From positions 5,818 through 69,817 of the IMG/VR virus record IMGVR_UViG_3300030060_003348: a DNA stretch of 64,000 nt; one strand, given 5' to 3'. Numbering within the stretch: the stretch's first letter is position 1; each line of letters begins with the position of its first letter. This document shows, piece by piece, positions 1 to 64,000 of this stretch. The notes under the pieces were generated by a model, which had not been told where the DNA came from, did no database searches, and was given only the letters and a program-made list of their open reading frames with translations. This stretch comes from a virus. A program made the translations under genes and the position numbers.

Positions 1-1012
1 GGACTTATGGAAGCGTATAGAGCTATCTGGTTCTGGTGAACCTGGTATATATTTTAACCACGACAAAGACTGGGGAACTAATCCTTGTTGTGAAATAGCC
101 TTACGTCCGTATCAGTTTTGTAATTTATGTGAAGTTAATGTAAGTAATATAAAAGATCAAAAAGATCTTAACGATAGAGTTAAAGCTGCTGCGTTTATTG
201 GTACATTACAAGCTGGTTACACAGAGTTTCATTATTTAAGAGAAATATGGCAAGAGACAACAGAACGCGACGCACTTATAGGTGTGTCAATGACAGGAAT
301 AGGGAGTGCCGCTGTGCTCCAGCTGGATATGAAGGAAGCTGCAAATACAGTAAAAAAGGAAAACGCAAGAGTAGCAAAGCTAATTGGAATAAACAAAGCA
401 GCTAGAACTACATGTGTTAAACCTGCAGGTACAACATCTCTTGTGCTTGGAACATCTTCAGGTATTCATGCTTGGCATAATGATTATTATATACGTAGAC
501 TACGTGTAGGTAAAAACGAACCTATATATAAATATCTAAAGAAAAATAATCCTGAGCTTATAGAAGATGAATATTTTAGACCACACGACACTGCTGTAAT
601 TGAAATACCACAGTCAGCACCTAAAGGTTCTATATTAAGAACTGAGTCTGCTTTTGACTTGTTAAAACGTGTAAAAAAAGTTGCTACTGAATGGGTTAAA
701 CCAGGTCATAGAAAAGGTAGTAACACACATAACGTTTCTGCAACTATAAGTTTAAAGAAAGAAGACTGGGACAAAGCTGGTGAGTGGATGTGGAAAAACA
801 GAGAATGTTATAATGGTCTTTCTGTTTTACCATACGATGGTGGAACTTATACTCAAGCTCCTTTTGAGGATATAACTAAAGAACAATTTAACAAAATGGT
901 TGAGTCTCTAAAGTATATCAATTTAACTGATGTTACTGAAGAAGATGACAACACTGATCTATCTGGTGAATTGGCTTGTACCGGTGGATCATGCGAAATA
1001 ACAAGCCTATAA
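1..1012 (+). CDS. nrdJ: Class II (B12-dependent) ribonucleotide reductase, 5'-truncated by the window edge
   Basis: Frame is open from base 2 (DLWKRIELSGSGEPG...TNPCCEI...FCNL); has KPAGTTS and the C-terminal redox pair ACTGGSCEI. Confidence 0.92.
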   Translation, partial: DLWKRIELSGSGEPGIYFNHDKDWGTNPCCEIALRPYQFCNLCEVNVSNIKDQKDLNDRVKAAAFIGTLQAGYTEFHYLREIWQETTERDALIGVSMTGIGSAAVLQLDMKEAANTVKKENARVAKLIGINKAARTTCVKPAGTTSLVLGTSSGIHAWHNDYYIRRLRVGKNEPIYKYLKKNNPELIEDEYFRPHDTAVIEIPQSAPKGSILRTESAFDLLKRVKKVATEWVKPGHRKGSNTHNVSATISLKKEDWDKAGEWMWKNRECYNGLSVLPYDGGTYTQAPFEDITKEQFNKMVESLKYINLTDVTEEDDNTDLSGELACTGGSCEITSL

Positions 1013-1026
1013 CTAAAACAATTATT

Positions 1027-1437
1027 ATGAAAAAAATGTTAATGAGTCTTACTTTAGCTGTACTTTGTACTGTTGGAGTTAATGCTCAAAATCAAGGTGA
1101 CTGGTACATTGGTGCTGGTGACATCGCTAACGTAGCTTGGACTGAATGGTCTGTAGCTCCAACTGTAGGTTACGGGATAACTGACAAGTTGATGGTTGGT
1201 GTAAATGTATCTCAAGCAGATTCAACTGCTGAAATGGTATTAGATGTACATGCAAGATATTTTGTAAAAGGTTTCTTCGCGTATGCTTCTGCTCCAAATA
1301 TGGATACAGATTTACTATCGATTGGTGTTGGTAAAATGTTTACGTTCCACAAAGGAATATACGTTGATCCAAAGGTTGTATACAACACTAACGAGAAAAC
1401 AACTAACTTAATGTTAGGCGTAGGACTGAAATTTTAG
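1027..1437 (+). CDS. Small outer-membrane beta-barrel protein with signal peptide
   Basis: MKKMLMSLTLAVLCTVGVNA signal peptide, alternating amphipathic strands, terminal GVGLKF beta-signal; start moved from 976 to ATG 1027. Confidence 0.75.
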   Translation: MKKMLMSLTLAVLCTVGVNAQNQGDWYIGAGDIANVAWTEWSVAPTVGYGITDKLMVGVNVSQADSTAEMVLDVHARYFVKGFFAYASAPNMDTDLLSIGVGKMFTFHKGIYVDPKVVYNTNEKTTNLMLGVGLKF

Positions 1438-1460
1438 TATTAACTTAAACAATAAAAATT

Positions 1461-1703
1461 ATGGACAAAGTAATGAAGTATTTAACAGGATTTTTTGGTG
1501 GACTAGTATCAATTATGATGGCTATTATACCAGTAACAATTTTGTGGGTATTATTAACAGGATTACCTATTTTCGGAATGGACGTTATAGGAAATTTTAT
1601 GGGAATAGTTGAAGCTTTAGGTAGTGAAGGTTTTACCGGTTTATTAGCTTTAATATTTATCATGTATTTCTTCCTGTGTGATATCTGTGTTAAAGGAAAG
1701 TAA
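1461..1703 (+). CDS. Small inner-membrane protein (2-3 TM segments)
   Basis: 80 aa, mostly hydrophobic, A-rich leader. Confidence 0.7.
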   Translation: MDKVMKYLTGFFGGLVSIMMAIIPVTILWVLLTGLPIFGMDVIGNFMGIVEALGSEGFTGLLALIFIMYFFLCDICVKGK

Positions 1704-1731
1704 ATTATAAATCAATTAAATTAAATTAAAT

Positions 1732-1926
1732 ATGAGTTTTAATAAATTAGATTCGTTATTTGACAGTTTACAAAACTGTATTAACGATTGTCAATCAGAC
1801 GTAACAAAATTTGTAGAGGGAAATAACTCTGCAGGAACGAGAGTTAGAAAGGCAATGCAAGCTGTAAAAGCTTTAGCCCAAGAGGTTAGAGTTGAAGTGC
1901 AAGACCAAAAGAACTCACAATTCTAG
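1732..1926 (+). CDS. Histone H1-like (Hc1-type) small protein
   Basis: KFVEGNNSAGTRVRKAMQAVKALAQEVR resembles the GNKAAGTRARK core of Bacteroidota/Chlamydia Hc1. Confidence 0.7.
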   Translation: MSFNKLDSLFDSLQNCINDCQSDVTKFVEGNNSAGTRVRKAMQAVKALAQEVRVEVQDQKNSQF

Positions 1927-1941
1927 TTATTTGTTTTTATT

Positions 1942-1972
1942 AAGAAAGGGAGCTTAACGGCTCCCTTTTTTT
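1942..1972. terminator. Bidirectional intrinsic terminator
   Basis: AAAGGGAGC-TTAACG-GCTCCCTTT followed by a T run, at the convergence of the + and - arms. Confidence 0.85.
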
Positions 1973-2048
1973 ATATTGCTACTAAAAATATAGTGATCAT
2001 CATTACTATATACACTAGCGGACTAAGATCTAATTGTTTTGTTTCCAT
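1971..2048 (-). CDS. 25-aa single-TM micropeptide (not in the ORF track)
   Basis: METKQLDLSPLVYIVMMITIFLVAI*, directly downstream of a class B promoter motif. Confidence 0.55.
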   Translation of the reverse strand: METKQLDLSPLVYIVMMITIFLVAI

Positions 2049-2054
2049 AATTAT

Positions 2055-2081
2055 ATTATCACTAAACAAAGTAAGTATTTA
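2055..2081 (-). promoter_or_regulatory. Class B phage promoter TAAA-N15-GTGATAAT
   Basis: One of 6 copies with identical spacing, all upstream of genes in the sense orientation. Confidence 0.7.
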
Positions 2082-2142
2082 ATATATAGTATATTAACAA
2101 ATTGTTAAATTATACGCCTTAATTCTTTATCATTAATTTTTA

Positions 2143-2601
2143 TCAACCAATTACAGCGTATTTTGTTTTTCCATTTTCTTTGTATGCTTTTAAACATCTA
2201 TTTCTATTTTTTTCAGGTGATACATAACTAACATGAACCCAATCAGGGTTTCCATCTGTTCCAAACTCCCATATCATTTGATCAAAATCTAATTCACTTT
2301 TTATATAGTAATACATTTCAGCGTTTTTCATACGTCCAAAAGTATCGTCTATATCTATAGCTTGACCTTTACAATGTTGTGACTTGGAACTACCACCAAT
2401 AGCCTTGTTAAGCTCTGGTGATCTAAAAAAACTGTTTACCTTTATTGGTCCACCAACTTCAAGTCGAAGGGGTTCAAATACCTTTTCGGCCAACAGTTTC
2501 ATATTTTCTAACTGCTCTTTATTAGGTTCATTTTCAATACCTAATCTAGTAGCAGTATTACTTTTTATACCTTCTTTATAGCTAATGTGCTTACTTATCA
2601 T
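2143..2601 (-). CDS. Peptidase M15 family endolysin
   Basis: Zn-ligand motifs FRSPELN, SQHCKGQAIDI and WVHVS. Confidence 0.85.
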   Translation of the reverse strand: MISKHISYKEGIKSNTATRLGIENEPNKEQLENMKLLAEKVFEPLRLEVGGPIKVNSFFRSPELNKAIGGSSKSQHCKGQAIDIDDTFGRMKNAEMYYYIKSELDFDQMIWEFGTDGNPDWVHVSYVSPEKNRNRCLKAYKENGKTKYAVIG

Positions 2602-4984
2602 ATCTTAATTTTTTCTCAACAGTACCATCGCTGTATATATATATTAAAACCTTTCTATTAAAATCATTAACAGGTCTACCAAGTATATCTGTAACACCAA
2701 TTAACTCTCTTTTCCCAACTTCGTATCTTTTTGGTAGTGGACCAACATAAGAACTGTCACAATAATCGTAAGTTAATTGACATATACTATCCCACTCGTT
2801 TTCACAACAATATTCATCTACTTCAACTACCCAAGCATAGCAAGGGTCGTTTAACCAGTAAGGATTACCTGGACCAGTAATACAATTAGCATCATATAAA
2901 CAAGATAAAGAATCGTTAACATTAGCAGCTGGTTCGTAGTTATACGCTGATTGATCCATGCAACCCACAACCACTTCGACACACGAACCGTTATCCGTGT
3001 TAGCAAGTGAATCGTAGTTAAGAGCCAAACTATCCATACACCCATAAACATAAGCGATACAACTAAAATCCTCCGTGTTCGCTTGTGGGTTATAATTGAG
3101 CATAGAAGGATCCGTGCAACCATATATAAAAGGTATACAAGAATTGTTATCAGCATTTGCTAGTGGGTTATAATTAAACATTGTGCTATCTGTGCAGCCA
3201 TATACAAACTCTACACAAGATCCGTTATCTGTATTAGCTAACGGGTCAAAATTAAACATTGTAGGGTCTGTACAACCATAAACAATTGCCACACATGAAC
3301 TATCATCAACATTTGCTAATGGATTATAATTAAAAGCGCTTGGATCCATACAGCCCAACACTATAGTTATACAGCTATTGTCGTCTGTGTTAGCAAGTGG
3401 ATCGTAATTTAAAGCTAGTGGATTAGTACAACCATATATAAACGGTATACAAGTACCCGGAGTGTTTGCCAGTGGATTATAGTTTAATGCAAAAGCATCC
3501 ATACAACCTATAACAATTGGAACACAACCTCCATTATCTACGTTAGCACTACTATCATAATTAAAAGCTAAACTATCAGTACAACCAAACATAGCTAATG
3601 TTTCACAACTGTCTTGTATATTAAAATCTGTGTAGTAGGCATTAGCAGTATCAGTGTGATATTCTAAATATGCTGGTGATATACAACCAGGATAATAATA
3701 ACAGTCATCAGCGGTGTTTGCACTATCAATATAATTAAAAGCCAAAGTGTCCAAACAACCTTCTACTATCTCTTCACATATATTACCACAATAAGTCATT
3801 CCTTCATATAGTATAAACGGAACTATAAAAGGAGGCACAACACTTATAGCGGTATCACCTTCTGGACCTATTAAAGTAAACCCACATTCTATTGCTGTTG
3901 ATTGTGCTTGTTGACTAACAAATAGTTTAGCACCAACCTCAGCTGGTGCATACAAATCCAATGAAAAAGCTTGATTAAAGCTATTGTTGTTCATGATAAA
4001 AATAGAAGTATCATCATCTTGATATATCTCCAACCTAGTACCAACCCAACCGTTACCAACAAGATCATGTAGTATTAAATCATAAGAACACTGATCGACG
4101 TACTCCATTGAATTTGCTAATGAATCGTAGTTGTACATTGTGCTATCAGTACAACCATATATTTTTAAAGTTACACAGCTACTGTCATCTATTGTAGCTA
4201 ATGAGTTGTACTCAACATAATCATCATCTGTACAACCATATATCGGAGGAGGTGGTATACAAGTGTCCGACAGAAATACATGACTGGAATCTTGCCCAAA
4301 GTTAGCTTCTGTTCCATAAACTAAGGTATCGCCACACTGTATTACGTAGTAAGAACCATCTTGACCTCCCCATAAACTACCCTCTAAACCATCTCCGTAA
4401 AGATCGTATATAGTAAAAGTTAATTCACCTATAGGTAAACAGTTTACTATTACTTGTGGTTGATAGTCAGGAACATTTGTATAAGGACCTCCTGCTATTA
4501 TAATATTGCCTAAAGTATCTGTAATATCCCAAGAAGTTTCTTCTGGATATTGATCTAAATTAATTAATATGAATGTTTGCTCACATATCGGTGGAGTAGG
4601 TGGTGGTGGTGGTCCGCAGGGTAGTATTGTTATAGTAGTATCCCTTAAATAAAAAGAACCTAATACTGGGTCCCAATTTATTATTGGACCTTGACATAAG
4701 TTACCCATTTTAAAATGAGCTGGTTGATTAGAAATCCAACCATCACCAAAACTATCTGTTAGAGAAACAGTATAATCACCACTCCAAACAGCTATTGTTG
4801 TATCTATATATTCATAAGGTACAGTAGGTTGCCAAAACATAGAAGTATCACCGAGACTGTCACTAACCATAAAAAAGTTAGATTCAGACGGTGCGTAAAA
4901 ATCAAACTGTACTTTGAAGTTAACCCATGAGTCTTGTGCTAATATACTTAGCGGTAATAATAATAGTATTAAAATTTTTTTCAT
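2591..4984 (-). CDS. Secreted acidic Cys-rich repeat protein with T9SS-type C-terminal domain
   Basis: Signal peptide, 13 GC(T/M)D-x-A-x-NY...DDxSC units, C-terminus ELIGVTDILGR...LIYIYSDGTVEKK. Confidence 0.75.
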   Translation of the reverse strand: MKKILILLLLPLSILAQDSWVNFKVQFDFYAPSESNFFMVSDSLGDTSMFWQPTVPYEYIDTTIAVWSGDYTVSLTDSFGDGWISNQPAHFKMGNLCQGPIINWDPVLGSFYLRDTTITILPCGPPPPPTPPICEQTFILINLDQYPEETSWDITDTLGNIIIAGGPYTNVPDYQPQVIVNCLPIGELTFTIYDLYGDGLEGSLWGGQDGSYYVIQCGDTLVYGTEANFGQDSSHVFLSDTCIPPPPIYGCTDDDYVEYNSLATIDDSSCVTLKIYGCTDSTMYNYDSLANSMEYVDQCSYDLILHDLVGNGWVGTRLEIYQDDDTSIFIMNNNSFNQAFSLDLYAPAEVGAKLFVSQQAQSTAIECGFTLIGPEGDTAISVVPPFIVPFILYEGMTYCGNICEEIVEGCLDTLAFNYIDSANTADDCYYYPGCISPAYLEYHTDTANAYYTDFNIQDSCETLAMFGCTDSLAFNYDSSANVDNGGCVPIVIGCMDAFALNYNPLANTPGTCIPFIYGCTNPLALNYDPLANTDDNSCITIVLGCMDPSAFNYNPLANVDDSSCVAIVYGCTDPTMFNFDPLANTDNGSCVEFVYGCTDSTMFNYNPLANADNNSCIPFIYGCTDPSMLNYNPQANTEDFSCIAYVYGCMDSLALNYDSLANTDNGSCVEVVVGCMDQSAYNYEPAANVNDSLSCLYDANCITGPGNPYWLNDPCYAWVVEVDEYCCENEWDSICQLTYDYCDSSYVGPLPKRYEVGKRELIGVTDILGRPVNDFNRKVLIYIYSDGTVEKKLRYDK
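2890..3770 (-). repeat. Tandem coding repeats of about 26 aa (about 78 bp), GCTD type
   Basis: Consecutive YGCTDPxxxNYxPLANxDxxSC units; boundaries approximate. Confidence 0.85.
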
Positions 4985-5280
4985 TATTTTTCTTTGTGTT
5001 TTTTACAAAATGCAGCCGCTGCTTCTCTACTACCAAATCCCCACTTTTTTAAAGCCATAGCATAAGGAGTTGGTTCCCCAGCGTCGTTTTTCATTTTACC
5101 ACCCATACCCGCAAATCTACATGCAAAACTAACTCGACGTTTTCCAGTTCCGCTAGTTTGTCTATCACCTAACGTTTTACCAGTATCGCTTTTATGTTTT
5201 GAACGCATTTTTTTATTACGTTTAGCATAAGCTTTTTCAGTTATTTTTAACGGATCTACAGATTTATTATTATACGCCAT
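4984..5280 (-). CDS. Small basic phage protein (DUF6321-like)
   Basis: RRVSFACRFAGMGG...PTPYAMALKKWG motif. Confidence 0.6.
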   Translation of the reverse strand: MAYNNKSVDPLKITEKAYAKRNKKMRSKHKSDTGKTLGDRQTSGTGKRRVSFACRFAGMGGKMKNDAGEPTPYAMALKKWGFGSREAAAAFCKKHKEK

Positions 5281-5282
5281 AA

Positions 5283-5480
5283 CTAAGCTTTTTTACAACT
5301 ACCTTTAGCACAAGGTTTTGTACCAGGAACTCTTTTATAACCGTCCCAACAGTTACAGTCCTTTGCTTGTAAAGGAGAGTCTTCAATTGCTTGTTTTAAG
5401 TGCCCTGGTAGTTTGTGTTGTTTTCCGATAAGTTTTTTCATTAGTGGGCTTTTCCCCACCATTTTAAAAGGTTTGTACAT
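5283..5480 (-). CDS. Small basic protein with FKM leader and two SPL boxes
   Basis: MYKPFKMVGKSPLMK...DSPLQAKDCNCWDGY; start moved to ATG 5480. Confidence 0.7.
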   Translation of the reverse strand: MYKPFKMVGKSPLMKKLIGKQHKLPGHLKQAIEDSPLQAKDCNCWDGYKRVPGTKPCAKGSCKKA

Positions 5481-5490
5481 ATTATTTGTT

Positions 5491-5817
5491 TTAAAAGTCA
5501 CTCATTAATAATTCATCTATAATTCCTTGCATATCCTTTCTAGTTGCTTTCATGCTAAAAGATATGTCTGCTTGAAATCGTTTTACCTCTTCACCGTCCT
5601 TAAATATTACAACGGTTGGCACTATAACAATTTCATGTTTTTCTTGTAGTTTTGGTGATTTAGCTATGTCTACATAAACTATATCACAGTCTGTTAACTT
5701 ACCTATGTAACTTACTTTATTCGGGTCATTCCACTCGGCATTAAAGTGTGTTACAACAATCTGGGCACTAGCATTTACACTTAGTGCCACAAAAAGTGCT
5801 ATTAGTATTTTTTTCAT
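5491..5817 (-). CDS. Exported thioredoxin-fold protein lacking CxxC
   Basis: Signal peptide, VVTHFNAEWN, VPTVVIFKDGEEVKR. Confidence 0.7.
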   Translation of the reverse strand: MKKILIALFVALSVNASAQIVVTHFNAEWNDPNKVSYIGKLTDCDIVYVDIAKSPKLQEKHEIVIVPTVVIFKDGEEVKRFQADISFSMKATRKDMQGIIDELLMSDF

Positions 5818-5823
5818 TTAATT

Positions 5824-6099
5824 TTATCTTAGTCGATCTATTTTGTCTTCAATACGTCTAATGTCTACTTTTAATTCATCTACAGCTTTTTCTGTATTTT
5901 CTATAGACTGACGTACATTAACGTCTTTCATGTTAAACTCCATTCTAGTTACGTCAGGTTTAGGCAACTCTTTAGCTTCAGCTATATCAGCCTGTAAAGC
6001 AAACCACATTCCTATTATTGCCGCCATAGCGAAACCTACAGCTATCATTGTTTTTATACTAACCGTAAAGCCAGTATTTTCATTTAATTCTTTTGCCAT
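5824..6099 (-). CDS. Single-TM protein with C-terminal coiled coil
   Basis: Hydrophobic segment followed by heptad-rich tail. Confidence 0.7.
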   Translation of the reverse strand: MAKELNENTGFTVSIKTMIAVGFAMAAIIGMWFALQADIAEAKELPKPDVTRMEFNMKDVNVRQSIENTEKAVDELKVDIRRIEDKIDRLR

Positions 6100-7148
6100 T
6101 ATCTTATTATGTAATTTATCCCTAACTTAAAGTCATACCACTCTCTATTCCAATACTTGTTATATTTACCTTCTGTAAAAACACCTAATCTTTTACTTAA
6201 CTTTGTGCCAAAAATTATACCACCAGAATAATCATACCATTGACCACCATTAAAATTGTGATAAGAAAATTCACCACCTTGATCAACGTGCCAAGGCATT
6301 AAATTACCCCAAGCATGTGTCCAAAATGATTTTGTGTAATGATAGTAATCAAAACCAACAACTATAGAATGTTGTATCATTAAGTCTAAAGCGTCTCTTT
6401 TCTTTTGAGTGTAATTAGCTAAAACAGTTGGTATAACAATTTCTTCCCACACCTCTACGTTTGTAGCCACTAGGTTTCCATTTGGATCAAAATACTCAGA
6501 ATTAAAAACATCAACGTTATATCCCTCTTGCAATGCTAAGTAAGTATAGTGTATATCTCCATTGTCTAATTTCCACTCTTCTAAAGGATCATAACCGTAA
6601 GGCTCAGAAAGCCTTTGTGCAGCTCCAATATTAAAAGAAAGCTTGTTGCTAACTTTATACCTATACCTTTCAGACGTTTCAAAGTATTTAATATCAGCAA
6701 AGCCATCTTCTAAATATTCACCCTTTAATATATACTTGTCATCAACAAACCTAACAAAATGGTGTTGATCAACATATTCATTACCTTGTTGTCTTGTGTA
6801 ATCTATTTCAAATAAAAACTCCAAACCTTTTACTTTACCAACATTTGCACCATCAGACCAAGATGTTTCTGTGCCATCGTAAAATGTTTGCGCTTTATTC
6901 TCGTAACCAAATCTAGCAATTTTTCTAACACCAAAAGCAACGTTGTAATCAAAAGGGGTTTTTACAGTTGATGTCTCCAACCCGTTAGTAACGGAAAATG
7001 TTTCAACATCAGATATAGAAGTACCACCACTTGCAGCTCCATAAAAGGTTGCAAATTTAAAATACTTCTTAAAATCTTGTGAGCAACACTCTTTTGGTGC
7101 GGCACAAGATACCAACAAAGTTAGCAATACTACTATTAGTTTATTCAT
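6099..7148 (-). CDS. Probable outer-membrane barrel or lipoprotein
   Basis: LLVS-C lipobox-like signal, aromatic-rich beta strands, C-terminal FKLGINYIIR. Confidence 0.6.
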   Translation of the reverse strand: MNKLIVVLLTLLVSCAAPKECCSQDFKKYFKFATFYGAASGGTSISDVETFSVTNGLETSTVKTPFDYNVAFGVRKIARFGYENKAQTFYDGTETSWSDGANVGKVKGLEFLFEIDYTRQQGNEYVDQHHFVRFVDDKYILKGEYLEDGFADIKYFETSERYRYKVSNKLSFNIGAAQRLSEPYGYDPLEEWKLDNGDIHYTYLALQEGYNVDVFNSEYFDPNGNLVATNVEVWEEIVIPTVLANYTQKKRDALDLMIQHSIVVGFDYYHYTKSFWTHAWGNLMPWHVDQGGEFSYHNFNGGQWYDYSGGIIFGTKLSKRLGVFTEGKYNKYWNREWYDFKLGINYIIR

Positions 7149-7154
7149 ACTTTA

Positions 7155-7182
7155 TAAATCACTTGTAAATTTCAAATTTTAC
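7155..7182 (-). promoter_or_regulatory. Class B phage promoter GTAAA-N15-GTGATTTA
   Basis: Conserved spacing; ATG 14 nt after the first G of the downstream box. Confidence 0.7.
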
Positions 7183-10100
7183 TGGTGAGCATAACACTTA
7201 CCGTTTTTATTTTCAGTTCTATTTTTACATCTAGGTCCTTTACCTTTTCTTGTTCTAGCCGAGCACTGAACTTCTCTAGCTTCTCTCTCTTTTCTTTCTT
7301 TTTCTTTTTGTTTTTTCTCTTCTAATCTTTTAGCCTCTCTTTTCTTTTTTCTTTCTAGCTCTTTAACTTTTCTAATTCTTTCTGTAGAAGCTTGAACACC
7401 CTCGTTTTGAACACCTAAATCCCAAGTGTTCCACCCCATCATTAAAGCTATACGTTGCCAAGCCTCATTGTTTTGATTCATGGCTTGTTTGATATTATTG
7501 GTTTTATTAACTATTCTGTCTAAAGGAAAGTTTGTTATAGCAGAAACAGTGTTACCAATAGTTTGATACATAGGATTATCTATAGTTAACTTATCCATCT
7601 CGTACATTTCGTCTTTTTTAAACTTGTATGTTGTTAAACCAGAATATAATTTTCTTGACTTAGATCCAATAGGTGGTGATAAGTTTAATCCTTCAATTAA
7701 TACTCTAGCGTAATCAGCGTTACCTTTTCTTTTGTCTTCCTCTATAAACCTCATTATCATGTTTTTCAAAGTAGAAGCGATTGCTCCATAAACACCGGTA
7801 CCTCTAAGGAAACCATCTAACATGCTATTACCAACTCTCATAGTTGATGTTCTTTGTCTTTCTTCGTCTTCTTCATCATCAAACATGTATTTAAACATTG
7901 CTTGTTGTAAACTAGAGAAAATCATATTTTGAACAGCTCCGTAATATAAAATCTTAGATATGTTTTGTCTATCACTACCCCTTCTGTTTATTAAGTCTAA
8001 TGCTGCTTTTTTTGTTAACCTAGCATACTGCATTGGTGTGTTTTGAAAAGCTAATATAAATCTACCTAAAGCAGAGGCTTGTTGTTGTGATATTAAGTCT
8101 GGTCTTGATGACTGTTGAGTTTCTTCAGCTTTTTCTTGAAAATCTATAAAAGCTTGTTGTTCAGCCTCAGCTCTTGTCATTCCCTTTTTAATTAAAGCAT
8201 CAACTCTATTTCTATAAAAACTAGCGCCACCTAAAGATATTGCAAAACTATCTGCTATTTGTGTAGGTAAAAAACCTAATCTTAATAAGTGTTGTAATAT
8301 TGCTTTTGGATTACCCTTGTGTTTTCTAGCTACAGCCGCTAATTCGTTTTGGTTTATATCTGTTTTTAAACCAGCTCGTCTTTGTTTCAGCATGTCTGAG
8401 TTAAATAACATAGCAAAGTCTTTCCAAAACTGTGGTTGGTTAGCAAAAGCTTTGGCAGCTTTAAATATATTATTATCACCAAAGTTAATAAAGTTAACCG
8501 TAGATAAAGTCTGTAATACAGCTGATCTAGCATTAAAGAACATGATAGCACCAACAGAATTATTAATCCAATTAGCAAAAGAGTTTACTAGTCTGTTGGA
8601 ACCAAAGTTTCTATTACTACCATTTTCCATACGCCAAAGCATATCGGTTAAAGCTTCTCTAAATCTAACACCAAACAAAGCTTCAATCTTATTCATGTTT
8701 GGACCAACTAGTTTTTTACCTTGCCACTCTCCAAACACTTGTCTTCTGTTTTCTTTAAATGGCTCTAAAAATTCTTCTCTTCCTATTTTTTGAACCATAC
8801 TACTTAAGTCTGATCCTATAGTTTCTGTAACCCAAAACTCACCTGGCTTTGAATAACCGTTTTCTTGTTTAGAAATCATACTAAGATCGTTAGCGTAAGC
8901 TAAAGCATCTGGATGTTTTTTAATTGCTGCTATAACTCTGTTTTTATCTGTTTCAGATAAACCAGGTATTTCGTATCCAGCTCTGTCCCAAAGTAATATT
9001 CTAACACCTTGATCGTAAGTAAACTCAGTTCCAGGTAATGTTTTTGTTAATTTGTTGTGGAAAGGTTTATGTTTCTTTTTTACAGTTCTATAATCATTAG
9101 TAAGTGCTTGCTGGGCTTTATCAACTTGTCTTTGTGCTTTAGCAAATGGATCAATTAATGTTCTTTTAAAGAATGCTAAATGACCTTCACCTTGTTTTCC
9201 TTTTCCTAAAAAGTTATAAAGTAAACCTTTAAAATCTTCAGCTGATGGTGGTATAAAGATTCTAAACATACCTTTACCTTTACCTCTTTGTTTACCTTTA
9301 GCTTCTGAAAATACTTTTTCTTTACCAACACCAAAGACGTCTTCTAATATACCATTAAACTCAACGCTTGGATCAGCTTGACTTAATCTAACTTGTGCAG
9401 CTTTACCTTTAATATCTAATTGATCAATTACATTTTGAACAGCCTCAACATTTGGCAAAGCATCGTCAACAAAATACATATCATTATAACCCTCTGCAAA
9501 CTTACCTAACATCCACTGTGCTTTTGCTTCCCCAGTGCTGTTGCCTAAGCCAGTAATATTTTCTAAAGGCATTTCTATACCTTGTTGTTTTAACCAAGCT
9601 TGTATTGCTGGTGCAGCTTCAGCTGGTCTTGCCGTAAGTATATAGTTATTTTCTATACCATACTTTTTAATTCTGTTTCTAAACTTTTGCATTAACGGTC
9701 CTTCAACACCACCTTTCACATTTATAAAATCACTAAAGTCAAAATCGAAACCTTCAGCGGCGTATCTTGGCCCAAGTATAGGCCAATCAGCAGAACTTAT
9801 AGTTACGCTCTCGCCATCTTTTGTTGCTATTATTTTATTTTCACCACCATCAATTAACGTTTCATCAAAATCAAAAGCGCTCATACCTCTACTTTCTCCC
9901 TGAGAAGTTCTAACATTTTGCTTAGCTTTATCACTAATTTTTAAATCTAATCTTGTTGATTGTGCTAGGCTTTGTACCATCATAGATGTTTTAGCATCTA
10001 TTAAACCTGAAGCTTGTTCTCCAGATTTTAAATCAACATAATTTTTTACTTGATCATTTATGACATAATTCCTAGCATAACCTAACTGACTTGTTTTGCC

Positions 10101-13100
10101 TAACCTATTGTCTTGTGTATCAGAATCAATAATAGGACCTAAAGCTTGGTCGAAAGTGGCTAGCAATAAATCCATTTCATTATCATGCTCTAACAATATT
10201 TGATTTCTAGCATCTACATCATTTACGCCCCTTAGCTTACTAGCTAATTGTAATGTTTGTTCAAAAATTCTATTTTGAAGAGGAGCGCTTGGATCAATAT
10301 GCTCTCCTTTACTATTTAATAGTTCTCCAGTTTTTCTTAAATCACCATTAGATAATTCAAAAGCTCTTTCAAAGTCTGGGTGGTTTCTATTTACATTATC
10401 TGTTTTTGTTGTTGTTGGTTTTCCAGTTTTTGTTAAATAAGGAGCTTGTGAACCGTCAACAACTTTAACCATGCTTAAGTCTGTTAAAGCTCTAAAACCA
10501 TTAACATTGTTACCAGCCATTTGATATATTAAAGCTGCAGCTGTAGAAAAACTAGGATCTTCCTCTACTAAAGCGGCTAGCTCTTTAACTAAATACTTAA
10601 GCATTTTTTTATTAGCGTTGTTAGCAGCGTCAATTTTAGGTTGTAATGCTCTTATTTTAGCTCTTTTTTCTTCGGCTGGTATGTCAAGGTTTAAAACATC
10701 TTGAATTTCTTTCATTAACCCATACTTAGAGTTTAACAACTGAACATCTTTCATCCAACTAAGCTTAGGATCATTTTTTGCTTTTGCTATTTTATTATCA
10801 ATAGCTTGTCTTGTAGAGTAAAACTCACCAGGTTTTCCAGTTGATCTTTTTTCTTTAGCACCGTCTAATATTCTAGGGTTATTTAAACCAAAGAAAGTAT
10901 AACCACCTATAGCGTCTAAAGCTTGACCTGGTAGTCTTTTAACCATACCTAAAACACCTCTATTTAATTGTTGTCTATGGTCACCGTTTTTAAACGTAGA
11001 CGAAGCGTTTTCAATATAATCATTTTTATAAGCACTGTACTCGTCCCCCCAGTTTGAATTTTTAGTTAAGTATATATAACCTTTTGTTTTGCCAAACATA
11101 TTGTATAAACCTGTAGCCTTAAAAGCGTTTACTAAATGTGGGTCATAACCTTGTAGTAAATGATCTAACTCTTTATTTTCTTTTATACCACCTTGAGGAA
11201 CTTGCTGAACAATATCTTTTAACATGTTGTTTAAGTCTTCTTGTATAGCATCTCCTACTAAGTCGTTAGAAGGTGTTTCACCTTCGTAACTAAACTTAGC
11301 GTCACCTCTTTGCATTTGTCTACCTATTTCCTCAACGTAGTTTTCAGCTAAAATTCTATCAAATAAGTCTTGTCGTCCTTTAAATATTTCAGACATAGGT
11401 CCATCGTTGTTTAGATCATTTTTAAACGTCTCTAAACCATATTCTTGACCTATCATTAAAGCTAACTTATCTAAACCATTTCTACGCATATCAGTCATAG
11501 TTTCTCCTTTAGCAAACTCACTAAGCATTTCTGCGTTTGAAACTCTAGTGTCTGCGGCTGGGTGTCTTCTCATAACTTGAGGACCAGAGGTATTACCTCT
11601 ATAAGGACCAACGTCTGCAGCGTTCCATCTATCTATTTTTTTACCTTGCCAATCACTAGTCCAGTTAGGAGTAAACGTTGTTGTACCATCATCATTTTTA
11701 ACCCTAGTACCACCAACAGATTTTTGAACAGTTTTGGGTAGGTTTTTTGCTAACCAACTTGTCGGCGCTGATCTTAATATAGATAATCTATTTTTTGGAT
11801 TAGTTAAAAAAGCCTCAACTTCAGCTTTTGTTTTACCAATAGTGTTTAGTATAGCTTTATGTATAACACCATTTTTCTCACCAAATGCTTTTTTAAGTGC
11901 AGATATTAAAGGTGTTGTAAATTTGTTTTTAGAAATCTCTTGGTCTACAGCGGGTAGTTTAACACCAATGTCTATTAATATTTGATCTACTATATTTTGA
12001 TTATCTTGACTTGTAACGTCTAAATTTTCAGTCAAAGGTAATTCAGGGTTTGTTATAGATTCAGCTTCGTTACTAAAAGCGTCTTCAGCTGTAAGGTCAG
12101 ACTCAACGCCCTTAGCGTCTTCAATTTTAACAGCTATACCCATACCGCCCTTATCAGTTATAGATTGTATACCCAGCTCACTAGCAATATCTTTTGATCT
12201 TTCATTTAGTAAAAACGATACGTAACCATCTAGTTTCATACCATCTGTTTTGTACTCTTTACTTATTAATTCCCAAGCTTTTATTACAGCCGCTTCTTTA
12301 AACTCATTTCTAGTAACACCATTTCTAGCGTCTGGAACTATAGGATCATATAGTTTTTTAGTTATAGTTTCTACAATACCACCTATTTCGTTTGCTAACT
12401 CTGAGTCTAAAACTGTATCGGCTAGCTTGCCATCTGGAGCAAAAGTTAACATGTCTAAAGCCATAGCTTCTGCATCAGCTTTTGTTGGTACTCTCGGCAT
12501 ACCATCATTATCTACGGCTCTTTGTTCTAGTTTACCCTGTAAATCACTAGACGTTCTATATCCTTCTTTAGTTCTATCAGCATCTTGTTCAGCTGCTTTA
12601 AGTTTTCTTTGTTGTAGTAAACCAACTTCTCCTTTTTCAAAACCAGTTAAGTAACTACCCATCCAAGCTGCAGCGTCGTTTTTATTATTTATTTTAAAGT
12701 CACCACCTTTAATACCACGCATCCTGTTCATGAAACCAGTCTGATCTTGCTTCTTTATTTGGTTTAAATATTTTATATTTTTATTTTGACGAAGTTCGTC
12801 TTGTACAGACTTTGTATACTCATCTTTAGCTTCCGGTGTTTGATTTTCAAAAGGTAAATCAGGTATATATCTACTGTCGTCTGTAAACTTACTATTTCTA
12901 TCAATAACATCTTGGTGTATAGAAGGCATGTTTTCCGTTACGTATTCATTTAAGTAACCAGCATAACTTTCTCTTTCAGACTCACTCATAGCTGTATCAT
13001 CAATAAAGTGACCTATTTCATGAGATATAGCGGTACCAGCTAATAAATTACCTTGAGCAACAGCTTTTTGTGTAGCATTTATTTCTGTAGTGATGTATTT

Positions 13101-16100
13101 ATTACCTAGAATAGCTGCTTTTACTTTTCCTTGGTTTATACCTTGTATTATTTCATCAGCTTTCTCTTCTGTAATAAAACCATCATCTACAGCTTTGTAA
13201 ACTTTTTGTTTCAAATCATCAAGCCCATTAGCCTCATTTATTTCTAGACCTTTTAAACTCTGATCTTGTAGCATGCTAGCAGCACTAACCATACCTTGTT
13301 GAGCTAAAACTAAAGCCTCACCTTTTCTAGCATTAGCATATTGACCCACTCTATTGTATAAAGCGTCTTCAGCTTTTTTCAAGTCTGATGGAACTCTTTT
13401 TCTATTGTTTAAAAGCAACCATTCTGCTTTAGTTATACCATTACCTTCATTATCAGTGTAGATACTTCTCTCTACACTTTCCTTCATCTTTGTATCTTTC
13501 TTTAGTTTGTTTACTTCTTTAGTGTCTCTTTTTTCTTTTAACGCTTCGTTAACAGCTATAGCCTTGTCTTTAGCACTTAACTCTAAAAACTTAGGGTCTT
13601 TAGCAATTAGTTTTTCAGCCATAGCCACGCCTTCAGGTCCAAACAACTTGTGTACAACACCTTCTGATTTTACGCTACCATCATTGTTGTATTCTACAGT
13701 GTGAGCTGTTTTATCGTTTCCATAATCAAAACTACCTTTTTGTTTTGCTATAGAGTCTTTAGCTATTTTTAATTTAGTTTTAAAGTCTCTTTTTTCAGAC
13801 ATATCCAAACCAGAAACATGCTTGTCTATTTTTTGCTCTATCACGGCTTCAGAATCACCAGCCACAACACCAGCCTCAGCATACAAACCTTGAAGGTTTT
13901 TATTTGAAACTATAATTTCTTGAACTGCGTCTGGACCTAACATTAAAGCATCCATTTCAACCTCTTGATTAAGCTTAGCCATTTTTCTTATTTGCTCAAG
14001 CTTAGCATCTTGTAAAGCTTTTAAGTCTGCTTGGAATTTTTTTGAACCAGGATCTCCTTGTAAATTATTTATAGCATTATCTATTTTTGCAAGCTCTGGC
14101 TTTACTTCATTAAACCATGTGTTTCTAACATCTTTGTTTGCAACATGAGCTATTATATTACTATAAGCATTACCAGTAACAGCCATTGGTCCTGATGATA
14201 TTATAGTAGAGTAGAAAGTTTCTTTAGCTTCTGTTCCTAAATCTTCCCAAACATCATCTCCAAGTATAAAAGCATCTCCTAGTTTATCAAAACCTAAAGC
14301 CGCAAATTCCTCAACAAGTTCACTACCAACCATACCACCAGCTCCAGCCGTAAAGTTTAGTAATCTACCACCTATACCTCTAACCATTTGATCACCAGCG
14401 TTAGAAGTAAAAGCACCAGTCATCAACCCTTTAAACTTCATAGCATTTACAGCGGTACCAGCAACAAGCATAACACCAGCCTCAGTAACACCAGCTAAGT
14501 TAGATGCCCAGTTAATTTGCGAAGAAGTTAAACCACCCATACTTATGGTTTCGTTTAGTGCTATCGCTTGTTTCTTATATTCTTTATAACTTATATTTCC
14601 ATCTTTGTAATGCTTTTCCAACTCTTTCAAATCAAGCTTGGCTTTATCAGCCATTTCATTTCTTTTTTCTAAAGAAGATCTTTTACCACCAGCACTACTA
14701 AGACCATATAAACTAGCAGTTGTAGCTGTTGCACCAGATATTCCTAAGACAGCACCACCAGGAACCACAAAACTTGAAGCTGTAGCAATTATCATATTAC
14801 CAGCTTGTTGATTAAAAGTTCTCCAAGATGTAAAACCTACTTGATCAAACTCTCTAGCTTCGTCCATAGTTAGCTTTGTTTGAAAAGCAGACTTAGCGTC
14901 ATTAAAATTTTGAGATTGTTCTACAGCCCAGTCATTACCAAACGCAGCTGGTATGTTATAACCAAAACTTCTAAAACCATCAAAAAAGTCTTGCCATACT
15001 ATTTTACCACCATCAAACTCTTTGTTTACTAAAGCTTTTAACTTGTCGTTATCTTCTGTCTCGTCTAAATGTTTTTCTCTCCACTGATCAATTTTAGTTT
15101 GATACTCAACACCAGCGTTCTCAGCTGTAGATTTTAAAGTTCTACTTTGTTCTAATAAACCTTCTAATTTTTCTTGATAATACTTTTGTTTTTTAGGATC
15201 TGGATGTGTAACTACACAAGTTTGATTATCACCTTCTCCGTATATCTCAACACCACAGCCATCTTTTTTCATGTTTAAGCTAATGTTTTGTAGTCTTCTT
15301 TCTAATACGGCAGAATCATTATTAACTTGATCAACTAGTTTTAAATAACCAGCCTGTAATTGCTGACCTTCTCTTTCTATTGATTTACTTGTTTTATTAA
15401 CAATGTCTTTAGCACCTATTCTTACATCTATATTTTCATCATGACCTACAAAAACTTCATAAGCTAAATCACCTTTACGGTTCGCTATAGTATTTTTCTC
15501 ATCGTTTAACCTTTCAGATGACAATGCTTTTTGGCTATTAACATACTTTTCAAGCTCAGCGTACTCCTCCTCAGATATTTGACCCTTCATATCCTTTAAA
15601 ATATTGTCATATCTTTTTTGCTCCCAACCATCTACTGTTACTAAACCTTTTACCATTGGTGGTGCGCCTTCATAAGTTGCATATACGTTTGGCACCATTT
15701 TTTCCTCTTGTATAGGTTTTTCTAAATGAGCTTTAATTAACACTTTTGATTCTTGAGAAAACACAGGGTTGTTATCAAGATCAAACATTACATTTTTTCT
15801 AGCTCTACCACTAGTCCAATAACTTTTTGTTATTTCATCATCTGAAATGGTTGCTAAAGTATCATCAATTTTTGCTTGCCTAACATTTATACCTTCTACT
15901 CTTTTACTAGTGCTAAGATCATCTATTTTATCATATTCCTCTGGGCTTAAGTTATCATAAAACCACTTAGTCATTTGGTTAGCGTCTGTAAATACAACTT
16001 CACCATCAGGAGTGTTAACGGTGTATGACATGTGTAATAAGTCCCAATCGTCAAGATTTTGCTTAACAGAATATGGTAAACCAGCCTCTTTAAAAACCTG

Positions 16101-17393
16101 ATTAACACCATCAACACCTTCCTTGCTAAGTTTACTACTGTCCATCATTTGTCGTTCACCTAGTTGTGCGGCAAGTGAAAAGTTTATTTTATCACCTTGT
16201 TTGTTATAATCTTGTATAAAATTATCTAACACACCTTTTTGCTCTCTAAAACCTTTTTCGCTAAATGGCTGTAGATCAACAATGTAAGGCTCTGATCTCC
16301 ACGGTACGTTTATTTTTACAGCGTTTCCAGTTCCATACTCTTCAACATTAATACCTGGAAAGTTTGATTCTATACCCTCTCTAACTGTTGACTCGTTTTT
16401 ATTAACCCAAGTTGTCGTATTTCTATAATCAAAATCATCGTCTTTGCCTAAAGCAAGAACTTTTGTTTGTTCTTCATCTGTCAAGCTACTTGCCCACCAA
16501 GAGTTTTGCTCTTTCCCTTTTCTTATAATTTCACTTGCAGTTTTAACATCGCTAAAAGGTTGTGGTGCATACAAAAAGTTTTCAACTTCTTCATCGCTAG
16601 GTTTTACACCACTCTTTATTTTTTGTTCTGGGCTTAATATGTTTTGCATCCTATTAGTAAACTTCTCACCCATTGGCTCACCTCTTTGTTCTTTTTGAAC
16701 AACGCTAACACCACCTATAGGTTGTTTCCACCATTGACCATCTATAAATACAAATCTATTTTCGTTTTGTATGTAGGAACCATCTGGTTCAGCGGTTAAA
16801 CCCATGTCGTCTAAACTAGTAGGATTTTCTTTTTTTCTTTCTATTTCTTTCTTAGCGCTCAATGCTTTGTAGTAAGCCTCTCTATTAAAAGCATCTTTAC
16901 CAAAGTGACCAAATTCCTGACCTATACTTACATAAGCTGGGTTGGTTATTTTATCATCTTCTATTTTAGGATCAACTTCTATCCAGTTTTCAGAACCTTT
17001 CTTTTTAGTATAATATACAGGTTTATTATCATCTCCAACCCCAAACTTATATTCGTAACCCCCTTGCTCTATTACTTGGTCTGGCTGTATCTCTTGTGAT
17101 TCCGAAGAACCACTTTCCGATTTTGAATCCGTATCTCCGGATACTATTTGAGGCTCTCCAGTCGTATCGGTCGTCTGAGAGCCTCCTGTCTTTCCCTCTT
17201 GTAAATCAGCCCAAACCTGCTCTGGTGTTTTCCAAGTTCCATCAGCGTTTTTGTGCTCACTGTTAGGGTCTTTTTCTTTTTCCATTGTTGCCATTAAACT
17301 ATTGTAATGCGCAGCAACTTTTCCAATGTTTTCTTGTGGTTGTCCATCATCGGCCATTCTTTTAAGAATGTCACCAAGTATTTCTCTATTCAT
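7179..17393 (-). CDS. Giant multidomain internal virion/ejection (polyvalent) protein, 3404 aa
   Basis: Last gene of the ejection module; hydrophobic Gly/Ala helices, HEIGH zincin motif, sigma-region-2-like segment, HAD motifs, C-terminal C3H Zn knuckle. Confidence 0.75.
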   Translation of the reverse strand: MNREILGDILKRMADDGQPQENIGKVAAHYNSLMATMEKEKDPNSEHKNADGTWKTPEQVWADLQEGKTGGSQTTDTTGEPQIVSGDTDSKSESGSSESQEIQPDQVIEQGGYEYKFGVGDDNKPVYYTKKKGSENWIEVDPKIEDDKITNPAYVSIGQEFGHFGKDAFNREAYYKALSAKKEIERKKENPTSLDDMGLTAEPDGSYIQNENRFVFIDGQWWKQPIGGVSVVQKEQRGEPMGEKFTNRMQNILSPEQKIKSGVKPSDEEVENFLYAPQPFSDVKTASEIIRKGKEQNSWWASSLTDEEQTKVLALGKDDDFDYRNTTTWVNKNESTVREGIESNFPGINVEEYGTGNAVKINVPWRSEPYIVDLQPFSEKGFREQKGVLDNFIQDYNKQGDKINFSLAAQLGERQMMDSSKLSKEGVDGVNQVFKEAGLPYSVKQNLDDWDLLHMSYTVNTPDGEVVFTDANQMTKWFYDNLSPEEYDKIDDLSTSKRVEGINVRQAKIDDTLATISDDEITKSYWTSGRARKNVMFDLDNNPVFSQESKVLIKAHLEKPIQEEKMVPNVYATYEGAPPMVKGLVTVDGWEQKRYDNILKDMKGQISEEEYAELEKYVNSQKALSSERLNDEKNTIANRKGDLAYEVFVGHDENIDVRIGAKDIVNKTSKSIEREGQQLQAGYLKLVDQVNNDSAVLERRLQNISLNMKKDGCGVEIYGEGDNQTCVVTHPDPKKQKYYQEKLEGLLEQSRTLKSTAENAGVEYQTKIDQWREKHLDETEDNDKLKALVNKEFDGGKIVWQDFFDGFRSFGYNIPAAFGNDWAVEQSQNFNDAKSAFQTKLTMDEAREFDQVGFTSWRTFNQQAGNMIIATASSFVVPGGAVLGISGATATTASLYGLSSAGGKRSSLEKRNEMADKAKLDLKELEKHYKDGNISYKEYKKQAIALNETISMGGLTSSQINWASNLAGVTEAGVMLVAGTAVNAMKFKGLMTGAFTSNAGDQMVRGIGGRLLNFTAGAGGMVGSELVEEFAALGFDKLGDAFILGDDVWEDLGTEAKETFYSTIISSGPMAVTGNAYSNIIAHVANKDVRNTWFNEVKPELAKIDNAINNLQGDPGSKKFQADLKALQDAKLEQIRKMAKLNQEVEMDALMLGPDAVQEIIVSNKNLQGLYAEAGVVAGDSEAVIEQKIDKHVSGLDMSEKRDFKTKLKIAKDSIAKQKGSFDYGNDKTAHTVEYNNDGSVKSEGVVHKLFGPEGVAMAEKLIAKDPKFLELSAKDKAIAVNEALKEKRDTKEVNKLKKDTKMKESVERSIYTDNEGNGITKAEWLLLNNRKRVPSDLKKAEDALYNRVGQYANARKGEALVLAQQGMVSAASMLQDQSLKGLEINEANGLDDLKQKVYKAVDDGFITEEKADEIIQGINQGKVKAAILGNKYITTEINATQKAVAQGNLLAGTAISHEIGHFIDDTAMSESERESYAGYLNEYVTENMPSIHQDVIDRNSKFTDDSRYIPDLPFENQTPEAKDEYTKSVQDELRQNKNIKYLNQIKKQDQTGFMNRMRGIKGGDFKINNKNDAAAWMGSYLTGFEKGEVGLLQQRKLKAAEQDADRTKEGYRTSSDLQGKLEQRAVDNDGMPRVPTKADAEAMALDMLTFAPDGKLADTVLDSELANEIGGIVETITKKLYDPIVPDARNGVTRNEFKEAAVIKAWELISKEYKTDGMKLDGYVSFLLNERSKDIASELGIQSITDKGGMGIAVKIEDAKGVESDLTAEDAFSNEAESITNPELPLTENLDVTSQDNQNIVDQILIDIGVKLPAVDQEISKNKFTTPLISALKKAFGEKNGVIHKAILNTIGKTKAEVEAFLTNPKNRLSILRSAPTSWLAKNLPKTVQKSVGGTRVKNDDGTTTFTPNWTSDWQGKKIDRWNAADVGPYRGNTSGPQVMRRHPAADTRVSNAEMLSEFAKGETMTDMRRNGLDKLALMIGQEYGLETFKNDLNNDGPMSEIFKGRQDLFDRILAENYVEEIGRQMQRGDAKFSYEGETPSNDLVGDAIQEDLNNMLKDIVQQVPQGGIKENKELDHLLQGYDPHLVNAFKATGLYNMFGKTKGYIYLTKNSNWGDEYSAYKNDYIENASSTFKNGDHRQQLNRGVLGMVKRLPGQALDAIGGYTFFGLNNPRILDGAKEKRSTGKPGEFYSTRQAIDNKIAKAKNDPKLSWMKDVQLLNSKYGLMKEIQDVLNLDIPAEEKRAKIRALQPKIDAANNANKKMLKYLVKELAALVEEDPSFSTAAALIYQMAGNNVNGFRALTDLSMVKVVDGSQAPYLTKTGKPTTTKTDNVNRNHPDFERAFELSNGDLRKTGELLNSKGEHIDPSAPLQNRIFEQTLQLASKLRGVNDVDARNQILLEHDNEMDLLLATFDQALGPIIDSDTQDNRLGKTSQLGYARNYVINDQVKNYVDLKSGEQASGLIDAKTSMMVQSLAQSTRLDLKISDKAKQNVRTSQGESRGMSAFDFDETLIDGGENKIIATKDGESVTISSADWPILGPRYAAEGFDFDFSDFINVKGGVEGPLMQKFRNRIKKYGIENNYILTARPAEAAPAIQAWLKQQGIEMPLENITGLGNSTGEAKAQWMLGKFAEGYNDMYFVDDALPNVEAVQNVIDQLDIKGKAAQVRLSQADPSVEFNGILEDVFGVGKEKVFSEAKGKQRGKGKGMFRIFIPPSAEDFKGLLYNFLGKGKQGEGHLAFFKRTLIDPFAKAQRQVDKAQQALTNDYRTVKKKHKPFHNKLTKTLPGTEFTYDQGVRILLWDRAGYEIPGLSETDKNRVIAAIKKHPDALAYANDLSMISKQENGYSKPGEFWVTETIGSDLSSMVQKIGREEFLEPFKENRRQVFGEWQGKKLVGPNMNKIEALFGVRFREALTDMLWRMENGSNRNFGSNRLVNSFANWINNSVGAIMFFNARSAVLQTLSTVNFINFGDNNIFKAAKAFANQPQFWKDFAMLFNSDMLKQRRAGLKTDINQNELAAVARKHKGNPKAILQHLLRLGFLPTQIADSFAISLGGASFYRNRVDALIKKGMTRAEAEQQAFIDFQEKAEETQQSSRPDLISQQQASALGRFILAFQNTPMQYARLTKKAALDLINRRGSDRQNISKILYYGAVQNMIFSSLQQAMFKYMFDDEEDEERQRTSTMRVGNSMLDGFLRGTGVYGAIASTLKNMIMRFIEEDKRKGNADYARVLIEGLNLSPPIGSKSRKLYSGLTTYKFKKDEMYEMDKLTIDNPMYQTIGNTVSAITNFPLDRIVNKTNNIKQAMNQNNEAWQRIALMMGWNTWDLGVQNEGVQASTERIRKVKELERKKKREAKRLEEKKQKEKERKEREAREVQCSARTRKGKGPRCKNRTENKNGKCYAHQ

Positions 17394-17401
17394 ATTTTAT
17401 T

Positions 17402-18670
17402 TTATTGTTTTGGTGGGTACATTGCCAACAATTCCTCTTTGGTCATGTTTTTAAATCTGTCAGAAGCCATGCTGACTGGAGCGTAAGTACCGTCAGATTG
17501 CAAAGCGTAAAACTGCTGGGTATTATTCTCTTCGTTTACTTCTTTTTTTATAGCTGTGCTTCTACTGTATTCTTTGTCATATTGTTGTTTTACAAAATTT
17601 GAAAAATAACCAGCCATCAAACCTCTTGTTCTATCTTCATCATAAAGATCGTTGTCAGGATTTGTTAAAGCGTCAGTTATTAAAGCTTGATCAGCTTCAT
17701 TTAATAAAGCTAACTCCTGTTTATCAATTTTACCATCGTTATTTATGTCTATACTACCTTTACCCAACAAGGCTTCGTTTCCAGCCGCATCAGGTCTATT
17801 TGCTAAACTAGGATCAATACCTAGTGATTCATAAGTCATACCGGTTATTTCTGGGTTTGTCTTTATAGCTTCAATAAAAGGTTTGCCATTTTCTAAAACA
17901 TCGTCATGCATTAAAGATTTTAAATTGGCGTTTCTAAGAGTGTTGTCCATTTGAGAAGTAGTTTTAACCATATCAAAAGGTTCTCCTTCTACACCTTCTT
18001 CTTTAAATCTTTTCGCGGCTTCTTTAGCTTTGTCAGAGACGTTTATAGCTTGCTCTCTAATGTTAGACATTGTTTTAAAATCCTGTTTATGCTCGTTCAT
18101 CATTCTTTCTATTTCACTAGTGTTTTTCCACCCTTCAGGAGTTTCAACCTCCATAACCCTTTTACCATCAACCATACTAACTCTTTTTTTAGAGTTGTTA
18201 TTCATAAAAGCGTTAAAAATACCCTGTTCTTTTTCGCTAACAGAATTAGACCAGTCTTTTTGCTCTTGAGCTTCTGCCATAGCTGTGGTTAAGTCCTTTG
18301 TTTGACCTACCAAAGCACCCAACTCATTTTGCTCTTGCATTATCATTCTGTTCTTTTTGTTTTTACCATGAGAAGCGTTATAAGAATATTGATCATGCAT
18401 ACCGCTAACCTCACCTTCGATACAATCATACCAGCTAGTCCCTAAAGAACCTCCTTTTTCTAAAATATCATTAGCTAAATCATCACCTTCTTTTTTCTTT
18501 GCTTTTCTATCAGCAACAATATCTTTAACAGCTTGATCACTTATTTCCATAAGTTTATCCATACCTTTAGCCATACCGTCTTGACCATCTTGAGGTGTTC
18601 CGGCTATAGCGGCATTGTACGCGCCTTGTACTAATGTTTGATCTGCTTGTTTTAATGGTGTTTTACTCAT
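17402..18670 (-). CDS. Internal virion/ejection protein
   Basis: Position in the module, helical composition, EF-hand-like loop DINNDGKIDKQE, N-terminal TPLKQ box. Confidence 0.6.
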   Translation of the reverse strand: MSKTPLKQADQTLVQGAYNAAIAGTPQDGQDGMAKGMDKLMEISDQAVKDIVADRKAKKKEGDDLANDILEKGGSLGTSWYDCIEGEVSGMHDQYSYNASHGKNKKNRMIMQEQNELGALVGQTKDLTTAMAEAQEQKDWSNSVSEKEQGIFNAFMNNNSKKRVSMVDGKRVMEVETPEGWKNTSEIERMMNEHKQDFKTMSNIREQAINVSDKAKEAAKRFKEEGVEGEPFDMVKTTSQMDNTLRNANLKSLMHDDVLENGKPFIEAIKTNPEITGMTYESLGIDPSLANRPDAAGNEALLGKGSIDINNDGKIDKQELALLNEADQALITDALTNPDNDLYDEDRTRGLMAGYFSNFVKQQYDKEYSRSTAIKKEVNEENNTQQFYALQSDGTYAPVSMASDRFKNMTKEELLAMYPPKQ

Positions 18671-18681
18671 AATTATATTTT

Positions 18682-19425
18682 TTAATATCCTGGGTATTCT
18701 CTTTTCTGAAGATCTGGTCCTCCCGTGTTAACGGGTAGTTTCTCCATAGGTAGCTTCTCCATAGGCGTGCTAGGTGTTGGACCTTGAGGTTTACCTTGGA
18801 ACATACCTGCGTCAGCCATACCAGTTAAACCGCCAGCTAACGAACCAGCTGCACCAGTAATACCAGACCACATTTTTGCGTCGGCAGCAGCAACTTTTTG
18901 ACCAGCAGCAGCTGTTTCAGATTGTGCCATACCTAACATAGTTGATACCTTGTTTCTTTCCATATCACGTGACATAATCTCACCTTGTCTTTCCATTCCT
19001 TGTAGTCTTGAAGCTTCACTTCTTTCAGCCATTTGGTTTGACTGCTCTTGCTTACCAATAGATATGGCAGATTTTTGAGCGTCCATACTTCCTTGATTAG
19101 CTAATGTTTGTGCTAAGGCGGCAATACCAGATCCACCAGCAGCACCTTTCATTTGTTGCATTATGTTAGCTTGATTTTGTTGTTGTTGTTGTTTCATAAA
19201 ATCAGCTTCTTGTTGGTTGACCGTTAAGTCTTCCATAGTGTTTTCCATGTTAGCGTAAGGATTACTAGTGTCTAATTTTTCAAACTTTTCTTTTTGTCTT
19301 TGCATTTCCGCCTTTGCCTTTTTTTCTTCTTGCAAGGCTTTTTTCTTTGCTTTAGAACCAGATATAGCTTTAGCTACACCAGCCCCAACACCCACGACAG
19401 CTGCTCCTGCTAGTAAAAAACTCAT
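18682..19425 (-). CDS. Ejection/pilot (DNA transfer) protein
   Basis: Gly/Ala-rich hydrophobic N-terminus and Q/A-rich coiled coil typical of podovirus ejection proteins. Confidence 0.65.
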   Translation of the reverse strand: MSFLLAGAAVVGVGAGVAKAISGSKAKKKALQEEKKAKAEMQRQKEKFEKLDTSNPYANMENTMEDLTVNQQEADFMKQQQQQNQANIMQQMKGAAGGSGIAALAQTLANQGSMDAQKSAISIGKQEQSNQMAERSEASRLQGMERQGEIMSRDMERNKVSTMLGMAQSETAAAGQKVAAADAKMWSGITGAAGSLAGGLTGMADAGMFQGKPQGPTPSTPMEKLPMEKLPVNTGGPDLQKREYPGY

Positions 19426-19428
19426 ATC

Positions 19429-19881
19429 TTATTTATTTTGGTTAATGTATTCTTCATATTCTTTAAAATCTTTTGCTACTATTTCTTTCTCCAACCACTC
19501 TATATCTTGAGAATTAGTAGGGTTTTTATGTATATTTACAAATATACTTTCTTCATGCGCGTATATAACTCTTTTAGTTCCAGGTGTTGCAACAACATAG
19601 CATGGTGATATGTAATCTTCTGTGACTTCTTCTGTAACAACTGAAATACGTCCGGTTAGTAAAAACCAAACATGCAAGTGTTTGTGTATAGCTCCAACAA
19701 CTACAGATCCCGGGTTCATAGACATTTGCCTAACATATATTCCATCTGCAAATGTATGTTTTAATGGAAATATTTTTGAGTCTTGATGAGTAACGATATT
19801 AATCTCATCAGCATTACTAACTAACATCGATTGAAAATCTAAGATTTTCTTTCGAGTAGATAACTTTATATCTTTATTCAT
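19429..19881 (-). CDS. Cupin-fold protein
   Basis: HTFADGIYVRQM...GAIHKHLHVWFLLTG...PGTKR. Confidence 0.65.
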   Translation of the reverse strand: MNKDIKLSTRKKILDFQSMLVSNADEINIVTHQDSKIFPLKHTFADGIYVRQMSMNPGSVVVGAIHKHLHVWFLLTGRISVVTEEVTEDYISPCYVVATPGTKRVIYAHEESIFVNIHKNPTNSQDIEWLEKEIVAKDFKEYEEYINQNK

Positions 19882-19903
19882 ATTAAATTTAATTTATAGT
19901 TAA

Positions 19904-19931
19904 ATAATCACACTTTTTTTGCGTTATTTAC
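19904..19931 (-). promoter_or_regulatory. Class B phage promoter GTAAA-N15-GTGATTAT
   Basis: Conserved spacing; heads the ejection module. Confidence 0.7.
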
Positions 19932-20271
19932 TACTTTCAAATATATCCATACCAACACTAAACAGTTCAGCTTCAGTTGTAGAGTTGTTTACAAACTTAA
20001 CGCTGGCATAATAACCCAACAAACTACTTAAGTTAGCTTTATTATCTTTACTGAACAAAATAAAACTTCCACTAGGAACACTAGCCACTAAGTTGTTTGA
20101 AACTGTAATTGTTTTTGCCGACGTGTTTACTGCTGATATTATACCAACCTCTACAACACTTGATGAGTTTATATTAAACCCACCGGAAGCTGTTGTTGGT
20201 ACATAGTAAGCCGTATCGCCAACTTGACAAGAAACATTTAAGTCGTTTGAAAAAGATAAAGTTATTGGCAT
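19924..20271 (-). CDS. Small tail protein resembling a nozzle C-terminal module
   Basis: Ends LLGYYASVKFVNNSTTEAELFSVGMDIFESSK. Confidence 0.55.
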   Translation of the reverse strand: MPITLSFSNDLNVSCQVGDTAYYVPTTASGGFNINSSSVVEVGIISAVNTSAKTITVSNNLVASVPSGSFILFSKDNKANLSSLLGYYASVKFVNNSTTEAELFSVGMDIFESSK

Positions 20272-20275
20272 ATTG

Positions 20276-23200
20276 CTAATCTGTTGTTATTGTTAAAAAG
20301 TTACCAGTTTTAATAGTTAAGTTACCACCAGTGCTACCAAACTTCGCTAAACTTATTTTACCTGTAAGATTAACTCTAGTATTAGATATTTTTGTTGCTG
20401 TTAAATCTGATATTACCTCAAAACCATTTCTAAATGTTAGTGTAGAACCTTGTGATAAGTTTGCTGTTGTTGCTTTGCTTAGTGTTATAGTTCTTGCGTT
20501 TACATTAGTTACAGTTGTACTAGGCGCAATACCATCACCGTGAACAGTCATACCAGTAGCTATACCATCAATATTTGCAAGATCCATTAATATTGTTGTA
20601 GAACCAGAGGTAGTATCTATAGAAATACCGTGAACATAATCACCACCTATAATATCTTGAATGTCTGGTTGTCTTGCTACAGTAAACGATTTACCAGAAG
20701 TACACTGTAACTCAAGGTGTATTTGTTGTCTTATAGCGTTTTTAGGTGTGCTGTTTCTTTTGCCTATAAAAGCATTACTAATAACGTTACTACCGGAGAA
20801 CATACTCATATCGGTTATCATAGTAGCTGTTATACTAGATGCAAGATTAGTTTGCGATGTTATATCGTAGGTACTACTAGCCGTTGGAAATGCTGCTGAT
20901 AAGCCCAAACCATCACCACCCAAATCAACGCCATACAAGTTGTATGTTAATAAGGTTGCAGAAGCGCTGGCATCTAGTGTTAAATCTATATCGGTATTAC
21001 CATTAACACATGCTATTGTATTAACAACGGGCGTTTCTGATGTAGCCCAAGTGCTTGTCCAAACTAAATCACCTTCTTGCGTAGAACTAGAAAGTGTACA
21101 GTAAGTGTGATTACCCTCGCCACTTGTCGGTTTTTTAATAACTAAACCAACGTTTCCAGCTGCAGAAGAAGATATGTTTAAAGTTACCGTATTGCCAGAT
21201 GTTAAGTGCTGTGGGCTAGCACTGAACAGATTTGCCAAAGTTGGTGGTATTGTTGTTAATATCTCTCTAGCTAAATAGTTTAATCTTACATCATGCAGGT
21301 GTGCACAAAAACCACCCTCACCAGCAGGTGGATCACCAGCTTCCCAACCAACACCCGTAGGTGGAGTATAAAATATTTTTACAACTGTTTGATATATTTT
21401 TGTTGTGTTACCAGATGATGTGTAATAAGTGTTGTCGTAACTAAAACTATAAGAACCAGTCCAAGCAGAGCTTGCTAAATGTGGAAACCAAGAGGCTTCA
21501 CAACCAGTTGTTGGACCACTACCTACCTCTGTTAAATAGTAGCCAGAATCAGCCGTTACAGTATATCTAGCTATTTCTGTAGTTTGACCCTCATTAGCCG
21601 AGCCAGAATGTTTTATAGTAGTCATTGGGTCTGGCAAGTAATTAACATCAGCTGTTTCTGTAAAATTAGCTAAATCTACATGTGCTATAGTAACTCTATC
21701 GTTACCACTAGTTACAGTGCCGCTAGGTATTTCAGAATAACTAACTCTCACACAAGCATCTCTAGCCACAACACCAGGAGGGTTTGAAGTAACTGAAGAA
21801 TCTACATCGCATTTTAAAACCTTATTACCAGCAGCCGGCATTGTATAGTTTTGCCAAAATATTTCACATTTAACCCTGTTTGCTGGGTCGTTAGGTATAC
21901 CAGGAGTTTCGTTAAAAGCAGCGTCTATAAACACATTAGAAAATTCAACTTTAATTATATCAGTATCCGCGTTCATGCTACCACCTTGTGTGTATATATA
22001 TTTTGTTGCGTTACCAGATCCAGATGTTGTAGCTGTACCACCAGGACAACTATAATCTTTAGCAGATAAACTAAGACCACTGTAGTTCTGCACCCAAGCA
22101 CTACCATTCCATTGATACTCATTTGTTATATAACTTGCATAAGAACCAGCTAAAACAGTAGCGCCACCCACAGCGGTCAGCGGCGTTTTAAATAACACTT
22201 TCCAATTTGGATTATCTGCAACGCCCGAATCCCAAGAATTATGATTAGGAGAAGCGTTTCCATTACCAGTATCATTTGTGTGAGTACCTTGTATATATAT
22301 TTTATAAGTCACTCCAGGAGGTGGACCAGTTACAGTAGAGTCATCAAAACCACCTAAACCTTGAACAGAAAACTCTCTTTCATCTAAGTTTGCAAGCTCT
22401 GTAGTTTTACCTTTAACAGTGCTAAAGTATTTACCTTCTTTATTTTTAAACTCTAACAAGCCTGTTTCTTGTAGATTTGTTGTTATGTCTTCAATATACC
22501 AACCAGTTTTATTCCAAAGGTTATAGTATTCAGAGTCATTTAAATTATTAAGAGCTTGGCTAGCAGCGTTCGTTGTGTTTACTTGAGTAAAAGAAGTTAC
22601 CGCCGCCGCGCTACCTTCGTAATTTATTGTTCCAAAACTTTTAACAGAACCAGGTTGATCGTTAAATAGTAACGTAACATCGGAATTGTACTGTGTTCCG
22701 TAGAAATTATTTCTAGTAGAATTAGTATGATGTTGCCATAAGTTTCCTTTATTCCATGTGTAAAACTCATTATTTAAACTAATACCTTGCTCAGGTAAAA
22801 AATCTTTAAAACTAACCCAACCTTTAGATTTTTGACTATATGAAAGTGTTACACCTGTTGGTCTAAATTGCTGTTGCGCTGCTTTTTTCAAAAGAGATAT
22901 ACTGTATTCTTTTTTCTTTTCATCAAACACTCCAACGACAGAGTCTAAGTCCTTCATGTTATCGTTAAAATAATCTTTCATTCCCATGTCGGATATAGAA
23001 ACTATTTGATCTCCTTTCAATGTTAACACATTGCCTCTCATAACATCAGCCCAGTAAAAACCATCTGGATCTGGAGTTAAAGACTCTGGGTTAGTTGATA
23101 TACCATATTCACCAGCAAGTGGAACAGCTTGGCCTAAAACATTATTGGTAGACGTTACGTTAGAATTACCATCAGCATTAAATAAAGCATCTTTGTTTGT

Positions 23201-26200
23201 TAGTATTTTTAAAACTTTATCTTCACAAAAAGCTAAAGTGTTTGTGTTTCTAGCAACCATTTTTTGTATAGTACCATAACCAGGATTTAAGTCTTTTGTT
23301 ATTGGCTCCGCTTGTATAAACTGATTAAGATTGTTTACGCCACTAGTTGAGTTAAATATACCTGACCATATAAAACCACTACTTCTATGCTCTTCAGCAT
23401 AAGGCTCAGATAAAGTCGTGGATGCTTTTACACCATTGTCTATTGTTTTAGCGTTAAAATCATCACGTATTCTATCTGATTCAACACCATTACCAAAAGA
23501 ATAGCAGTTAAACCAACCTAAAACAGTAGGGTTGTGATGAGGCGCCGCATCTGCTTTTGAAACAAAAGTACCTAAATTAATAGCATTATCACCAGTAGTA
23601 AAGTATATGTAAGGTTGACCAGACGCAGCGGCTGTACCACCTGGTTGGTTAGATATTAAGCAGACTCTAGAGCCGTCGTATCTAGTAAAGTAAGACCAGT
23701 GATCATGAGGAAAAGAAGTCGCTAAATTAGGGGAAAGCGTTATTTTACTAACGTGTTTATGTGGAGAATATGAGTTAACAGCCATAACCTTGTATTCAGT
23801 ACCCTGCCAAAACATAGTAGAGCCAAGAGGTAATAACAACTCGTTTTCACTGTGGTCAGGATTTATAGGTATAGCTCCAGAAGCTTCGTAATAAATATCT
23901 AGGCCTACATCTTCTTTTGGTTCTGTTTCCCATATAGCTGGATTATTAGTTAAAAAAGCACCTGCACCACCATCTTCACTTGAAAATATTTGAGGTTCTA
24001 AAAACTCTATTGTTATTCTAGCTGGGTGATTACCACCGCCGGGTTGTGGCCCTAAACCATAAGAGTGACCCGTGCCTAAAGCAGAGTAGTTAATAGGGTT
24101 GTAATGTGTATACGAAGTAAATGGACCACCACCAAACGAACTAGAATATCTAGGTGCCGCGACTAATTGATTAGCAGTGTTTAATTCCAAACCAGTATCA
24201 CTAGTTATAGGGTACCAGTTATGATAGTGACCAATAGGAGCTGTTATAGTTGTTCCAGCCGCATTTGTAACTCCATTTGCTGCAACAATAGCCCCATCAT
24301 ATCTATCACCATCTACTAACATAATTGGATCGCCATCTGGGTCTGGGTTAGGCTTGCTCATTGGAGCGTGTTCGTTTGAATCAAAAACGTGTAAAGGTCC
24401 ACTACCAAACATTTTGTCAACCTTAATTCTCATACTCCACCTGTGATTATCAAAATCATTTAGATTACTGTGCCAATTCCAATGCGGGTCGTCAGAACCG
24501 CCGATTAAACAACCACCACCACCATTGTTAACTTCACTTTCCCAATTACCACTACCATCTTTTCTTGTTCTTGTGAATAAATTAGCCCCCTCACCATCAA
24601 AAAGACTACTTCTTAACCTACCCTGAACACCATCAATTCTAAATACAACTTGTGCCGGATCCTCTTTAAATCTAAAAAGTGTACCTATTGTTCTAAGTCT
24701 ATTATAAGGAACTTGAAATCTATTACCCTGCTCATTAGGACTTCCGTCAAAGTTAGCATAAGACAAGTCTATATAGCCATGCCCATCAATACCAGAACTA
24801 ATACCACCATCATCAGCCTGTGCGTTTTGAGGGAAACTTGCTATAGCATTATATATACCACCTCTATTTATATGTTTTGAAGAAATAGAGTTACCACTAC
24901 CAGCTGGGCCACAATCTTGATCATCAATAAACCATCTAGACCTTGTTGATCTCTGATCACCATCATGCCAGTTTCTCCATTTAGTCCAATACGTTTCATT
25001 AGAACCATCGTGGTCTGACATATAACCAATGTTCATTATATCTGTAACAATATAATCTATTCTTTCTGAAAAAGAAGATAATAATTCTTTTTCCAGTGTT
25101 AAATCTTTTAATATTTTAACAAAAAACCTACCATCAAACTCCGGTTTATCTTCAAATTTATTTTCAAACACCTCTAACCTCATTTGAGTTGTTCTATTCA
25201 AAATAGATATTGGAGAACATTCATCTCCTAAAGGCTCTGAAAGTGTTATTCTAACTCCACCAGAATTATTAGCTATACCAGTAATATCGTAAACCTCACT
25301 AGTTAAAACCGTGCTAGCATCAACACCACCAATTCTTAATTGTAAGTTATCTTTTAAATCTGGCTCGACAACACCACCAAAGCTGTTTAAAAATTGCTGT
25401 TGGTCTAATATAATAAAAGTTCTTCCTTCTTCAGGTAAGCCAGTTGCTTCAAACTCAACAGTTGACATACCATAGGACTTTCTTTTTCTTTTAATAAATA
25501 AAGGCGCCTCGTTACTTATAGCAATAACCTTATATCTTGCAGACTCTGTAACAGGATTATTATTATCGTGTTGTTTTTTAAGTATTAAATAAGTTTCTTG
25601 ATCTACTTTATTTCTTTCCGCAGAAGGAAAACTAATCCAAACATTACCATCTTCAGCATCGTAAAAACGATCCATAGCTAGGTTGTAATATTCGTTAGAA
25701 GTTTCTTTAATATAATACTTCATGTATCTAGCCCACGGCGGCGGATCACCTCCTCCGTTAGATTTTTCTAATATTTTTACTTTTAATCTATTTTGTTTAA
25801 AAGAATCTTTTTTTGGAACAGTTATAGACCCACCTTCAGCAGGAACCATAACTGGACTTTCTCTACCATAATCATCTATCCAAACAACTCCAACCTGATA
25901 AGTTCTCATTGATTTTAAAGACTGTAAGGGTATTTCGTAGTCTTCTATAGAGCTATCTGGAATATTGTAAGCCGAGTGCTGAACGTTTAGTTTTAAAGAA
26001 TCATCTATGTTGTAATTCTGCTTGTAGTTACCATAAACCAACCTGTTAGCAGTTATTTCTTGAGCCTTAGCACATTTAGGAACATTGTCATAAGGTCTCA
26101 ACAATTGGTTAGAAGGAACGACAGCGTGTATCATTTCGCTATCTATTTGAAACTCACCTCTATTTCTCCAATTGCTTTTCATGTCAGGCCAAAGAGGATG

Positions 26201-27898
26201 TCCATCTTTTCTTGACAAAGTTTTCATCGTGTAAACAGTAGTAGACTGTGTTTCTTTGTATAGTAGGTCTATTTCTACAACGTCATCAGGAACTAAACTA
26301 TGTTCGTGAAAATAATTTTTAAGAGTTATGTATCTAACTCTATTTGTCATACCTAGGTTATAACCTTTTTTAGGTAAGTAATCAAAATCACCAGGTAAAA
26401 AGGCTATTTCAGAAAACGGCGCAAAAGCAGAGTATTCACCATCGGTATATCTGTATCTGTATGAAAACCTAGGAAACTTATACTCAAACAAAGGTTTTGT
26501 TTGTTCTAATCTGCTTAACCAGTTTGTCGCTGTTGTAGGCGCTTCAAAATCTATCGACTGTATTTCCGCTGTATAAGGTCCCGACGAAGCATTTGGGTTA
26601 GAGTTGTTAACTGGTCCACTTAGTATTTTTAATCTAGCCTCAACCTTATCTAAGGCAAAGTTATCTTGTGCTAAGGTTAAATCACTAGTTAACATTATAG
26701 TGTCACCAGCTCTATAATCAACAGGGGTTTGTAAATTAAAAGTTACTTGATCACCAACTTCTAAATGTTCTGGCGGACTAGCACCATCTCCAAGGTTTAA
26801 ACTTGTTGTTGTTGCAAAAACTGGATTTTCATCACCGTTAGTATCTTTTCTTTTATTTTCTGTTGTAGACATTTCTACTTCTAAAGGAAATAAAGGGTTT
26901 CTTTTTATAACAGTAATATCAGCTTCTTCTACAAAAACCGGTTTTTCCTCGTTAGAGTCCGTGGCAACTTTAAAAGCGTTAGACACAGACTCATGTTTTC
27001 TACATAATCTAGTATGATAATCATCATTGTTTTCACTTGCGGGCTGAGGGTTGTTTGTCGCGTTTGGCTGGTTATTCCAAAGGTTAGTGTCTATCCAGCC
27101 GTCTAAAGGGTCGTTTCCACATGTACCAGCAAAAGATCTTTCTATATTTATTTTTCTAGGCTCATGATAATTATCAGTCCAGAATATCATTCCATCTAAA
27201 TGATTTATAGCTGTTATTTTTCTATGATGAACAAACTTTAAAACTCTATTAGCAAAAAAAGTCATTGTATCTCCAGCTGTACAGTAAAAATTAGATCCGT
27301 TATTTAACAAGCCACTACTACCACTGTGGTATATTCTATAATTACTTCCTTGTTTTTTAATGTTAGTAACCGTAACACCCCAATTATTATTAATACCAAC
27401 TTGGTTTTGACCAGCTCCATTTGGATCGTTTAAAACACCTTTTAGTTCCATACCTATTCTTATACCTAAAGAATAATAAGTAGGAGCGGCTATTTCAATA
27501 AAATCAGAACTAGCTTGATCAGTAGCTATAGTATGTGTTACAGAATATATATCAACAAATATATAACGGGTTTCTTCTGTTATAGTATTGTATTCTATTA
27601 TATAATCTTTTTTTCTTAAGGGCTCATAATTTTTTGTACCACCACCAGCAATAAAATAATATATTAAATCTTTTTCGGGCAAAGGTAAAACACCTACGCA
27701 AGTAGAATAATCTTCGTTAACAACATTTGCAGTTTTATTAGTGTTTCCTAACAATGTTTGTAAAGAACCAACATTAGAACCATCAGATGTAGCTATTTGT
27801 ATATTTCTAGCGTCACGATACTGGCCGGAAGGTACAACCCTTTCGTCCATATCTTTGTTCATTTTCGCTTGTGAAAAATCTCTTTTTAATTCAGCCAT
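20276..27898 (-). CDS. Tail stabilisation/nozzle (muzzle, P22 gp10-like) protein, 2540 aa
   Basis: N-terminal MNKDMDER..QYRDARNI, FWTDNYHEPRKIN, GNGVESDRIRDDFN, GISTNPES and KEGKYF motifs; follows the adaptor genes. Confidence 0.75.
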   Translation of the reverse strand: MAELKRDFSQAKMNKDMDERVVPSGQYRDARNIQIATSDGSNVGSLQTLLGNTNKTANVVNEDYSTCVGVLPLPEKDLIYYFIAGGGTKNYEPLRKKDYIIEYNTITEETRYIFVDIYSVTHTIATDQASSDFIEIAAPTYYSLGIRIGMELKGVLNDPNGAGQNQVGINNNWGVTVTNIKKQGSNYRIYHSGSSGLLNNGSNFYCTAGDTMTFFANRVLKFVHHRKITAINHLDGMIFWTDNYHEPRKINIERSFAGTCGNDPLDGWIDTNLWNNQPNATNNPQPASENNDDYHTRLCRKHESVSNAFKVATDSNEEKPVFVEEADITVIKRNPLFPLEVEMSTTENKRKDTNGDENPVFATTTSLNLGDGASPPEHLEVGDQVTFNLQTPVDYRAGDTIMLTSDLTLAQDNFALDKVEARLKILSGPVNNSNPNASSGPYTAEIQSIDFEAPTTATNWLSRLEQTKPLFEYKFPRFSYRYRYTDGEYSAFAPFSEIAFLPGDFDYLPKKGYNLGMTNRVRYITLKNYFHEHSLVPDDVVEIDLLYKETQSTTVYTMKTLSRKDGHPLWPDMKSNWRNRGEFQIDSEMIHAVVPSNQLLRPYDNVPKCAKAQEITANRLVYGNYKQNYNIDDSLKLNVQHSAYNIPDSSIEDYEIPLQSLKSMRTYQVGVVWIDDYGRESPVMVPAEGGSITVPKKDSFKQNRLKVKILEKSNGGGDPPPWARYMKYYIKETSNEYYNLAMDRFYDAEDGNVWISFPSAERNKVDQETYLILKKQHDNNNPVTESARYKVIAISNEAPLFIKRKRKSYGMSTVEFEATGLPEEGRTFIILDQQQFLNSFGGVVEPDLKDNLQLRIGGVDASTVLTSEVYDITGIANNSGGVRITLSEPLGDECSPISILNRTTQMRLEVFENKFEDKPEFDGRFFVKILKDLTLEKELLSSFSERIDYIVTDIMNIGYMSDHDGSNETYWTKWRNWHDGDQRSTRSRWFIDDQDCGPAGSGNSISSKHINRGGIYNAIASFPQNAQADDGGISSGIDGHGYIDLSYANFDGSPNEQGNRFQVPYNRLRTIGTLFRFKEDPAQVVFRIDGVQGRLRSSLFDGEGANLFTRTRKDGSGNWESEVNNGGGGCLIGGSDDPHWNWHSNLNDFDNHRWSMRIKVDKMFGSGPLHVFDSNEHAPMSKPNPDPDGDPIMLVDGDRYDGAIVAANGVTNAAGTTITAPIGHYHNWYPITSDTGLELNTANQLVAAPRYSSSFGGGPFTSYTHYNPINYSALGTGHSYGLGPQPGGGNHPARITIEFLEPQIFSSEDGGAGAFLTNNPAIWETEPKEDVGLDIYYEASGAIPINPDHSENELLLPLGSTMFWQGTEYKVMAVNSYSPHKHVSKITLSPNLATSFPHDHWSYFTRYDGSRVCLISNQPGGTAAASGQPYIYFTTGDNAINLGTFVSKADAAPHHNPTVLGWFNCYSFGNGVESDRIRDDFNAKTIDNGVKASTTLSEPYAEEHRSSGFIWSGIFNSTSGVNNLNQFIQAEPITKDLNPGYGTIQKMVARNTNTLAFCEDKVLKILTNKDALFNADGNSNVTSTNNVLGQAVPLAGEYGISTNPESLTPDPDGFYWADVMRGNVLTLKGDQIVSISDMGMKDYFNDNMKDLDSVVGVFDEKKKEYSISLLKKAAQQQFRPTGVTLSYSQKSKGWVSFKDFLPEQGISLNNEFYTWNKGNLWQHHTNSTRNNFYGTQYNSDVTLLFNDQPGSVKSFGTINYEGSAAAVTSFTQVNTTNAASQALNNLNDSEYYNLWNKTGWYIEDITTNLQETGLLEFKNKEGKYFSTVKGKTTELANLDEREFSVQGLGGFDDSTVTGPPPGVTYKIYIQGTHTNDTGNGNASPNHNSWDSGVADNPNWKVLFKTPLTAVGGATVLAGSYASYITNEYQWNGSAWVQNYSGLSLSAKDYSCPGGTATTSGSGNATKYIYTQGGSMNADTDIIKVEFSNVFIDAAFNETPGIPNDPANRVKCEIFWQNYTMPAAGNKVLKCDVDSSVTSNPPGVVARDACVRVSYSEIPSGTVTSGNDRVTIAHVDLANFTETADVNYLPDPMTTIKHSGSANEGQTTEIARYTVTADSGYYLTEVGSGPTTGCEASWFPHLASSAWTGSYSFSYDNTYYTSSGNTTKIYQTVVKIFYTPPTGVGWEAGDPPAGEGGFCAHLHDVRLNYLAREILTTIPPTLANLFSASPQHLTSGNTVTLNISSSAAGNVGLVIKKPTSGEGNHTYCTLSSSTQEGDLVWTSTWATSETPVVNTIACVNGNTDIDLTLDASASATLLTYNLYGVDLGGDGLGLSAAFPTASSTYDITSQTNLASSITATMITDMSMFSGSNVISNAFIGKRNSTPKNAIRQQIHLELQCTSGKSFTVARQPDIQDIIGGDYVHGISIDTTSGSTTILMDLANIDGIATGMTVHGDGIAPSTTVTNVNARTITLSKATTANLSQGSTLTFRNGFEVISDLTATKISNTRVNLTGKISLAKFGSTGGNLTIKTGNFLTITTD

Positions 27899-27906
27899 GT
27901 TTTATT

Positions 27907-28890
27907 TTAATGTTTTATCCATTTAGATTTACCTCTTAGTATCTGAGTAATCTCTTCTAATTTAATTTCTGATAATCTTATTTTTGCTTTTCTAGTCTCA
28001 GCAAATCTTTCTTTTTTAAGTAAAGCAAGCATATTATGATCAACCGGTGACTTTGACTGCATACAAGCGTATAGCACGTGTTTTATTAAAGCTTCTTGAG
28101 CAAACTTATGTACTATAAAGTCTTTTTCAACATGTATTTCACTTTGCCAAGGATCAGTTGGTGTTATACCTTTGTTTTCTACACCGTCATTTAAATAAGC
28201 AACGCCATCACTTATATATTTTAATGTTATAGTTTTTCCAGTACAATTACTACTAAAATGTATTCTACCTTTATGATAATCTATATAAAAAGAACCGTTA
28301 ACATTCATGTGTTGTGGGTTGGCACCATATATTTGGCCAGCCTCATTATTTATAACATCATAATCTTCATATCTTCCACCAGGTGGAATTGTTGAGTTTG
28401 GTGTGTTACCATGATAATCAAACCAAGTGTTAGAATCACTAGCATGAGTTGTGTCATTATGGTTGTCAAATTCTAAAAAATAATTGTTATCTTGATTATA
28501 TGGTTTTGGGTTACTTGTTAATATAGCTGGAAATAAAGTGTGTTCTATACCATAATCATCTTTCCAGGTTACTTTTACGTAACCAACATAATCATGTGGT
28601 AACGCCATAACTAAAGATGGTGGTATTTCTATTTCCATATCTTTAATAGATCTAAAAGTGTCAAAACTTAATTCTTGTAAAGCTCTATTTGCATGATATT
28701 TTATATGCCTAAGTCTTACACCATCTAACATCATACCAGTACCTCCATAAGTAGCTAGTATATCGTTAACAACATCACCTATTTTTATAAACTGATAATT
28801 ACCATATTGTCTATCATCACCTGATAACTGAGTATTATCTTTACCTTGGTAATATTGTGTGTGGTTTAAAGTTATTAAGTTATCTGCCAT
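27907..28890 (-). CDS. Tail adaptor/ring protein
   Basis: LPHDYVGYVKV and LKYISDG; position between capsid and nozzle genes. Confidence 0.6.
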   Translation of the reverse strand: MADNLITLNHTQYYQGKDNTQLSGDDRQYGNYQFIKIGDVVNDILATYGGTGMMLDGVRLRHIKYHANRALQELSFDTFRSIKDMEIEIPPSLVMALPHDYVGYVKVTWKDDYGIEHTLFPAILTSNPKPYNQDNNYFLEFDNHNDTTHASDSNTWFDYHGNTPNSTIPPGGRYEDYDVINNEAGQIYGANPQHMNVNGSFYIDYHKGRIHFSSNCTGKTITLKYISDGVAYLNDGVENKGITPTDPWQSEIHVEKDFIVHKFAQEALIKHVLYACMQSKSPVDHNMLALLKKERFAETRKAKIRLSEIKLEEITQILRGKSKWIKH

Positions 28891-28896
28891 TTTCTA

Positions 28897-29712
28897 TTAT
28901 TTTGTTTGTTGAGCGTTTTGTGATTCTTCGTTTGAAGCTATTTGTACTAAACCTGGTTTGTTTATTGTTATACCAGCTAGTTCTAATATTTTTATAACTA
29001 AATTTGTTTCTTCTGATCTATGTAAGTTAAAATCAGTTGATGTGTTTGAGTCATATAAGGCTTTTTCATTTACAACAACATAACCCCATTTTACAGGAGC
29101 AGGTGGATCTGCTACAACTTCTACTTTTAGCGAATTAGCAGTTGTAATAGCTTGTTGACCAGTGTCTTCTCTATATAAAGAAAAACTACCATCGGTATTT
29201 TCTGTATAATAATATTCAGGAGGATCAACACTATGCCATCTACTACTATTTTTAGCAACGTACAGCTCTTGTAGCATTGGTAACGTATAATACTCTATAA
29301 GTTTTAAGGGAATTTGTGCTCCGGTTGGAGAACCAGGGTTGGATTCAAAATACATTCTACCAGTTCTATATATTGAGTTTGATAAAGCTGGCATAACAAA
29401 AGTTTGACCACTAACAGCTAAACTAACAGGTGTAGCTTCATATATAGATATTTTTTCTCTTAATATATTAACAGTGTCACCAAAGTCTGGCTCTAACGGA
29501 TTGTTTGCACCTGGGGATTGTTGAGCATCTCCTCTTTTGCTTAAATTAACCATAGCGGCTAAATCGTAAAAGTATTGCTCAAATATATCTAACTGTGCTT
29601 GATTAGCATGTAGATTAAATTCTTGTGGCGTAATGTAGCCTCGTTGCTCTTTGTTAGCTAACGCTAATACTCTTTGATATACTGTATCTATACTTATGCT
29701 TGTATTCGCCAT
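28897..29712 (-). CDS. Tail adaptor/ring (tubular) protein
   Basis: NKEQRGYITPQEFN motif and position; start moved to ATG 29712. Confidence 0.6.
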   Translation of the reverse strand: MANTSISIDTVYQRVLALANKEQRGYITPQEFNLHANQAQLDIFEQYFYDLAAMVNLSKRGDAQQSPGANNPLEPDFGDTVNILREKISIYEATPVSLAVSGQTFVMPALSNSIYRTGRMYFESNPGSPTGAQIPLKLIEYYTLPMLQELYVAKNSSRWHSVDPPEYYYTENTDGSFSLYREDTGQQAITTANSLKVEVVADPPAPVKWGYVVVNEKALYDSNTSTDFNLHRSEETNLVIKILELAGITINKPGLVQIASNEESQNAQQTK

Positions 29713-29731
29713 ATATTTTTTTATATTTACA

Positions 29732-29766
29732 AGTATAACAACCACCCCGAAGGGTGATTGTATACT
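29732..29766 (-). terminator. UUCG-capped hairpin (weak terminator or stability element)
   Basis: AGTATA-ACAACCACCC-CGAA-GGGTGATTG-TATACT, intergenic, poor U tract. Confidence 0.55.
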
Positions 29767-29773
29767 AATTTGT

Positions 29774-30619
29774 TTACTTCAATTGTTTTTCAATATGCTT
29801 TAAAACTTCCATACCTTCATCGGTTTTAAACCAAGAAGCTAAAGCAGAATATGGATGTTCATCAAAAGGAACATTCATTATTTTTCTATCGTTACTTCCA
29901 AAAGAAAAGCTTCTTTGATCGTGCGAAAGTTTAAGAATACCGTTTTCGGTTGCTTTTATACCAATATTTCTTAAATGTATACTTTCGTCTTTACATAAAT
30001 CTAAGAATAAACGAGGTTTCTCTTTTGCAAATACTAGTACATCTCGTTTAAGCTCCCTAGAAGTCATGCTAGATACCTTAGAACCAATCTCAACACGCAT
30101 AATAGCTTCAACCATATCTATATCTAGGTTTCTAGCTTCTATCATCGCGTCTAGTTGATGATTAAGAACATCTAAGTGTGTAGTTGCTTTTACCTCAGGC
30201 ATAACCTCGTACCAAAGTTTATTTACTTTTGGGTGATATATACTCATAAACTTTTGAAAGTTTACTTTGTTTTTTGGTATACTTAAAACTCCGTTTCTAA
30301 AAATTATTCTACCGGGTCTTATTTGACCTTGCATTTCGTCTACAAACGGTGTGTTTTGGTTTTCAGTTAAAGCTATTTCTCTTTCATAGCCTTTTTCTTT
30401 ATCAAAATAAAATAATTTACTAGACTTAATACTGTAAGTTAATGGTTTGGTACCATCTTTTAATAAATAAATTCTATCTTTTATTTCCCAGTCACCAGCC
30501 ATGTTTTTAACTGGTTCTTGTCTTTTTGGTTTTTCAACCTTTGGTGCTTCCACTACTGGAGTTTCCATTACTGGAGTTTCTACAGGCACCTCTGTTTTTG
30601 TTTCTTGTTTTTTTGCCAT
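29774..30619 (-). CDS. Capsid-adjacent hypothetical protein
   Basis: 281-aa ORF immediately after the major capsid gene. Confidence 0.6.
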   Translation of the reverse strand: MAKKQETKTEVPVETPVMETPVVEAPKVEKPKRQEPVKNMAGDWEIKDRIYLLKDGTKPLTYSIKSSKLFYFDKEKGYEREIALTENQNTPFVDEMQGQIRPGRIIFRNGVLSIPKNKVNFQKFMSIYHPKVNKLWYEVMPEVKATTHLDVLNHQLDAMIEARNLDIDMVEAIMRVEIGSKVSSMTSRELKRDVLVFAKEKPRLFLDLCKDESIHLRNIGIKATENGILKLSHDQRSFSFGSNDRKIMNVPFDEHPYSALASWFKTDEGMEVLKHIEKQLK

Positions 30620-30642
30620 AATATAATATAATATAAGTTAAT

Positions 30643-30683
30643 AAAAAAAATAAAAGGACCGAGGCCGAAGCCCCGGTTCTTTT
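30643..30683 (-). terminator. Intrinsic terminator after the major capsid gene
   Basis: GC-rich stem with cUUCGg loop on the minus strand followed by a U-rich tract. Confidence 0.85.
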
Positions 30684-30696
30684 AAAAATCTAATGT

Positions 30697-32136
30697 TTAT
30701 CCTTTCATTAGTACAAAGTTATTTGCACCTTGAACAACTAAACATCTTTCAGATAAGAAGTGCATCTCCATCGCATCTAAATCAGAAGTAGTAGCACCAA
30801 CCGAACCAGTAGTCCAAGTTTTGTACTTTCTGCTTTCCATGTTAGAAGCTCTGTAACGTACATGTAAGAAAGGTCTCTTAAGATTCTTTCCTAATGATTG
30901 GTCGTATACAGAAGATACACCAGCAGGTATCATAACACCGTGGATAGCATTAGTACCGTCCGTAGAGTTAATTAAACCTCTTGTTGATTTATCGTTTAGA
31001 TATTTGAAATCAGATTTGTAGAAGTCATAAGAACCTCTTCTGAAACCAGTGAAACCTAAGTTCAACGCCATGTCTTCTTCGTTGTTAAATACACCGTAAG
31101 CGACACCACCCTGAGCACCAGATGATAAACCTGCAAGCATGTCATCAATTGCTAGTGATACAGTTCTGTCAACGAACATCATGTTTTCTTCAATAGCACC
31201 GTTAGCATCAAGCTCGTCGATAATTAAATCAAACTCAGTTAATGTAGCAGCGTTATCTAAAGCATTAGATACATTACCTCTAGTTTCTAAAGCTTCCCAA
31301 AGACCTTCAGTTCCAGCAATTACACCAGCACCAGTAGCAGTATTTGCTAACGCTGTTGTTGGAGCAGTTGATTCCATCATTGCCATTTCTAAGTAGTCAG
31401 AGAATCTAGCTTTAGTATCACCTGAAGCTTTTAGGTACCATAAGTAACCTGATTGACCTTCTTCACCAGAAATTTCAACCCAACCAATTTGAGAAGCGTC
31501 AGATCCAGAGATCTCATACTTGTCTTTTAATATGATTGGCTTGTTAGTTCTAGATTTGTGCTGAGGAACGTTAGCACCATCTCTACCTAAAGTTCCTTTT
31601 GCAAATTCAGATCCATATACTAGTATGCTAACTTCACCAGCGGCTAAGTTACCACTAGCAGCGTTAGCGCCATCGTAACGTAAAGCATCTACAACACCAG
31701 TAGTAGCGTTAACAGCTTTTACAAACATCTGAACAGTGTCATCAGCGTCTGATACTAAAAGCATGTCACCAACTCTAATACCGTGTTCAGTTGCACCTAC
31801 AGCGATACCGTCTACGTCAGTAGAACCAGTACCAAAAGTAAATGTAGCAACTTTCGCAGCAGCAGTCATGTCAACTAGTTTGTATGATAAATGTAATCTA
31901 CCTTGCTCTGACCAAATTACTTGATCAGCCGCCATAGATTCTTCAGCCCCAACTTGCGATAAGAAACCTGATATAGTTCTGTTTCCAAAAACTTCAGCTT
32001 CTTTCTCCATTAGGTCTGGTAAGTATTGTTGTGCCCAGTCATTAGTTCCATTTGCGAAATCTAAATAAGCAGTGCTCAACGTTTGTTTAGTCGGTGCTGG
32101 AGTATAACCAGCAGCCGGTACACCTGTTACAGCCAT
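30697..32136 (-). CDS. Major capsid protein
   Basis: 479 aa, downstream of portal and scaffold, followed by a strong terminator; WSEQGRLH and GFRRGSYDF motifs. Confidence 0.8.
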   Translation of the reverse strand: MAVTGVPAAGYTPAPTKQTLSTAYLDFANGTNDWAQQYLPDLMEKEAEVFGNRTISGFLSQVGAEESMAADQVIWSEQGRLHLSYKLVDMTAAAKVATFTFGTGSTDVDGIAVGATEHGIRVGDMLLVSDADDTVQMFVKAVNATTGVVDALRYDGANAASGNLAAGEVSILVYGSEFAKGTLGRDGANVPQHKSRTNKPIILKDKYEISGSDASQIGWVEISGEEGQSGYLWYLKASGDTKARFSDYLEMAMMESTAPTTALANTATGAGVIAGTEGLWEALETRGNVSNALDNAATLTEFDLIIDELDANGAIEENMMFVDRTVSLAIDDMLAGLSSGAQGGVAYGVFNNEEDMALNLGFTGFRRGSYDFYKSDFKYLNDKSTRGLINSTDGTNAIHGVMIPAGVSSVYDQSLGKNLKRPFLHVRYRASNMESRKYKTWTTGSVGATTSDLDAMEMHFLSERCLVVQGANNFVLMKG

Positions 32137-32161
32137 AATTTTAAATTTTTAAATTAATAGT

Positions 32162-33307
32162 TTATTTTCTTATTCTTTTTTTAACTCGTAGCTTCATGTC
32201 GTTTGCGCTGTCTCCCAACACTTTAAACTTGATACCTCCTTGACCTTCATAAACTTTATGAGACTCTCTTGATGTATTAATGTTTTTTGACTCGGCAACT
32301 GATTGCTTTATAGCATCAGATTTACCTTGCTCATAGAAATGTTTAGCTATTGCATCAGGATTCATTGCAGTAAAAAGTCCTTTGTGATAACCAGCAGCAT
32401 CACTCATAACATTTTTATCGTTTAGAAACTTTCCAACGAAGTTATTAATGTCTATTTGCGTAGTTTTCACATTTTCAACATTCCCAACATCATAAACCAT
32501 TTTTTGGTCACCGATATTAAATTCAAAACCTTTAAAGTTTTTATTAAAAACTTTGTCAGTTTGTTCTTTAAATGCAGTTTGTTGGGTTTGTATCATTTTT
32601 GCTGTTTCTTCCTCCTGTGCATTGTACTTATTGAAGAATTCAACTGCTTCTTGTTGCTCACTCGTGAGCTTTGAACCAGCTTTTATTTCTTCATAATATT
32701 TGGATTTTCGCTCTTCCAAGTGAGACCTAGCCTCAGCAACTTGCTCTTTTAAGGCCAATTTTTTTCTTTTAACTTCTTTTTCGTCCATCACCTCTTCATC
32801 TACAGAATACTTATCTTCTAATAAAAAGTTTATTTCTTCATCAGAAAGGTGTGGTTTTGTTTCTTTGTAATAATTATGCATTACTTCAGAGTCATCTAAC
32901 TCTTTAACATCTGTGTTTAATCTTACATAATCATTTATATCTCCACCAGTGTCGTTCATAAACTCAACAAGTTTTTGAACATTTTCTGGAACTTCTATAT
33001 ACTCTTCTTCAGACTCTACCTGTTGTTCTTCAACATTTTCACCAGCGCTTGGTTCTTCATTTTGAACGGTTTGCTCCCCTGGTGGTACTTCTTCAACCAC
33101 TTCTTGTACAGCTTCGGTTGGTTGATCTGCAGGTACGTCTGTTGTTTCTTGCTCTTGATCGGCATTACTAGTTTCGTTAAATTTGTTAAGATCTACTTTT
33201 ATATCACCATCATCATTGTATGATATGTGAGTAGGTTCTACTTGTTCTGTGGTTTCTTCCACAGGTTGTTGTGTGGTTTCTTCAACCACGTCTTTGTTTT
33301 CTTCCAT
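32162..33307 (-). CDS. Capsid scaffolding protein
   Basis: Very acidic N-terminus and coiled coil, between portal and capsid genes. Confidence 0.65.
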   Translation of the reverse strand: MEENKDVVEETTQQPVEETTEQVEPTHISYNDDGDIKVDLNKFNETSNADQEQETTDVPADQPTEAVQEVVEEVPPGEQTVQNEEPSAGENVEEQQVESEEEYIEVPENVQKLVEFMNDTGGDINDYVRLNTDVKELDDSEVMHNYYKETKPHLSDEEINFLLEDKYSVDEEVMDEKEVKRKKLALKEQVAEARSHLEERKSKYYEEIKAGSKLTSEQQEAVEFFNKYNAQEEETAKMIQTQQTAFKEQTDKVFNKNFKGFEFNIGDQKMVYDVGNVENVKTTQIDINNFVGKFLNDKNVMSDAAGYHKGLFTAMNPDAIAKHFYEQGKSDAIKQSVAESKNINTSRESHKVYEGQGGIKFKVLGDSANDMKLRVKKRIRK

Positions 33308-33327
33308 AATAAAATAATATTAAATAA

Positions 33328-35676
33328 TTAGTTTTGTGTTAATCCAGCAACTCCCATTCCTCCTTTCATTTCGTCCATACCTTTAGACTCAAATTTTTGT
33401 TGCTCTCTTCTTTCTTTACCTTGCTCTTTTACATCTTCTTTTTGTAAAGCAGCTTTATTTTCCATTTGTTTTAGCTCTTTGTTAAGTTTAAACTCATGGT
33501 CCATAAGTTTCATTTTAAGCTCTGCCTCTTCTCTCATGTATTGTATTTTCATACCGTTTCTTTTCTCCTCCATTTGCATATCAGCTTCTAATTTAGCCTG
33601 TTGTTTTTGTTGCTCGGCTTGAGCTGCTGCTTGAGCTGTTTGTTGTTGAGACTGACTTTGAGCGTCTATATTTTGCTTTTGCATAGCCTGCTCTCTTTCC
33701 AGTTTCTTTTTCTTTTTATACTTTATTAACTGGTTAGCCATTTTTAGATTTTTAACCTGCCTAATGTCAATAGCATCGTCAACATCTAAACTTTTTTGTT
33801 GTATAGCCATTTGAATATTATTCTCAAGCTGGGCTTTCTCCTCTTCATCTGGTGCTAAATCAATAAATATACCAAAATCATAAAGGTGCAATTCCTTCAT
33901 CTCATCTAATGTAGCTACGTTGTGAGCTCCTATCTGTTGTATAAAAGCATCTTTTGTTGGTGAATATTCTACAATATCAGATACTCTTAGTGATAATTGC
34001 TCTGCGACTTCAACTGTTAAAAATAAACTAGAATCTAAAATATGTCTTGTAGCTACATTTGAGTTAGCCGCAGCTAATTTCTGTATACCAACTAATGATC
34101 TAGAATCAGGTGTAGAAGCATCTCTAGCCTCATTTAAACCGGTTACATCTCTAATCATTTGCAGATAATAGTTATAGTTACCTATTAACGCTTGTAATTT
34201 ACCGCCAACTCCTTGACCGTTTGATATTTCTTGTATAGGTACTTTTCCTGGATTTTGGTCTCCATCTTGAGTGAAAGATCTACCAACAACCGATCCAGTT
34301 TGGAAGAACATGTTTAAAGCTTCTTGTGCGTTATAATTTGTTCCATTACCTAAATCAACCTCTGCTAAACCATCGACATCTAAAAACACACCATCAGGAA
34401 CCATTCTTGATAATACTTGTTGTAATTTTAAATGTGTTAACTGTATCATATCAGCAAAGCTAGTAATTCTACTAACAATAGATTCTATTTTACCGTTATA
34501 CATTTTAGGAGCAACAATAGAATAATTCATTTTAACTTTATTCATATCGCTTTTAGTTCTCATCATATTGTCAGCTTTTTTCCACTTTAACAATATATCT
34601 GTTCCTAAAACTAAAGCTCCCTCAAACAAACACTCTATAGATCTTTGTAATCTTGAGTAATCAGCGGCATCTTTTGGTGGTTTAAACGTGTCGTCTCTAC
34701 GTATAGATTTCTCAGCGCCAGAACCTAATTTTTTAACCTTGTATACATCATTCATGTATGTTTTGTAGTTAAAATATAATATAGCAACTTTATTTTTATC
34801 ATTATCAGCTTGAACAAAACCATTTCCGGTTCTATTAGTATATTTAGAAACTATATTTTTTAATTGAAAATGATCTAAATGTGGAAACTCTTTTGCAACT
34901 TCATTTACTGGTATATATTTAACCTCTCCAACATAATATATGTCTTCAAAGTAAGGTGATTCTGTATAAGAATAAACTAAATTAGCTGGATCAACATATT
35001 CTACCTTAGCACCTTCGGACCAGTTAAAAGTTGTTTTACAAGCACCAATACCTAATACTGTTAAATCTTCTAAACACCTTCTTCTAATTAAATCATACTT
35101 ACAACCGTCCATCAAAGTATTTAAAGCCGTTTCGTTTGCAATTTCAACAGCTTGTTTGTAACTAAGCTGCATGTGTAGTTCTAGCTCTGCTTTTGTATCT
35201 GGTAATTCTGCTGGATCATTTTTGTATAAATCTACATTAAAAAGCTGTTTTGCGTTATCGTTAAACTCTCTTGATTGCATATCAGCCATAAGGCCTTCCA
35301 TGTACTCTGTTCTTTTTGCTACTCCGTATTGATCTTGCGAATACGCTTTTAGCTCATAACCTCTACCAGCCATACCGTTAACAACTATGTCAACAAATTT
35401 AGGTATAATTGGAACTGGTGTCCAGTCTAAGTTTAAATAGCTTAAGTCGCCATTTATTGATAACTCATCTTTATATTTTTGTATGCTTTGTTCTCCCCTC
35501 GCGTATAATCTTAAATTATGAAATTTCCTTTGTGTATGTGAAGATCTACTGTGAGCAGGACCATCAAACCACTCTAGCTCTATAGCCTTAGCTACTTTTA
35601 AGCCATAGTCTTCAGTCATCTTTTCTAGATCACTTACGACTTGAGAAGGAAAATTTTTATGTACAGACTCTGCCAT
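33328..35676 (-). CDS. Portal protein
   Basis: 782 aa after the terminase; PIIPKFVDIVVNG and VTGLNEARD motifs; Q-rich C-terminal coiled coil. Confidence 0.85.
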   Translation of the reverse strand: MAESVHKNFPSQVVSDLEKMTEDYGLKVAKAIELEWFDGPAHSRSSHTQRKFHNLRLYARGEQSIQKYKDELSINGDLSYLNLDWTPVPIIPKFVDIVVNGMAGRGYELKAYSQDQYGVAKRTEYMEGLMADMQSREFNDNAKQLFNVDLYKNDPAELPDTKAELELHMQLSYKQAVEIANETALNTLMDGCKYDLIRRRCLEDLTVLGIGACKTTFNWSEGAKVEYVDPANLVYSYTESPYFEDIYYVGEVKYIPVNEVAKEFPHLDHFQLKNIVSKYTNRTGNGFVQADNDKNKVAILYFNYKTYMNDVYKVKKLGSGAEKSIRRDDTFKPPKDAADYSRLQRSIECLFEGALVLGTDILLKWKKADNMMRTKSDMNKVKMNYSIVAPKMYNGKIESIVSRITSFADMIQLTHLKLQQVLSRMVPDGVFLDVDGLAEVDLGNGTNYNAQEALNMFFQTGSVVGRSFTQDGDQNPGKVPIQEISNGQGVGGKLQALIGNYNYYLQMIRDVTGLNEARDASTPDSRSLVGIQKLAAANSNVATRHILDSSLFLTVEVAEQLSLRVSDIVEYSPTKDAFIQQIGAHNVATLDEMKELHLYDFGIFIDLAPDEEEKAQLENNIQMAIQQKSLDVDDAIDIRQVKNLKMANQLIKYKKKKKLEREQAMQKQNIDAQSQSQQQTAQAAAQAEQQKQQAKLEADMQMEEKRNGMKIQYMREEAELKMKLMDHEFKLNKELKQMENKAALQKEDVKEQGKERREQQKFESKGMDEMKGGMGVAGLTQN

Positions 35677-35677
35677 A

Positions 35678-37894
35678 TTATCGTTTAATTATTGTTGAAT
35701 TTGTGCCTCTATTATTATATCTGGCTATATTTATATCTACTTTTGGTTTTTCTATTTTAGCATTTGGAGTATAAAGATGTTTATTACAAGCCATTATAGC
35801 TAAACCAGAACTTATAGTTGCATCAAATTTTGTTCTTTTTGTTATATCAAATTTACTCCAATCGTTTAATGTATTGTTAAAATACATATTACCGTAAACA
35901 CCCTCTTTAGTTTCTCCGACCTTTTCTTGTATATACATTTCAATAGCCGCAGCGTGAGCTTGTTTTATATCTTCACTAGAGTTTGGTATACCACCTATTT
36001 CTTTTTCTGCTACAGATAATTTATTCCAAACTTTATCAGGTCTGTTCATGCTAAAACCTCTATACCCTCTTCTTCTAAAATAATAAAGTAATCTTGGTTT
36101 ATTATTTTCTGCAAGTATTGGCATGCCATAAAATACACAAGCCATTAATACATCTTCAAAAAACATATCAGCTGTTTGTGGTCTTGCTATGTATTCTAAA
36201 AAAAACTGGCTTGGTGGCGCGTTTTCCATCGAAAACTTAGTTAATCCATGTAGCGCTCCTTTAGATCCTTTACCATCAACAGTACCACTAATATCGTAAC
36301 TGTCACAGCCAAACGCACCGACGTGCTCATTACCTGGGTATCTAATTCCATTTTTTATAATTTGTTTGTTTTGTATTTCACCAGGTGGTACCCAGCTAAT
36401 ATTAAACCTACCTTTTGGATTTGGATAAAAAATAACTTTCCCATCTTTTACACCATTAACCCATTGAAAATTACCTTTTGTTATACCTAAGCTATTATAA
36501 AGACCTTCGTTATAATCTATTTGTTCGTATATTTTAACTAAGTTAAATATACTATTTTTTGACTCATCTCTAAAAGCGTGTTCTGTAGTTCTTGGAAACT
36601 GTCTGTAAAACTCGTTTAAAGCATCTTGATCTGACTTCAATCCATCAACTTCATTTTGCCAATTATCTATTACACCTAAATCTATTAACTCTCCATGTGG
36701 GTCAACGATGTCGATGTCAGGCGTAGTAAATACAGGAAGTCCGTATTCGTCAATAAATCCTTCATAGTTCCATTCCATTGGGATAAACAAAGAGTACAAA
36801 CCAGACTTCGTTTGACCATTTCTATTTCGCTCTGTGACATCGGAACTGTTGTATAGTTTTTTAAAATTGTCTCCACCTTTGTCTAATGCGTTTGAAGTCG
36901 AGCCCATCATACATTTACCTATAATCCTACTACCTAATCGTAAACATGTTTTTGTAACCCTCCAGTTATTTAATATATTATCGGGTCTTTCCCACTTACC
37001 ACTTTCATCGTGTACTAGTAAAGATAACTTTTCACCATCATAACTATTATCTCCTGTGTTTTTCCAATCTATTGTAGTGTCTAATCCTTGTAAATCCTCA
37101 ACCTGTTCGTTTGCTGTAATTTTTCTTCTTGTAAACTTACTGGCTGGTACTCTATACGCCAATTCTGTTTTAGGTCGATCCATACCATCTTGGATAGGTT
37201 TAAAAAAGAAAGGATAGTTTATACTAATTGGTACAACTTTATCTGTAAACATTTTCTTAGCATCAGCACCCGTTTTAGACAGTATACCATACCTACTATC
37301 ACTTGACATTGTTGCTAGATTAACAGTCTCAGCTGATGACATAAAAGAAAAACCAGATCGTCTATTTTTAAGGTAACACATACCATAACATCTTTTATCA
37401 GCTTTACATGCCTCCCAAAATATATAAAATATTCTATTAGCTTCCCTAAAATCTGGAGCACCGACATCTATTTTGCTCCATTGTAAATACATGTAGTGTG
37501 TTCCTACTATATAAGTTGGTTTACCATTGTTAATAAACCAAAAACCTTCGTCTCTTCTTTTAAACTCCTCATCAATATAATCATACCATTTAGCCTTGTT
37601 TTCTTCTGGATAAGATCTCCAATCAAATATATTTTTTAATCTAGCTAAATCTTTAGGATATTCTTGTTTTACCCATTTATTATCTTCGTTCTTATATATT
37701 TCTTTTGGTTGTTTTGGTAACGCTATTTGTAAATTTTGAATTTCAAGTATTTCACCAATTTGACCAGTTCTTGATATAACGATAATATCATGTTCTTTAT
37801 TGTATCCATATTTCCATTTTTTACCACGATTTAAACGTGTTATAGTTGTTTGTTTTATAGGCTCTACAACCTTAACCAAATTTTGCTCGTACAT
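35678..37894 (-). CDS. terL: Terminase large subunit
   Basis: Walker A-like KNRRSGFS, Walker B LLVHDESGK, motif III GSTSN, nuclease GCDSYD...FDATIS. Confidence 0.9.
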   Translation of the reverse strand: MYEQNLVKVVEPIKQTTITRLNRGKKWKYGYNKEHDIIVISRTGQIGEILEIQNLQIALPKQPKEIYKNEDNKWVKQEYPKDLARLKNIFDWRSYPEENKAKWYDYIDEEFKRRDEGFWFINNGKPTYIVGTHYMYLQWSKIDVGAPDFREANRIFYIFWEACKADKRCYGMCYLKNRRSGFSFMSSAETVNLATMSSDSRYGILSKTGADAKKMFTDKVVPISINYPFFFKPIQDGMDRPKTELAYRVPASKFTRRKITANEQVEDLQGLDTTIDWKNTGDNSYDGEKLSLLVHDESGKWERPDNILNNWRVTKTCLRLGSRIIGKCMMGSTSNALDKGGDNFKKLYNSSDVTERNRNGQTKSGLYSLFIPMEWNYEGFIDEYGLPVFTTPDIDIVDPHGELIDLGVIDNWQNEVDGLKSDQDALNEFYRQFPRTTEHAFRDESKNSIFNLVKIYEQIDYNEGLYNSLGITKGNFQWVNGVKDGKVIFYPNPKGRFNISWVPPGEIQNKQIIKNGIRYPGNEHVGAFGCDSYDISGTVDGKGSKGALHGLTKFSMENAPPSQFFLEYIARPQTADMFFEDVLMACVFYGMPILAENNKPRLLYYFRRRGYRGFSMNRPDKVWNKLSVAEKEIGGIPNSSEDIKQAHAAAIEMYIQEKVGETKEGVYGNMYFNNTLNDWSKFDITKRTKFDATISSGLAIMACNKHLYTPNAKIEKPKVDINIARYNNRGTNSTIIKR

Positions 37895-38172
37895 TACTTA
37901 GATCTACTTTCTGCGAATCCCTTAAAAGTCTTTTTCTTTGTCTCTTCAGGTGTTTTTCCCTCAAGCATGTTTTTTTCCTCTTGAATTCTGTTAAGTATCT
38001 CGAATGCGTCAAATATAGCTAGTTTTTTTGTAGCTGCAGCATTTTTTAATCTATCGGCAGAAACATCATCTTCTGTATTAGTAATAATCTTTTCTCTAGC
38101 TACATTAATAAGCTCTTCAACTGCCCTGTGCCCAGCTTGGATTATAAGTTTTTTCGTTTCCTTGATATTCAT
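37894..38172 (-). CDS. Possible terminase small subunit
   Basis: 92-aa helical protein abutting terL. Confidence 0.4.
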   Translation of the reverse strand: MNIKETKKLIIQAGHRAVEELINVAREKIITNTEDDVSADRLKNAAATKKLAIFDAFEILNRIQEEKNMLEGKTPEETKKKTFKGFAESRSK

Positions 38173-38704
38173 ATTTAATTGTAATTGAATTTGATCTAAC
38201 TCTGTATAATCTTTGTCCGTCTATAACAAACTCAAATTTACTACGAGCTTTAAATTGTACTAAACTGTTTTTTTCAACAGTACCGTCAGAATAAACAACA
38301 ACGCCTCTTAGCTGTTCTTTTTCATTGTATAATTCATTTGTTTCTTCTAATGGTTGTAAAAATAAATAACCTTTTAATGGTTTCCAGTTGTTATTTATTT
38401 TATAAGCATATATTTGATCTGGATAAACTATATATGTTTTTTCATTAAAAAAACTAGCACTATTTTTTTCTTCAGCATATTGATTGTACCATCTTCTAAA
38501 AACGTTGTGATGTACTATAACTGTATCACCAACCTTTATGTCTGTTTCAGAAAGTATTGGTACCGCTTTTACAATAGCTTCTCTATTTATAAATTGATGA
38601 TTAGATATTTCAGTATTTAAAACAAGTTCTTTGTCACCAATTTTTTTACTATTATTGTATCTTTCACCTTTTGGTTCTATAACAAAACCATAAACGCTTT
38701 TCAT
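38117..38704 (-). CDS. Tandem GroES-like fold protein
   Basis: Two halves, FVIEPK...IKVGDTVIVHH and WKPLKGYLFLQP...GVVVY...FVIDGQRLYRV. Confidence 0.5.
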   Translation of the reverse strand: MKSVYGFVIEPKGERYNNSKKIGDKELVLNTEISNHQFINREAIVKAVPILSETDIKVGDTVIVHHNVFRRWYNQYAEEKNSASFFNEKTYIVYPDQIYAYKINNNWKPLKGYLFLQPLEETNELYNEKEQLRGVVVYSDGTVEKNSLVQFKARSKFEFVIDGQRLYRVRSNSITIKYEYQGNEKTYNPSWAQGS

Positions 38705-38925
38705 TAGTATTCTAAATTATATTCTACAGATATAGCCATGTTTTTATTAAAGTCTTTCCAAGGTATAACTTGATTTCTTTTTTTAATATATATAGAATAC
38801 TTATCGTCCTCCTCTAGTATGTTACAGATGGTATGACCGCCATACACTTCTTGCCCCACGGCATAGTGCATAGCGTCATTTTTATAATCTTTACCTATAC
38901 TGATTTTACGAATTAACCTCTCCAT
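38704..38925 (-). CDS. Hypothetical protein
   Basis: MERLIRKISIGKDYKNDAMHY; start refined. Confidence 0.65.
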   Translation of the reverse strand: MERLIRKISIGKDYKNDAMHYAVGQEVYGGHTICNILEEDDKYSIYIKKRNQVIPWKDFNKNMAISVEYNLEY

Positions 38926-39202
38926 CTTCTGGGTGTTTAATAGCTCCATCTTTTAGGTCAATATCGATTTTACCGTATTTATCTTCAAGTTTTGCTTGTT
39001 GAACTTTAACCTCATCATTCAAGCCAGCCACTTGATGTAAAACTTGATGTTTTTGAACTTCTATTTTACCAAGGTGCATTTGTAAGCCATCTAGCCTAGA
39101 AACCACTTCTCTTATAGAAGTAAGTTCATCTGCAGTTATAAATTCAGCTTTTGGTTTTAAGTCTATTACTTCTTTAGACTTTTTTGTTTTTCTTTTTGCC
39201 AT
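38906..39202 (-). CDS. Coiled-coil protein, possible fibre chaperone
   Basis: Heptad pattern ending YGKIDIDLKDGAI. Confidence 0.6.
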   Translation of the reverse strand: MAKRKTKKSKEVIDLKPKAEFITADELTSIREVVSRLDGLQMHLGKIEVQKHQVLHQVAGLNDEVKVQQAKLEDKYGKIDIDLKDGAIKHPEDGEVNS

Positions 39203-39228
39203 TTTTTTTAATTTAAGTTAATTTAATT

Positions 39229-39489
39229 TTAATTGTCTATATCTGAAACGTATTCAATTGTTTCAATATCATCTTCAGTTACACCAGTTCCATCACCAAC
39301 CCAATCAGAACTATTATCAAACGTATAAGCTGATAACTCTGAAGCTGTTGTGAAACTATTTAGTGCACTACTTATAGTATCACTTGTAACCACTATGTTT
39401 TTACTCTTATCTATGCTTCTGTGCATAAATTGTATATTTTCTTTGTTTAAAGTATCAAATACTTCGCTTGTTATTATATAGTATTTCAT
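39229..39489 (-). CDS. Hypothetical tail-associated protein
   Basis: 86-aa ORF after the LamG-like gene. Confidence 0.6.
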   Translation of the reverse strand: MKYYIITSEVFDTLNKENIQFMHRSIDKSKNIVVTSDTISSALNSFTTASELSAYTFDNSSDWVGDGTGVTEDDIETIEYVSDIDN

Positions 39490-39492
39490 TTT

Positions 39493-40578
39493 TTATATTG
39501 TTGCTATAGCAGAATCTCCATTTACTGAGAAGTTACCAGATGATTCCCCACTACTATCATTACCATTACCAGCTTCAAAAGTATAATAACCTTTTAAATT
39601 ACTAGCTGCACTATGACCGGTTGCATCTATTCTTGTACCGCCTCCATATAACTCTGACACTTCGCTTGCTGACAACGCTTTGTTCCATATTGTTAAATCA
39701 TTGTAAAGAGTAGCTGCGCTGTTACCAGATTTTAGATTATTAGCTGTATTCATTCCTATAGCAACCTCTCTAGATGTGCTAGCACTCATATTACCACCAT
39801 TACCAACAGTTCTACCACTTGCGTAAAATCCAGTTCCAAGTGTAGAAGCGTTCCAGTAGCATTTTAAATGAGCAGGAGCGGAGCTATTAGTTCCACTCAT
39901 GGTGAATGTTATCATTGTAAAGTCATCATCACCTACGTTCCCTCTGTTAGTAGCACTCCAATAAGTGCTAGAATTACCAGTTCCACTAGCACTTGTATAT
40001 AAGTTTGCGGCTGCTCTTGCTGTTCCATAGTTGCCACTGTTAGCATGAAACAACCAAAATTGTTGAACATAATTGCTATTATTTTGACCACGCTCTATAT
40101 ATAATCTATTGTTTGACTCGTTATAAAATATTCTAACTTGTTGGTTTCTTGTTCCGGTACTATCCTCTTGGTTTGAGTGGAAAAAATGTATATTTGTATT
40201 TAAGTTAGCCGCCCAACCAGCTTTAACCCAAAATGATATTGTATGTGCTGTAGTACCAGTAACATTCCATGGTGAACTAGTACCAGTAGAAGCAATTTGT
40301 ATCATATTAGCCTCACCTGTAGTTATAGATTTTGAAACTGCTTTTGTATCAGAAAAACTACTAAGATCGTGATCATAAGCATAAAATTCAGACATTGCAT
40401 GGGGCGCTTCACCATCAGGTCTATCTTCAGCTGCGTTACCTGTATTAATAGTACCTGCAGTACCATTAGAACACTCTAACAAGCTAGCTTCATCTGTAGC
40501 ACTAGTATTATAAGTGTTAGTAGCTAACTCCGCTTTAATAGCAGCGAGACTTATAGCACCACTACTCGGGACGGCCAT
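39493..40578 (-). CDS. Tail protein with LamG/ConA-like domain
   Basis: TISFWVK and NDLTIWNKALSASEVSELY motifs; N-terminal SSGAISL module. Confidence 0.75.
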   Translation of the reverse strand: MAVPSSGAISLAAIKAELATNTYNTSATDEASLLECSNGTAGTINTGNAAEDRPDGEAPHAMSEFYAYDHDLSSFSDTKAVSKSITTGEANMIQIASTGTSSPWNVTGTTAHTISFWVKAGWAANLNTNIHFFHSNQEDSTGTRNQQVRIFYNESNNRLYIERGQNNSNYVQQFWLFHANSGNYGTARAAANLYTSASGTGNSSTYWSATNRGNVGDDDFTMITFTMSGTNSSAPAHLKCYWNASTLGTGFYASGRTVGNGGNMSASTSREVAIGMNTANNLKSGNSAATLYNDLTIWNKALSASEVSELYGGGTRIDATGHSAASNLKGYYTFEAGNGNDSSGESSGNFSVNGDSAIATI

Positions 40579-43396
40579 GAAGAATATATTTTAATTCGTT
40601 AATTTGTTTTTGTTGATCTTTAATAGCCTCGATTAAATAACCAACTAAGTTACCATAAGCAACTCCTTTGTAATTACCATCATCTATAACTAACTCTGGG
40701 GCAACTTTTTCCATTTCTTGAGCTATAACACCAGAACTAGCTTTTCCTGTGTCTACACGATCGAAACTAACTCCTCGCATCTCTAACACTTTCTTACCAT
40801 CTAATGTTTTAACATTTTCTTTTAATTTTTTATCAGAATATGCTATTACGTCTGCAGAACCAGTTATTGTACTACCTACATATAGTTTTTTAGCGATACT
40901 TGCTCCACCAACGGTTCTTAAAGCACCATTACCGCCTGTAGCACTAGAAGAATCTGTTGTGTTACTTATAGTTGTTAAAGCGCTAAATGTTTTTGCACCG
41001 CTAATAGTTTCTACTGAAGAAGCAAGGTTTAAAGTATCTAACTTAGTTTTATCTTCAGCAGTCATAACACCCCTAGTCTCTGTAGTTGCATCGTCAAGAT
41101 CACTAAGATCGCTAACTCCTGAACTCCAAGGTACATTAACAACTAAAGCACCACTAGTATTACCTAGTTGAACAGCATAAGTTCTATTAGCAGTATTTGT
41201 TAAAGTAGCTGGTGAAACAGTGTTTGTTGTAGTGCTTTTTATTTTAACACCACCAATAGCGCTAGTTGAAGCTGCTGGTAAATTATCAGTGTGTATGTTT
41301 TGTGTCTGTGATACAGACCAATCTAATGTTTGAGCTACACTGTAAGCCGCGCCAATGTTAGTTTTTATTGAAGCTTTATTAGAAGAACTAATATCAGTGC
41401 TAGCAACAATAGCAGCTATTACTTGACTATCACTTAACTGAGTATTGTTATAATTACCAGTATGTATATTGGTACCACCTTGGTCTGTAGTCCAGTCTAT
41501 AATTTGATTGCCTGATGGTATTGTTGGAGTACCACTCAAAGAATTGTATGCTCCATCAAAAGCATCTGTGATTCCATATCCTGATATTGTAGTTGGCTTA
41601 CTTGTTATAGAACTAAACGTATGTGAGTGTGATGAGGCAGCTCTAGTTGCAACTTGTGTATCTACATAAGATTTAATACTTTGCTGCGTAGCCAAAGCTG
41701 TAGCACTATTACTAGACATATTATCTTGATCTAATATAGAACTAACCGTAGCACCAGTGTTACCTAGCTTTAATCCACTATCACTTACTTCTAATCTTTC
41801 ACTACCACCTGTTACTACTCTCCATTGATCATTAGTGTGAAATCCAAAGTAAGTATTAGTATCGGATTCATGCATTATATTTCCTGGTATGGTTAAATCT
41901 CTATTGTGATCTAACAGATTAGTATAATCAGTGTTTTCTGTACCAGCGTAGTTAGATGTTATAAATATATTTTGGAGTGGTATTGTTTGATAGCTATCAT
42001 TAGAAGGGTTCCAACCATAGAAATCTATTGTTATTCTAGTTGAATTTGCATCGTCACCATCACCATCGTGTAAAGCGCTATCTGACTTAAACATTAAGCC
42101 CCAATTGTCTATATTATTATCATTATTGTTTAATGCTGTTGGATCACCACCACTAATTCTCCCACCAAAATCCATTGTTGCGTGTACCTCAAATTCATCA
42201 TCAGTATTTTTATGCTCAACTAACATTTGACAACCAGGCCATGTAGATCCACTCCAGCCGGTTTGTATACCTATATTTGCTCTAGTAGGCCAACCACTAG
42301 ATTGGTTTGTTGTAAATCTAAATTTATAATAAGTTGATGGTACGTTCCAATATGTGTCTTGCCTACCATCAAGTAGTTTTCTTATATTAGCCTCTTGCTC
42401 AGCCGTTGCCCATTCACTACCGTTCCAATATTCAAAATTCTCAACAGCTTGGTATCTAATAATATCAGCTCTTTGATTTTTAAGAAATAAACTTAAGTTC
42501 CTATCACCACCATAATCGTCAAAGTAATATTTATCTTCTATTGTTTCGTGGTACAAACCAAAAGTGCTACCTTCTACTGTTAAATCACCAGTAATACTAG
42601 CATCATCTCCAACTACTAAGTCATCAGTAGTGTACAAATGTTCTGCTTGTATTGTTGCACTAGCAGTTATATTATCTACTCCAGTTAAATTACCGCTTAT
42701 ATCAGCGTTACCATTAATGTCTAAAGATGTAGCCTCTACTTCACCGGCAAAAGTTGCTTTTGAACTATTTAATACAAACCAGTTTTCACTAAGCGGAGCG
42801 GTTGCTGAGTTATTATCTATTGATCCAGTTTCAACATCAGATCTACCAAGAGCAATGACATCATCTCCAATAAAAGCTATACCGTGATCAGTAGTGCTAT
42901 TACCAGGAGCTTTTAAATATACATAGTCCCCAGTATTAGCACCCCAACTTGTATATAAAACGTCATGAGTTGTTGCATTACTCCAACTATCGCTTTTCTT
43001 TCTAAGTATAGCACCACCAGCATACGACACTATTTCATCATGTATGTCTAAATATCCTGATATATCTGCGTTACCGTTTATATCAAGTGAGGTACCAGTT
43101 AATGTTGTACCGGTAATTGTGCCACCACCAGTAATGTTATTACTACCCATTGCAATATTTCCTGACATAGTGCCACCAGTTGTAGCTAAAGCACCTATAT
43201 CTGAAGGGTCTGTTGGAATAGTTGTGCTAGTAAACGCGTTGCTTTGTAACTGTCTTTTACTAAGAACACCTGTACTGTTGTTTATCATAACAGCATAGGT
43301 TTCAAACCCGCCAGAAAGCCCTGAAAAAGTAACAGCAGAGGCGCATGATAAATCAGCGCCACTACCTGTTATTGTTACGTCGTTTAAAAACTTCAT
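40562..43396 (-). CDS. Tail fibre with C-terminal intramolecular chaperone (peptidase S74)
   Basis: YSDKKLKENV...GVIAQEMEKVAPELV...LIEAIKDQQKQI; repeated SLDINGNADISG. Confidence 0.85.
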   Translation of the reverse strand: MKFLNDVTITGSGADLSCASAVTFSGLSGGFETYAVMINNSTGVLSKRQLQSNAFTSTTIPTDPSDIGALATTGGTMSGNIAMGSNNITGGGTITGTTLTGTSLDINGNADISGYLDIHDEIVSYAGGAILRKKSDSWSNATTHDVLYTSWGANTGDYVYLKAPGNSTTDHGIAFIGDDVIALGRSDVETGSIDNNSATAPLSENWFVLNSSKATFAGEVEATSLDINGNADISGNLTGVDNITASATIQAEHLYTTDDLVVGDDASITGDLTVEGSTFGLYHETIEDKYYFDDYGGDRNLSLFLKNQRADIIRYQAVENFEYWNGSEWATAEQEANIRKLLDGRQDTYWNVPSTYYKFRFTTNQSSGWPTRANIGIQTGWSGSTWPGCQMLVEHKNTDDEFEVHATMDFGGRISGGDPTALNNNDNNIDNWGLMFKSDSALHDGDGDDANSTRITIDFYGWNPSNDSYQTIPLQNIFITSNYAGTENTDYTNLLDHNRDLTIPGNIMHESDTNTYFGFHTNDQWRVVTGGSERLEVSDSGLKLGNTGATVSSILDQDNMSSNSATALATQQSIKSYVDTQVATRAASSHSHTFSSITSKPTTISGYGITDAFDGAYNSLSGTPTIPSGNQIIDWTTDQGGTNIHTGNYNNTQLSDSQVIAAIVASTDISSSNKASIKTNIGAAYSVAQTLDWSVSQTQNIHTDNLPAASTSAIGGVKIKSTTTNTVSPATLTNTANRTYAVQLGNTSGALVVNVPWSSGVSDLSDLDDATTETRGVMTAEDKTKLDTLNLASSVETISGAKTFSALTTISNTTDSSSATGGNGALRTVGGASIAKKLYVGSTITGSADVIAYSDKKLKENVKTLDGKKVLEMRGVSFDRVDTGKASSGVIAQEMEKVAPELVIDDGNYKGVAYGNLVGYLIEAIKDQQKQINELKYILHGRPE

Positions 43397-43420
43397 TTAT
43401 TAAATTTTATTTATTATTGT

Positions 43421-45379
43421 TTATGAATATGTTGGAGTTACAGCGGAAGCGCTTTTCGCAGCCATTATTACAACTCTAACATTAGCAGTTAAGTTTGCTG
43501 AAAATTGAACCGTAACCACTGAAGTAGAAGTTGCCGTAACATCAGCATAAATCTCAGTGTAGTTTGTGTTTTCACCAGTTCCAATTTCATAAAGTCTAAC
43601 CACAACGTCTTTTGTGCCTAAATTATGTGTTATAGTTGCAAGTTTATTCGTAGAGGCGTTTAATCCACCAGCACCAGCAGCAGTTATAGTTGCAACCTTT
43701 GAAAATTGAGCCATAACATTTGCACCAGATATTACCACTGCTTGACCTGAAGCACTTGTTGATATACCGTTTGAACCAGTTACATCAAGAGCTGTAGTAT
43801 AACTATTTGCTGTAGCCGTACCACTATCACTTGTAACAGATGAAAATAGATTTTGTATTATGTTATAACTGTTTGAACCATCGTTAGCAACCCATTTATC
43901 TGTTTGTTCAACCCAATGAAGACTAGAGTTGGTTGGATTACCTCTTTCTACTTCAATACCAGAAGTCAAAGTTGAAGAAGGTGTACCAGTTTGATTCTTG
44001 TTTAATGTTATAAGATTATCTTCAATTACAAGTTGTGTTGTATCTATCGTTGTAGTCGTACCATTAACAGTTAGATCACCTGTGATTGTGCAGTCATTAG
44101 TAACAGTTAAATCATTACCAATTGTAACATCGTCTGGTAAACCAATAGTAATATCACCACCGTTACCAGTTGCTGGAGTTGTGATTTCTATTTCATTAGT
44201 AGTACCTGAGAATTTAGCAGTTGTTGTAGAACCACCTGCCGTCCCTAATAAAGACAATGTAGATTCGTTAGAAGATACAGCTCCAACGCTTAAAGCATAT
44301 CTAGCATCAGTGTTAGTGGTGGTTGTCCAAGGTACGTGAACACAAAGTTTGCCATTAGCATCGCCAATTATACCATACGTTCTATCACTAGCAAAACCAT
44401 CTAAACCGCCATAAACTGTATTATCAATTGTACCAACAGTGTTGAAAGCGTGCTTACCAAGACCAAATGTTGAGTCGTCCATTTCACTGTAAGTAGTGTT
44501 TGTAGCTCCTATAGTTACAACACCAGCGTTTTCTGCTAAACTTACGTTAGAACCTTCTGATAGTAACAATGTTTCAGAAGCAAGTAAAGTGTTATTTGCA
44601 ACACCATTACCAGTCGTATCCACAGCTACGGTTCTTACAGCGGAATCAGTCCAAGGAACGCGAACAACTAATTTGTTGTTAGAATCTGTTTGTACACCAT
44701 ACCATTTTGTACCTGTGTCACCAGTTTCTTCAGCAGCATTTGCAGAGTTATTTGCAGCAAAAGTATTAGCATTTACTGTAACCGTGTCTGTACCACCAAC
44801 TACTGTACTTGTACCAGTACCACCAGCAATATCCATTGTATCAGTATCTGCTATAATTTGGTTTGTGCCACTATCAGCTGTTAACGTAAATGTTGTAGCT
44901 TTGTGATCTTGCCAAGGAACATGTACTTGTAGTTTATCTGTAGTTGGGTGACGTTCAACAGCATATATTTTAGTTCCAGCATCGCCAGCTCTTGCAGCTG
45001 TTGTTGTTGAACTCATAACACCATAAGTCTGTACGTCAAAAGTTACAACTGGAGCTGCGGCAGTACCAGATGTTGTTGTTACTAAAGCAGCACCACCTGT
45101 TAAGTCTAAAGTATCACCAGTGTCAACCTGGATGTTAGAACCAGAGTCCGATTGAATAGTCCAGTTTGAAATACTAGCCGTGCCATAAGCAAAGTCTCTC
45201 CATATACCAGAACCACTGTTACCAGTTTGATCCCACCATTTAGGTATTCCAGCTGCCGTGTCAAGGATTATATTACCTGAAGTGTTTATACTTGGCGTGT
45301 AAGAGGCGGCAGCAACCCTATACATCTTAAGTCGTCTTGCTTCATTTTCTACAAGATCTAAGTGATTTAAAAATTTCAT
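43421..45379 (-). CDS. Tail fibre protein
   Basis: T/S/G-rich; GDLTVNGTTTTI, IEDNLITLN and THNLGTKDV motifs; VPW repeats. Confidence 0.8.
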   Translation of the reverse strand: MKFLNHLDLVENEARRLKMYRVAAASYTPSINTSGNIILDTAAGIPKWWDQTGNSGSGIWRDFAYGTASISNWTIQSDSGSNIQVDTGDTLDLTGGAALVTTTSGTAAAPVVTFDVQTYGVMSSTTTAARAGDAGTKIYAVERHPTTDKLQVHVPWQDHKATTFTLTADSGTNQIIADTDTMDIAGGTGTSTVVGGTDTVTVNANTFAANNSANAAEETGDTGTKWYGVQTDSNNKLVVRVPWTDSAVRTVAVDTTGNGVANNTLLASETLLLSEGSNVSLAENAGVVTIGATNTTYSEMDDSTFGLGKHAFNTVGTIDNTVYGGLDGFASDRTYGIIGDANGKLCVHVPWTTTTNTDARYALSVGAVSSNESTLSLLGTAGGSTTTAKFSGTTNEIEITTPATGNGGDITIGLPDDVTIGNDLTVTNDCTITGDLTVNGTTTTIDTTQLVIEDNLITLNKNQTGTPSSTLTSGIEVERGNPTNSSLHWVEQTDKWVANDGSNSYNIIQNLFSSVTSDSGTATANSYTTALDVTGSNGISTSASGQAVVISGANVMAQFSKVATITAAGAGGLNASTNKLATITHNLGTKDVVVRLYEIGTGENTNYTEIYADVTATSTSVVTVQFSANLTANVRVVIMAAKSASAVTPTYS

Positions 45380-45404
45380 GTTTTATGTTGTTTGTTATTT
45401 ATTA

Positions 45405-46169
45405 TTAGTTACAAAATGCCTTGCCACTTCCGTCAGCCGACAAATATATTTTTAGTTGGTTGGTACTTATATGTTCTACATCTGGTATAAATATGGTATT
45501 ACCAACTACACATTGTACAGCTGGGTATTTCCCTAAATTATGAGTAACGGTCCAAGTAGAGGTTGCGTTTGTTTGGGTATGTGTATAATGTTTATCACCT
45601 TGATCTGGTCCAACCCATATTTCTAGTACATATACAGCTGGAACAGCAGGGTTAGCTCCGCTTGGATTAGAATGCCAATTACTATTACTAGATACATGTG
45701 TCACGGCTAAATCGTAAAAATCACTATGAGTACCGTTAACTGTCATGCTATTAACATCAAAAATTCCATAATAGTTAGGATTACTAACATCATGGAACTT
45801 TACTCTTTGTCCTACGTACTCAGCCAATATGTCTTGTGCTGTCATATTTACAGCGTTTGCTATAGCTGTAGCGTAAGGAAACTTACTAACTTTTAAAACG
45901 CTTAAACCACTAAAAGGTGTAGATACGTTGTTATTATTTCCTATTATAGATCCAGCTTGAGGTGTTGAGTTGCCATTATAATCTAAGTTGTGATATTGCC
46001 AACCTAATGCGCTTGGATCACACTCTGTAATATAATTAATAATAGTTGTATTTCCACCGGTACCACCAGGGCCCATGTGAAAGTTTCTCGTCACACCGTC
46101 TTGATCAGTACCGTGTAATTTATCTAATGGATCGAGGGTGTCGATCGCGTATGTACTGATTCTAGCCAT
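45405..46169 (-). CDS. Tail fibre-associated protein
   Basis: C-terminal HTQTNATSTWTVTHNLGKYPAV module. Confidence 0.65.
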   Translation of the reverse strand: MARISTYAIDTLDPLDKLHGTDQDGVTRNFHMGPGGTGGNTTIINYITECDPSALGWQYHNLDYNGNSTPQAGSIIGNNNNVSTPFSGLSVLKVSKFPYATAIANAVNMTAQDILAEYVGQRVKFHDVSNPNYYGIFDVNSMTVNGTHSDFYDLAVTHVSSNSNWHSNPSGANPAVPAVYVLEIWVGPDQGDKHYTHTQTNATSTWTVTHNLGKYPAVQCVVGNTIFIPDVEHISTNQLKIYLSADGSGKAFCN

Positions 46170-46173
46170 AAAT

Positions 46174-46560
46174 TTACTTTTTTACTTTCTCTAAACTTCT
46201 TCCACCAAAATACGCACCAATTACAGTTATTAAAACTAACTGCAATAAATCAGTCCATTTATTTTCTACTTTAAAATTAATAGCACCAGCGTCAATAAAT
46301 ATTAATAAAACTGTTGCTACTACTAAAAATACCAAAACTAATGGACGTATATTTTTACTCAGCCATGAATCTGACTGCATGTCCATTTTCCATCGCTCAG
46401 TTACTTGCTTTTGCATCTCAGCTTCGTAACCCATTATCATGTCTTTTATTTTTTGTTCAGCTGCTAACTTTTCTTCAGCAGAAGTATGGAGGTTATCTAT
46501 AACACCTCCAACTCCTTTTATAAGTTCAGTTGCACCTCCTGAAAATATTTTACTTAGCAT
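46174..46560 (-). CDS. Holin of the 3TM (GTA-type) family
   Basis: SDSWLSKNIRPL, two TM segments, YFGGRSLEK. Confidence 0.75.
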   Translation of the reverse strand: MLSKIFSGGATELIKGVGGVIDNLHTSAEEKLAAEQKIKDMIMGYEAEMQKQVTERWKMDMQSDSWLSKNIRPLVLVFLVVATVLLIFIDAGAINFKVENKWTDLLQLVLITVIGAYFGGRSLEKVKK

Positions 46561-46561
46561 A

Positions 46562-46951
46562 TTATTTTTTCTTTTTCTTGTTCTTAGATGGTCTTATTTT
46601 CTTTTTATCAAAGTCGTAACCAGTGCCTAAATCTCCTTCTTCAAAATCAGTTTCATCTAGATGATCACCTTTTTTATATTCCTTACCACTCCAGTGTTGA
46701 GCACCACGAGGTAAATAAGTAGTGTCCATAACTGAGTTATTAATAAAGCTTCCGTCTTCACGGCCAGTAACAAACAACCCTTTGTCATTCTCTTGAACTT
46801 TAGACACGTCTTCTATTATATAATCTTTAGCGTTTACATTTTGAGATCTTCCTTCTGAATCTTTAGGGTTAAAATTTCTTTCTCTTTTCTTTTTTTGTAA
46901 CAATGGAGTTCCTTCTCCAAAGTTTTTGATACCTTTCATTTTATATGCCAT
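46562..46951 (-). CDS. Basic protein with MAYKMKG leader
   Basis: MAYKMKG...GTPLLQKK. Confidence 0.75.
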   Translation of the reverse strand: MAYKMKGIKNFGEGTPLLQKKKRERNFNPKDSEGRSQNVNAKDYIIEDVSKVQENDKGLFVTGREDGSFINNSVMDTTYLPRGAQHWSGKEYKKGDHLDETDFEEGDLGTGYDFDKKKIRPSKNKKKKK

Positions 46952-46960
46952 AATATTTTT

Positions 46961-47308
46961 TTATGCGTTATATGCTCTTTTTTCCCATGGAAACTCCTTG
47001 CTACCTTCTTCTATCCATTTTCCATTATACTTTATTTTACCATCTTTTCTTTTGTAAGTATTACCATTATACCTAATGTAATCATCACCATAAGCAAGTT
47101 TACCACTTTTCATATCATCAATATGCTTTTTTTCGTGATTAACCACTTCTTTTTCTAATGGACTACCTGGTTTTATTTTATTGCTAATATTAATGCTACC
47201 ATCGTTATTAGCTTCACCCATAACACCAGGATCTAGTTTCTTTCTAAATATAGGAGCTGATTTAGAATTTTTAATACCTCTACTTTCTGAACCTAATTTA
47301 AAACCCAT
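46961..47308 (-). CDS. Mini zincin-like metallopeptidase with MGFKL leader
   Basis: VNHEKKH (HExxH) and downstream PWEKRAY. Confidence 0.6.
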   Translation of the reverse strand: MGFKLGSESRGIKNSKSAPIFRKKLDPGVMGEANNDGSINISNKIKPGSPLEKEVVNHEKKHIDDMKSGKLAYGDDYIRYNGNTYKRKDGKIKYNGKWIEEGSKEFPWEKRAYNA

Positions 47309-47796
47309 TACTTTTTCTTTACATATTTTTTAGCTTCTCTGTAAGCTTTTCTTTCTTGCTTATCTTTTTCATAATCTGCATCAGAAGCGTCAAAAGTAGT
47401 TCCGCTAGGTCCTTTTTTAGTTTCTAAGGCTAGCTTTTCTTTTTTAGCAATCATTTCTTTACTTTCAGCTGGTCCTATTTTTTCACTAGTTCCTTTTTTC
47501 TTTTTCTTTCCACCTGGAATCCCTAAACTAATAGCGTCTCCTTTTTTTCTAGGTTTTTTATTCCCCATGCCCCACTCAAAAGCTTCATCTTCACCAGTAT
47601 ATTTAGAATAAGCACCTGGACCTCTATATGTTCCCATTGGTACTGGCTCGTAATCTTTACTAGCAGCTGTTTCATAAAAAGCCTTTTCTTCAGGTGTTCT
47701 CATATATTGTGGCATCAATTGTTTAACAGGTGAGCCATCAGCGTGACACTTTACTGTTTTTCCGTAAAAAGATGATCCTTTCATTTTATATCCCAT
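47308..47796 (-). CDS. Basic protein with MGYKMKG leader
   Basis: MGYKMKGSSFYG...GSPVKQ. Confidence 0.75.
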   Translation of the reverse strand: MGYKMKGSSFYGKTVKCHADGSPVKQLMPQYMRTPEEKAFYETAASKDYEPVPMGTYRGPGAYSKYTGEDEAFEWGMGNKKPRKKGDAISLGIPGGKKKKKGTSEKIGPAESKEMIAKKEKLALETKKGPSGTTFDASDADYEKDKQERKAYREAKKYVKKK

Positions 47797-47797
47797 A

Positions 47798-48238
47798 TTA
47801 TCTGTCTTTGTCTTTTATCATATCATTTATAGCTTTATTATAAACTTTATCTGTATATGATTGGTTATTAAAAAATTTGCTTCTCTCTGATGTTGGTAAA
47901 TCCTCTTCACCTAACAATATTCTATACATTCTACTTATGAGTTGAGAGCACTTAAAAGAAGTTTTAAATACTGAGTATTTTATGGTAGTTCGGTTTCGGT
48001 GTCGCCAAACTTCTATCCAATCATTTCTTCTAAGCTTCTCCCATCTGTTCTTATCCCAACTCATTGTGTACACTCCGTTTATAAAGTCTTGTCGGGTAAA
48101 TCTTCCTTTACAATCGAGGTATACTAATAATTCTAGATCAGCGTCGGTTATGTTGTAAGTTTTACAAGCCCATTTTCTTACTAATCTATAATATTTAAAG
48201 AGATTCATTTCTCTTATATCTTGTGCTGTTATTCTCAT
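47798..48238 (-). CDS. Possible winged-helix DNA-binding protein
   Basis: MarR-like start ITDADLELLVYLDCKGRFTRQDF. Confidence 0.45.
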   Translation of the reverse strand: MRITAQDIREMNLFKYYRLVRKWACKTYNITDADLELLVYLDCKGRFTRQDFINGVYTMSWDKNRWEKLRRNDWIEVWRHRNRTTIKYSVFKTSFKCSQLISRMYRILLGEEDLPTSERSKFFNNQSYTDKVYNKAINDMIKDKDR

Positions 48239-48492
48239 TCTACTATAACAACATCTTGATCTTTTATAACTTGATATAGCTTATTGCCACAATCTATACT
48301 TTCACCTCTATGCTTGTCATAATATACAATATCGTCTTGTTTTAATGCTTGTACAAAATTTCCAACTGATATTATTTTACCTTTTATAAATCTATTATCT
48401 ACATCTAAATCTTCTGTATATAATAAGCCGTTAACTTTTTTATGTTTAGACTCTAATTTTTCAACTAATATGTAATGTCCTATTGCTTTCAT
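48235..48492 (-). CDS. groES: Co-chaperonin GroES-like protein
   Basis: MKAIGHYILVE...GKIISVG...DIVYY...DVVIV; overlaps the groEL stop. Confidence 0.8.
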   Translation of the reverse strand: MKAIGHYILVEKLESKHKKVNGLLYTEDLDVDNRFIKGKIISVGNFVQALKQDDIVYYDKHRGESIDCGNKLYQVIKDQDVVIVE

Positions 48493-50051
48493 ATTTCCCT
48501 AGCGTTTGAAATTACACAATCAGCAGATATAATAGTTGAAACTACACTTACAGCATTTTTTAAAGCTGCTTTAGTTACAAGCACCGGATCTATAATACCT
48601 CGCTCTACCATATCCACACCGTTACCTGTTACAACATCTATACCATAACCTTTTTCTAACGGTAAATCTTTATACTCTATACCTGCGTTATCTAATATAG
48701 TGTAAAAAGGTGCTTTAATAGCTTTCAACAGTATTTCTTCACCTAGTGTTTTATATTTTATTTTTTGAGCTGCATTAAGAAGAGCAACACCACCGCCTGG
48801 TACAATACCTTCTTTTAAAGCTGCTTTTGTTGCGTATATAGCGTCTTCAACTCTATCTTTCTTTTCTTTTAACTCAACTTTAGAATCAGCACCCACTTTG
48901 ACGATTCCAACACGACCGGATAACATAGACAATCTTTGTTCCAGCTTCTTTTTAATGAAACCATTTTTTTCCTTGGTAATAAGCTTTGACACGAGGTCAA
49001 TCCTTTCTTGCAAGTCTTCTTGTATATCATCTATAGTAGTTATTACGGTGTTTAGTTGATCTGTTACAGAAAACTCAGCTTCTCCTAAGTGTTGATCGGT
49101 AATCATATCTAAATCATCACCAAGCTCTTCATCTATTACTGTAGCACCTGTTAATATTGCTAAATCTTCAGTTGTATCTTTTTTAGTAGGACCAAAGCCT
49201 GGTAAGTCAATTATATTAACTTTTATATTACCTTTAGCTTTGTTCATCATTAAAGCCGTTTTAACTTGCTGTGAAACCGGAGCAACTATTAACAAAGATC
49301 TATTCTTTTTTATAACATGCTCTAAAACGCCTTGAATTTTTCTTATGTTGGGTATTTCACTAGAAACTATTAATACTAAAGGATTTTCTAACTCTGCTTT
49401 GTTTTTCTCTTTATCTGTAACAAAATGGTTAGAGGTTAATCCACATTCTATTTGAACACCGTCAACTAACTCAACGTAAGTTTTGTCTGTTTCAGAAGAT
49501 TCCATTAAAACAACTCCGTTTTTACCAACAGTCTCATAAGCCTCTGCTATAATCTTTCCTAGTTCTTCATCATTATTACAACTAATTGAACTAACAGATT
49601 TCAACATATCGCCTTCGATCTTGACAGCAGACTTATTTAAATGTTTATTGATATTTAACAAACAGGTGTTTATACCTTGTTTTATTTCTCTTATGGAGGT
49701 TTCTTTATTTATAGAATTATAAACCTCGTTTAAAAGTGATTGAGCAAGGACAGTAGCTGTTGTAGTACCGTCACCTGCTTCGTTCACTGTGTTTTTAGCA
49801 GCTTCTTTTATTAGGGTTGCACCTAAGTTTTCAACCGGGTCATATAAGACTACGCTCTGCGCAACGGTTACACCATCTTTTGTAATCACCGGGTTACCCC
49901 TGGAATCTTCATATATTACGCATTTTCCAGACGCCCCAAGGGTAGATTTCACTGCTTTAGCTAGTTTATCAACACCAGCTCTAATTTTATTATTAGCTTC
50001 ATCACCAAAGTTAAGTTCTTTGACAATTTCGCTAGGCAAATTGTATTCCAT
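48489..50051 (-). CDS. groEL: Chaperonin GroEL
   Basis: ITKDGVTVA, AGDGTTTATVLA, GIVPGGGVAL and GIIDPVLVTK; no GGM tail. Confidence 0.95.
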   Translation of the reverse strand: MEYNLPSEIVKELNFGDEANNKIRAGVDKLAKAVKSTLGASGKCVIYEDSRGNPVITKDGVTVAQSVVLYDPVENLGATLIKEAAKNTVNEAGDGTTTATVLAQSLLNEVYNSINKETSIREIKQGINTCLLNINKHLNKSAVKIEGDMLKSVSSISCNNDEELGKIIAEAYETVGKNGVVLMESSETDKTYVELVDGVQIECGLTSNHFVTDKEKNKAELENPLVLIVSSEIPNIRKIQGVLEHVIKKNRSLLIVAPVSQQVKTALMMNKAKGNIKVNIIDLPGFGPTKKDTTEDLAILTGATVIDEELGDDLDMITDQHLGEAEFSVTDQLNTVITTIDDIQEDLQERIDLVSKLITKEKNGFIKKKLEQRLSMLSGRVGIVKVGADSKVELKEKKDRVEDAIYATKAALKEGIVPGGGVALLNAAQKIKYKTLGEEILLKAIKAPFYTILDNAGIEYKDLPLEKGYGIDVVTGNGVDMVERGIIDPVLVTKAALKNAVSVVSTIISADCVISNAREI

Positions 50052-50085
50052 ATTATATTTAATTTAATTTAATTTAACTTTGTGT

Positions 50086-50379
50086 TTAAAAGGTTTTTAC
50101 AACCTTTGGACCACTTGCCGCCTCTATTTTTTTAGAGAAATGGTCGATGCTGCCATCGATAGCAGCTTCTGCACCATCTATGGTCTCTCTTCGTGTTACG
50201 TCAACCCAATTATCTTCTGAGTCTAATTGTAAACATTCAGTTTGGTAAAATCCATTAGGCAGCTGAGTTATTCTCCAGTTACTTTTAGTAGCTAAGTGTT
50301 CCCACTGCTCAATAGTTTCTTTACTCGGTTTTTGGTTGCCAGTAGTTAATGTACTGGTCTTGTAGTATAAATAAGTCAT
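50086..50379 (-). CDS. Hypothetical protein
   Basis: 97-aa ORF upstream of groEL. Confidence 0.7.
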   Translation of the reverse strand: MTYLYYKTSTLTTGNQKPSKETIEQWEHLATKSNWRITQLPNGFYQTECLQLDSEDNWVDVTRRETIDGAEAAIDGSIDHFSKKIEAASGPKVVKTF

Positions 50380-50432
50380 TTTGGTTTATTTTTTGGTTAA
50401 TATTGACTTGGTCTAGGGTCTTTCCCTATATT

Positions 50433-50624
50433 TTAATATTCTTTAGATTTATCTTTCATTAATAATCCGGTTTTACTAGCTATAGCTCCTATTGGGTTTA
50501 ATGCACCAAGAGCTCCTTTACCTTTAGCTAGATCTCCAAAAAATCCTTTAAATGGACTTTTTCCGCTACCGTATTTTTTCATTTTCATGTTAAATTTTGA
50601 TGTTGCTTTTCCTTTTGCTGGCAT
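50433..50624 (-). CDS. Small basic protein with SPFK box
   Basis: SKFNMKMKKYGSGKSPFKG. Confidence 0.65.
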   Translation of the reverse strand: MPAKGKATSKFNMKMKKYGSGKSPFKGFFGDLAKGKGALGALNPIGAIASKTGLLMKDKSKEY

Positions 50625-50626
50625 AA

Positions 50627-51079
50627 TTATTTCTTTTTAGTTGTTTTTTTCTTTGGCTCGTAACCATCTATTTTCATCATTTTTTCTTTCTCAGTCATTT
50701 TAGCAATATCTTCTTTGCTATAATCAGCGCCTGGATAAGCTGGCACAAAATCTTCTTGTGAAACTTTTTTAGACTTTTTGTCAGCTGCAGATCCTTTCTT
50801 AACTTTTACTGTTGTTTTTTTAGGAGGTACTGGTTTTTTATTTTCTTTAGGTCTACCAGTAACAGCGCCATCTTTAATCATCATATCAGCATCTTTTTGG
50901 GTAAAGCCCTCTGCTAATAACTCTTCTTTAGTTTTATCTCCTGTTTTTACTTGGAATGGAGATGACGTGGCTCTGCCGTCAGCTTTACCAGCATAGTCTT
51001 TATTATTTTTTATTGCTCCTTTAGCTCCAAAACCACCCATACCTTTGTATAGTGATGGACCTTTCATTTTAAATGCCAT
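50627..51079 (-). CDS. Basic protein with MAFKMKG leader
   Basis: MAFKMKGPSLYKG...SSPFQVK. Confidence 0.75.
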   Translation of the reverse strand: MAFKMKGPSLYKGMGGFGAKGAIKNNKDYAGKADGRATSSPFQVKTGDKTKEELLAEGFTQKDADMMIKDGAVTGRPKENKKPVPPKKTTVKVKKGSAADKKSKKVSQEDFVPAYPGADYSKEDIAKMTEKEKMMKIDGYEPKKKTTKKK

Positions 51080-51090
51080 AGTTTCTAGTT

Positions 51091-51381
51091 TTATTTTTTA
51101 CAATATTTTCTTTTTATAGGTGTTTCTAAAACCTCTTTGTCATTAGGAAAATTATATTCTTTTCCAGGTTCCATTATTTTAGTTTTTCCTGTTGTTAATC
51201 CCTCTCCTTTAATTTTACCTTTTTCCAAAGGTTTACCGTCTTCTTCTTTCATACTAATTTTAGTACCATTTTCATCACCAGGTATAATTTTATGATCTGA
51301 TGGTGTGTGTCCTTTTCTATAACCATGAGTTGTTCTCATTAAGTTTTTGTACAAAGAAGGTCCTTTCATTTTGTATGCCAT
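51091..51381 (-). CDS. Basic protein with MAYKMKG leader
   Basis: MAYKMKGPSLYKN; has its own class B promoter. Confidence 0.75.
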   Translation of the reverse strand: MAYKMKGPSLYKNLMRTTHGYRKGHTPSDHKIIPGDENGTKISMKEEDGKPLEKGKIKGEGLTTGKTKIMEPGKEYNFPNDKEVLETPIKRKYCKK

Positions 51382-51387
51382 ACTCTT

Positions 51388-51415
51388 ATTATTACGTATT
51401 ACGCTATATTTTTAC
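51388..51415 (-). promoter_or_regulatory. Class B phage promoter GTAAA-N15-GTAATAAT
   Basis: Conserved spacing; ATG 14 nt after the box start. Confidence 0.7.
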
Positions 51416-52484
51416 TCGGATTAGATTTAACTTTTGTATTCTTATTTTTCTTTGGTTTTCTCGCAGTTACAGTTTTTGTAGAATCGTATACTACATTTTT
51501 CTTTGTTTTGTTTTTCTTTTTGTTTTCCGCAATTTTGTTAGTTACAACTTTATCTGTCTTCTTAAGTATTTCCTTAGATCCTTTGTTAACTGCTTTTTTA
51601 ACAACTTTCTTTCCTACCTCGTTAGCTAATTGCTTACCACCTTGCTTTACAACTTCTTTACCTGCTTTGTAAGCTAGTTTTGTACCAGCAACTCCTTGAC
51701 CAACAACAGGAACCATCATAGCTGCATTAACACCAGCATTGATCATGTGTTCTTTGGCTCCTTCTTCGTCACCTGTCCATTTGGAATAACCAGCTCTACC
51801 TAAAGAAGTAGCCGTGTTTATTCCATCAGCGATTATACCGAACCCAGGAACGGTTCCAGCTGCGGTTAAAGCGGTTTGACCGTAGTCAAGAGCTTTTTTC
51901 CAGTCAAAATGTAAGGGTGAATCGCTATAATTTAGCGGAGTATGTCCATAACCCTTCTTTTTTAACTCTAAATGCTTTTTATATGTATTAGCTTTTATAG
52001 CGCTTTTACCTTTATACATCATGTGTGGCTCAAATTTCTTTTTAGATAGTAAAGGTGGCTTTTTTTCTAATTTTGTACCTTGTTTTTTCAGCTCTGTTTG
52101 TTCTTTTGTTAAAACAGTAGGTCTTTTCGACGCTTTGTTATTTTTTCTTGCTTTTTGTGTTTTTGCTATACGTCCACTAGCATCGGGATCGTTAGTGGTT
52201 TTAGTTGGACCATCACCAACTGGGTTTTCATAAGCGTTATACTTGGCTTTTGTCACAGTTTTTCCACCTATCTTGTACCAATATGGCTCAATTTTTTGCT
52301 CTAAAGGGGTTTTTTTATTTTTTTTAGTCTTAGGAACAGGTTTTCCTTGTTTTTTCCAGATTTCTTGCCCTTTTTTGTCTAAATCTTCATACCTAACAAC
52401 GTCTTCTTTTTGTTTTTTTAAGAACTCGATGTCTTTTGAGGTGTAACCTGCTGGATATGTTTTTTGTTTTAATGCGCTTTTCAT
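51399..52484 (-). CDS. Modular basic protein with repeated (S/T)PL boxes and a pre-toxin-TG-like segment
   Basis: SALKQ, TPLEQ, PPLLS, TPLNY and SPLHF boxes; TALTAAGTVPGFGIIADGIN. Confidence 0.7.
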   Translation of the reverse strand: MKSALKQKTYPAGYTSKDIEFLKKQKEDVVRYEDLDKKGQEIWKKQGKPVPKTKKNKKTPLEQKIEPYWYKIGGKTVTKAKYNAYENPVGDGPTKTTNDPDASGRIAKTQKARKNNKASKRPTVLTKEQTELKKQGTKLEKKPPLLSKKKFEPHMMYKGKSAIKANTYKKHLELKKKGYGHTPLNYSDSPLHFDWKKALDYGQTALTAAGTVPGFGIIADGINTATSLGRAGYSKWTGDEEGAKEHMINAGVNAAMMVPVVGQGVAGTKLAYKAGKEVVKQGGKQLANEVGKKVVKKAVNKGSKEILKKTDKVVTNKIAENKKKNKTKKNVVYDSTKTVTARKPKKNKNTKVKSNPSKNIA

Positions 52485-52485
52485 G

Positions 52486-53058
52486 TTACCTTAATTTATT
52501 ATATCCTCCGGTTACTAAATTCTTCACTCTTCTAGACTTTGGACGTTTTGTAAATACTTTTTTTACTTTATTTTTAGTAGTTTTTATAGCGTCACTAACT
52601 TTTTTCTTAGTTCTTCTAACAGATCTCTTTATTTTATTCTTAGGTTTGTTTTTTTCTTCTGTACGCTTCTTTATTTCTTCCTTTTTCTTTTTAACCTCTT
52701 CTCTTTTCTTAACTTCAGCTAAAGCATCTTCATCTAAACTTACCTCAGGAGCTGTATACTCCGGCATTTTAACCTTTTTTAGCTTTCTAGGTAATCGTTT
52801 TCCTCCTCTTATCTTTTTAACCTTCTTCATCTTCATTTTTTTAGGCTGATATGTCTCACCAACCTTTTCACCGTCAGCGTACCTAGTTGTTATAGTAGCT
52901 CCGTCTGCTCTTTTAACAACAACGTTCTGTATTTTTTTACCAGTATCAGGATCAGTACCTACATTTTTAATAGGTTTAACTCTAGATATACCATCGCTGT
53001 TCTGTATTTTTCTGTCCTTACGCCTTTTTTGATATAAAGCTGTTTTAGTTTTAGCCAT
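52486..53058 (-). CDS. Very Lys/Arg-rich protein
   Basis: MAKTKTALYQK; start refined. Confidence 0.7.
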   Translation of the reverse strand: MAKTKTALYQKRRKDRKIQNSDGISRVKPIKNVGTDPDTGKKIQNVVVKRADGATITTRYADGEKVGETYQPKKMKMKKVKKIRGGKRLPRKLKKVKMPEYTAPEVSLDEDALAEVKKREEVKKKKEEIKKRTEEKNKPKNKIKRSVRRTKKKVSDAIKTTKNKVKKVFTKRPKSRRVKNLVTGGYNKLR

Positions 53059-53059
53059 G

Positions 53060-53524
53060 TTATTTTTTATTTTCTTTGTATTTACCTCTTTTGTGAAATT
53101 TATCAGCTTTATCATTTGCTGCGTCTTGCATTTTCTTTCTTTCTTCTGGAGTTGCGTTGTCGTACTTTTTCTTTTTAGCGTCTACCTTTTTTTGAAAGTC
53201 AGATTTTTTAGCGTTTGGGTTTGTCCATGTATCACCTTTCTTTAAACCATGTACTTTATTTTTAGACCCGTCTTTCATTACTTTTTTATTACTACCAGAA
53301 CCTACGCCAGCTTCGTCTTCTTTCTTTTCTTGCTCGTTTGCTTTCTTATTTCGTAAATATTCTTCGTAAAGTCTTTTGTCAGTCTCATACTCAGCTGCAG
53401 CATCGTTCATTTGACCATGTGCAGTAGTTGTAGATTTTTTAGGTTTAGGTACAACCTCTTGTTTTTTCTTTTGTTTGAATGGAGAAGATCCATAGAATGA
53501 GGATCCTTTTAGTTTGAAAGCCAT
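53060..53524 (-). CDS. Basic protein with MAFKLKG leader, first gene of the late arm
   Basis: MAFKLKGSSFYGSSPFKQKK; start refined. Confidence 0.75.
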   Translation of the reverse strand: MAFKLKGSSFYGSSPFKQKKKQEVVPKPKKSTTTAHGQMNDAAAEYETDKRLYEEYLRNKKANEQEKKEDEAGVGSGSNKKVMKDGSKNKVHGLKKGDTWTNPNAKKSDFQKKVDAKKKKYDNATPEERKKMQDAANDKADKFHKRGKYKENKK

Positions 53525-53555
53525 AGCTATTATTTTTATTAGTATACTAATTCTT

Positions 53556-53583
53556 ATTATCACTCATAAAATAGTGTTTTTAC
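53556..53583 (-). promoter_or_regulatory. Class B phage promoter GTAAA-N15-GTGATAAT at the head of the late arm
   Basis: Conserved spacing. Confidence 0.75.
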
Positions 53584-53587
53584 AAAG

Positions 53588-53635
53588 TGTGACACTAGCT
53601 AGTTACTATATTCCTATTAATAGGCTAATGTCATA
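53588..53635. repeat. Spaced inverted repeat TGTGACACTAGC-N24-GCTAATGTCATA
   Basis: Second copy at 61026-61071 and a half site at 57443-57454. Confidence 0.7.
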
Positions 53636-53741
53636 AAAAAAGTTATCGTAAATATTGGGGTACAGTGTTGCTCCTCCCCTACACCACTGCCCACCCCTGG
53701 TAAAACGCATATTTTTTGGCCCACCCGGGCGTTTTGTATTA

Positions 53742-53775
53742 GTATTATCACATTTTTTTCGTATTAGTTTTGTAT
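53742..53775 (-). promoter_or_regulatory. Class A promoter, the only minus-strand copy
   Basis: ATACAA-N5-ATACGA-N9-GATAATAC on the reverse strand. Confidence 0.7.
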
Positions 53776-53782
53776 TTAATTT

Positions 53783-53816
53783 TTACAATGTAGATACGAC
53801 TTACAATTGATAATAT
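53783..53816 (+). promoter_or_regulatory. Class A (early) promoter
   Basis: TTACAA-N5-ATACGA-N9-GATAATAT. Confidence 0.8.
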
Positions 53817-53846
53817 TAATGTAAATAAACTCAAAAGATATTTAAC

Positions 53847-53918
53847 ATGAAACTCAAAATTGATAACTACATTGCAGAAATAATTATAATAATATTAATA
53901 ATAATAATTGCAAGTTAA
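53847..53918 (+). CDS. 23-aa hydrophobic micropeptide
   Basis: MKLKIDNYIAEIIIIILIIIIAS*, between two class A promoters. Confidence 0.4.
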   Translation: MKLKIDNYIAEIIIIILIIIIAS

Positions 53919-53941
53919 ATACGACTCAATAATGATAATAT
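53908..53941 (+). promoter_or_regulatory. Class A (early) promoter
   Basis: TTGCAA-N5-ATACGA-N9-GATAATAT. Confidence 0.8.
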
Positions 53942-54034
53942 AAATGTAAATAAAATAAATAAAGTTATGCGCACAGTGAAGTCGCGGGCAATAGCACCAA
54001 CTAACAATATAAGTAATAAACAATGTGTATACTT

Positions 54035-54068
54035 TTACAAACAAAATACGAGATATAAAAGATAATAT
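54035..54068 (+). promoter_or_regulatory. Class A (early) promoter
   Basis: TTACAA-N5-ATACGA-N9-GATAATAT. Confidence 0.8.
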
Positions 54069-54106
54069 AAATAACTAAAATAAATAACTAATTAAAAATT
54101 GAAATT

Positions 54107-54328
54107 ATGAAATTAAATTCTAAAAGATTTGTGATAAGAAAGTCACTAGTAGGTAAAAATGCAGTAGTAACAGTAAACTTCAAAAATGGTAAAACTGCAA
54201 AGTATAATCATGACAAAGTATATGAAATTATGAAGTCAAAATTGGAAACTTTACCATGTTGGACAAAGTATAAAAGTTATACTGCAAGTAATAACGTGCC
54301 AGTAGTAGCCAGAGAAGCTTGCGAGTAG
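54107..54328 (+). CDS. Early basic hypothetical protein
   Basis: 73 aa, behind a class A promoter. Confidence 0.75.
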   Translation: MKLNSKRFVIRKSLVGKNAVVTVNFKNGKTAKYNHDKVYEIMKSKLETLPCWTKYKSYTASNNVPVVAREACE

Positions 54329-54480
54329 TACCAAAATTTGCTCGATAAATACCGCTCGTGAAGTGCTGATTAGCGAGTGGTGGGCAGAGACGTAGTTGAG
54401 TAACATTTAGCGTCTTATAAACAATGCGAATGACAACAGTGTGAATGGTTAATAGTAGTTCGATTCTGCTCCACACTACA
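54322..54480 (+). ncRNA. Candidate structured RNA ending in an acceptor/T-arm minihelix
   Basis: Three hairpins, then AGTGTG...AGTAG-TTCGATT-CTGCT-C-CACACT-ACA. Confidence 0.5.
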
Positions 54481-54516
54481 ATTAAAATAAATGTTTAACT
54501 TATAAAATATATAACT

Positions 54517-54684
54517 ATGAAAGTAACTTGTAAAAAAACTGGAAAAGATATGACTAGTAAAGTAATTAAAGCTTTAGAAAAATCAATAACAAAAGGTAAA
54601 TACACTATCAAAACTGTGTATTCAAGTGACCCGCACTTAAATGATAATATGTGTGAAAGCTTTTATAAAAATTCTAACAAATGA
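54517..54684 (+). CDS. 55-aa early protein (not in the ORF track)
   Basis: MKVTCKKTGKDMTSKVIKAL..., A-rich leader. Confidence 0.6.
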   Translation: MKVTCKKTGKDMTSKVIKALEKSITKGKYTIKTVYSSDPHLNDNMCESFYKNSNK

Positions 54685-54812
54685 GAATAATAATAAGAAA
54701 AGTAGCGGGAGTGTGGATAGTTCAGTGTAGTGAATCACAACAAATATACTTCACGCATAAAAATATAATGAAGTGTTTTCAATACAAATTAAATACGAAA
54801 TTAGTAAGATAA
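54681..54812 (+). CDS. 43-aa early protein (not in the ORF track)
   Basis: ATGA overlap with the upstream ORF; MRIIIRKVAGVWIV... Confidence 0.5.
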   Translation: MRIIIRKVAGVWIVQCSESQQIYFTHKNIMKCFQYKLNTKLVR

Positions 54813-54815
54813 TAT
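54782..54815 (+). promoter_or_regulatory. Class A (early) promoter
   Basis: ATACAA-N5-ATACGA-N9-GATAATAT. Confidence 0.8.
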
Positions 54816-54830
54816 AATAAATTAAATAAT

Positions 54831-55082
54831 ATGTCAAAAAGAAATTACAAACTAACTATAGTTGATTATGGCTACAAGGTTGAAGCGTGGGATAGATATG
54901 GTAAATACGTATGTGTATACGAGAAAACTCGTGAAGATGCTAGTAAGTTTATACTCGACTGGTGGGAAAAAGCAGATGAGAATAAGAAATCAGATGAGTT
55001 AATGGCAAAAGCTATTATGCAGTGTATACAAATAGACAAAGAAAATGGCATAGTGTCAGGCAATAGAGATGGATTAGATTAA
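54831..55082 (+). CDS. Early hypothetical protein
   Basis: 83 aa, behind a class A promoter. Confidence 0.7.
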   Translation: MSKRNYKLTIVDYGYKVEAWDRYGKYVCVYEKTREDASKFILDWWEKADENKKSDELMAKAIMQCIQIDKENGIVSGNRDGLD

Positions 55083-55092
55083 AATAAATAAT

Positions 55093-55431
55093 ATGAAGAA
55101 AGTAAAACTATGTGTAGCAGCACTTCTGCTAGGTGGGTTTAGTTATGGCCAAAGCACCTCAAATACTACAAATAATAACTACATGTATAGCAATTTATAC
55201 GAAGAAACTAACGAGCAGTTTAAAGCTGTAGAGTTTATGGTTGAAGATGTGATCGACGCTATTCGGATGGATATGTTCTATGGTCACTTAGAAAGACAAC
55301 GTGGCGAATATTATATCAAAATGATATTAAGTGTTAAGTCAACTAATAGAGACATAATGGCGAATGTATTTACTCACAGAAGCAAAACATTAGGTGAAAT
55401 GCAACTAATGCTAGACAAGAAATTGAAGTGA
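55093..55431 (+). CDS. Early exported protein
   Basis: Signal peptide MKKVKLCVAALLLGGFSYG-Q. Confidence 0.7.
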   Translation: MKKVKLCVAALLLGGFSYGQSTSNTTNNNYMYSNLYEETNEQFKAVEFMVEDVIDAIRMDMFYGHLERQRGEYYIKMILSVKSTNRDIMANVFTHRSKTLGEMQLMLDKKLK

Positions 55432-55574
55432 AACTAACAAACAAACATAAAAGAGGAGTCAAAAGGCGAGTAGATCTCGAGCAAGGTGTGAGACCACCAG
55501 GCTCCTCTGTGTTTGTTAACAAAAAGAAATATACAAGAAAACACAAACATAAAGAATTATGGAGAAAAGAGTAA
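55428..55574 (+). CDS. 48-aa basic protein with ArfA-like KKKYTRKHKH motif (not in the ORF track)
   Basis: GTGA overlap with the upstream stop; fills the intergenic gap exactly. Confidence 0.6.
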   Translation: MKLTNKHKRGVKRRVDLEQGVRPPGSSVFVNKKKYTRKHKHKELWRKE

Positions 55575-55576
55575 CA

Positions 55577-55777
55577 ATGAAGTATATAACTGTACTAGAT
55601 TTTGAAATAGGTCAAGTATTCCAGTATAATATAGAAGGAAGAGTAACAATATTAAAAGGTAGCACTGTTTGGTATCCAGAATCAGAGTCGTGTGAAGAGT
55701 TTTTAAGCGGAGTTGGTCATAATTTAAGCAATTGTGAGTGGATGGTGCATAGTGATAATGAAATAATTACAAAATAA
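55577..55777 (+). CDS. Early hypothetical protein
   Basis: MKYITVLDFEIGQVFQY; start refined. Confidence 0.65.
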   Translation: MKYITVLDFEIGQVFQYNIEGRVTILKGSTVWYPESESCEEFLSGVGHNLSNCEWMVHSDNEIITK

Positions 55778-55800
55778 ATACGATTACTATTGGATAATAT
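55767..55800 (+). promoter_or_regulatory. Class A (early) promoter
   Basis: TTACAA-N5-ATACGA-N9-GATAATAT. Confidence 0.8.
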
Positions 55801-55815
55801 ATACAAATAACGAAT

Positions 55816-56028
55816 ATGAATTGTGTAAAATGTAAAAATATAATACCTAGCGGCCGAGTTCAACTTGGTTACAAAGTGTGCGTAGACTGCTCCACGACCG
55901 AGCGATACGGTTGCGCACCACTAATCAACCACAAGACCGGTAATTCCATACAGATTATGTCAAGCAGTGACGCTGCACGCATAGCTAAGTTGACTCGTCG
56001 CAAAGGTTATGGTACAATGTTGGGATAA
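55816..56028 (+). CDS. DksA/TraR-type C4 zinc-finger protein
   Basis: CVKCKNIIPSGRVQLGYKVCVDC. Confidence 0.7.
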   Translation: MNCVKCKNIIPSGRVQLGYKVCVDCSTTERYGCAPLINHKTGNSIQIMSSSDAARIAKLTRRKGYGTMLG

Positions 56029-56062
56029 TTACAATATAAATACGAACATAGTAGGATAATAT
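56029..56062 (+). promoter_or_regulatory. Class A (early) promoter
   Basis: TTACAA-N5-ATACGA-N9-GATAATAT. Confidence 0.8.
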
Positions 56063-56082
56063 AAACAAATAAATAAATAAAT

Positions 56083-56268
56083 ATGCAGAAAATTAAACAC
56101 TTAAGAAATGACTATGTGCAACTCGGCAACTTAATCTACAAACCATACACTGTATGTGATTTACCTGCCAACTTCGGTTGTATAGAGTTTCAAGAAAAAG
56201 AAGGAATTAGCGAATGGTTTAACTACAGAGGATATACTTATCTCTTTGACAAAGTAGCAAAAATATGA
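56083..56268 (+). CDS. Early hypothetical protein
   Basis: 61 aa, behind a class A promoter. Confidence 0.7.
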   Translation: MQKIKHLRNDYVQLGNLIYKPYTVCDLPANFGCIEFQEKEGISEWFNYRGYTYLFDKVAKI

Positions 56269-56855
56269 ATATAAAAGAATATAATAGTGACCCAAGATAC
56301 TGGGCAGTATGGGAAAAGATGCAACTACTTGGCATACAAGATGTTAGCACGGATAGACAAGAAAAAAATGGTACAATAGTTTGGCGATTACCAATCAAAA
56401 ATAACTGGCCAAGACAAAATGCTAGTTTTATTGAAGTGGCTAGTTTTAGCACTGGATATGTAAGAAACCAGAATAGTGGTTACAGTAACTATCAACTCAA
56501 CAAAAGATGTATGGGCGAACCAGAATACTTCAAGAGTTATAAGTGGGTTGATGGTGAGCAAGTATGGGACGGTAAATATAGAAAGTTTGAAACTCGTAAG
56601 TGTGTACTAATACCAATAGAAATAGAAAGATTAGAGTATTTATTAAAGTATTGTATTAAAAACTATTATATTAAACATGCTAATCAAGTACCGAATGGTG
56701 AGTTTTATCCAAAGTGGATGTATGAAAGTGACAATTTAACGCAAGATAAGTATAATGAGGCGTACAACAACGGTTACAGTGATGGAGTCACGGAAACTCT
56801 TAACAATCAAAAAGTAACAGTAATAGTAAATGAACAAAAATATAAGATAATATAA
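56265..56855 (+). CDS. Early hypothetical protein
   Basis: 196 aa, ATGA-coupled to the upstream ORF. Confidence 0.75.
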   Translation: MNIKEYNSDPRYWAVWEKMQLLGIQDVSTDRQEKNGTIVWRLPIKNNWPRQNASFIEVASFSTGYVRNQNSGYSNYQLNKRCMGEPEYFKSYKWVDGEQVWDGKYRKFETRKCVLIPIEIERLEYLLKYCIKNYYIKHANQVPNGEFYPKWMYESDNLTQDKYNEAYNNGYSDGVTETLNNQKVTVIVNEQKYKII

Positions 56856-56856
56856 T

Positions 56857-57042
56857 ATGGAAAGAAAAATATTTTGGAGTGATAAGGCTTCACCAAATGG
56901 AAAATATCGTGGTGGTATATACTTCAGGTCTTTTGACTTAAACAAATTCATGAAACTAGTAGAAAAAGAAGAAGGAGAAGTAGTTGGTTTAGAATTTGAA
57001 GACAATAATGTAAATATAATAATAAAAGAATATGATAAATAG
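56857..57042 (+). CDS. Early hypothetical protein
   Basis: 61 aa, tightly packed. Confidence 0.65.
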   Translation: MERKIFWSDKASPNGKYRGGIYFRSFDLNKFMKLVEKEEGEVVGLEFEDNNVNIIIKEYDK

Positions 57043-57098
57043 ATTATTTGGAAAGAGATTAGGACAAGATGAACAACTATTAAAAAATATAGAAGAAT

Positions 57099-57236
57099 AT
57101 GAGCAAAAAGAGAAAATTAAACAGCAAGAATCCGAAATACTGGGACAAAAGCCAGGTAACCGAAAAGCCAATACTGAAAAAAGTATTGATGAAAGAGGTT
57201 AAAGGCTGTAAAGTATACGGAGTATGGTACAAATAA
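57099..57236 (+). CDS. 45-aa basic protein (not in the ORF track)
   Basis: MSKKRKLNSKNPKYWDK...VYGVWYK*; overlapped by a 56-aa ORF at 57032-57202 in another frame. Confidence 0.5.
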   Translation: MSKKRKLNSKNPKYWDKSQVTEKPILKKVLMKEVKGCKVYGVWYK

Positions 57237-57652
57237 CGAGGTGAGGGTGGTAGCGCGTGAGATGTGTTGGTATGAGGTTCTTAGTCCTCCCTTCTTACTC
57301 ACTTGGCAGAACGGCAGGATAAAGCAAAAATACGAGAGTAAGCTAATGCACTTATGTGATTATGGGCGCTCGTATAGAACCACACCTGCCCGACTTCGTT
57401 TTATAATACTTAGTAAGGGTCTCCTAGGCTCGCCCCGAAAAGTATGACACTAGCTCCTTAAGCGATAGCAAGGAAGAACAAAGATCGAGCACGAAGAGGT
57501 TTGGGATAGACGTTTCACGAAATCTCCAATAGAATAAAACTTTGTGTGTCGAGCCTTGTGCTGTTGGGAGTAGGAAACTAGGTACTGGAGATACAGGAAA
57601 CACGGTTGCGCTCGTGCTGAAAACAATGAGGTTCGATTCCTCACTAGTTACA
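57237..57652 (+). ncRNA. Candidate structured RNA (or RNA cluster) of about 415 nt with a tRNA-like 3' end
   Basis: GC-enriched gap in a dense gene array, several nested stems, TGAGG-TTCGATT-CCTCA T-arm. Confidence 0.55.
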
Positions 57653-57681
57653 AAACAAATACGAATAAAGTAGGATAATAT
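57648..57681 (+). promoter_or_regulatory. Class A (early) promoter
   Basis: TTACAA-N5-ATACGA-N9-GATAATAT. Confidence 0.8.
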
Positions 57682-57709
57682 AAATGTAAAATCAATTAAA
57701 TTAAATAGT

Positions 57710-58093
57710 ATGACAAAAGAACAATTAGAAACAAATTTAGCAGCGTTAAAACTGCTACAAAACGAAACAAATGAAAAGTTAGCTGACCACAAGGTACAAA
57801 TATCTTTGTTAGAAAAACAATTAGAAGACATTAATAAGCCAGAAATCACACCTATGATGATAGATGAGATTCATAGTGCTGTAGAAAAAGCTATTGAAGG
57901 CTTTGACTTTAGCAATAATGATAACTATGAGTTTGAGTTTGGTATGGAGTATGACGGTAAGGTGTTCGTTGAAAACGTAGACTTACAATGTGCTTATGAA
58001 TTGACAGAAAATATAGTAGATAAAGTTTGCAACTTATTCAAAGAAGCCGAGTGTCCAACTGATAAAGATGAAAGCGATGAAACTAACAAGTAA
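57710..58093 (+). CDS. Acidic coiled-coil hypothetical protein
   Basis: 127 aa, behind a class A promoter. Confidence 0.75.
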   Translation: MTKEQLETNLAALKLLQNETNEKLADHKVQISLLEKQLEDINKPEITPMMIDEIHSAVEKAIEGFDFSNNDNYEFEFGMEYDGKVFVENVDLQCAYELTENIVDKVCNLFKEAECPTDKDESDETNK

Positions 58094-58358
58094 AAAAGTA
58101 AAACAATATATGGAATGGCGAACAGATGAAGAGCTAAGACATTGCCCTGATGCTATCGCTAAAGCTTGTAACGACTTGTTCCAAAAATACCACGGTGAGT
58201 TTGGTAAAGATGACGTAGAAGCTAAAGACTTGATGAAACTGTTGTTCTTCAATGATCCTATACCTCAACTACACACACATAGTTATGGTTTCCATACGGC
58301 AACAGGTAGACATATTATAGAAACACTAAAAATGAAATATTATGAGTACGAAGACTAA
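58068..58358 (+). CDS. Hypothetical protein
   Basis: 96-aa ORF; start may be 58077. Confidence 0.7.
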   Translation: MKAMKLTSKKVKQYMEWRTDEELRHCPDAIAKACNDLFQKYHGEFGKDDVEAKDLMKLLFFNDPIPQLHTHSYGFHTATGRHIIETLKMKYYEYED

Positions 58359-58605
58359 ACAAAAATTACCTAAATGGTTTAATGGCCAGGTATATAAAGA
58401 AGGGGGAATGGTAACAAATAGATTCTCTGGAGAAGAATATAAATTAAATAACGTAGAACTATCCATGTATGACTTTATAATGGGTGCAACTATGGTTTAT
58501 GAGTTAGGAATGCTTAACTCTCCACACCATTTACAAGAACTTAGAAAAGGTCTTGATTGGTTTAAAGTGCACAACGCAGAAGCATATATGGTATTATTAG
58601 ATTAA
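58342..58605 (+). CDS. Hypothetical protein
   Basis: 87 aa ending AEAYMVLLD. Confidence 0.7.
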   Translation: MSTKTKQKLPKWFNGQVYKEGGMVTNRFSGEEYKLNNVELSMYDFIMGATMVYELGMLNSPHHLQELRKGLDWFKVHNAEAYMVLLD

Positions 58606-58608
58606 ATT

Positions 58609-59001
58609 ATGAGTACAAGAGCGCAAATTAGATTTGCTACGCGAGAAGAAGGAGTATCGTTTAGTGAACACCCAAAACAAATACACGCACAATTTTACAA
58701 CCACAGTGATGGTTACCCAGAAGGATTAGGCGTAGAAATAGCCGAGTCTATTATGAATACATATCCTGTTAGTGGTTGGGAAATAGAACCATTAACACAT
58801 AAACATGGTGATTTAGATTTTATATATTACATATGGCAATATCCAGGAAAAGAAACATGGATAAGTATATTTGAAGTTAATAGTTTTGGCCATTGCGAAA
58901 CCTGTGGTCAAGATGTACTACTTGAGGATCAATGTATCTTTGTAGGATTACCAACAGATTTACTTAATAAATACAAAACAAATACGAATGACCAAGGATA
59001 A
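58609..59001 (+). CDS. Phage early protein of the MSTR...HxDGYP type
   Basis: MSTRAQI...FYNHSDGYPEGLG. Confidence 0.7.
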   Translation: MSTRAQIRFATREEGVSFSEHPKQIHAQFYNHSDGYPEGLGVEIAESIMNTYPVSGWEIEPLTHKHGDLDFIYYIWQYPGKETWISIFEVNSFGHCETCGQDVLLEDQCIFVGLPTDLLNKYKTNTNDQG

Positions 59002-59004
59002 TAT
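58971..59004 (+). promoter_or_regulatory. Class A (early) promoter
   Basis: ATACAA-N5-ATACGA-N9-GATAATAT, inside the end of the upstream gene. Confidence 0.8.
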
Positions 59005-59008
59005 AAAT

Positions 59009-59290
59009 ATGACAGACGAACAAATAGATAAAATAGCTTTAAGAGTTGTTAGTAGAATGGTAAAACTAAAGTCAATGCAAGACTGGTTTGATCACGTTAA
59101 CAAATCAGATGCCTCGTGGACTAACTATGAGGAGCTCGAGCTTGATGAAGAAGCAGCTGCATTCGGCGAATTGGCAAAACTAATGACCTTGATGGACATC
59201 TTTAAAAATGATGAAGCATACGAAAAATGTGCTATAATAAAAAATAGAATAACCGCGGTAAAAAAAATAATAAAAAAGTATAACAAATGA
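59009..59290 (+). CDS. Protein with C-terminal UVR-like motif
   Basis: KNDEAYEKCAIIKNRI; start refined to the ATG just after the promoter. Confidence 0.6.
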   Translation: MTDEQIDKIALRVVSRMVKLKSMQDWFDHVNKSDASWTNYEELELDEEAAAFGELAKLMTLMDIFKNDEAYEKCAIIKNRITAVKKIIKKYNK

Positions 59291-60132
59291 TGAGAAAAAA
59301 ACCAATGCTAGCTTACCCAGTAAGCGACAAACCAATTAACTATGAAGACAAAATATTTATGCAACCAAAGCTCGACGGCGTTCGCTGTGTAATACAGTGT
59401 GATAACAATGAAGTAAAAGCATATTCACGTACAGGTAAAGAGTGGAAAAATATTGACCATATCTTGTTTAATCTTAAGCCTTGGTTTCAACTTAATCCTA
59501 ATGTTATACTCGACGGCGAACTGTATAATCACGATCTAAAAGACGATTTCGAAAAGATTATATCATTAGTCAGAAAACAAAAACCAGATGATATAGATAT
59601 GCTAGAATCAGCCGATATGGTACAATTTCATTGTTACGATATAGTAGATGAGACTAAAACGTTTGAACAGCGTAGTAAGTTTATCACACAAACTGTACCA
59701 CGCAATCACTGTGTTAAACACGTACCAACAATGCTAGTACCTACAGAATCTCAAGCTCAAGTTAATCACGCTAGAAACCTAGACAGTGGTTACGAAGGCT
59801 CTATATTACGTACTAATGATACGTACGCTTGTAAACGTTCTCATAATCTACGTAAGTTCAAAGACTTCAGCGATGCAGAAGCTACAATCGTAGGTTATCT
59901 AGATGGTAAAGGCAAAAGGACTGGCACGCTTGGCAAGTTCATAATGCAAGATGACGAAGGTGTAGAGTTCGGTTGTCCGCCGGGCAAAGGTTACACCTAC
60001 AAGGATCTTAAAGTTATGCTCGATAACATAGGTGACTATATTGGCCAACGTGCTACCTTTACTTTCTTCGAACGCACTAAAGCAGGTAATTACAGACACC
60101 CATTATTTAAATGTATTAGAAATTATGAATAA
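59287..60132 (+). CDS. lig: ATP-dependent DNA ligase
   Basis: KLDGVR, LDGELY, FHCYD, EGSILR and LRKFK motifs. Confidence 0.92.
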   Translation: MMRKKPMLAYPVSDKPINYEDKIFMQPKLDGVRCVIQCDNNEVKAYSRTGKEWKNIDHILFNLKPWFQLNPNVILDGELYNHDLKDDFEKIISLVRKQKPDDIDMLESADMVQFHCYDIVDETKTFEQRSKFITQTVPRNHCVKHVPTMLVPTESQAQVNHARNLDSGYEGSILRTNDTYACKRSHNLRKFKDFSDAEATIVGYLDGKGKRTGTLGKFIMQDDEGVEFGCPPGKGYTYKDLKVMLDNIGDYIGQRATFTFFERTKAGNYRHPLFKCIRNYE

Positions 60133-60358
60133 ATTAATAGCAATAATATTATGTGCCGCTACATTTCAATTAGGTATGACAATAGCCTATTATGACGCGG
60201 TAATATTAAGAGATCCACCTATACACTACGAGATAGAAAGTAGGTATTTAAACTACACAGAAAAAGACTGTTTTACACAGTCAGACGTAGAGCTTATTGT
60301 CTTCGGTGAAGTGTTACAACACCAAATAGACTGTGAAAACTGTGACGAAATAGATTAA
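60125..60358 (+). CDS. Small membrane or exported protein
   Basis: MNKLIAIILCAATFQLG; C-terminal CENC; start refined. Confidence 0.6.
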   Translation: MNKLIAIILCAATFQLGMTIAYYDAVILRDPPIHYEIESRYLNYTEKDCFTQSDVELIVFGEVLQHQIDCENCDEID

Positions 60359-60360
60359 TT

Positions 60361-60465
60361 ATGACAAGAAACGAACAACAAATGTATAAGGACATTAGCG
60401 ACTTAACTAAAGCTTTGACTAAACTAGTTAAACTATTAGAAAAAATGGCTAAACAACAACTATGA
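60361..60465 (+). CDS. 34-aa helical peptide (not in the ORF track)
   Basis: MTRNEQQMYKDISDLTKAL...; ATGA overlap with the next gene. Confidence 0.55.
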   Translation: MTRNEQQMYKDISDLTKALTKLVKLLEKMAKQQL

Positions 60466-60935
60466 ATATATTTTATTTAGATAAATGCCCTGAAAAAGCG
60501 GCTAGACTACAATACAACAAACATGTAGTTAAAATGATACTTGAGTCAGCACAAATGTTATGTACTGCTCATCATTGTATTATGGGTGAAGATGCCGATG
60601 TACCTTATAAAGTAGCGCATAGGAATCATCCATCAACTAAATGGGCTAGACAATCAGGTGAAAATTATACTTGGTTATACAGACACATGATGGAACTAGG
60701 TAGAGAGTATGAAAGACGTTATGGTAAAAAACATCTATCTATTATAAAATGTGAAGATCCATTATCTATACTACCTGGCGGTATATTAGAAACAGGATTA
60801 ACTGAGATGCCTCAGTGTATGCCAGATGAATACAAAGATAAATGTAGTATACAAGCTTATTGGAATTATTACATAGGCGAGAAACACACAATTGCAAACC
60901 CTAAAACAGAAAAAATATATGAACGAAGACCTTAG
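60462..60935 (+). CDS. Pyrimidine-dimer DNA glycosylase (T4 DenV)-like protein
   Basis: MNIFYLD...KHVVKMILESAQML...HRNHPST...PQCMPDEYK. Confidence 0.7.
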   Translation: MNIFYLDKCPEKAARLQYNKHVVKMILESAQMLCTAHHCIMGEDADVPYKVAHRNHPSTKWARQSGENYTWLYRHMMELGREYERRYGKKHLSIIKCEDPLSILPGGILETGLTEMPQCMPDEYKDKCSIQAYWNYYIGEKHTIANPKTEKIYERRP

Positions 60936-61025
60936 AGAAAGAATAAGAAAATTTAATGAAATTAAATATGGTAATAATGATAATGAAACAAGAATTATTA
61001 TTGCAAAATTAAAACCACAGGGGAC

Positions 61026-61071
61026 TGTGACAACAGCCCCTAAATAATATAAGTAACAGGCTAATGTCACA
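61026..61071. repeat. Spaced inverted repeat TGTGACAACAGC-N22-GCTAATGTCACA
   Basis: Matches the 53588 copy; right arm covers the ATG at 61064. Confidence 0.7.
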
Positions 61072-61684
61072 CGAAAGAAACCTTAGATACCTTAATAATA
61101 ACCGCATCGTCTATCGACGATTTCCCATTACAGACAAACCAACACAAGAAAATGAAGTGTATATGTTTTATGAAAACGGTACACATGAATGTTATGAGTT
61201 GTTTAGGTCAGCAGCAAAGATAACTACGTATAGATCTTTGAAATGGCACTTGTTAGTATTATGGTATCTAAACCCACAGCTTGATCAAGATCAGTTTTTA
61301 AGACTTGCTCAAGTAATTGCTCATAAACCAAATGGTTTTATATCATTTAATATGAGTGAAAACTTGCTATCAAAGATAGTATATGAAGTTAGTATGATGG
61401 AGTTAGATGAACCACCTAAAAATAAACTACGTAAAGTAATATTTAAACCTTTTAATCGCATGTCAAAAGAAGAAAAATTACGTATTGTTGGTGAATTGAT
61501 AGGTAGATCTAGAAGCGTTACGCAAAGCGATATATATGATTTAATGCTGTCAATACATGATAGTAACAGAAAAATAACTATAAAAAGATTAGCATTACAT
61601 TTAAACGTATCAACAAGAACCATACATAGAAATATGTGTGAAGAATTAAAACGAGAAAAAGAATTATTAAACAAACAATTATGA
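61064..61684 (+). CDS. Protein with C-terminal helix-turn-helix
   Basis: ITIKRLALHLNVSTRTIHRN. Confidence 0.7.
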   Translation: MSHERNLRYLNNNRIVYRRFPITDKPTQENEVYMFYENGTHECYELFRSAAKITTYRSLKWHLLVLWYLNPQLDQDQFLRLAQVIAHKPNGFISFNMSENLLSKIVYEVSMMELDEPPKNKLRKVIFKPFNRMSKEEKLRIVGELIGRSRSVTQSDIYDLMLSIHDSNRKITIKRLALHLNVSTRTIHRNMCEELKREKELLNKQL

Positions 61685-61788
61685 GAAGACTAATATATGA
61701 TATGTACTATGCAAACGAAATAAACGTTGACGTAGCTATAAGATTAATAGATAAACTGAATTATTATTTAGATAGAAAAAAATATTAA
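61681..61788 (+). CDS. 35-aa peptide (not in the ORF track)
   Basis: ATGA overlap; ends 1 nt before the sigma gene. Confidence 0.55.
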   Translation: MRRLIYDMYYANEINVDVAIRLIDKLNYYLDRKKY

Positions 61789-61789
61789 A

Positions 61790-62557
61790 ATGAAAAACTA
61801 TAACATACAAAATTATATAAGATATAAAAAAGACCTAGAACAATCATTAGATAGACTAAGTAAAAAACCAGTAAAAAAATATGAGGATTACAGTAGAGAT
61901 GATTTAACGATATTATTTATGCCGCTTGTAGAAAATATAGCTAGAAAGTTTGCTACATCACAGCAAGCCTCAGGTGTTATGAGTATAAACGATATTATAC
62001 AAGAAGGTAATTTAAACCTAGTAAAAGCAATAGACCGTATTGATTGGGATACAATAGCTGATTCAGAAGATCAAGAAAAAACAATGAAGTCTTTTCTATC
62101 CAAGCGGATTAAAGGTGGTATACGTAGGGCAATTGATATTAATAGAGGTCAAATGAGATTACCTGAGCACGTGACAAACAGTATACGCAAAAACTTTGGT
62201 AAAGATAAAAAAATGGTTGCAATGTTTTTTAACTCTATATTTTTAAGTATAGACGCGGGGCCAAGAGACGATGATGATTCTTTATATCAAATTGAAGACA
62301 AATCAGAACCATACAACCAAGAATTTTTAAACCTTTATTTAATGAGTTTATTAAAACAACACCTTACAGATAAAGAATATGAGGTATTAAGATTAAGTTA
62401 TGGACTTGATTGCGACAAACATTCTGCTAATGAAATAGCTAATAAATTAGGTATAAAAGGCAAAGGTGCTTATGTGAGAGTTTCAACACTAAAAACACAA
62501 GCTGTACAAAAACTCATTGATAATGTAGACCACTCGCAAGTGCTTGACTATCTATAA
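61790..62557 (+). CDS. Phage sigma70-family factor
   Basis: Region 2 PLVENIARKF...DIIQEGNLNLVKAIDR, MRLPEH, region 4 LTDKEYEVLRLSYGL...EIANKLG. Confidence 0.88.
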   Translation: MKNYNIQNYIRYKKDLEQSLDRLSKKPVKKYEDYSRDDLTILFMPLVENIARKFATSQQASGVMSINDIIQEGNLNLVKAIDRIDWDTIADSEDQEKTMKSFLSKRIKGGIRRAIDINRGQMRLPEHVTNSIRKNFGKDKKMVAMFFNSIFLSIDAGPRDDDDSLYQIEDKSEPYNQEFLNLYLMSLLKQHLTDKEYEVLRLSYGLDCDKHSANEIANKLGIKGKGAYVRVSTLKTQAVQKLIDNVDHSQVLDYL

Positions 62558-62576
62558 GTTAGGCAGAGTGAACAAT

Positions 62577-62604
62577 GTAAAAATGAATAATAACGTGTAA
62601 TTAT
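62577..62604 (+). promoter_or_regulatory. Class B phage promoter GTAAA-N15-GTAATTAT
   Basis: Conserved spacing; first appears on the + arm right after the sigma gene. Confidence 0.7.
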
Positions 62605-62628
62605 ATATATACACCAAAAGACCAAATT

Positions 62629-63180
62629 ATGAAAGAATTAAACCAAAAACTAGCGGTCATACAGACAGAGCTAAAAGCGAAAAAGTCTTCGTATAATTCG
62701 TTCGGTAAGTATTACTTCCGTAAATCAGAAGACATTCTAGAGGCAATAAAGCCTTTCTTAGTTAAACATGGCGTTACAGTTACGATCAATGAAGAAATGA
62801 TTTCTACTGACCCTGTTCCAACACTTCAATCAACAGCAACAATATCAGACGGTAAAGATGCTATACACGCTACAGCATTAGTCGGTGTAGACTTGTTACA
62901 AAAAGGTATGCAAACAGCACAGCAGTTTGGTGCAGCATCAACTTACGGTAAAAAGTATGCATTAGGTAATTTATTGCTTATTGATGATACAGAAGACGCT
63001 GATTCAGGTGTTAAACCATCAGTAGCTATTGATAAAATTAAGAAAGCAGCATTACCAGCTATAACAGCTGATCAAATGAAAAAAGCTAAAGAATATGTAA
63101 CAGCTGGAGGAGATATTAATGCTATTAAGTCTAAGTATAAATTAACACCAGCACAAGAAAAGCAATTAAATGTTAAATGA
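62629..63180 (+). CDS. erf: ERF-family single-strand annealing protein
   Basis: EDILEAIKP...GAASTYGKKYALGNLLLIDDTEDAD. Confidence 0.85.
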   Translation: MKELNQKLAVIQTELKAKKSSYNSFGKYYFRKSEDILEAIKPFLVKHGVTVTINEEMISTDPVPTLQSTATISDGKDAIHATALVGVDLLQKGMQTAQQFGAASTYGKKYALGNLLLIDDTEDADSGVKPSVAIDKIKKAALPAITADQMKKAKEYVTAGGDINAIKSKYKLTPAQEKQLNVK

Positions 63181-63983
63181 AAAAAGTATTAATACTAGTT
63201 CCTATAATTCTATTGATAGGATATTGTGTAAACAAAAATCAAATGAATAAAAAGCAAATAATAGAAAAGCTTAAAATTGACGAAGAATACTACGGAGAAT
63301 TTGGTAATCAATTTTTATCCAACTCACACGTTGGTAGATTACTAAGAGATCCATTAAATGTATTTAAACCAAGCAAACCATCGCCTGCATTTTTAGTAGG
63401 AGGTTATTTCCACACTTGTATATTAGAACCAGATAAAATAGATAAGTATAAAGTTGTTAAGTCAACAACAAGAAATACAAAAGAATATAAAGATGTAAGT
63501 GGTGGCGAGCTTTGTCTACTTCAACACGAGGTAGATCAAATCGAACTAATGAGAGAAAAAGTTATGTCTAACGACATATGTGCTGATCTTATTATGGGTA
63601 CAGATGGTAAGCTAAATGACTTTGAAGTACCTATGGTTGCTGAGCTGTTTGGTAACATGTGGAAAGGCAAAGCAGATATAGTTAATCATAACGAAAAGTT
63701 AGTTATTGATTTGAAAACAACTGCTGACATTGATAAATTTAAATGGTCAGCGTCTAAGTATAACTATGATTCACAAGCTTATATTTATAGTAAGCTATTT
63801 GGATATGAAATGTTATTTATAGTTATCGATAAGAACACACATCAAATTGGTATGTTCGACTGTTCTCCTGAGTTTTACTCAAGAGGAGAGGAAAAGGTGC
63901 GTAAAGCAAGCGAAGCTTATGACTTGTTTTACAAGACCAAGGACTTTGATCCTAAACAGTATTTCATAAGTAGAACCCTTTAA
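63177..63983 (+). CDS. PD-(D/E)XK exonuclease (RecE/ExoVIII-like, DUF3799-type)
   Basis: GGYFHTCILEP, KGKADIV, IDLKTT and YDSQAYIY; start may be 63243. Confidence 0.8.
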   Translation: MKKVLILVPIILLIGYCVNKNQMNKKQIIEKLKIDEEYYGEFGNQFLSNSHVGRLLRDPLNVFKPSKPSPAFLVGGYFHTCILEPDKIDKYKVVKSTTRNTKEYKDVSGGELCLLQHEVDQIELMREKVMSNDICADLIMGTDGKLNDFEVPMVAELFGNMWKGKADIVNHNEKLVIDLKTTADIDKFKWSASKYNYDSQAYIYSKLFGYEMLFIVIDKNTHQIGMFDCSPEFYSRGEEKVRKASEAYDLFYKTKDFDPKQYFISRTL

Positions 63984-64000
63984 AACCAAAATTATGGCAA

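What the first reader, a model, noticed from the sequence alone, without database searches (positions are those of the whole stretch)
46562..53524. Family of unrelated basic proteins sharing an N-terminal leader and SPL box: candidate capsid-targeting and processing system
Seen: leaders MAYKMKG (46951), MGFKLG (47308), MGYKMKGSSFYG (47796), MAFKMKGPSLYK (51079), MAYKMKGPSLYK (51381) and MAFKLKGSSFYG (53524), with variants SKFNMK (50624) and PFKMVG (5480). Most are followed by TPLLQ, SPVKQ, SPFQ, SPFKQ, SPFK or SPLMK. Leaderless members begin with the box alone: SALKQ (52484), TALYQ (53058) and TPLKQ (18670, an ejection-module protein). Sequences diverge completely after the box. The two GPSLYK leaders differ at synonymous sites (ggt/gga, cca/cct, tca/tct, cta/ttg), so selection is on the peptide and not on DNA or RNA. 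Known: T4 internal proteins use a short N-terminal capsid-targeting sequence removed by the head protease. Inference: a portable tag loads a variable set of DNA-condensing or effector proteins into the head, and the box marks cleavage.
Basis: partly seen in the sequence, partly recalled or inferred. Interest (0 to 1): 0.88.

Follow-up and report, generated by a model that had tools for sequence, protein, structure and literature searches.

The report
Shared N-terminal tag on phage proteins
A group of uncultured marine phages puts the same seven-residue start (MAFKMKG) on many otherwise unrelated, mostly basic late proteins and on a tiny zinc protease, which looks like an address label for loading cargo into the virus particle, though this is not yet shown.

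Summary

The tag is widespread:
151 of them open an ORF of 40 codons or more, giving 146 distinct proteins.
- With the first 12 residues masked, 157 proteins (these 146 plus 11 from the window) fall into 73 similarity clusters, 57 of them singletons.
- By my reading, 118 of the 120 loci belong to the window's own phage lineage, a roughly 60-70 kb GroEL-encoding podovirus group with Bacteroidota-type start contexts.
- Synonymous sites vary freely and the upstream DNA is not conserved, so selection acts on the peptide.
- In cellular genomes the same pattern sits inside genes (3 of 120 at possible starts).

A second N-terminal box, [ST][PA]-hydrophobic-[KQ..]-[KQ], is enriched about 30-fold over shuffled sequences.

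One tagged protein is a single-copy, lineage-wide 100-120 aa HExxH zincin. It was present in 6 of 6 complete genomes, with 4,317 protein clusters found in metagenomes. Six related phages outside the lineage have neither the zincin nor the tag.

Best reading, at about 0.45 confidence: this is a T4-CTS-like virion-targeting tag on variable cargo, possibly trimmed by the zincin. Neither packaging nor cleavage has been tested. My literature searches found no description of it.

The parts
53060..53524 (-). Tagged protein, 154 aa, MAFKLKGSSFYGSSPFKQ...; pI 9.8, K+R 27%
52486..53058 (-). Leaderless basic protein, 190 aa from MAKTKTALYQ...; pI 10.6, K+R 35%. The box region resembles, by eye, leader-bearing MAYKMKGFPMMKGTALYQ proteins (L002, L086, L094).
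51399..52484 (-). Leaderless basic protein, 361 aa, MKSALKQ...; its N-terminal region resembles, by eye, that of a leader-bearing protein in L016 (MAFKMKGPSLLKMVSALKQ...).
51091..51381 (-). Tagged protein, 96 aa, MAYKMKGPSLYK...; no box
50627..51079 (-). Tagged protein, 150 aa, MAFKMKGPSLYK...DGRATSSPFQ...; shares an EGFT..DA..M.KDGAVTG module with other leader proteins. The Atlas model has mean pLDDT 0.50.
50433..50624 (-). 63-aa basic protein with a degenerate internal leader (SKFNMKMKK) and the box SPFKG
   Evidence: a relative in G002 carries MAFNMKPGRSPFQQ after an upstream extension
47308..47796 (-). Tagged protein, 162 aa, MGYKMKGSSFYG...DGSPVKQ
46961..47308 (-). Tagged mini-zincin, 115 aa, MGFKLG...SAPIFRKK...HEKKH...PWEKRAY; single-copy core gene of the lineage
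46562..46951 (-). Tagged protein, 129 aa, MAYKMKGIKNFGEGTPLLQKKK
5283..5480 (-). Distal variant, 65 aa, MYKPFKMVGKSPLMKK..., with a CW.GYKRVPG Cys module; resembles by eye a canonical leader protein in L006
48235..50051 (-). Context: phage GroES (48235-48492) and GroEL (48489-50051), lying between the two groups of tagged genes
46174..46560 (-). Context: holin (phrog_3427), directly downstream of the tagged genes

Best explanation
The heptapeptide M-[AG]-[FY]-K-[ML]-[KG]-G is a portable N-terminal sorting tag. It is usually followed, 3-12 residues later, by an S/T-P/A-hydrophobic-K/x-Q/K box. One lineage of uncultured marine Bacteroidota podoviruses uses it. The tag marks a variable set of late-expressed, mostly basic proteins for incorporation into the procapsid or virion as internal or ejected cargo, much as the T4 capsid targeting sequence does for the T-even internal proteins. 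At least one of these proteins is modelled as disordered. The co-tagged mini-zincin is packaged by the same route and may trim the tag near the box.

Shown: the tag exists, is portable, is selected at the peptide level, is specific to the late strand, is restricted to one lineage, and is linked to the zincin.

Inferred: virion targeting, cleavage, and the zincin as the processing enzyme.
For: - Six exact ORF-start copies lie in the window.
151 open ORFs of at least 40 codons, giving 146 distinct proteins.
- With the first 12 residues masked, 157 proteins fall into 73 clusters, 57 of them singletons.
- Gly7 uses all four codons (0.40/0.21/0.21/0.19), and the upstream DNA of the window's six genes is unrelated.
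- 139 of 139 leader ORFs lie on the strand of the structural genes.
- In three complete genomes, 15 of 16 flagged leader ORFs are on the late strand. They sit either at the start of the late operon or after the giant proteins.
- The same DNA pattern in cellular genomes falls at a possible ORF start in 3 of 120 cases.
- The box occurs within 35 residues of the start in 43 of 146 proteins, against a shuffled mean of 1.27 and a maximum of 5 in 200 shuffles.
- The window's tagged proteins have pI 9.4-10.6 and GRAVY -0.5 to -1.7. The one with a stored model has mean pLDDT 0.50.
- The zincin has an invariant HExxH and a downstream WE. It is present once in 5 of 5 complete relatives plus the window genome. 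Of its 120 best homologues, 117 begin with the leader.
- Zincin and leader are both absent from six related phages: phi38:1, MW202828.1, elemoF, phi18:3, Gundel and Calle_2.
- The related phage phi38:1 has small basic proteins annotated 'structural protein' at the syntenic place.
- The T-even internal proteins are described as a diverse set sharing only a conserved CTS (PMC3012670, passages read).
Against: - There is no virion proteome, N-terminal sequence or structure for any member, so packaging and cleavage are pure inference.
- W52484 and W53058 lack the leader, and relatives carry proteins that start with the box alone. The leader is therefore dispensable for at least some members.
- The small basic 'structural' proteins of phi38:1 have no leader.
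- The two clusters of tagged genes abut the holin and the endolysin, which also fits a role in lysis.
- 16% of the 146 leader proteins have pI below 7.
- A conserved 62-aa ORF on the early strand starts MGYKMKT in G003 and L115.
- No prohead-protease family was recognised among the 20 late products scanned. From recall, no zinc metalloprotease is known as a head-maturation protease.
- In both AlphaFold models of the zincin, its own leader has pLDDT below 50, so it is not modelled as docked.
- The co-occurrence of leader and zincin is a single phylogenetic event, not repeated independent evidence.
Confidence: 0.45

Rival explanations
1. The tag marks substrates, or regulated partners, of the mini-zincin inside the infected cell. 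Examples would be timed activation or turnover of DNA-binding or host-directed proteins. No packaging into virions is involved.
For: - The zincin and the leader co-occur strictly: 6 of 6 complete lineage genomes against 0 of 6 related outsiders.
- The zincin's nearest structural and sequence neighbours include the site-specific regulators' proteases PprI/IrrE and ImmA-like M78.
- The tagged bodies are Lys-rich and low in complexity, which suits nucleic-acid binding.
Against: - The zincin carries the tag itself. That is easier to explain by shared targeting than by a substrate relation.
- The genes sit in the structural operon.
- Its own leader is not modelled in the cleft.
Confidence: 0.17
2. 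The tagged proteins are DNA-condensing or DNA-coating proteins that act on phage or host DNA in the cell. In this reading, leader and box are an oligomerisation or DNA-contact motif, not a sorting signal.
For: - pI is 9.4-10.6 and K+R is 21-35% in the window's members.
- The box loosely recalls SPKK-type motifs (recalled, not tested).
- Modules such as DUF6321, CW.GYKRV and WPSAYASG recur in Lys-rich proteins of cyanophages and pelagiphages.
Against: - A DNA-contact motif has no reason to sit strictly at residue 1.
- The third box position is hydrophobic, not basic.
- 16% of the members are acidic or neutral.
- The zincin carries the tag too.
Confidence: 0.13
3. The tagged proteins are cationic lysis accessories, for example outer-membrane disruptors, and the leader is a membrane or envelope targeting element.
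For: The proximal cluster ends at the holin. The distal cluster lies among signal-peptide or lipoprotein genes and the endolysin. The proteins are cationic.
Against: - Six to nine hypervariable copies per genome, of 45-431 aa, are far more than lysis needs.
- The leader has no hydrophobic core.
- A zincin and DUF6321-type modules carry the same tag.
Confidence: 0.07
4. The leader is an expression element acting through the nascent peptide or the first codons. It would boost translation initiation in hosts that lack Shine-Dalgarno pairing, and would have no role in the mature protein.
For: - The upstream context is the Bacteroidota A-rich type: A at -3 in 79%, and A at -11 to -13 in 76-81%.
- Codon 2 prefers GCA (0.67 against 0.28 in gene bodies), and AAA is slightly enriched at codons 4 and 6.
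Against: - F3, M/L5 and G7 are conserved as residues while their codons vary.
- Highly expressed structural genes such as the MCP and the portal lack the leader.
- A second peptide box follows.
Confidence: 0.08

Closest known systems
T4 capsid targeting sequence (CTS) of the T-even internal proteins (IPI, IPII, IPIII)
   Same: A short conserved N-terminal peptide is the only thing shared by a diverse, fast-evolving set of small proteins encoded in variable loci of one phage lineage (PMC3012670, passages read).
   Different: - No sequence relation is claimed or was tested.
- The host phylum (Bacteroidota) and the morphotype (podovirus-like, about 60-70 kb) differ.
- Here the signature is bipartite (leader plus box).
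- No T4 gp21-like prohead protease was recognised. A tagged HExxH zincin is present instead.
- Packaging and cleavage are unproven here.
Minimal zincins: selecase, projannalysin and proabylysin (minigluzincins), and the PprI/IrrE/ImmA M78 group
   Same: - Size is about 100-120 aa, with an invariant HExxH on a long helix after a three-stranded sheet.
- These proteins are the top Foldseek and PDB-profile neighbours.
- There are weak Pfam hits to DUF6782 and M78.
   Different: - Every match is below significance (E at least 0.1).
- The C-terminal half is beta-hairpins plus a WE.EAY helix, not the helical lower subdomain.
- It is phage-encoded, carries the MAFKMKG-type leader, and sits in a structural operon.
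Propeptide-bearing head and ejection proteins of giant phages (phiKZ, SPN3US) and the P1 Dar system
   Same: Many head-internal proteins are loaded into the procapsid and processed (abstracts seen in the search listing: PMC5694885, PMC7411985, PMC9024508).
   Different: Those systems use a serine-type prohead protease and cleavage motifs ending in Glu (recalled). They do not use a common seven-residue N-terminal start.
Small basic 'structural proteins' of Cellulophaga phage phi38:1 (gp069, gp080)
   Same: - They sit at the syntenic place, upstream of the lysis, tail and terminase genes, in a related phage (37% portal identity).
- They are Lys- and Arg-rich.
- gp080 has homologues in 4 loci of the leader lineage.
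   Different: They have no MAFKMKG leader. The 'structural' label is the GenBank note only; I did not see the proteomics.

Membership tests
T4-type capsid targeting sequence / internal proteins | A short N-terminal peptide shared by otherwise unrelated proteins of one phage lineage | tested here: met
   146 distinct leader proteins. Pooled with 11 window proteins, they form 73 clusters after masking 12 residues.
T4-type capsid targeting sequence / internal proteins | The proteins are present inside the prohead or virion | not testable with these tools
   No member of the lineage was found among 50,697 cultured phage records. No proteome is available.
T4-type capsid targeting sequence / internal proteins | The tag is removed by a prohead protease at a defined site | not testable with these tools
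   The box is enriched, but no mature N-termini are known.
T4-type capsid targeting sequence / internal proteins | A gp21-like or other known prohead protease is encoded by the phage | tested here: not met
   PHROG scans of 20 late products gave no protease family apart from the endolysin/peptidase hit of p152. Not every ORF was scanned.
Zincin metallopeptidases (minigluzincin / M78-like) | Invariant HExxH on the active-site helix | tested here: met
   H58, E59 and H62 are invariant in 20 sequences, and H56, E57 and H60 in 128 sequences. The motif lies in helix 50-68 or 47-66 of the models.
Zincin metallopeptidases (minigluzincin / M78-like) | A third zinc ligand downstream (Glu in gluzincins) | tested here: inconclusive
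   An invariant W-E in P-W-E-x-E-A-Y lies about 40-50 residues after HExxH.
Zincin metallopeptidases (minigluzincin / M78-like) | Zincin fold (mixed sheet plus active-site helix) recognised by structure search | tested here: inconclusive
   The top Foldseek rows are almost all zincins (PprI, selecase, abylysin, adamalysins, Wss1) over about 50-55 residues. The best E-values are 0.24 and 0.14.
Zincin metallopeptidases (minigluzincin / M78-like) | Match to a curated family model above its cut-off | tested here: not met
   Pfam DUF6782 matched 6 of 20 members (best E 0.0013), M78 matched 4 of 20 and M76 matched 1 of 20, all weak. The window copy matched none of these families.
Sec, Tat or lipoprotein signal peptides | A hydrophobic core of about 10-15 residues after a basic N-region | tested here: not met
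   Residues 8-30 are dominated by P, S, G, K and T. True signal peptides in the same genome look different, for example MKKILILLLLPLSILA.
SPKK-type DNA-binding motif | S/T-P-basic-basic, usually repeated (definition recalled) | tested here: not met
   The third box position is L, A, I, M or F in 42 of 43 boxes. The box is typically single and near the N-terminus.

The most novel reading that the evidence does not exclude
This would be a zinc-metalloprotease-based cargo system in tailed phages. A seven-residue leader plus a box would load a hypervariable arsenal of basic effector or DNA-coating proteins, likely disordered, into the head, together with a co-tagged 100-aa zincin. The zincin would then trim them at the box before or during ejection. 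That would make a head-maturation or cargo-processing protease of a catalytic class not known for this job, in a phage group that is abundant in ocean metagenomes.
Probability: 0.2. Interest if true: 0.85.

Novelty: new variant of a known kind. Interest (0 to 1): 0.72.

Why it matters
If the tag is a packaging signal, it would matter in three ways.
- It would be a second, independent case of the T4 'conserved address, variable cargo' design, found in an uncultured podovirus lineage of marine Bacteroidota. The lineage's marker zincin alone forms 4,317 protein clusters in public metagenomes.
- It would flag hundreds of unknown small proteins as likely injected cargo, where anti-defence and host-takeover functions are usually found.
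- It would give a seven-residue handle for loading foreign proteins into such capsids.

The tagged mini-zincin would then be a candidate for a new class of virion-associated protease.

Even if the packaging idea is wrong, the tag is a clean, testable short linear motif whose partner is unknown.

Tried and rejected
- **Family scans of the window's tagged proteins.** PHROG and Pfam scans of nine tagged or leaderless proteins (plus p146) gave nothing significant for the nine.
- **tblastn against cultured phages.** The tagged protein 50627-51079 gave no match even at E 10. The window zincin gave only a chance-level Lactobacillus hit. A canonical zincin (L038) gave weak hits (E 2e-4 to 6e-3) in jumbo phages, one of them annotated as an ImmA/IrrE metallopeptidase.
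- **Repeated promoter or RBS cassette.** Rejected, because the upstream DNA of the six genes is unrelated.
- **Mimicry of a host N-terminus** (as staphylococcal phages mimic L27; recalled). Not supported. The genome-contig scan gave 120 rows with 3 possible ORF starts, none resembling the family. Most matches lay inside a conserved roughly 340-400-codon frame of Burkholderiales.
- **Complex prediction.** Zincin residues 14-115 (alignment A1) plus Zn plus residues 1-40 of the 53524 protein gave no verdict. The score was 0.02 and controls were not run. This is evidence neither for nor against binding.
- **Protein atlas search** with the 51079 protein returned only unnamed viral clusters below 0.9.
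- **PHROG scan of ten of the largest leader proteins**, to find the single member that hits phrog_36695 'virion structural protein', gave no hits. That member remains unidentified.
- **Marine phage proteomics paper** PMC12014285 (passages searched) concerns alphaproteobacterial phages and does not bear on this finding.
- **Literature searches.** The strings MAFKMKG, AFKMKG, FKMKG and MAYKMKG gave 0 papers. A keyword search on flavobacterial phage, conserved N-terminal, virion and propeptide gave nothing relevant.

Full report
**Where the window lies.** The window is 64 kb of a 69.8-kb virus record with about 34% G+C.
- The minus strand from about 53.6 kb down to about 2.1 kb is one long late block. 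It holds small basic genes, GroEL and GroES, a holin, tail fibres, terminase, portal, MCP-like and 'virion structural' proteins, two giant ORFs of 2,540 and 3,404 aa, and an endolysin.
- The plus strand beyond 54.1 kb carries small genes and replication genes.
- Terminase and portal relate the phage to MW202828.1 (64% and 53% identity), to Flavobacterium elemo phages (46% and 43%), and to Cellulophaga Pervagoviridae and Pachyviridae, Tenacibaculum and Maribacter phages.

- Six minus-strand ORFs begin M-[AG]-[FY]-K-[ML]-[KG]-G, at 46951, 47308, 47796, 51079, 51381 and 53524.
- In a six-frame scan of the whole window, the core [FY]K[ML][KG] occurs 13 times. Six of these are the ORF starts above. 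The rest are internal or lie in tiny frames.
- The synonymous differences between the two GPSLYK leaders are as stated.
- The 70 bases upstream of each gene are simply the unrelated 3' ends of the preceding genes. So this is not a repeated promoter or RBS cassette.

**How far the tag extends.**
- 151 of the matches open an ORF of at least 40 codons, giving 146 distinct proteins. In all but 11 of the 154, by my reading of the table, no in-frame ATG lies between the previous stop and the motif.
- With a relaxed N-terminal rule, 215 of 1,779 greedily chosen ORFs in these loci carry the leader.
There, 3 of 120 matches lay at possible ORF starts. Most were internal to one conserved frame in Burkholderiales.

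**The tag is portable and selected as a peptide.**
- Residues 8-11 are also biased ([FSPM][PS][MFYL][FYK]), and conservation then collapses.
- After masking the first 12 residues, 157 proteins (146 plus 11 from the window) fall into 73 blastp clusters, 57 of them singletons. The largest cluster (33 members) is held together by short modules and low-complexity matches.
- Gly7 uses GGT, GGA, GGC and GGG at 0.40, 0.21, 0.21 and 0.19. Phe, Tyr and Lys codons follow body usage. Only Ala2 is skewed, to GCA.
- The upstream logo shows A at -3 and an A-run at -11 to -13 with no Shine-Dalgarno sequence. From recall, this is the Bacteroidota type of start context.

**One lineage, late strand only.**
- 113 of 120 loci encode at least one homologue of 27 late proteins of the window. 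Terminase identity reaches 86%.
- Of the other seven loci, L064, L074 and L115 carry a roughly 620-aa ORF whose N-terminus closely resembles that of the window genome's 623-aa ORF. L039 and L075 carry the zincin.
- That leaves L017, an 11-codon frame, and L043, from a 120-kb contig, where a 50-aa leader ORF directly follows an 845-aa ORF.
- All 139 leader ORFs in loci that have late markers lie on the markers' strand.
- In the complete genomes G000, G002 and G003 the leader genes form a proximal group, by GroEL and the zincin at the head of the late block, and a distal group after the giant protein.
- One counter-example exists: a conserved 62-aa early-strand ORF starting MGYKMKT in G003 and L115.

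**The second box.**
- [ST][PA][AILMVFP][KQYLHFM][KQ] occurs within the first 35 residues of 43 of 146 leader proteins. After shuffling residues 8 to the end, the mean was 1.27 and the maximum 5 in 200 shuffles. The box peaks at residues 11-15.
The figure therefore overstates independence.
- In ORFs without the leader, the box is still commoner at residues 1-20 (25 of 1,564) than at residues 41-60 (6 of 1,350).
- Some relatives start directly with it (MSSPFQK, MPSPIK, MSFNKKNTPFKQ).
- The window's leaderless W52484 and W53058 have N-terminal box regions that, by eye, match leader-bearing proteins in L016 and L002.

**The mini-zincin.**
- The 115-aa product of 46961-47308 belongs to a family with invariant H-E-x-x-H and a downstream W-E.
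- A body-only HMM finds it in 81 of 120 loci and in G000, but not in MW202828.1 or phi38:1.
- Five of five complete relatives have exactly one copy.
- The big protein database holds 4,317 clusters at E of 0.001 or better. All 120 listed are unnamed or 'hypothetical protein' and carry no Pfam domain. They come from JGI, ENA, Tara and NCBI, and their longest contigs reach about 64 kb.
- 117 of the 120 best start M-[AGS]-F-x-[ML]. The other three have that start after a 35-47 residue extension, which in L059 begins MSSPIK and ends TSPLK.
- The AlphaFold models have pLDDT 79.6 and 82.4. They give three strands, a long HExxH helix, hairpins and a final helix. The leader stays below pLDDT 50.
- The Foldseek top rows are almost all zincins (PprI/IrrE, selecase, abylysin, adamalysins, Wss1), but with E of at least 0.14.
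- The best PDB profile hit is selecase MJ1213 at E 0.1. Pfam hits to DUF6782 and M78 are weak.
- I therefore call it a zincin-like metallopeptidase candidate, not a member of any curated family.

**Co-absence in relatives.**
- phi38:1 has no leader.
- A relaxed DNA pattern found two matches in elemoF, phi18:3, Gundel, Calle_2 and MW202828.1, both internal to annotated genes.
- No zincin was found in any of the 87 related cultured records.
- Leader and zincin thus appear and disappear together. This is one phylogenetic event, not repeated independent evidence.

**What the bodies are.**
- The window's members have pI 9.4-10.6, K+R 21-35% and GRAVY -0.5 to -1.7.
- The stored Atlas model of one of them has mean pLDDT 0.50.
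- Across the 146 proteins the median length is 120 aa and the median pI is 9.7, but 16% have pI below 7.
- Five carry DUF6321 and one carries DUF5872.
- DUF6321 also ends a Lys-rich 455-aa protein of the T4-like cyanophage Syn33, which in addition holds CWKGYKRV and WPSAYASG modules seen here.
- One member hits a PHROG labelled 'virion structural protein', but I could not identify which member.

**Interpretation.**
- The anatomy is a conserved address on variable late proteins in variable loci of one lineage, plus a co-tagged protease candidate. It is closest to the T-even CTS and internal-protein system (PMC3012670).
- I rate virion targeting at about 0.45, and the stronger version, in which the zincin trims the cargo, at about 0.2.
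- The rivals are a zincin substrate tag without packaging, intracellular DNA-coating proteins, lysis accessories, and an expression element. None is excluded. The evidence for and against each is given in its own section.
- Nothing I could run tests packaging or cleavage. The single complex prediction gave no verdict.

**Novelty.** No paper in the searchable library holds the leader strings, and a keyword search found nothing relevant. Supplements were closed. I file this as a new variant of a known kind.

Noticed in passing
window 47798-48238 (-): A 146-aa protein sits between GroES and the tagged genes. It is 86-95% identical in the eight best of the 68 loci with a match, related to phi38:1 gp078 and to phrog_17028, with a weak DUF7943 hit. 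It may be a conserved regulator of the late block.
   Followed up: partly
window 7179-17393 and 20276-27898 (-): Two giant ORFs of 3,404 and 2,540 aa lie in a 70-kb podovirus-like genome, and relatives have homologues. They are presumably internal, ejected or tail proteins. Their function was not examined.
   Followed up: no
window 48235-50051 (-): A phage-encoded GroES/GroEL pair is embedded among the tagged genes and is conserved in about 50 of 120 related loci.
   Followed up: partly
L059 2262-2729 (+) and proteins P0004, P0011, P0033: In one sub-lineage the zincin frame is open upstream, giving MSSPIK...(about 45 aa)...TSPLK-MGFKMKG-zincin. That is a box-first extension ending in a box directly before an internal leader. 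It is either a polyprotein-like fusion or an over-long gene call.
   Followed up: partly
L059 2732-3784 (+): The 350-aa ORF next to the zincin starts MALKKNFFKGLQGGVNHSPLKM and contains a second HExxH (DHEIGH).
   Followed up: no
G003:C1:12104-12292 (-) and L115 8524-8712 (-): A conserved 62-aa early-strand ORF starts MGYKMKT. It is leader-like but sits outside the late block. No homologue was found in the window genome.
   Followed up: partly
L043 3373-3525 (+), from a 120-kb IMG/VR contig: A 50-aa MAFKMKG ORF directly follows an 845-aa ORF and precedes 257-aa and 450-aa ORFs, in a locus with no homologue of the window's late proteins. It is either a second lineage that uses the tag or a chance match.
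   Followed up: no
L258 (Prochlorococcus phage Syn33, Syn33_105): A Lys-rich 455-aa protein of a T4-like cyanophage strings together the WPSAYASG, CWKGYKRV and DUF6321 modules, which occur singly behind the leader in this lineage. The DUF6321 query matched 486 cultured marine phage records.
   Followed up: partly
window 2143-2601 (-) and 5491-7148 (-): An endolysin (phrog_894) and several signal-peptide, lipoprotein and transmembrane ORFs surround the distal tagged genes. The holin lies 40 kb away, next to the proximal tagged genes.
   Followed up: partly
L108, L005, L061, L077: These loci hold homologues of the phi38:1 'structural protein' gp080 within the leader lineage. They start M..QKL[ST].. 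rather than with the leader.
   Followed up: partly
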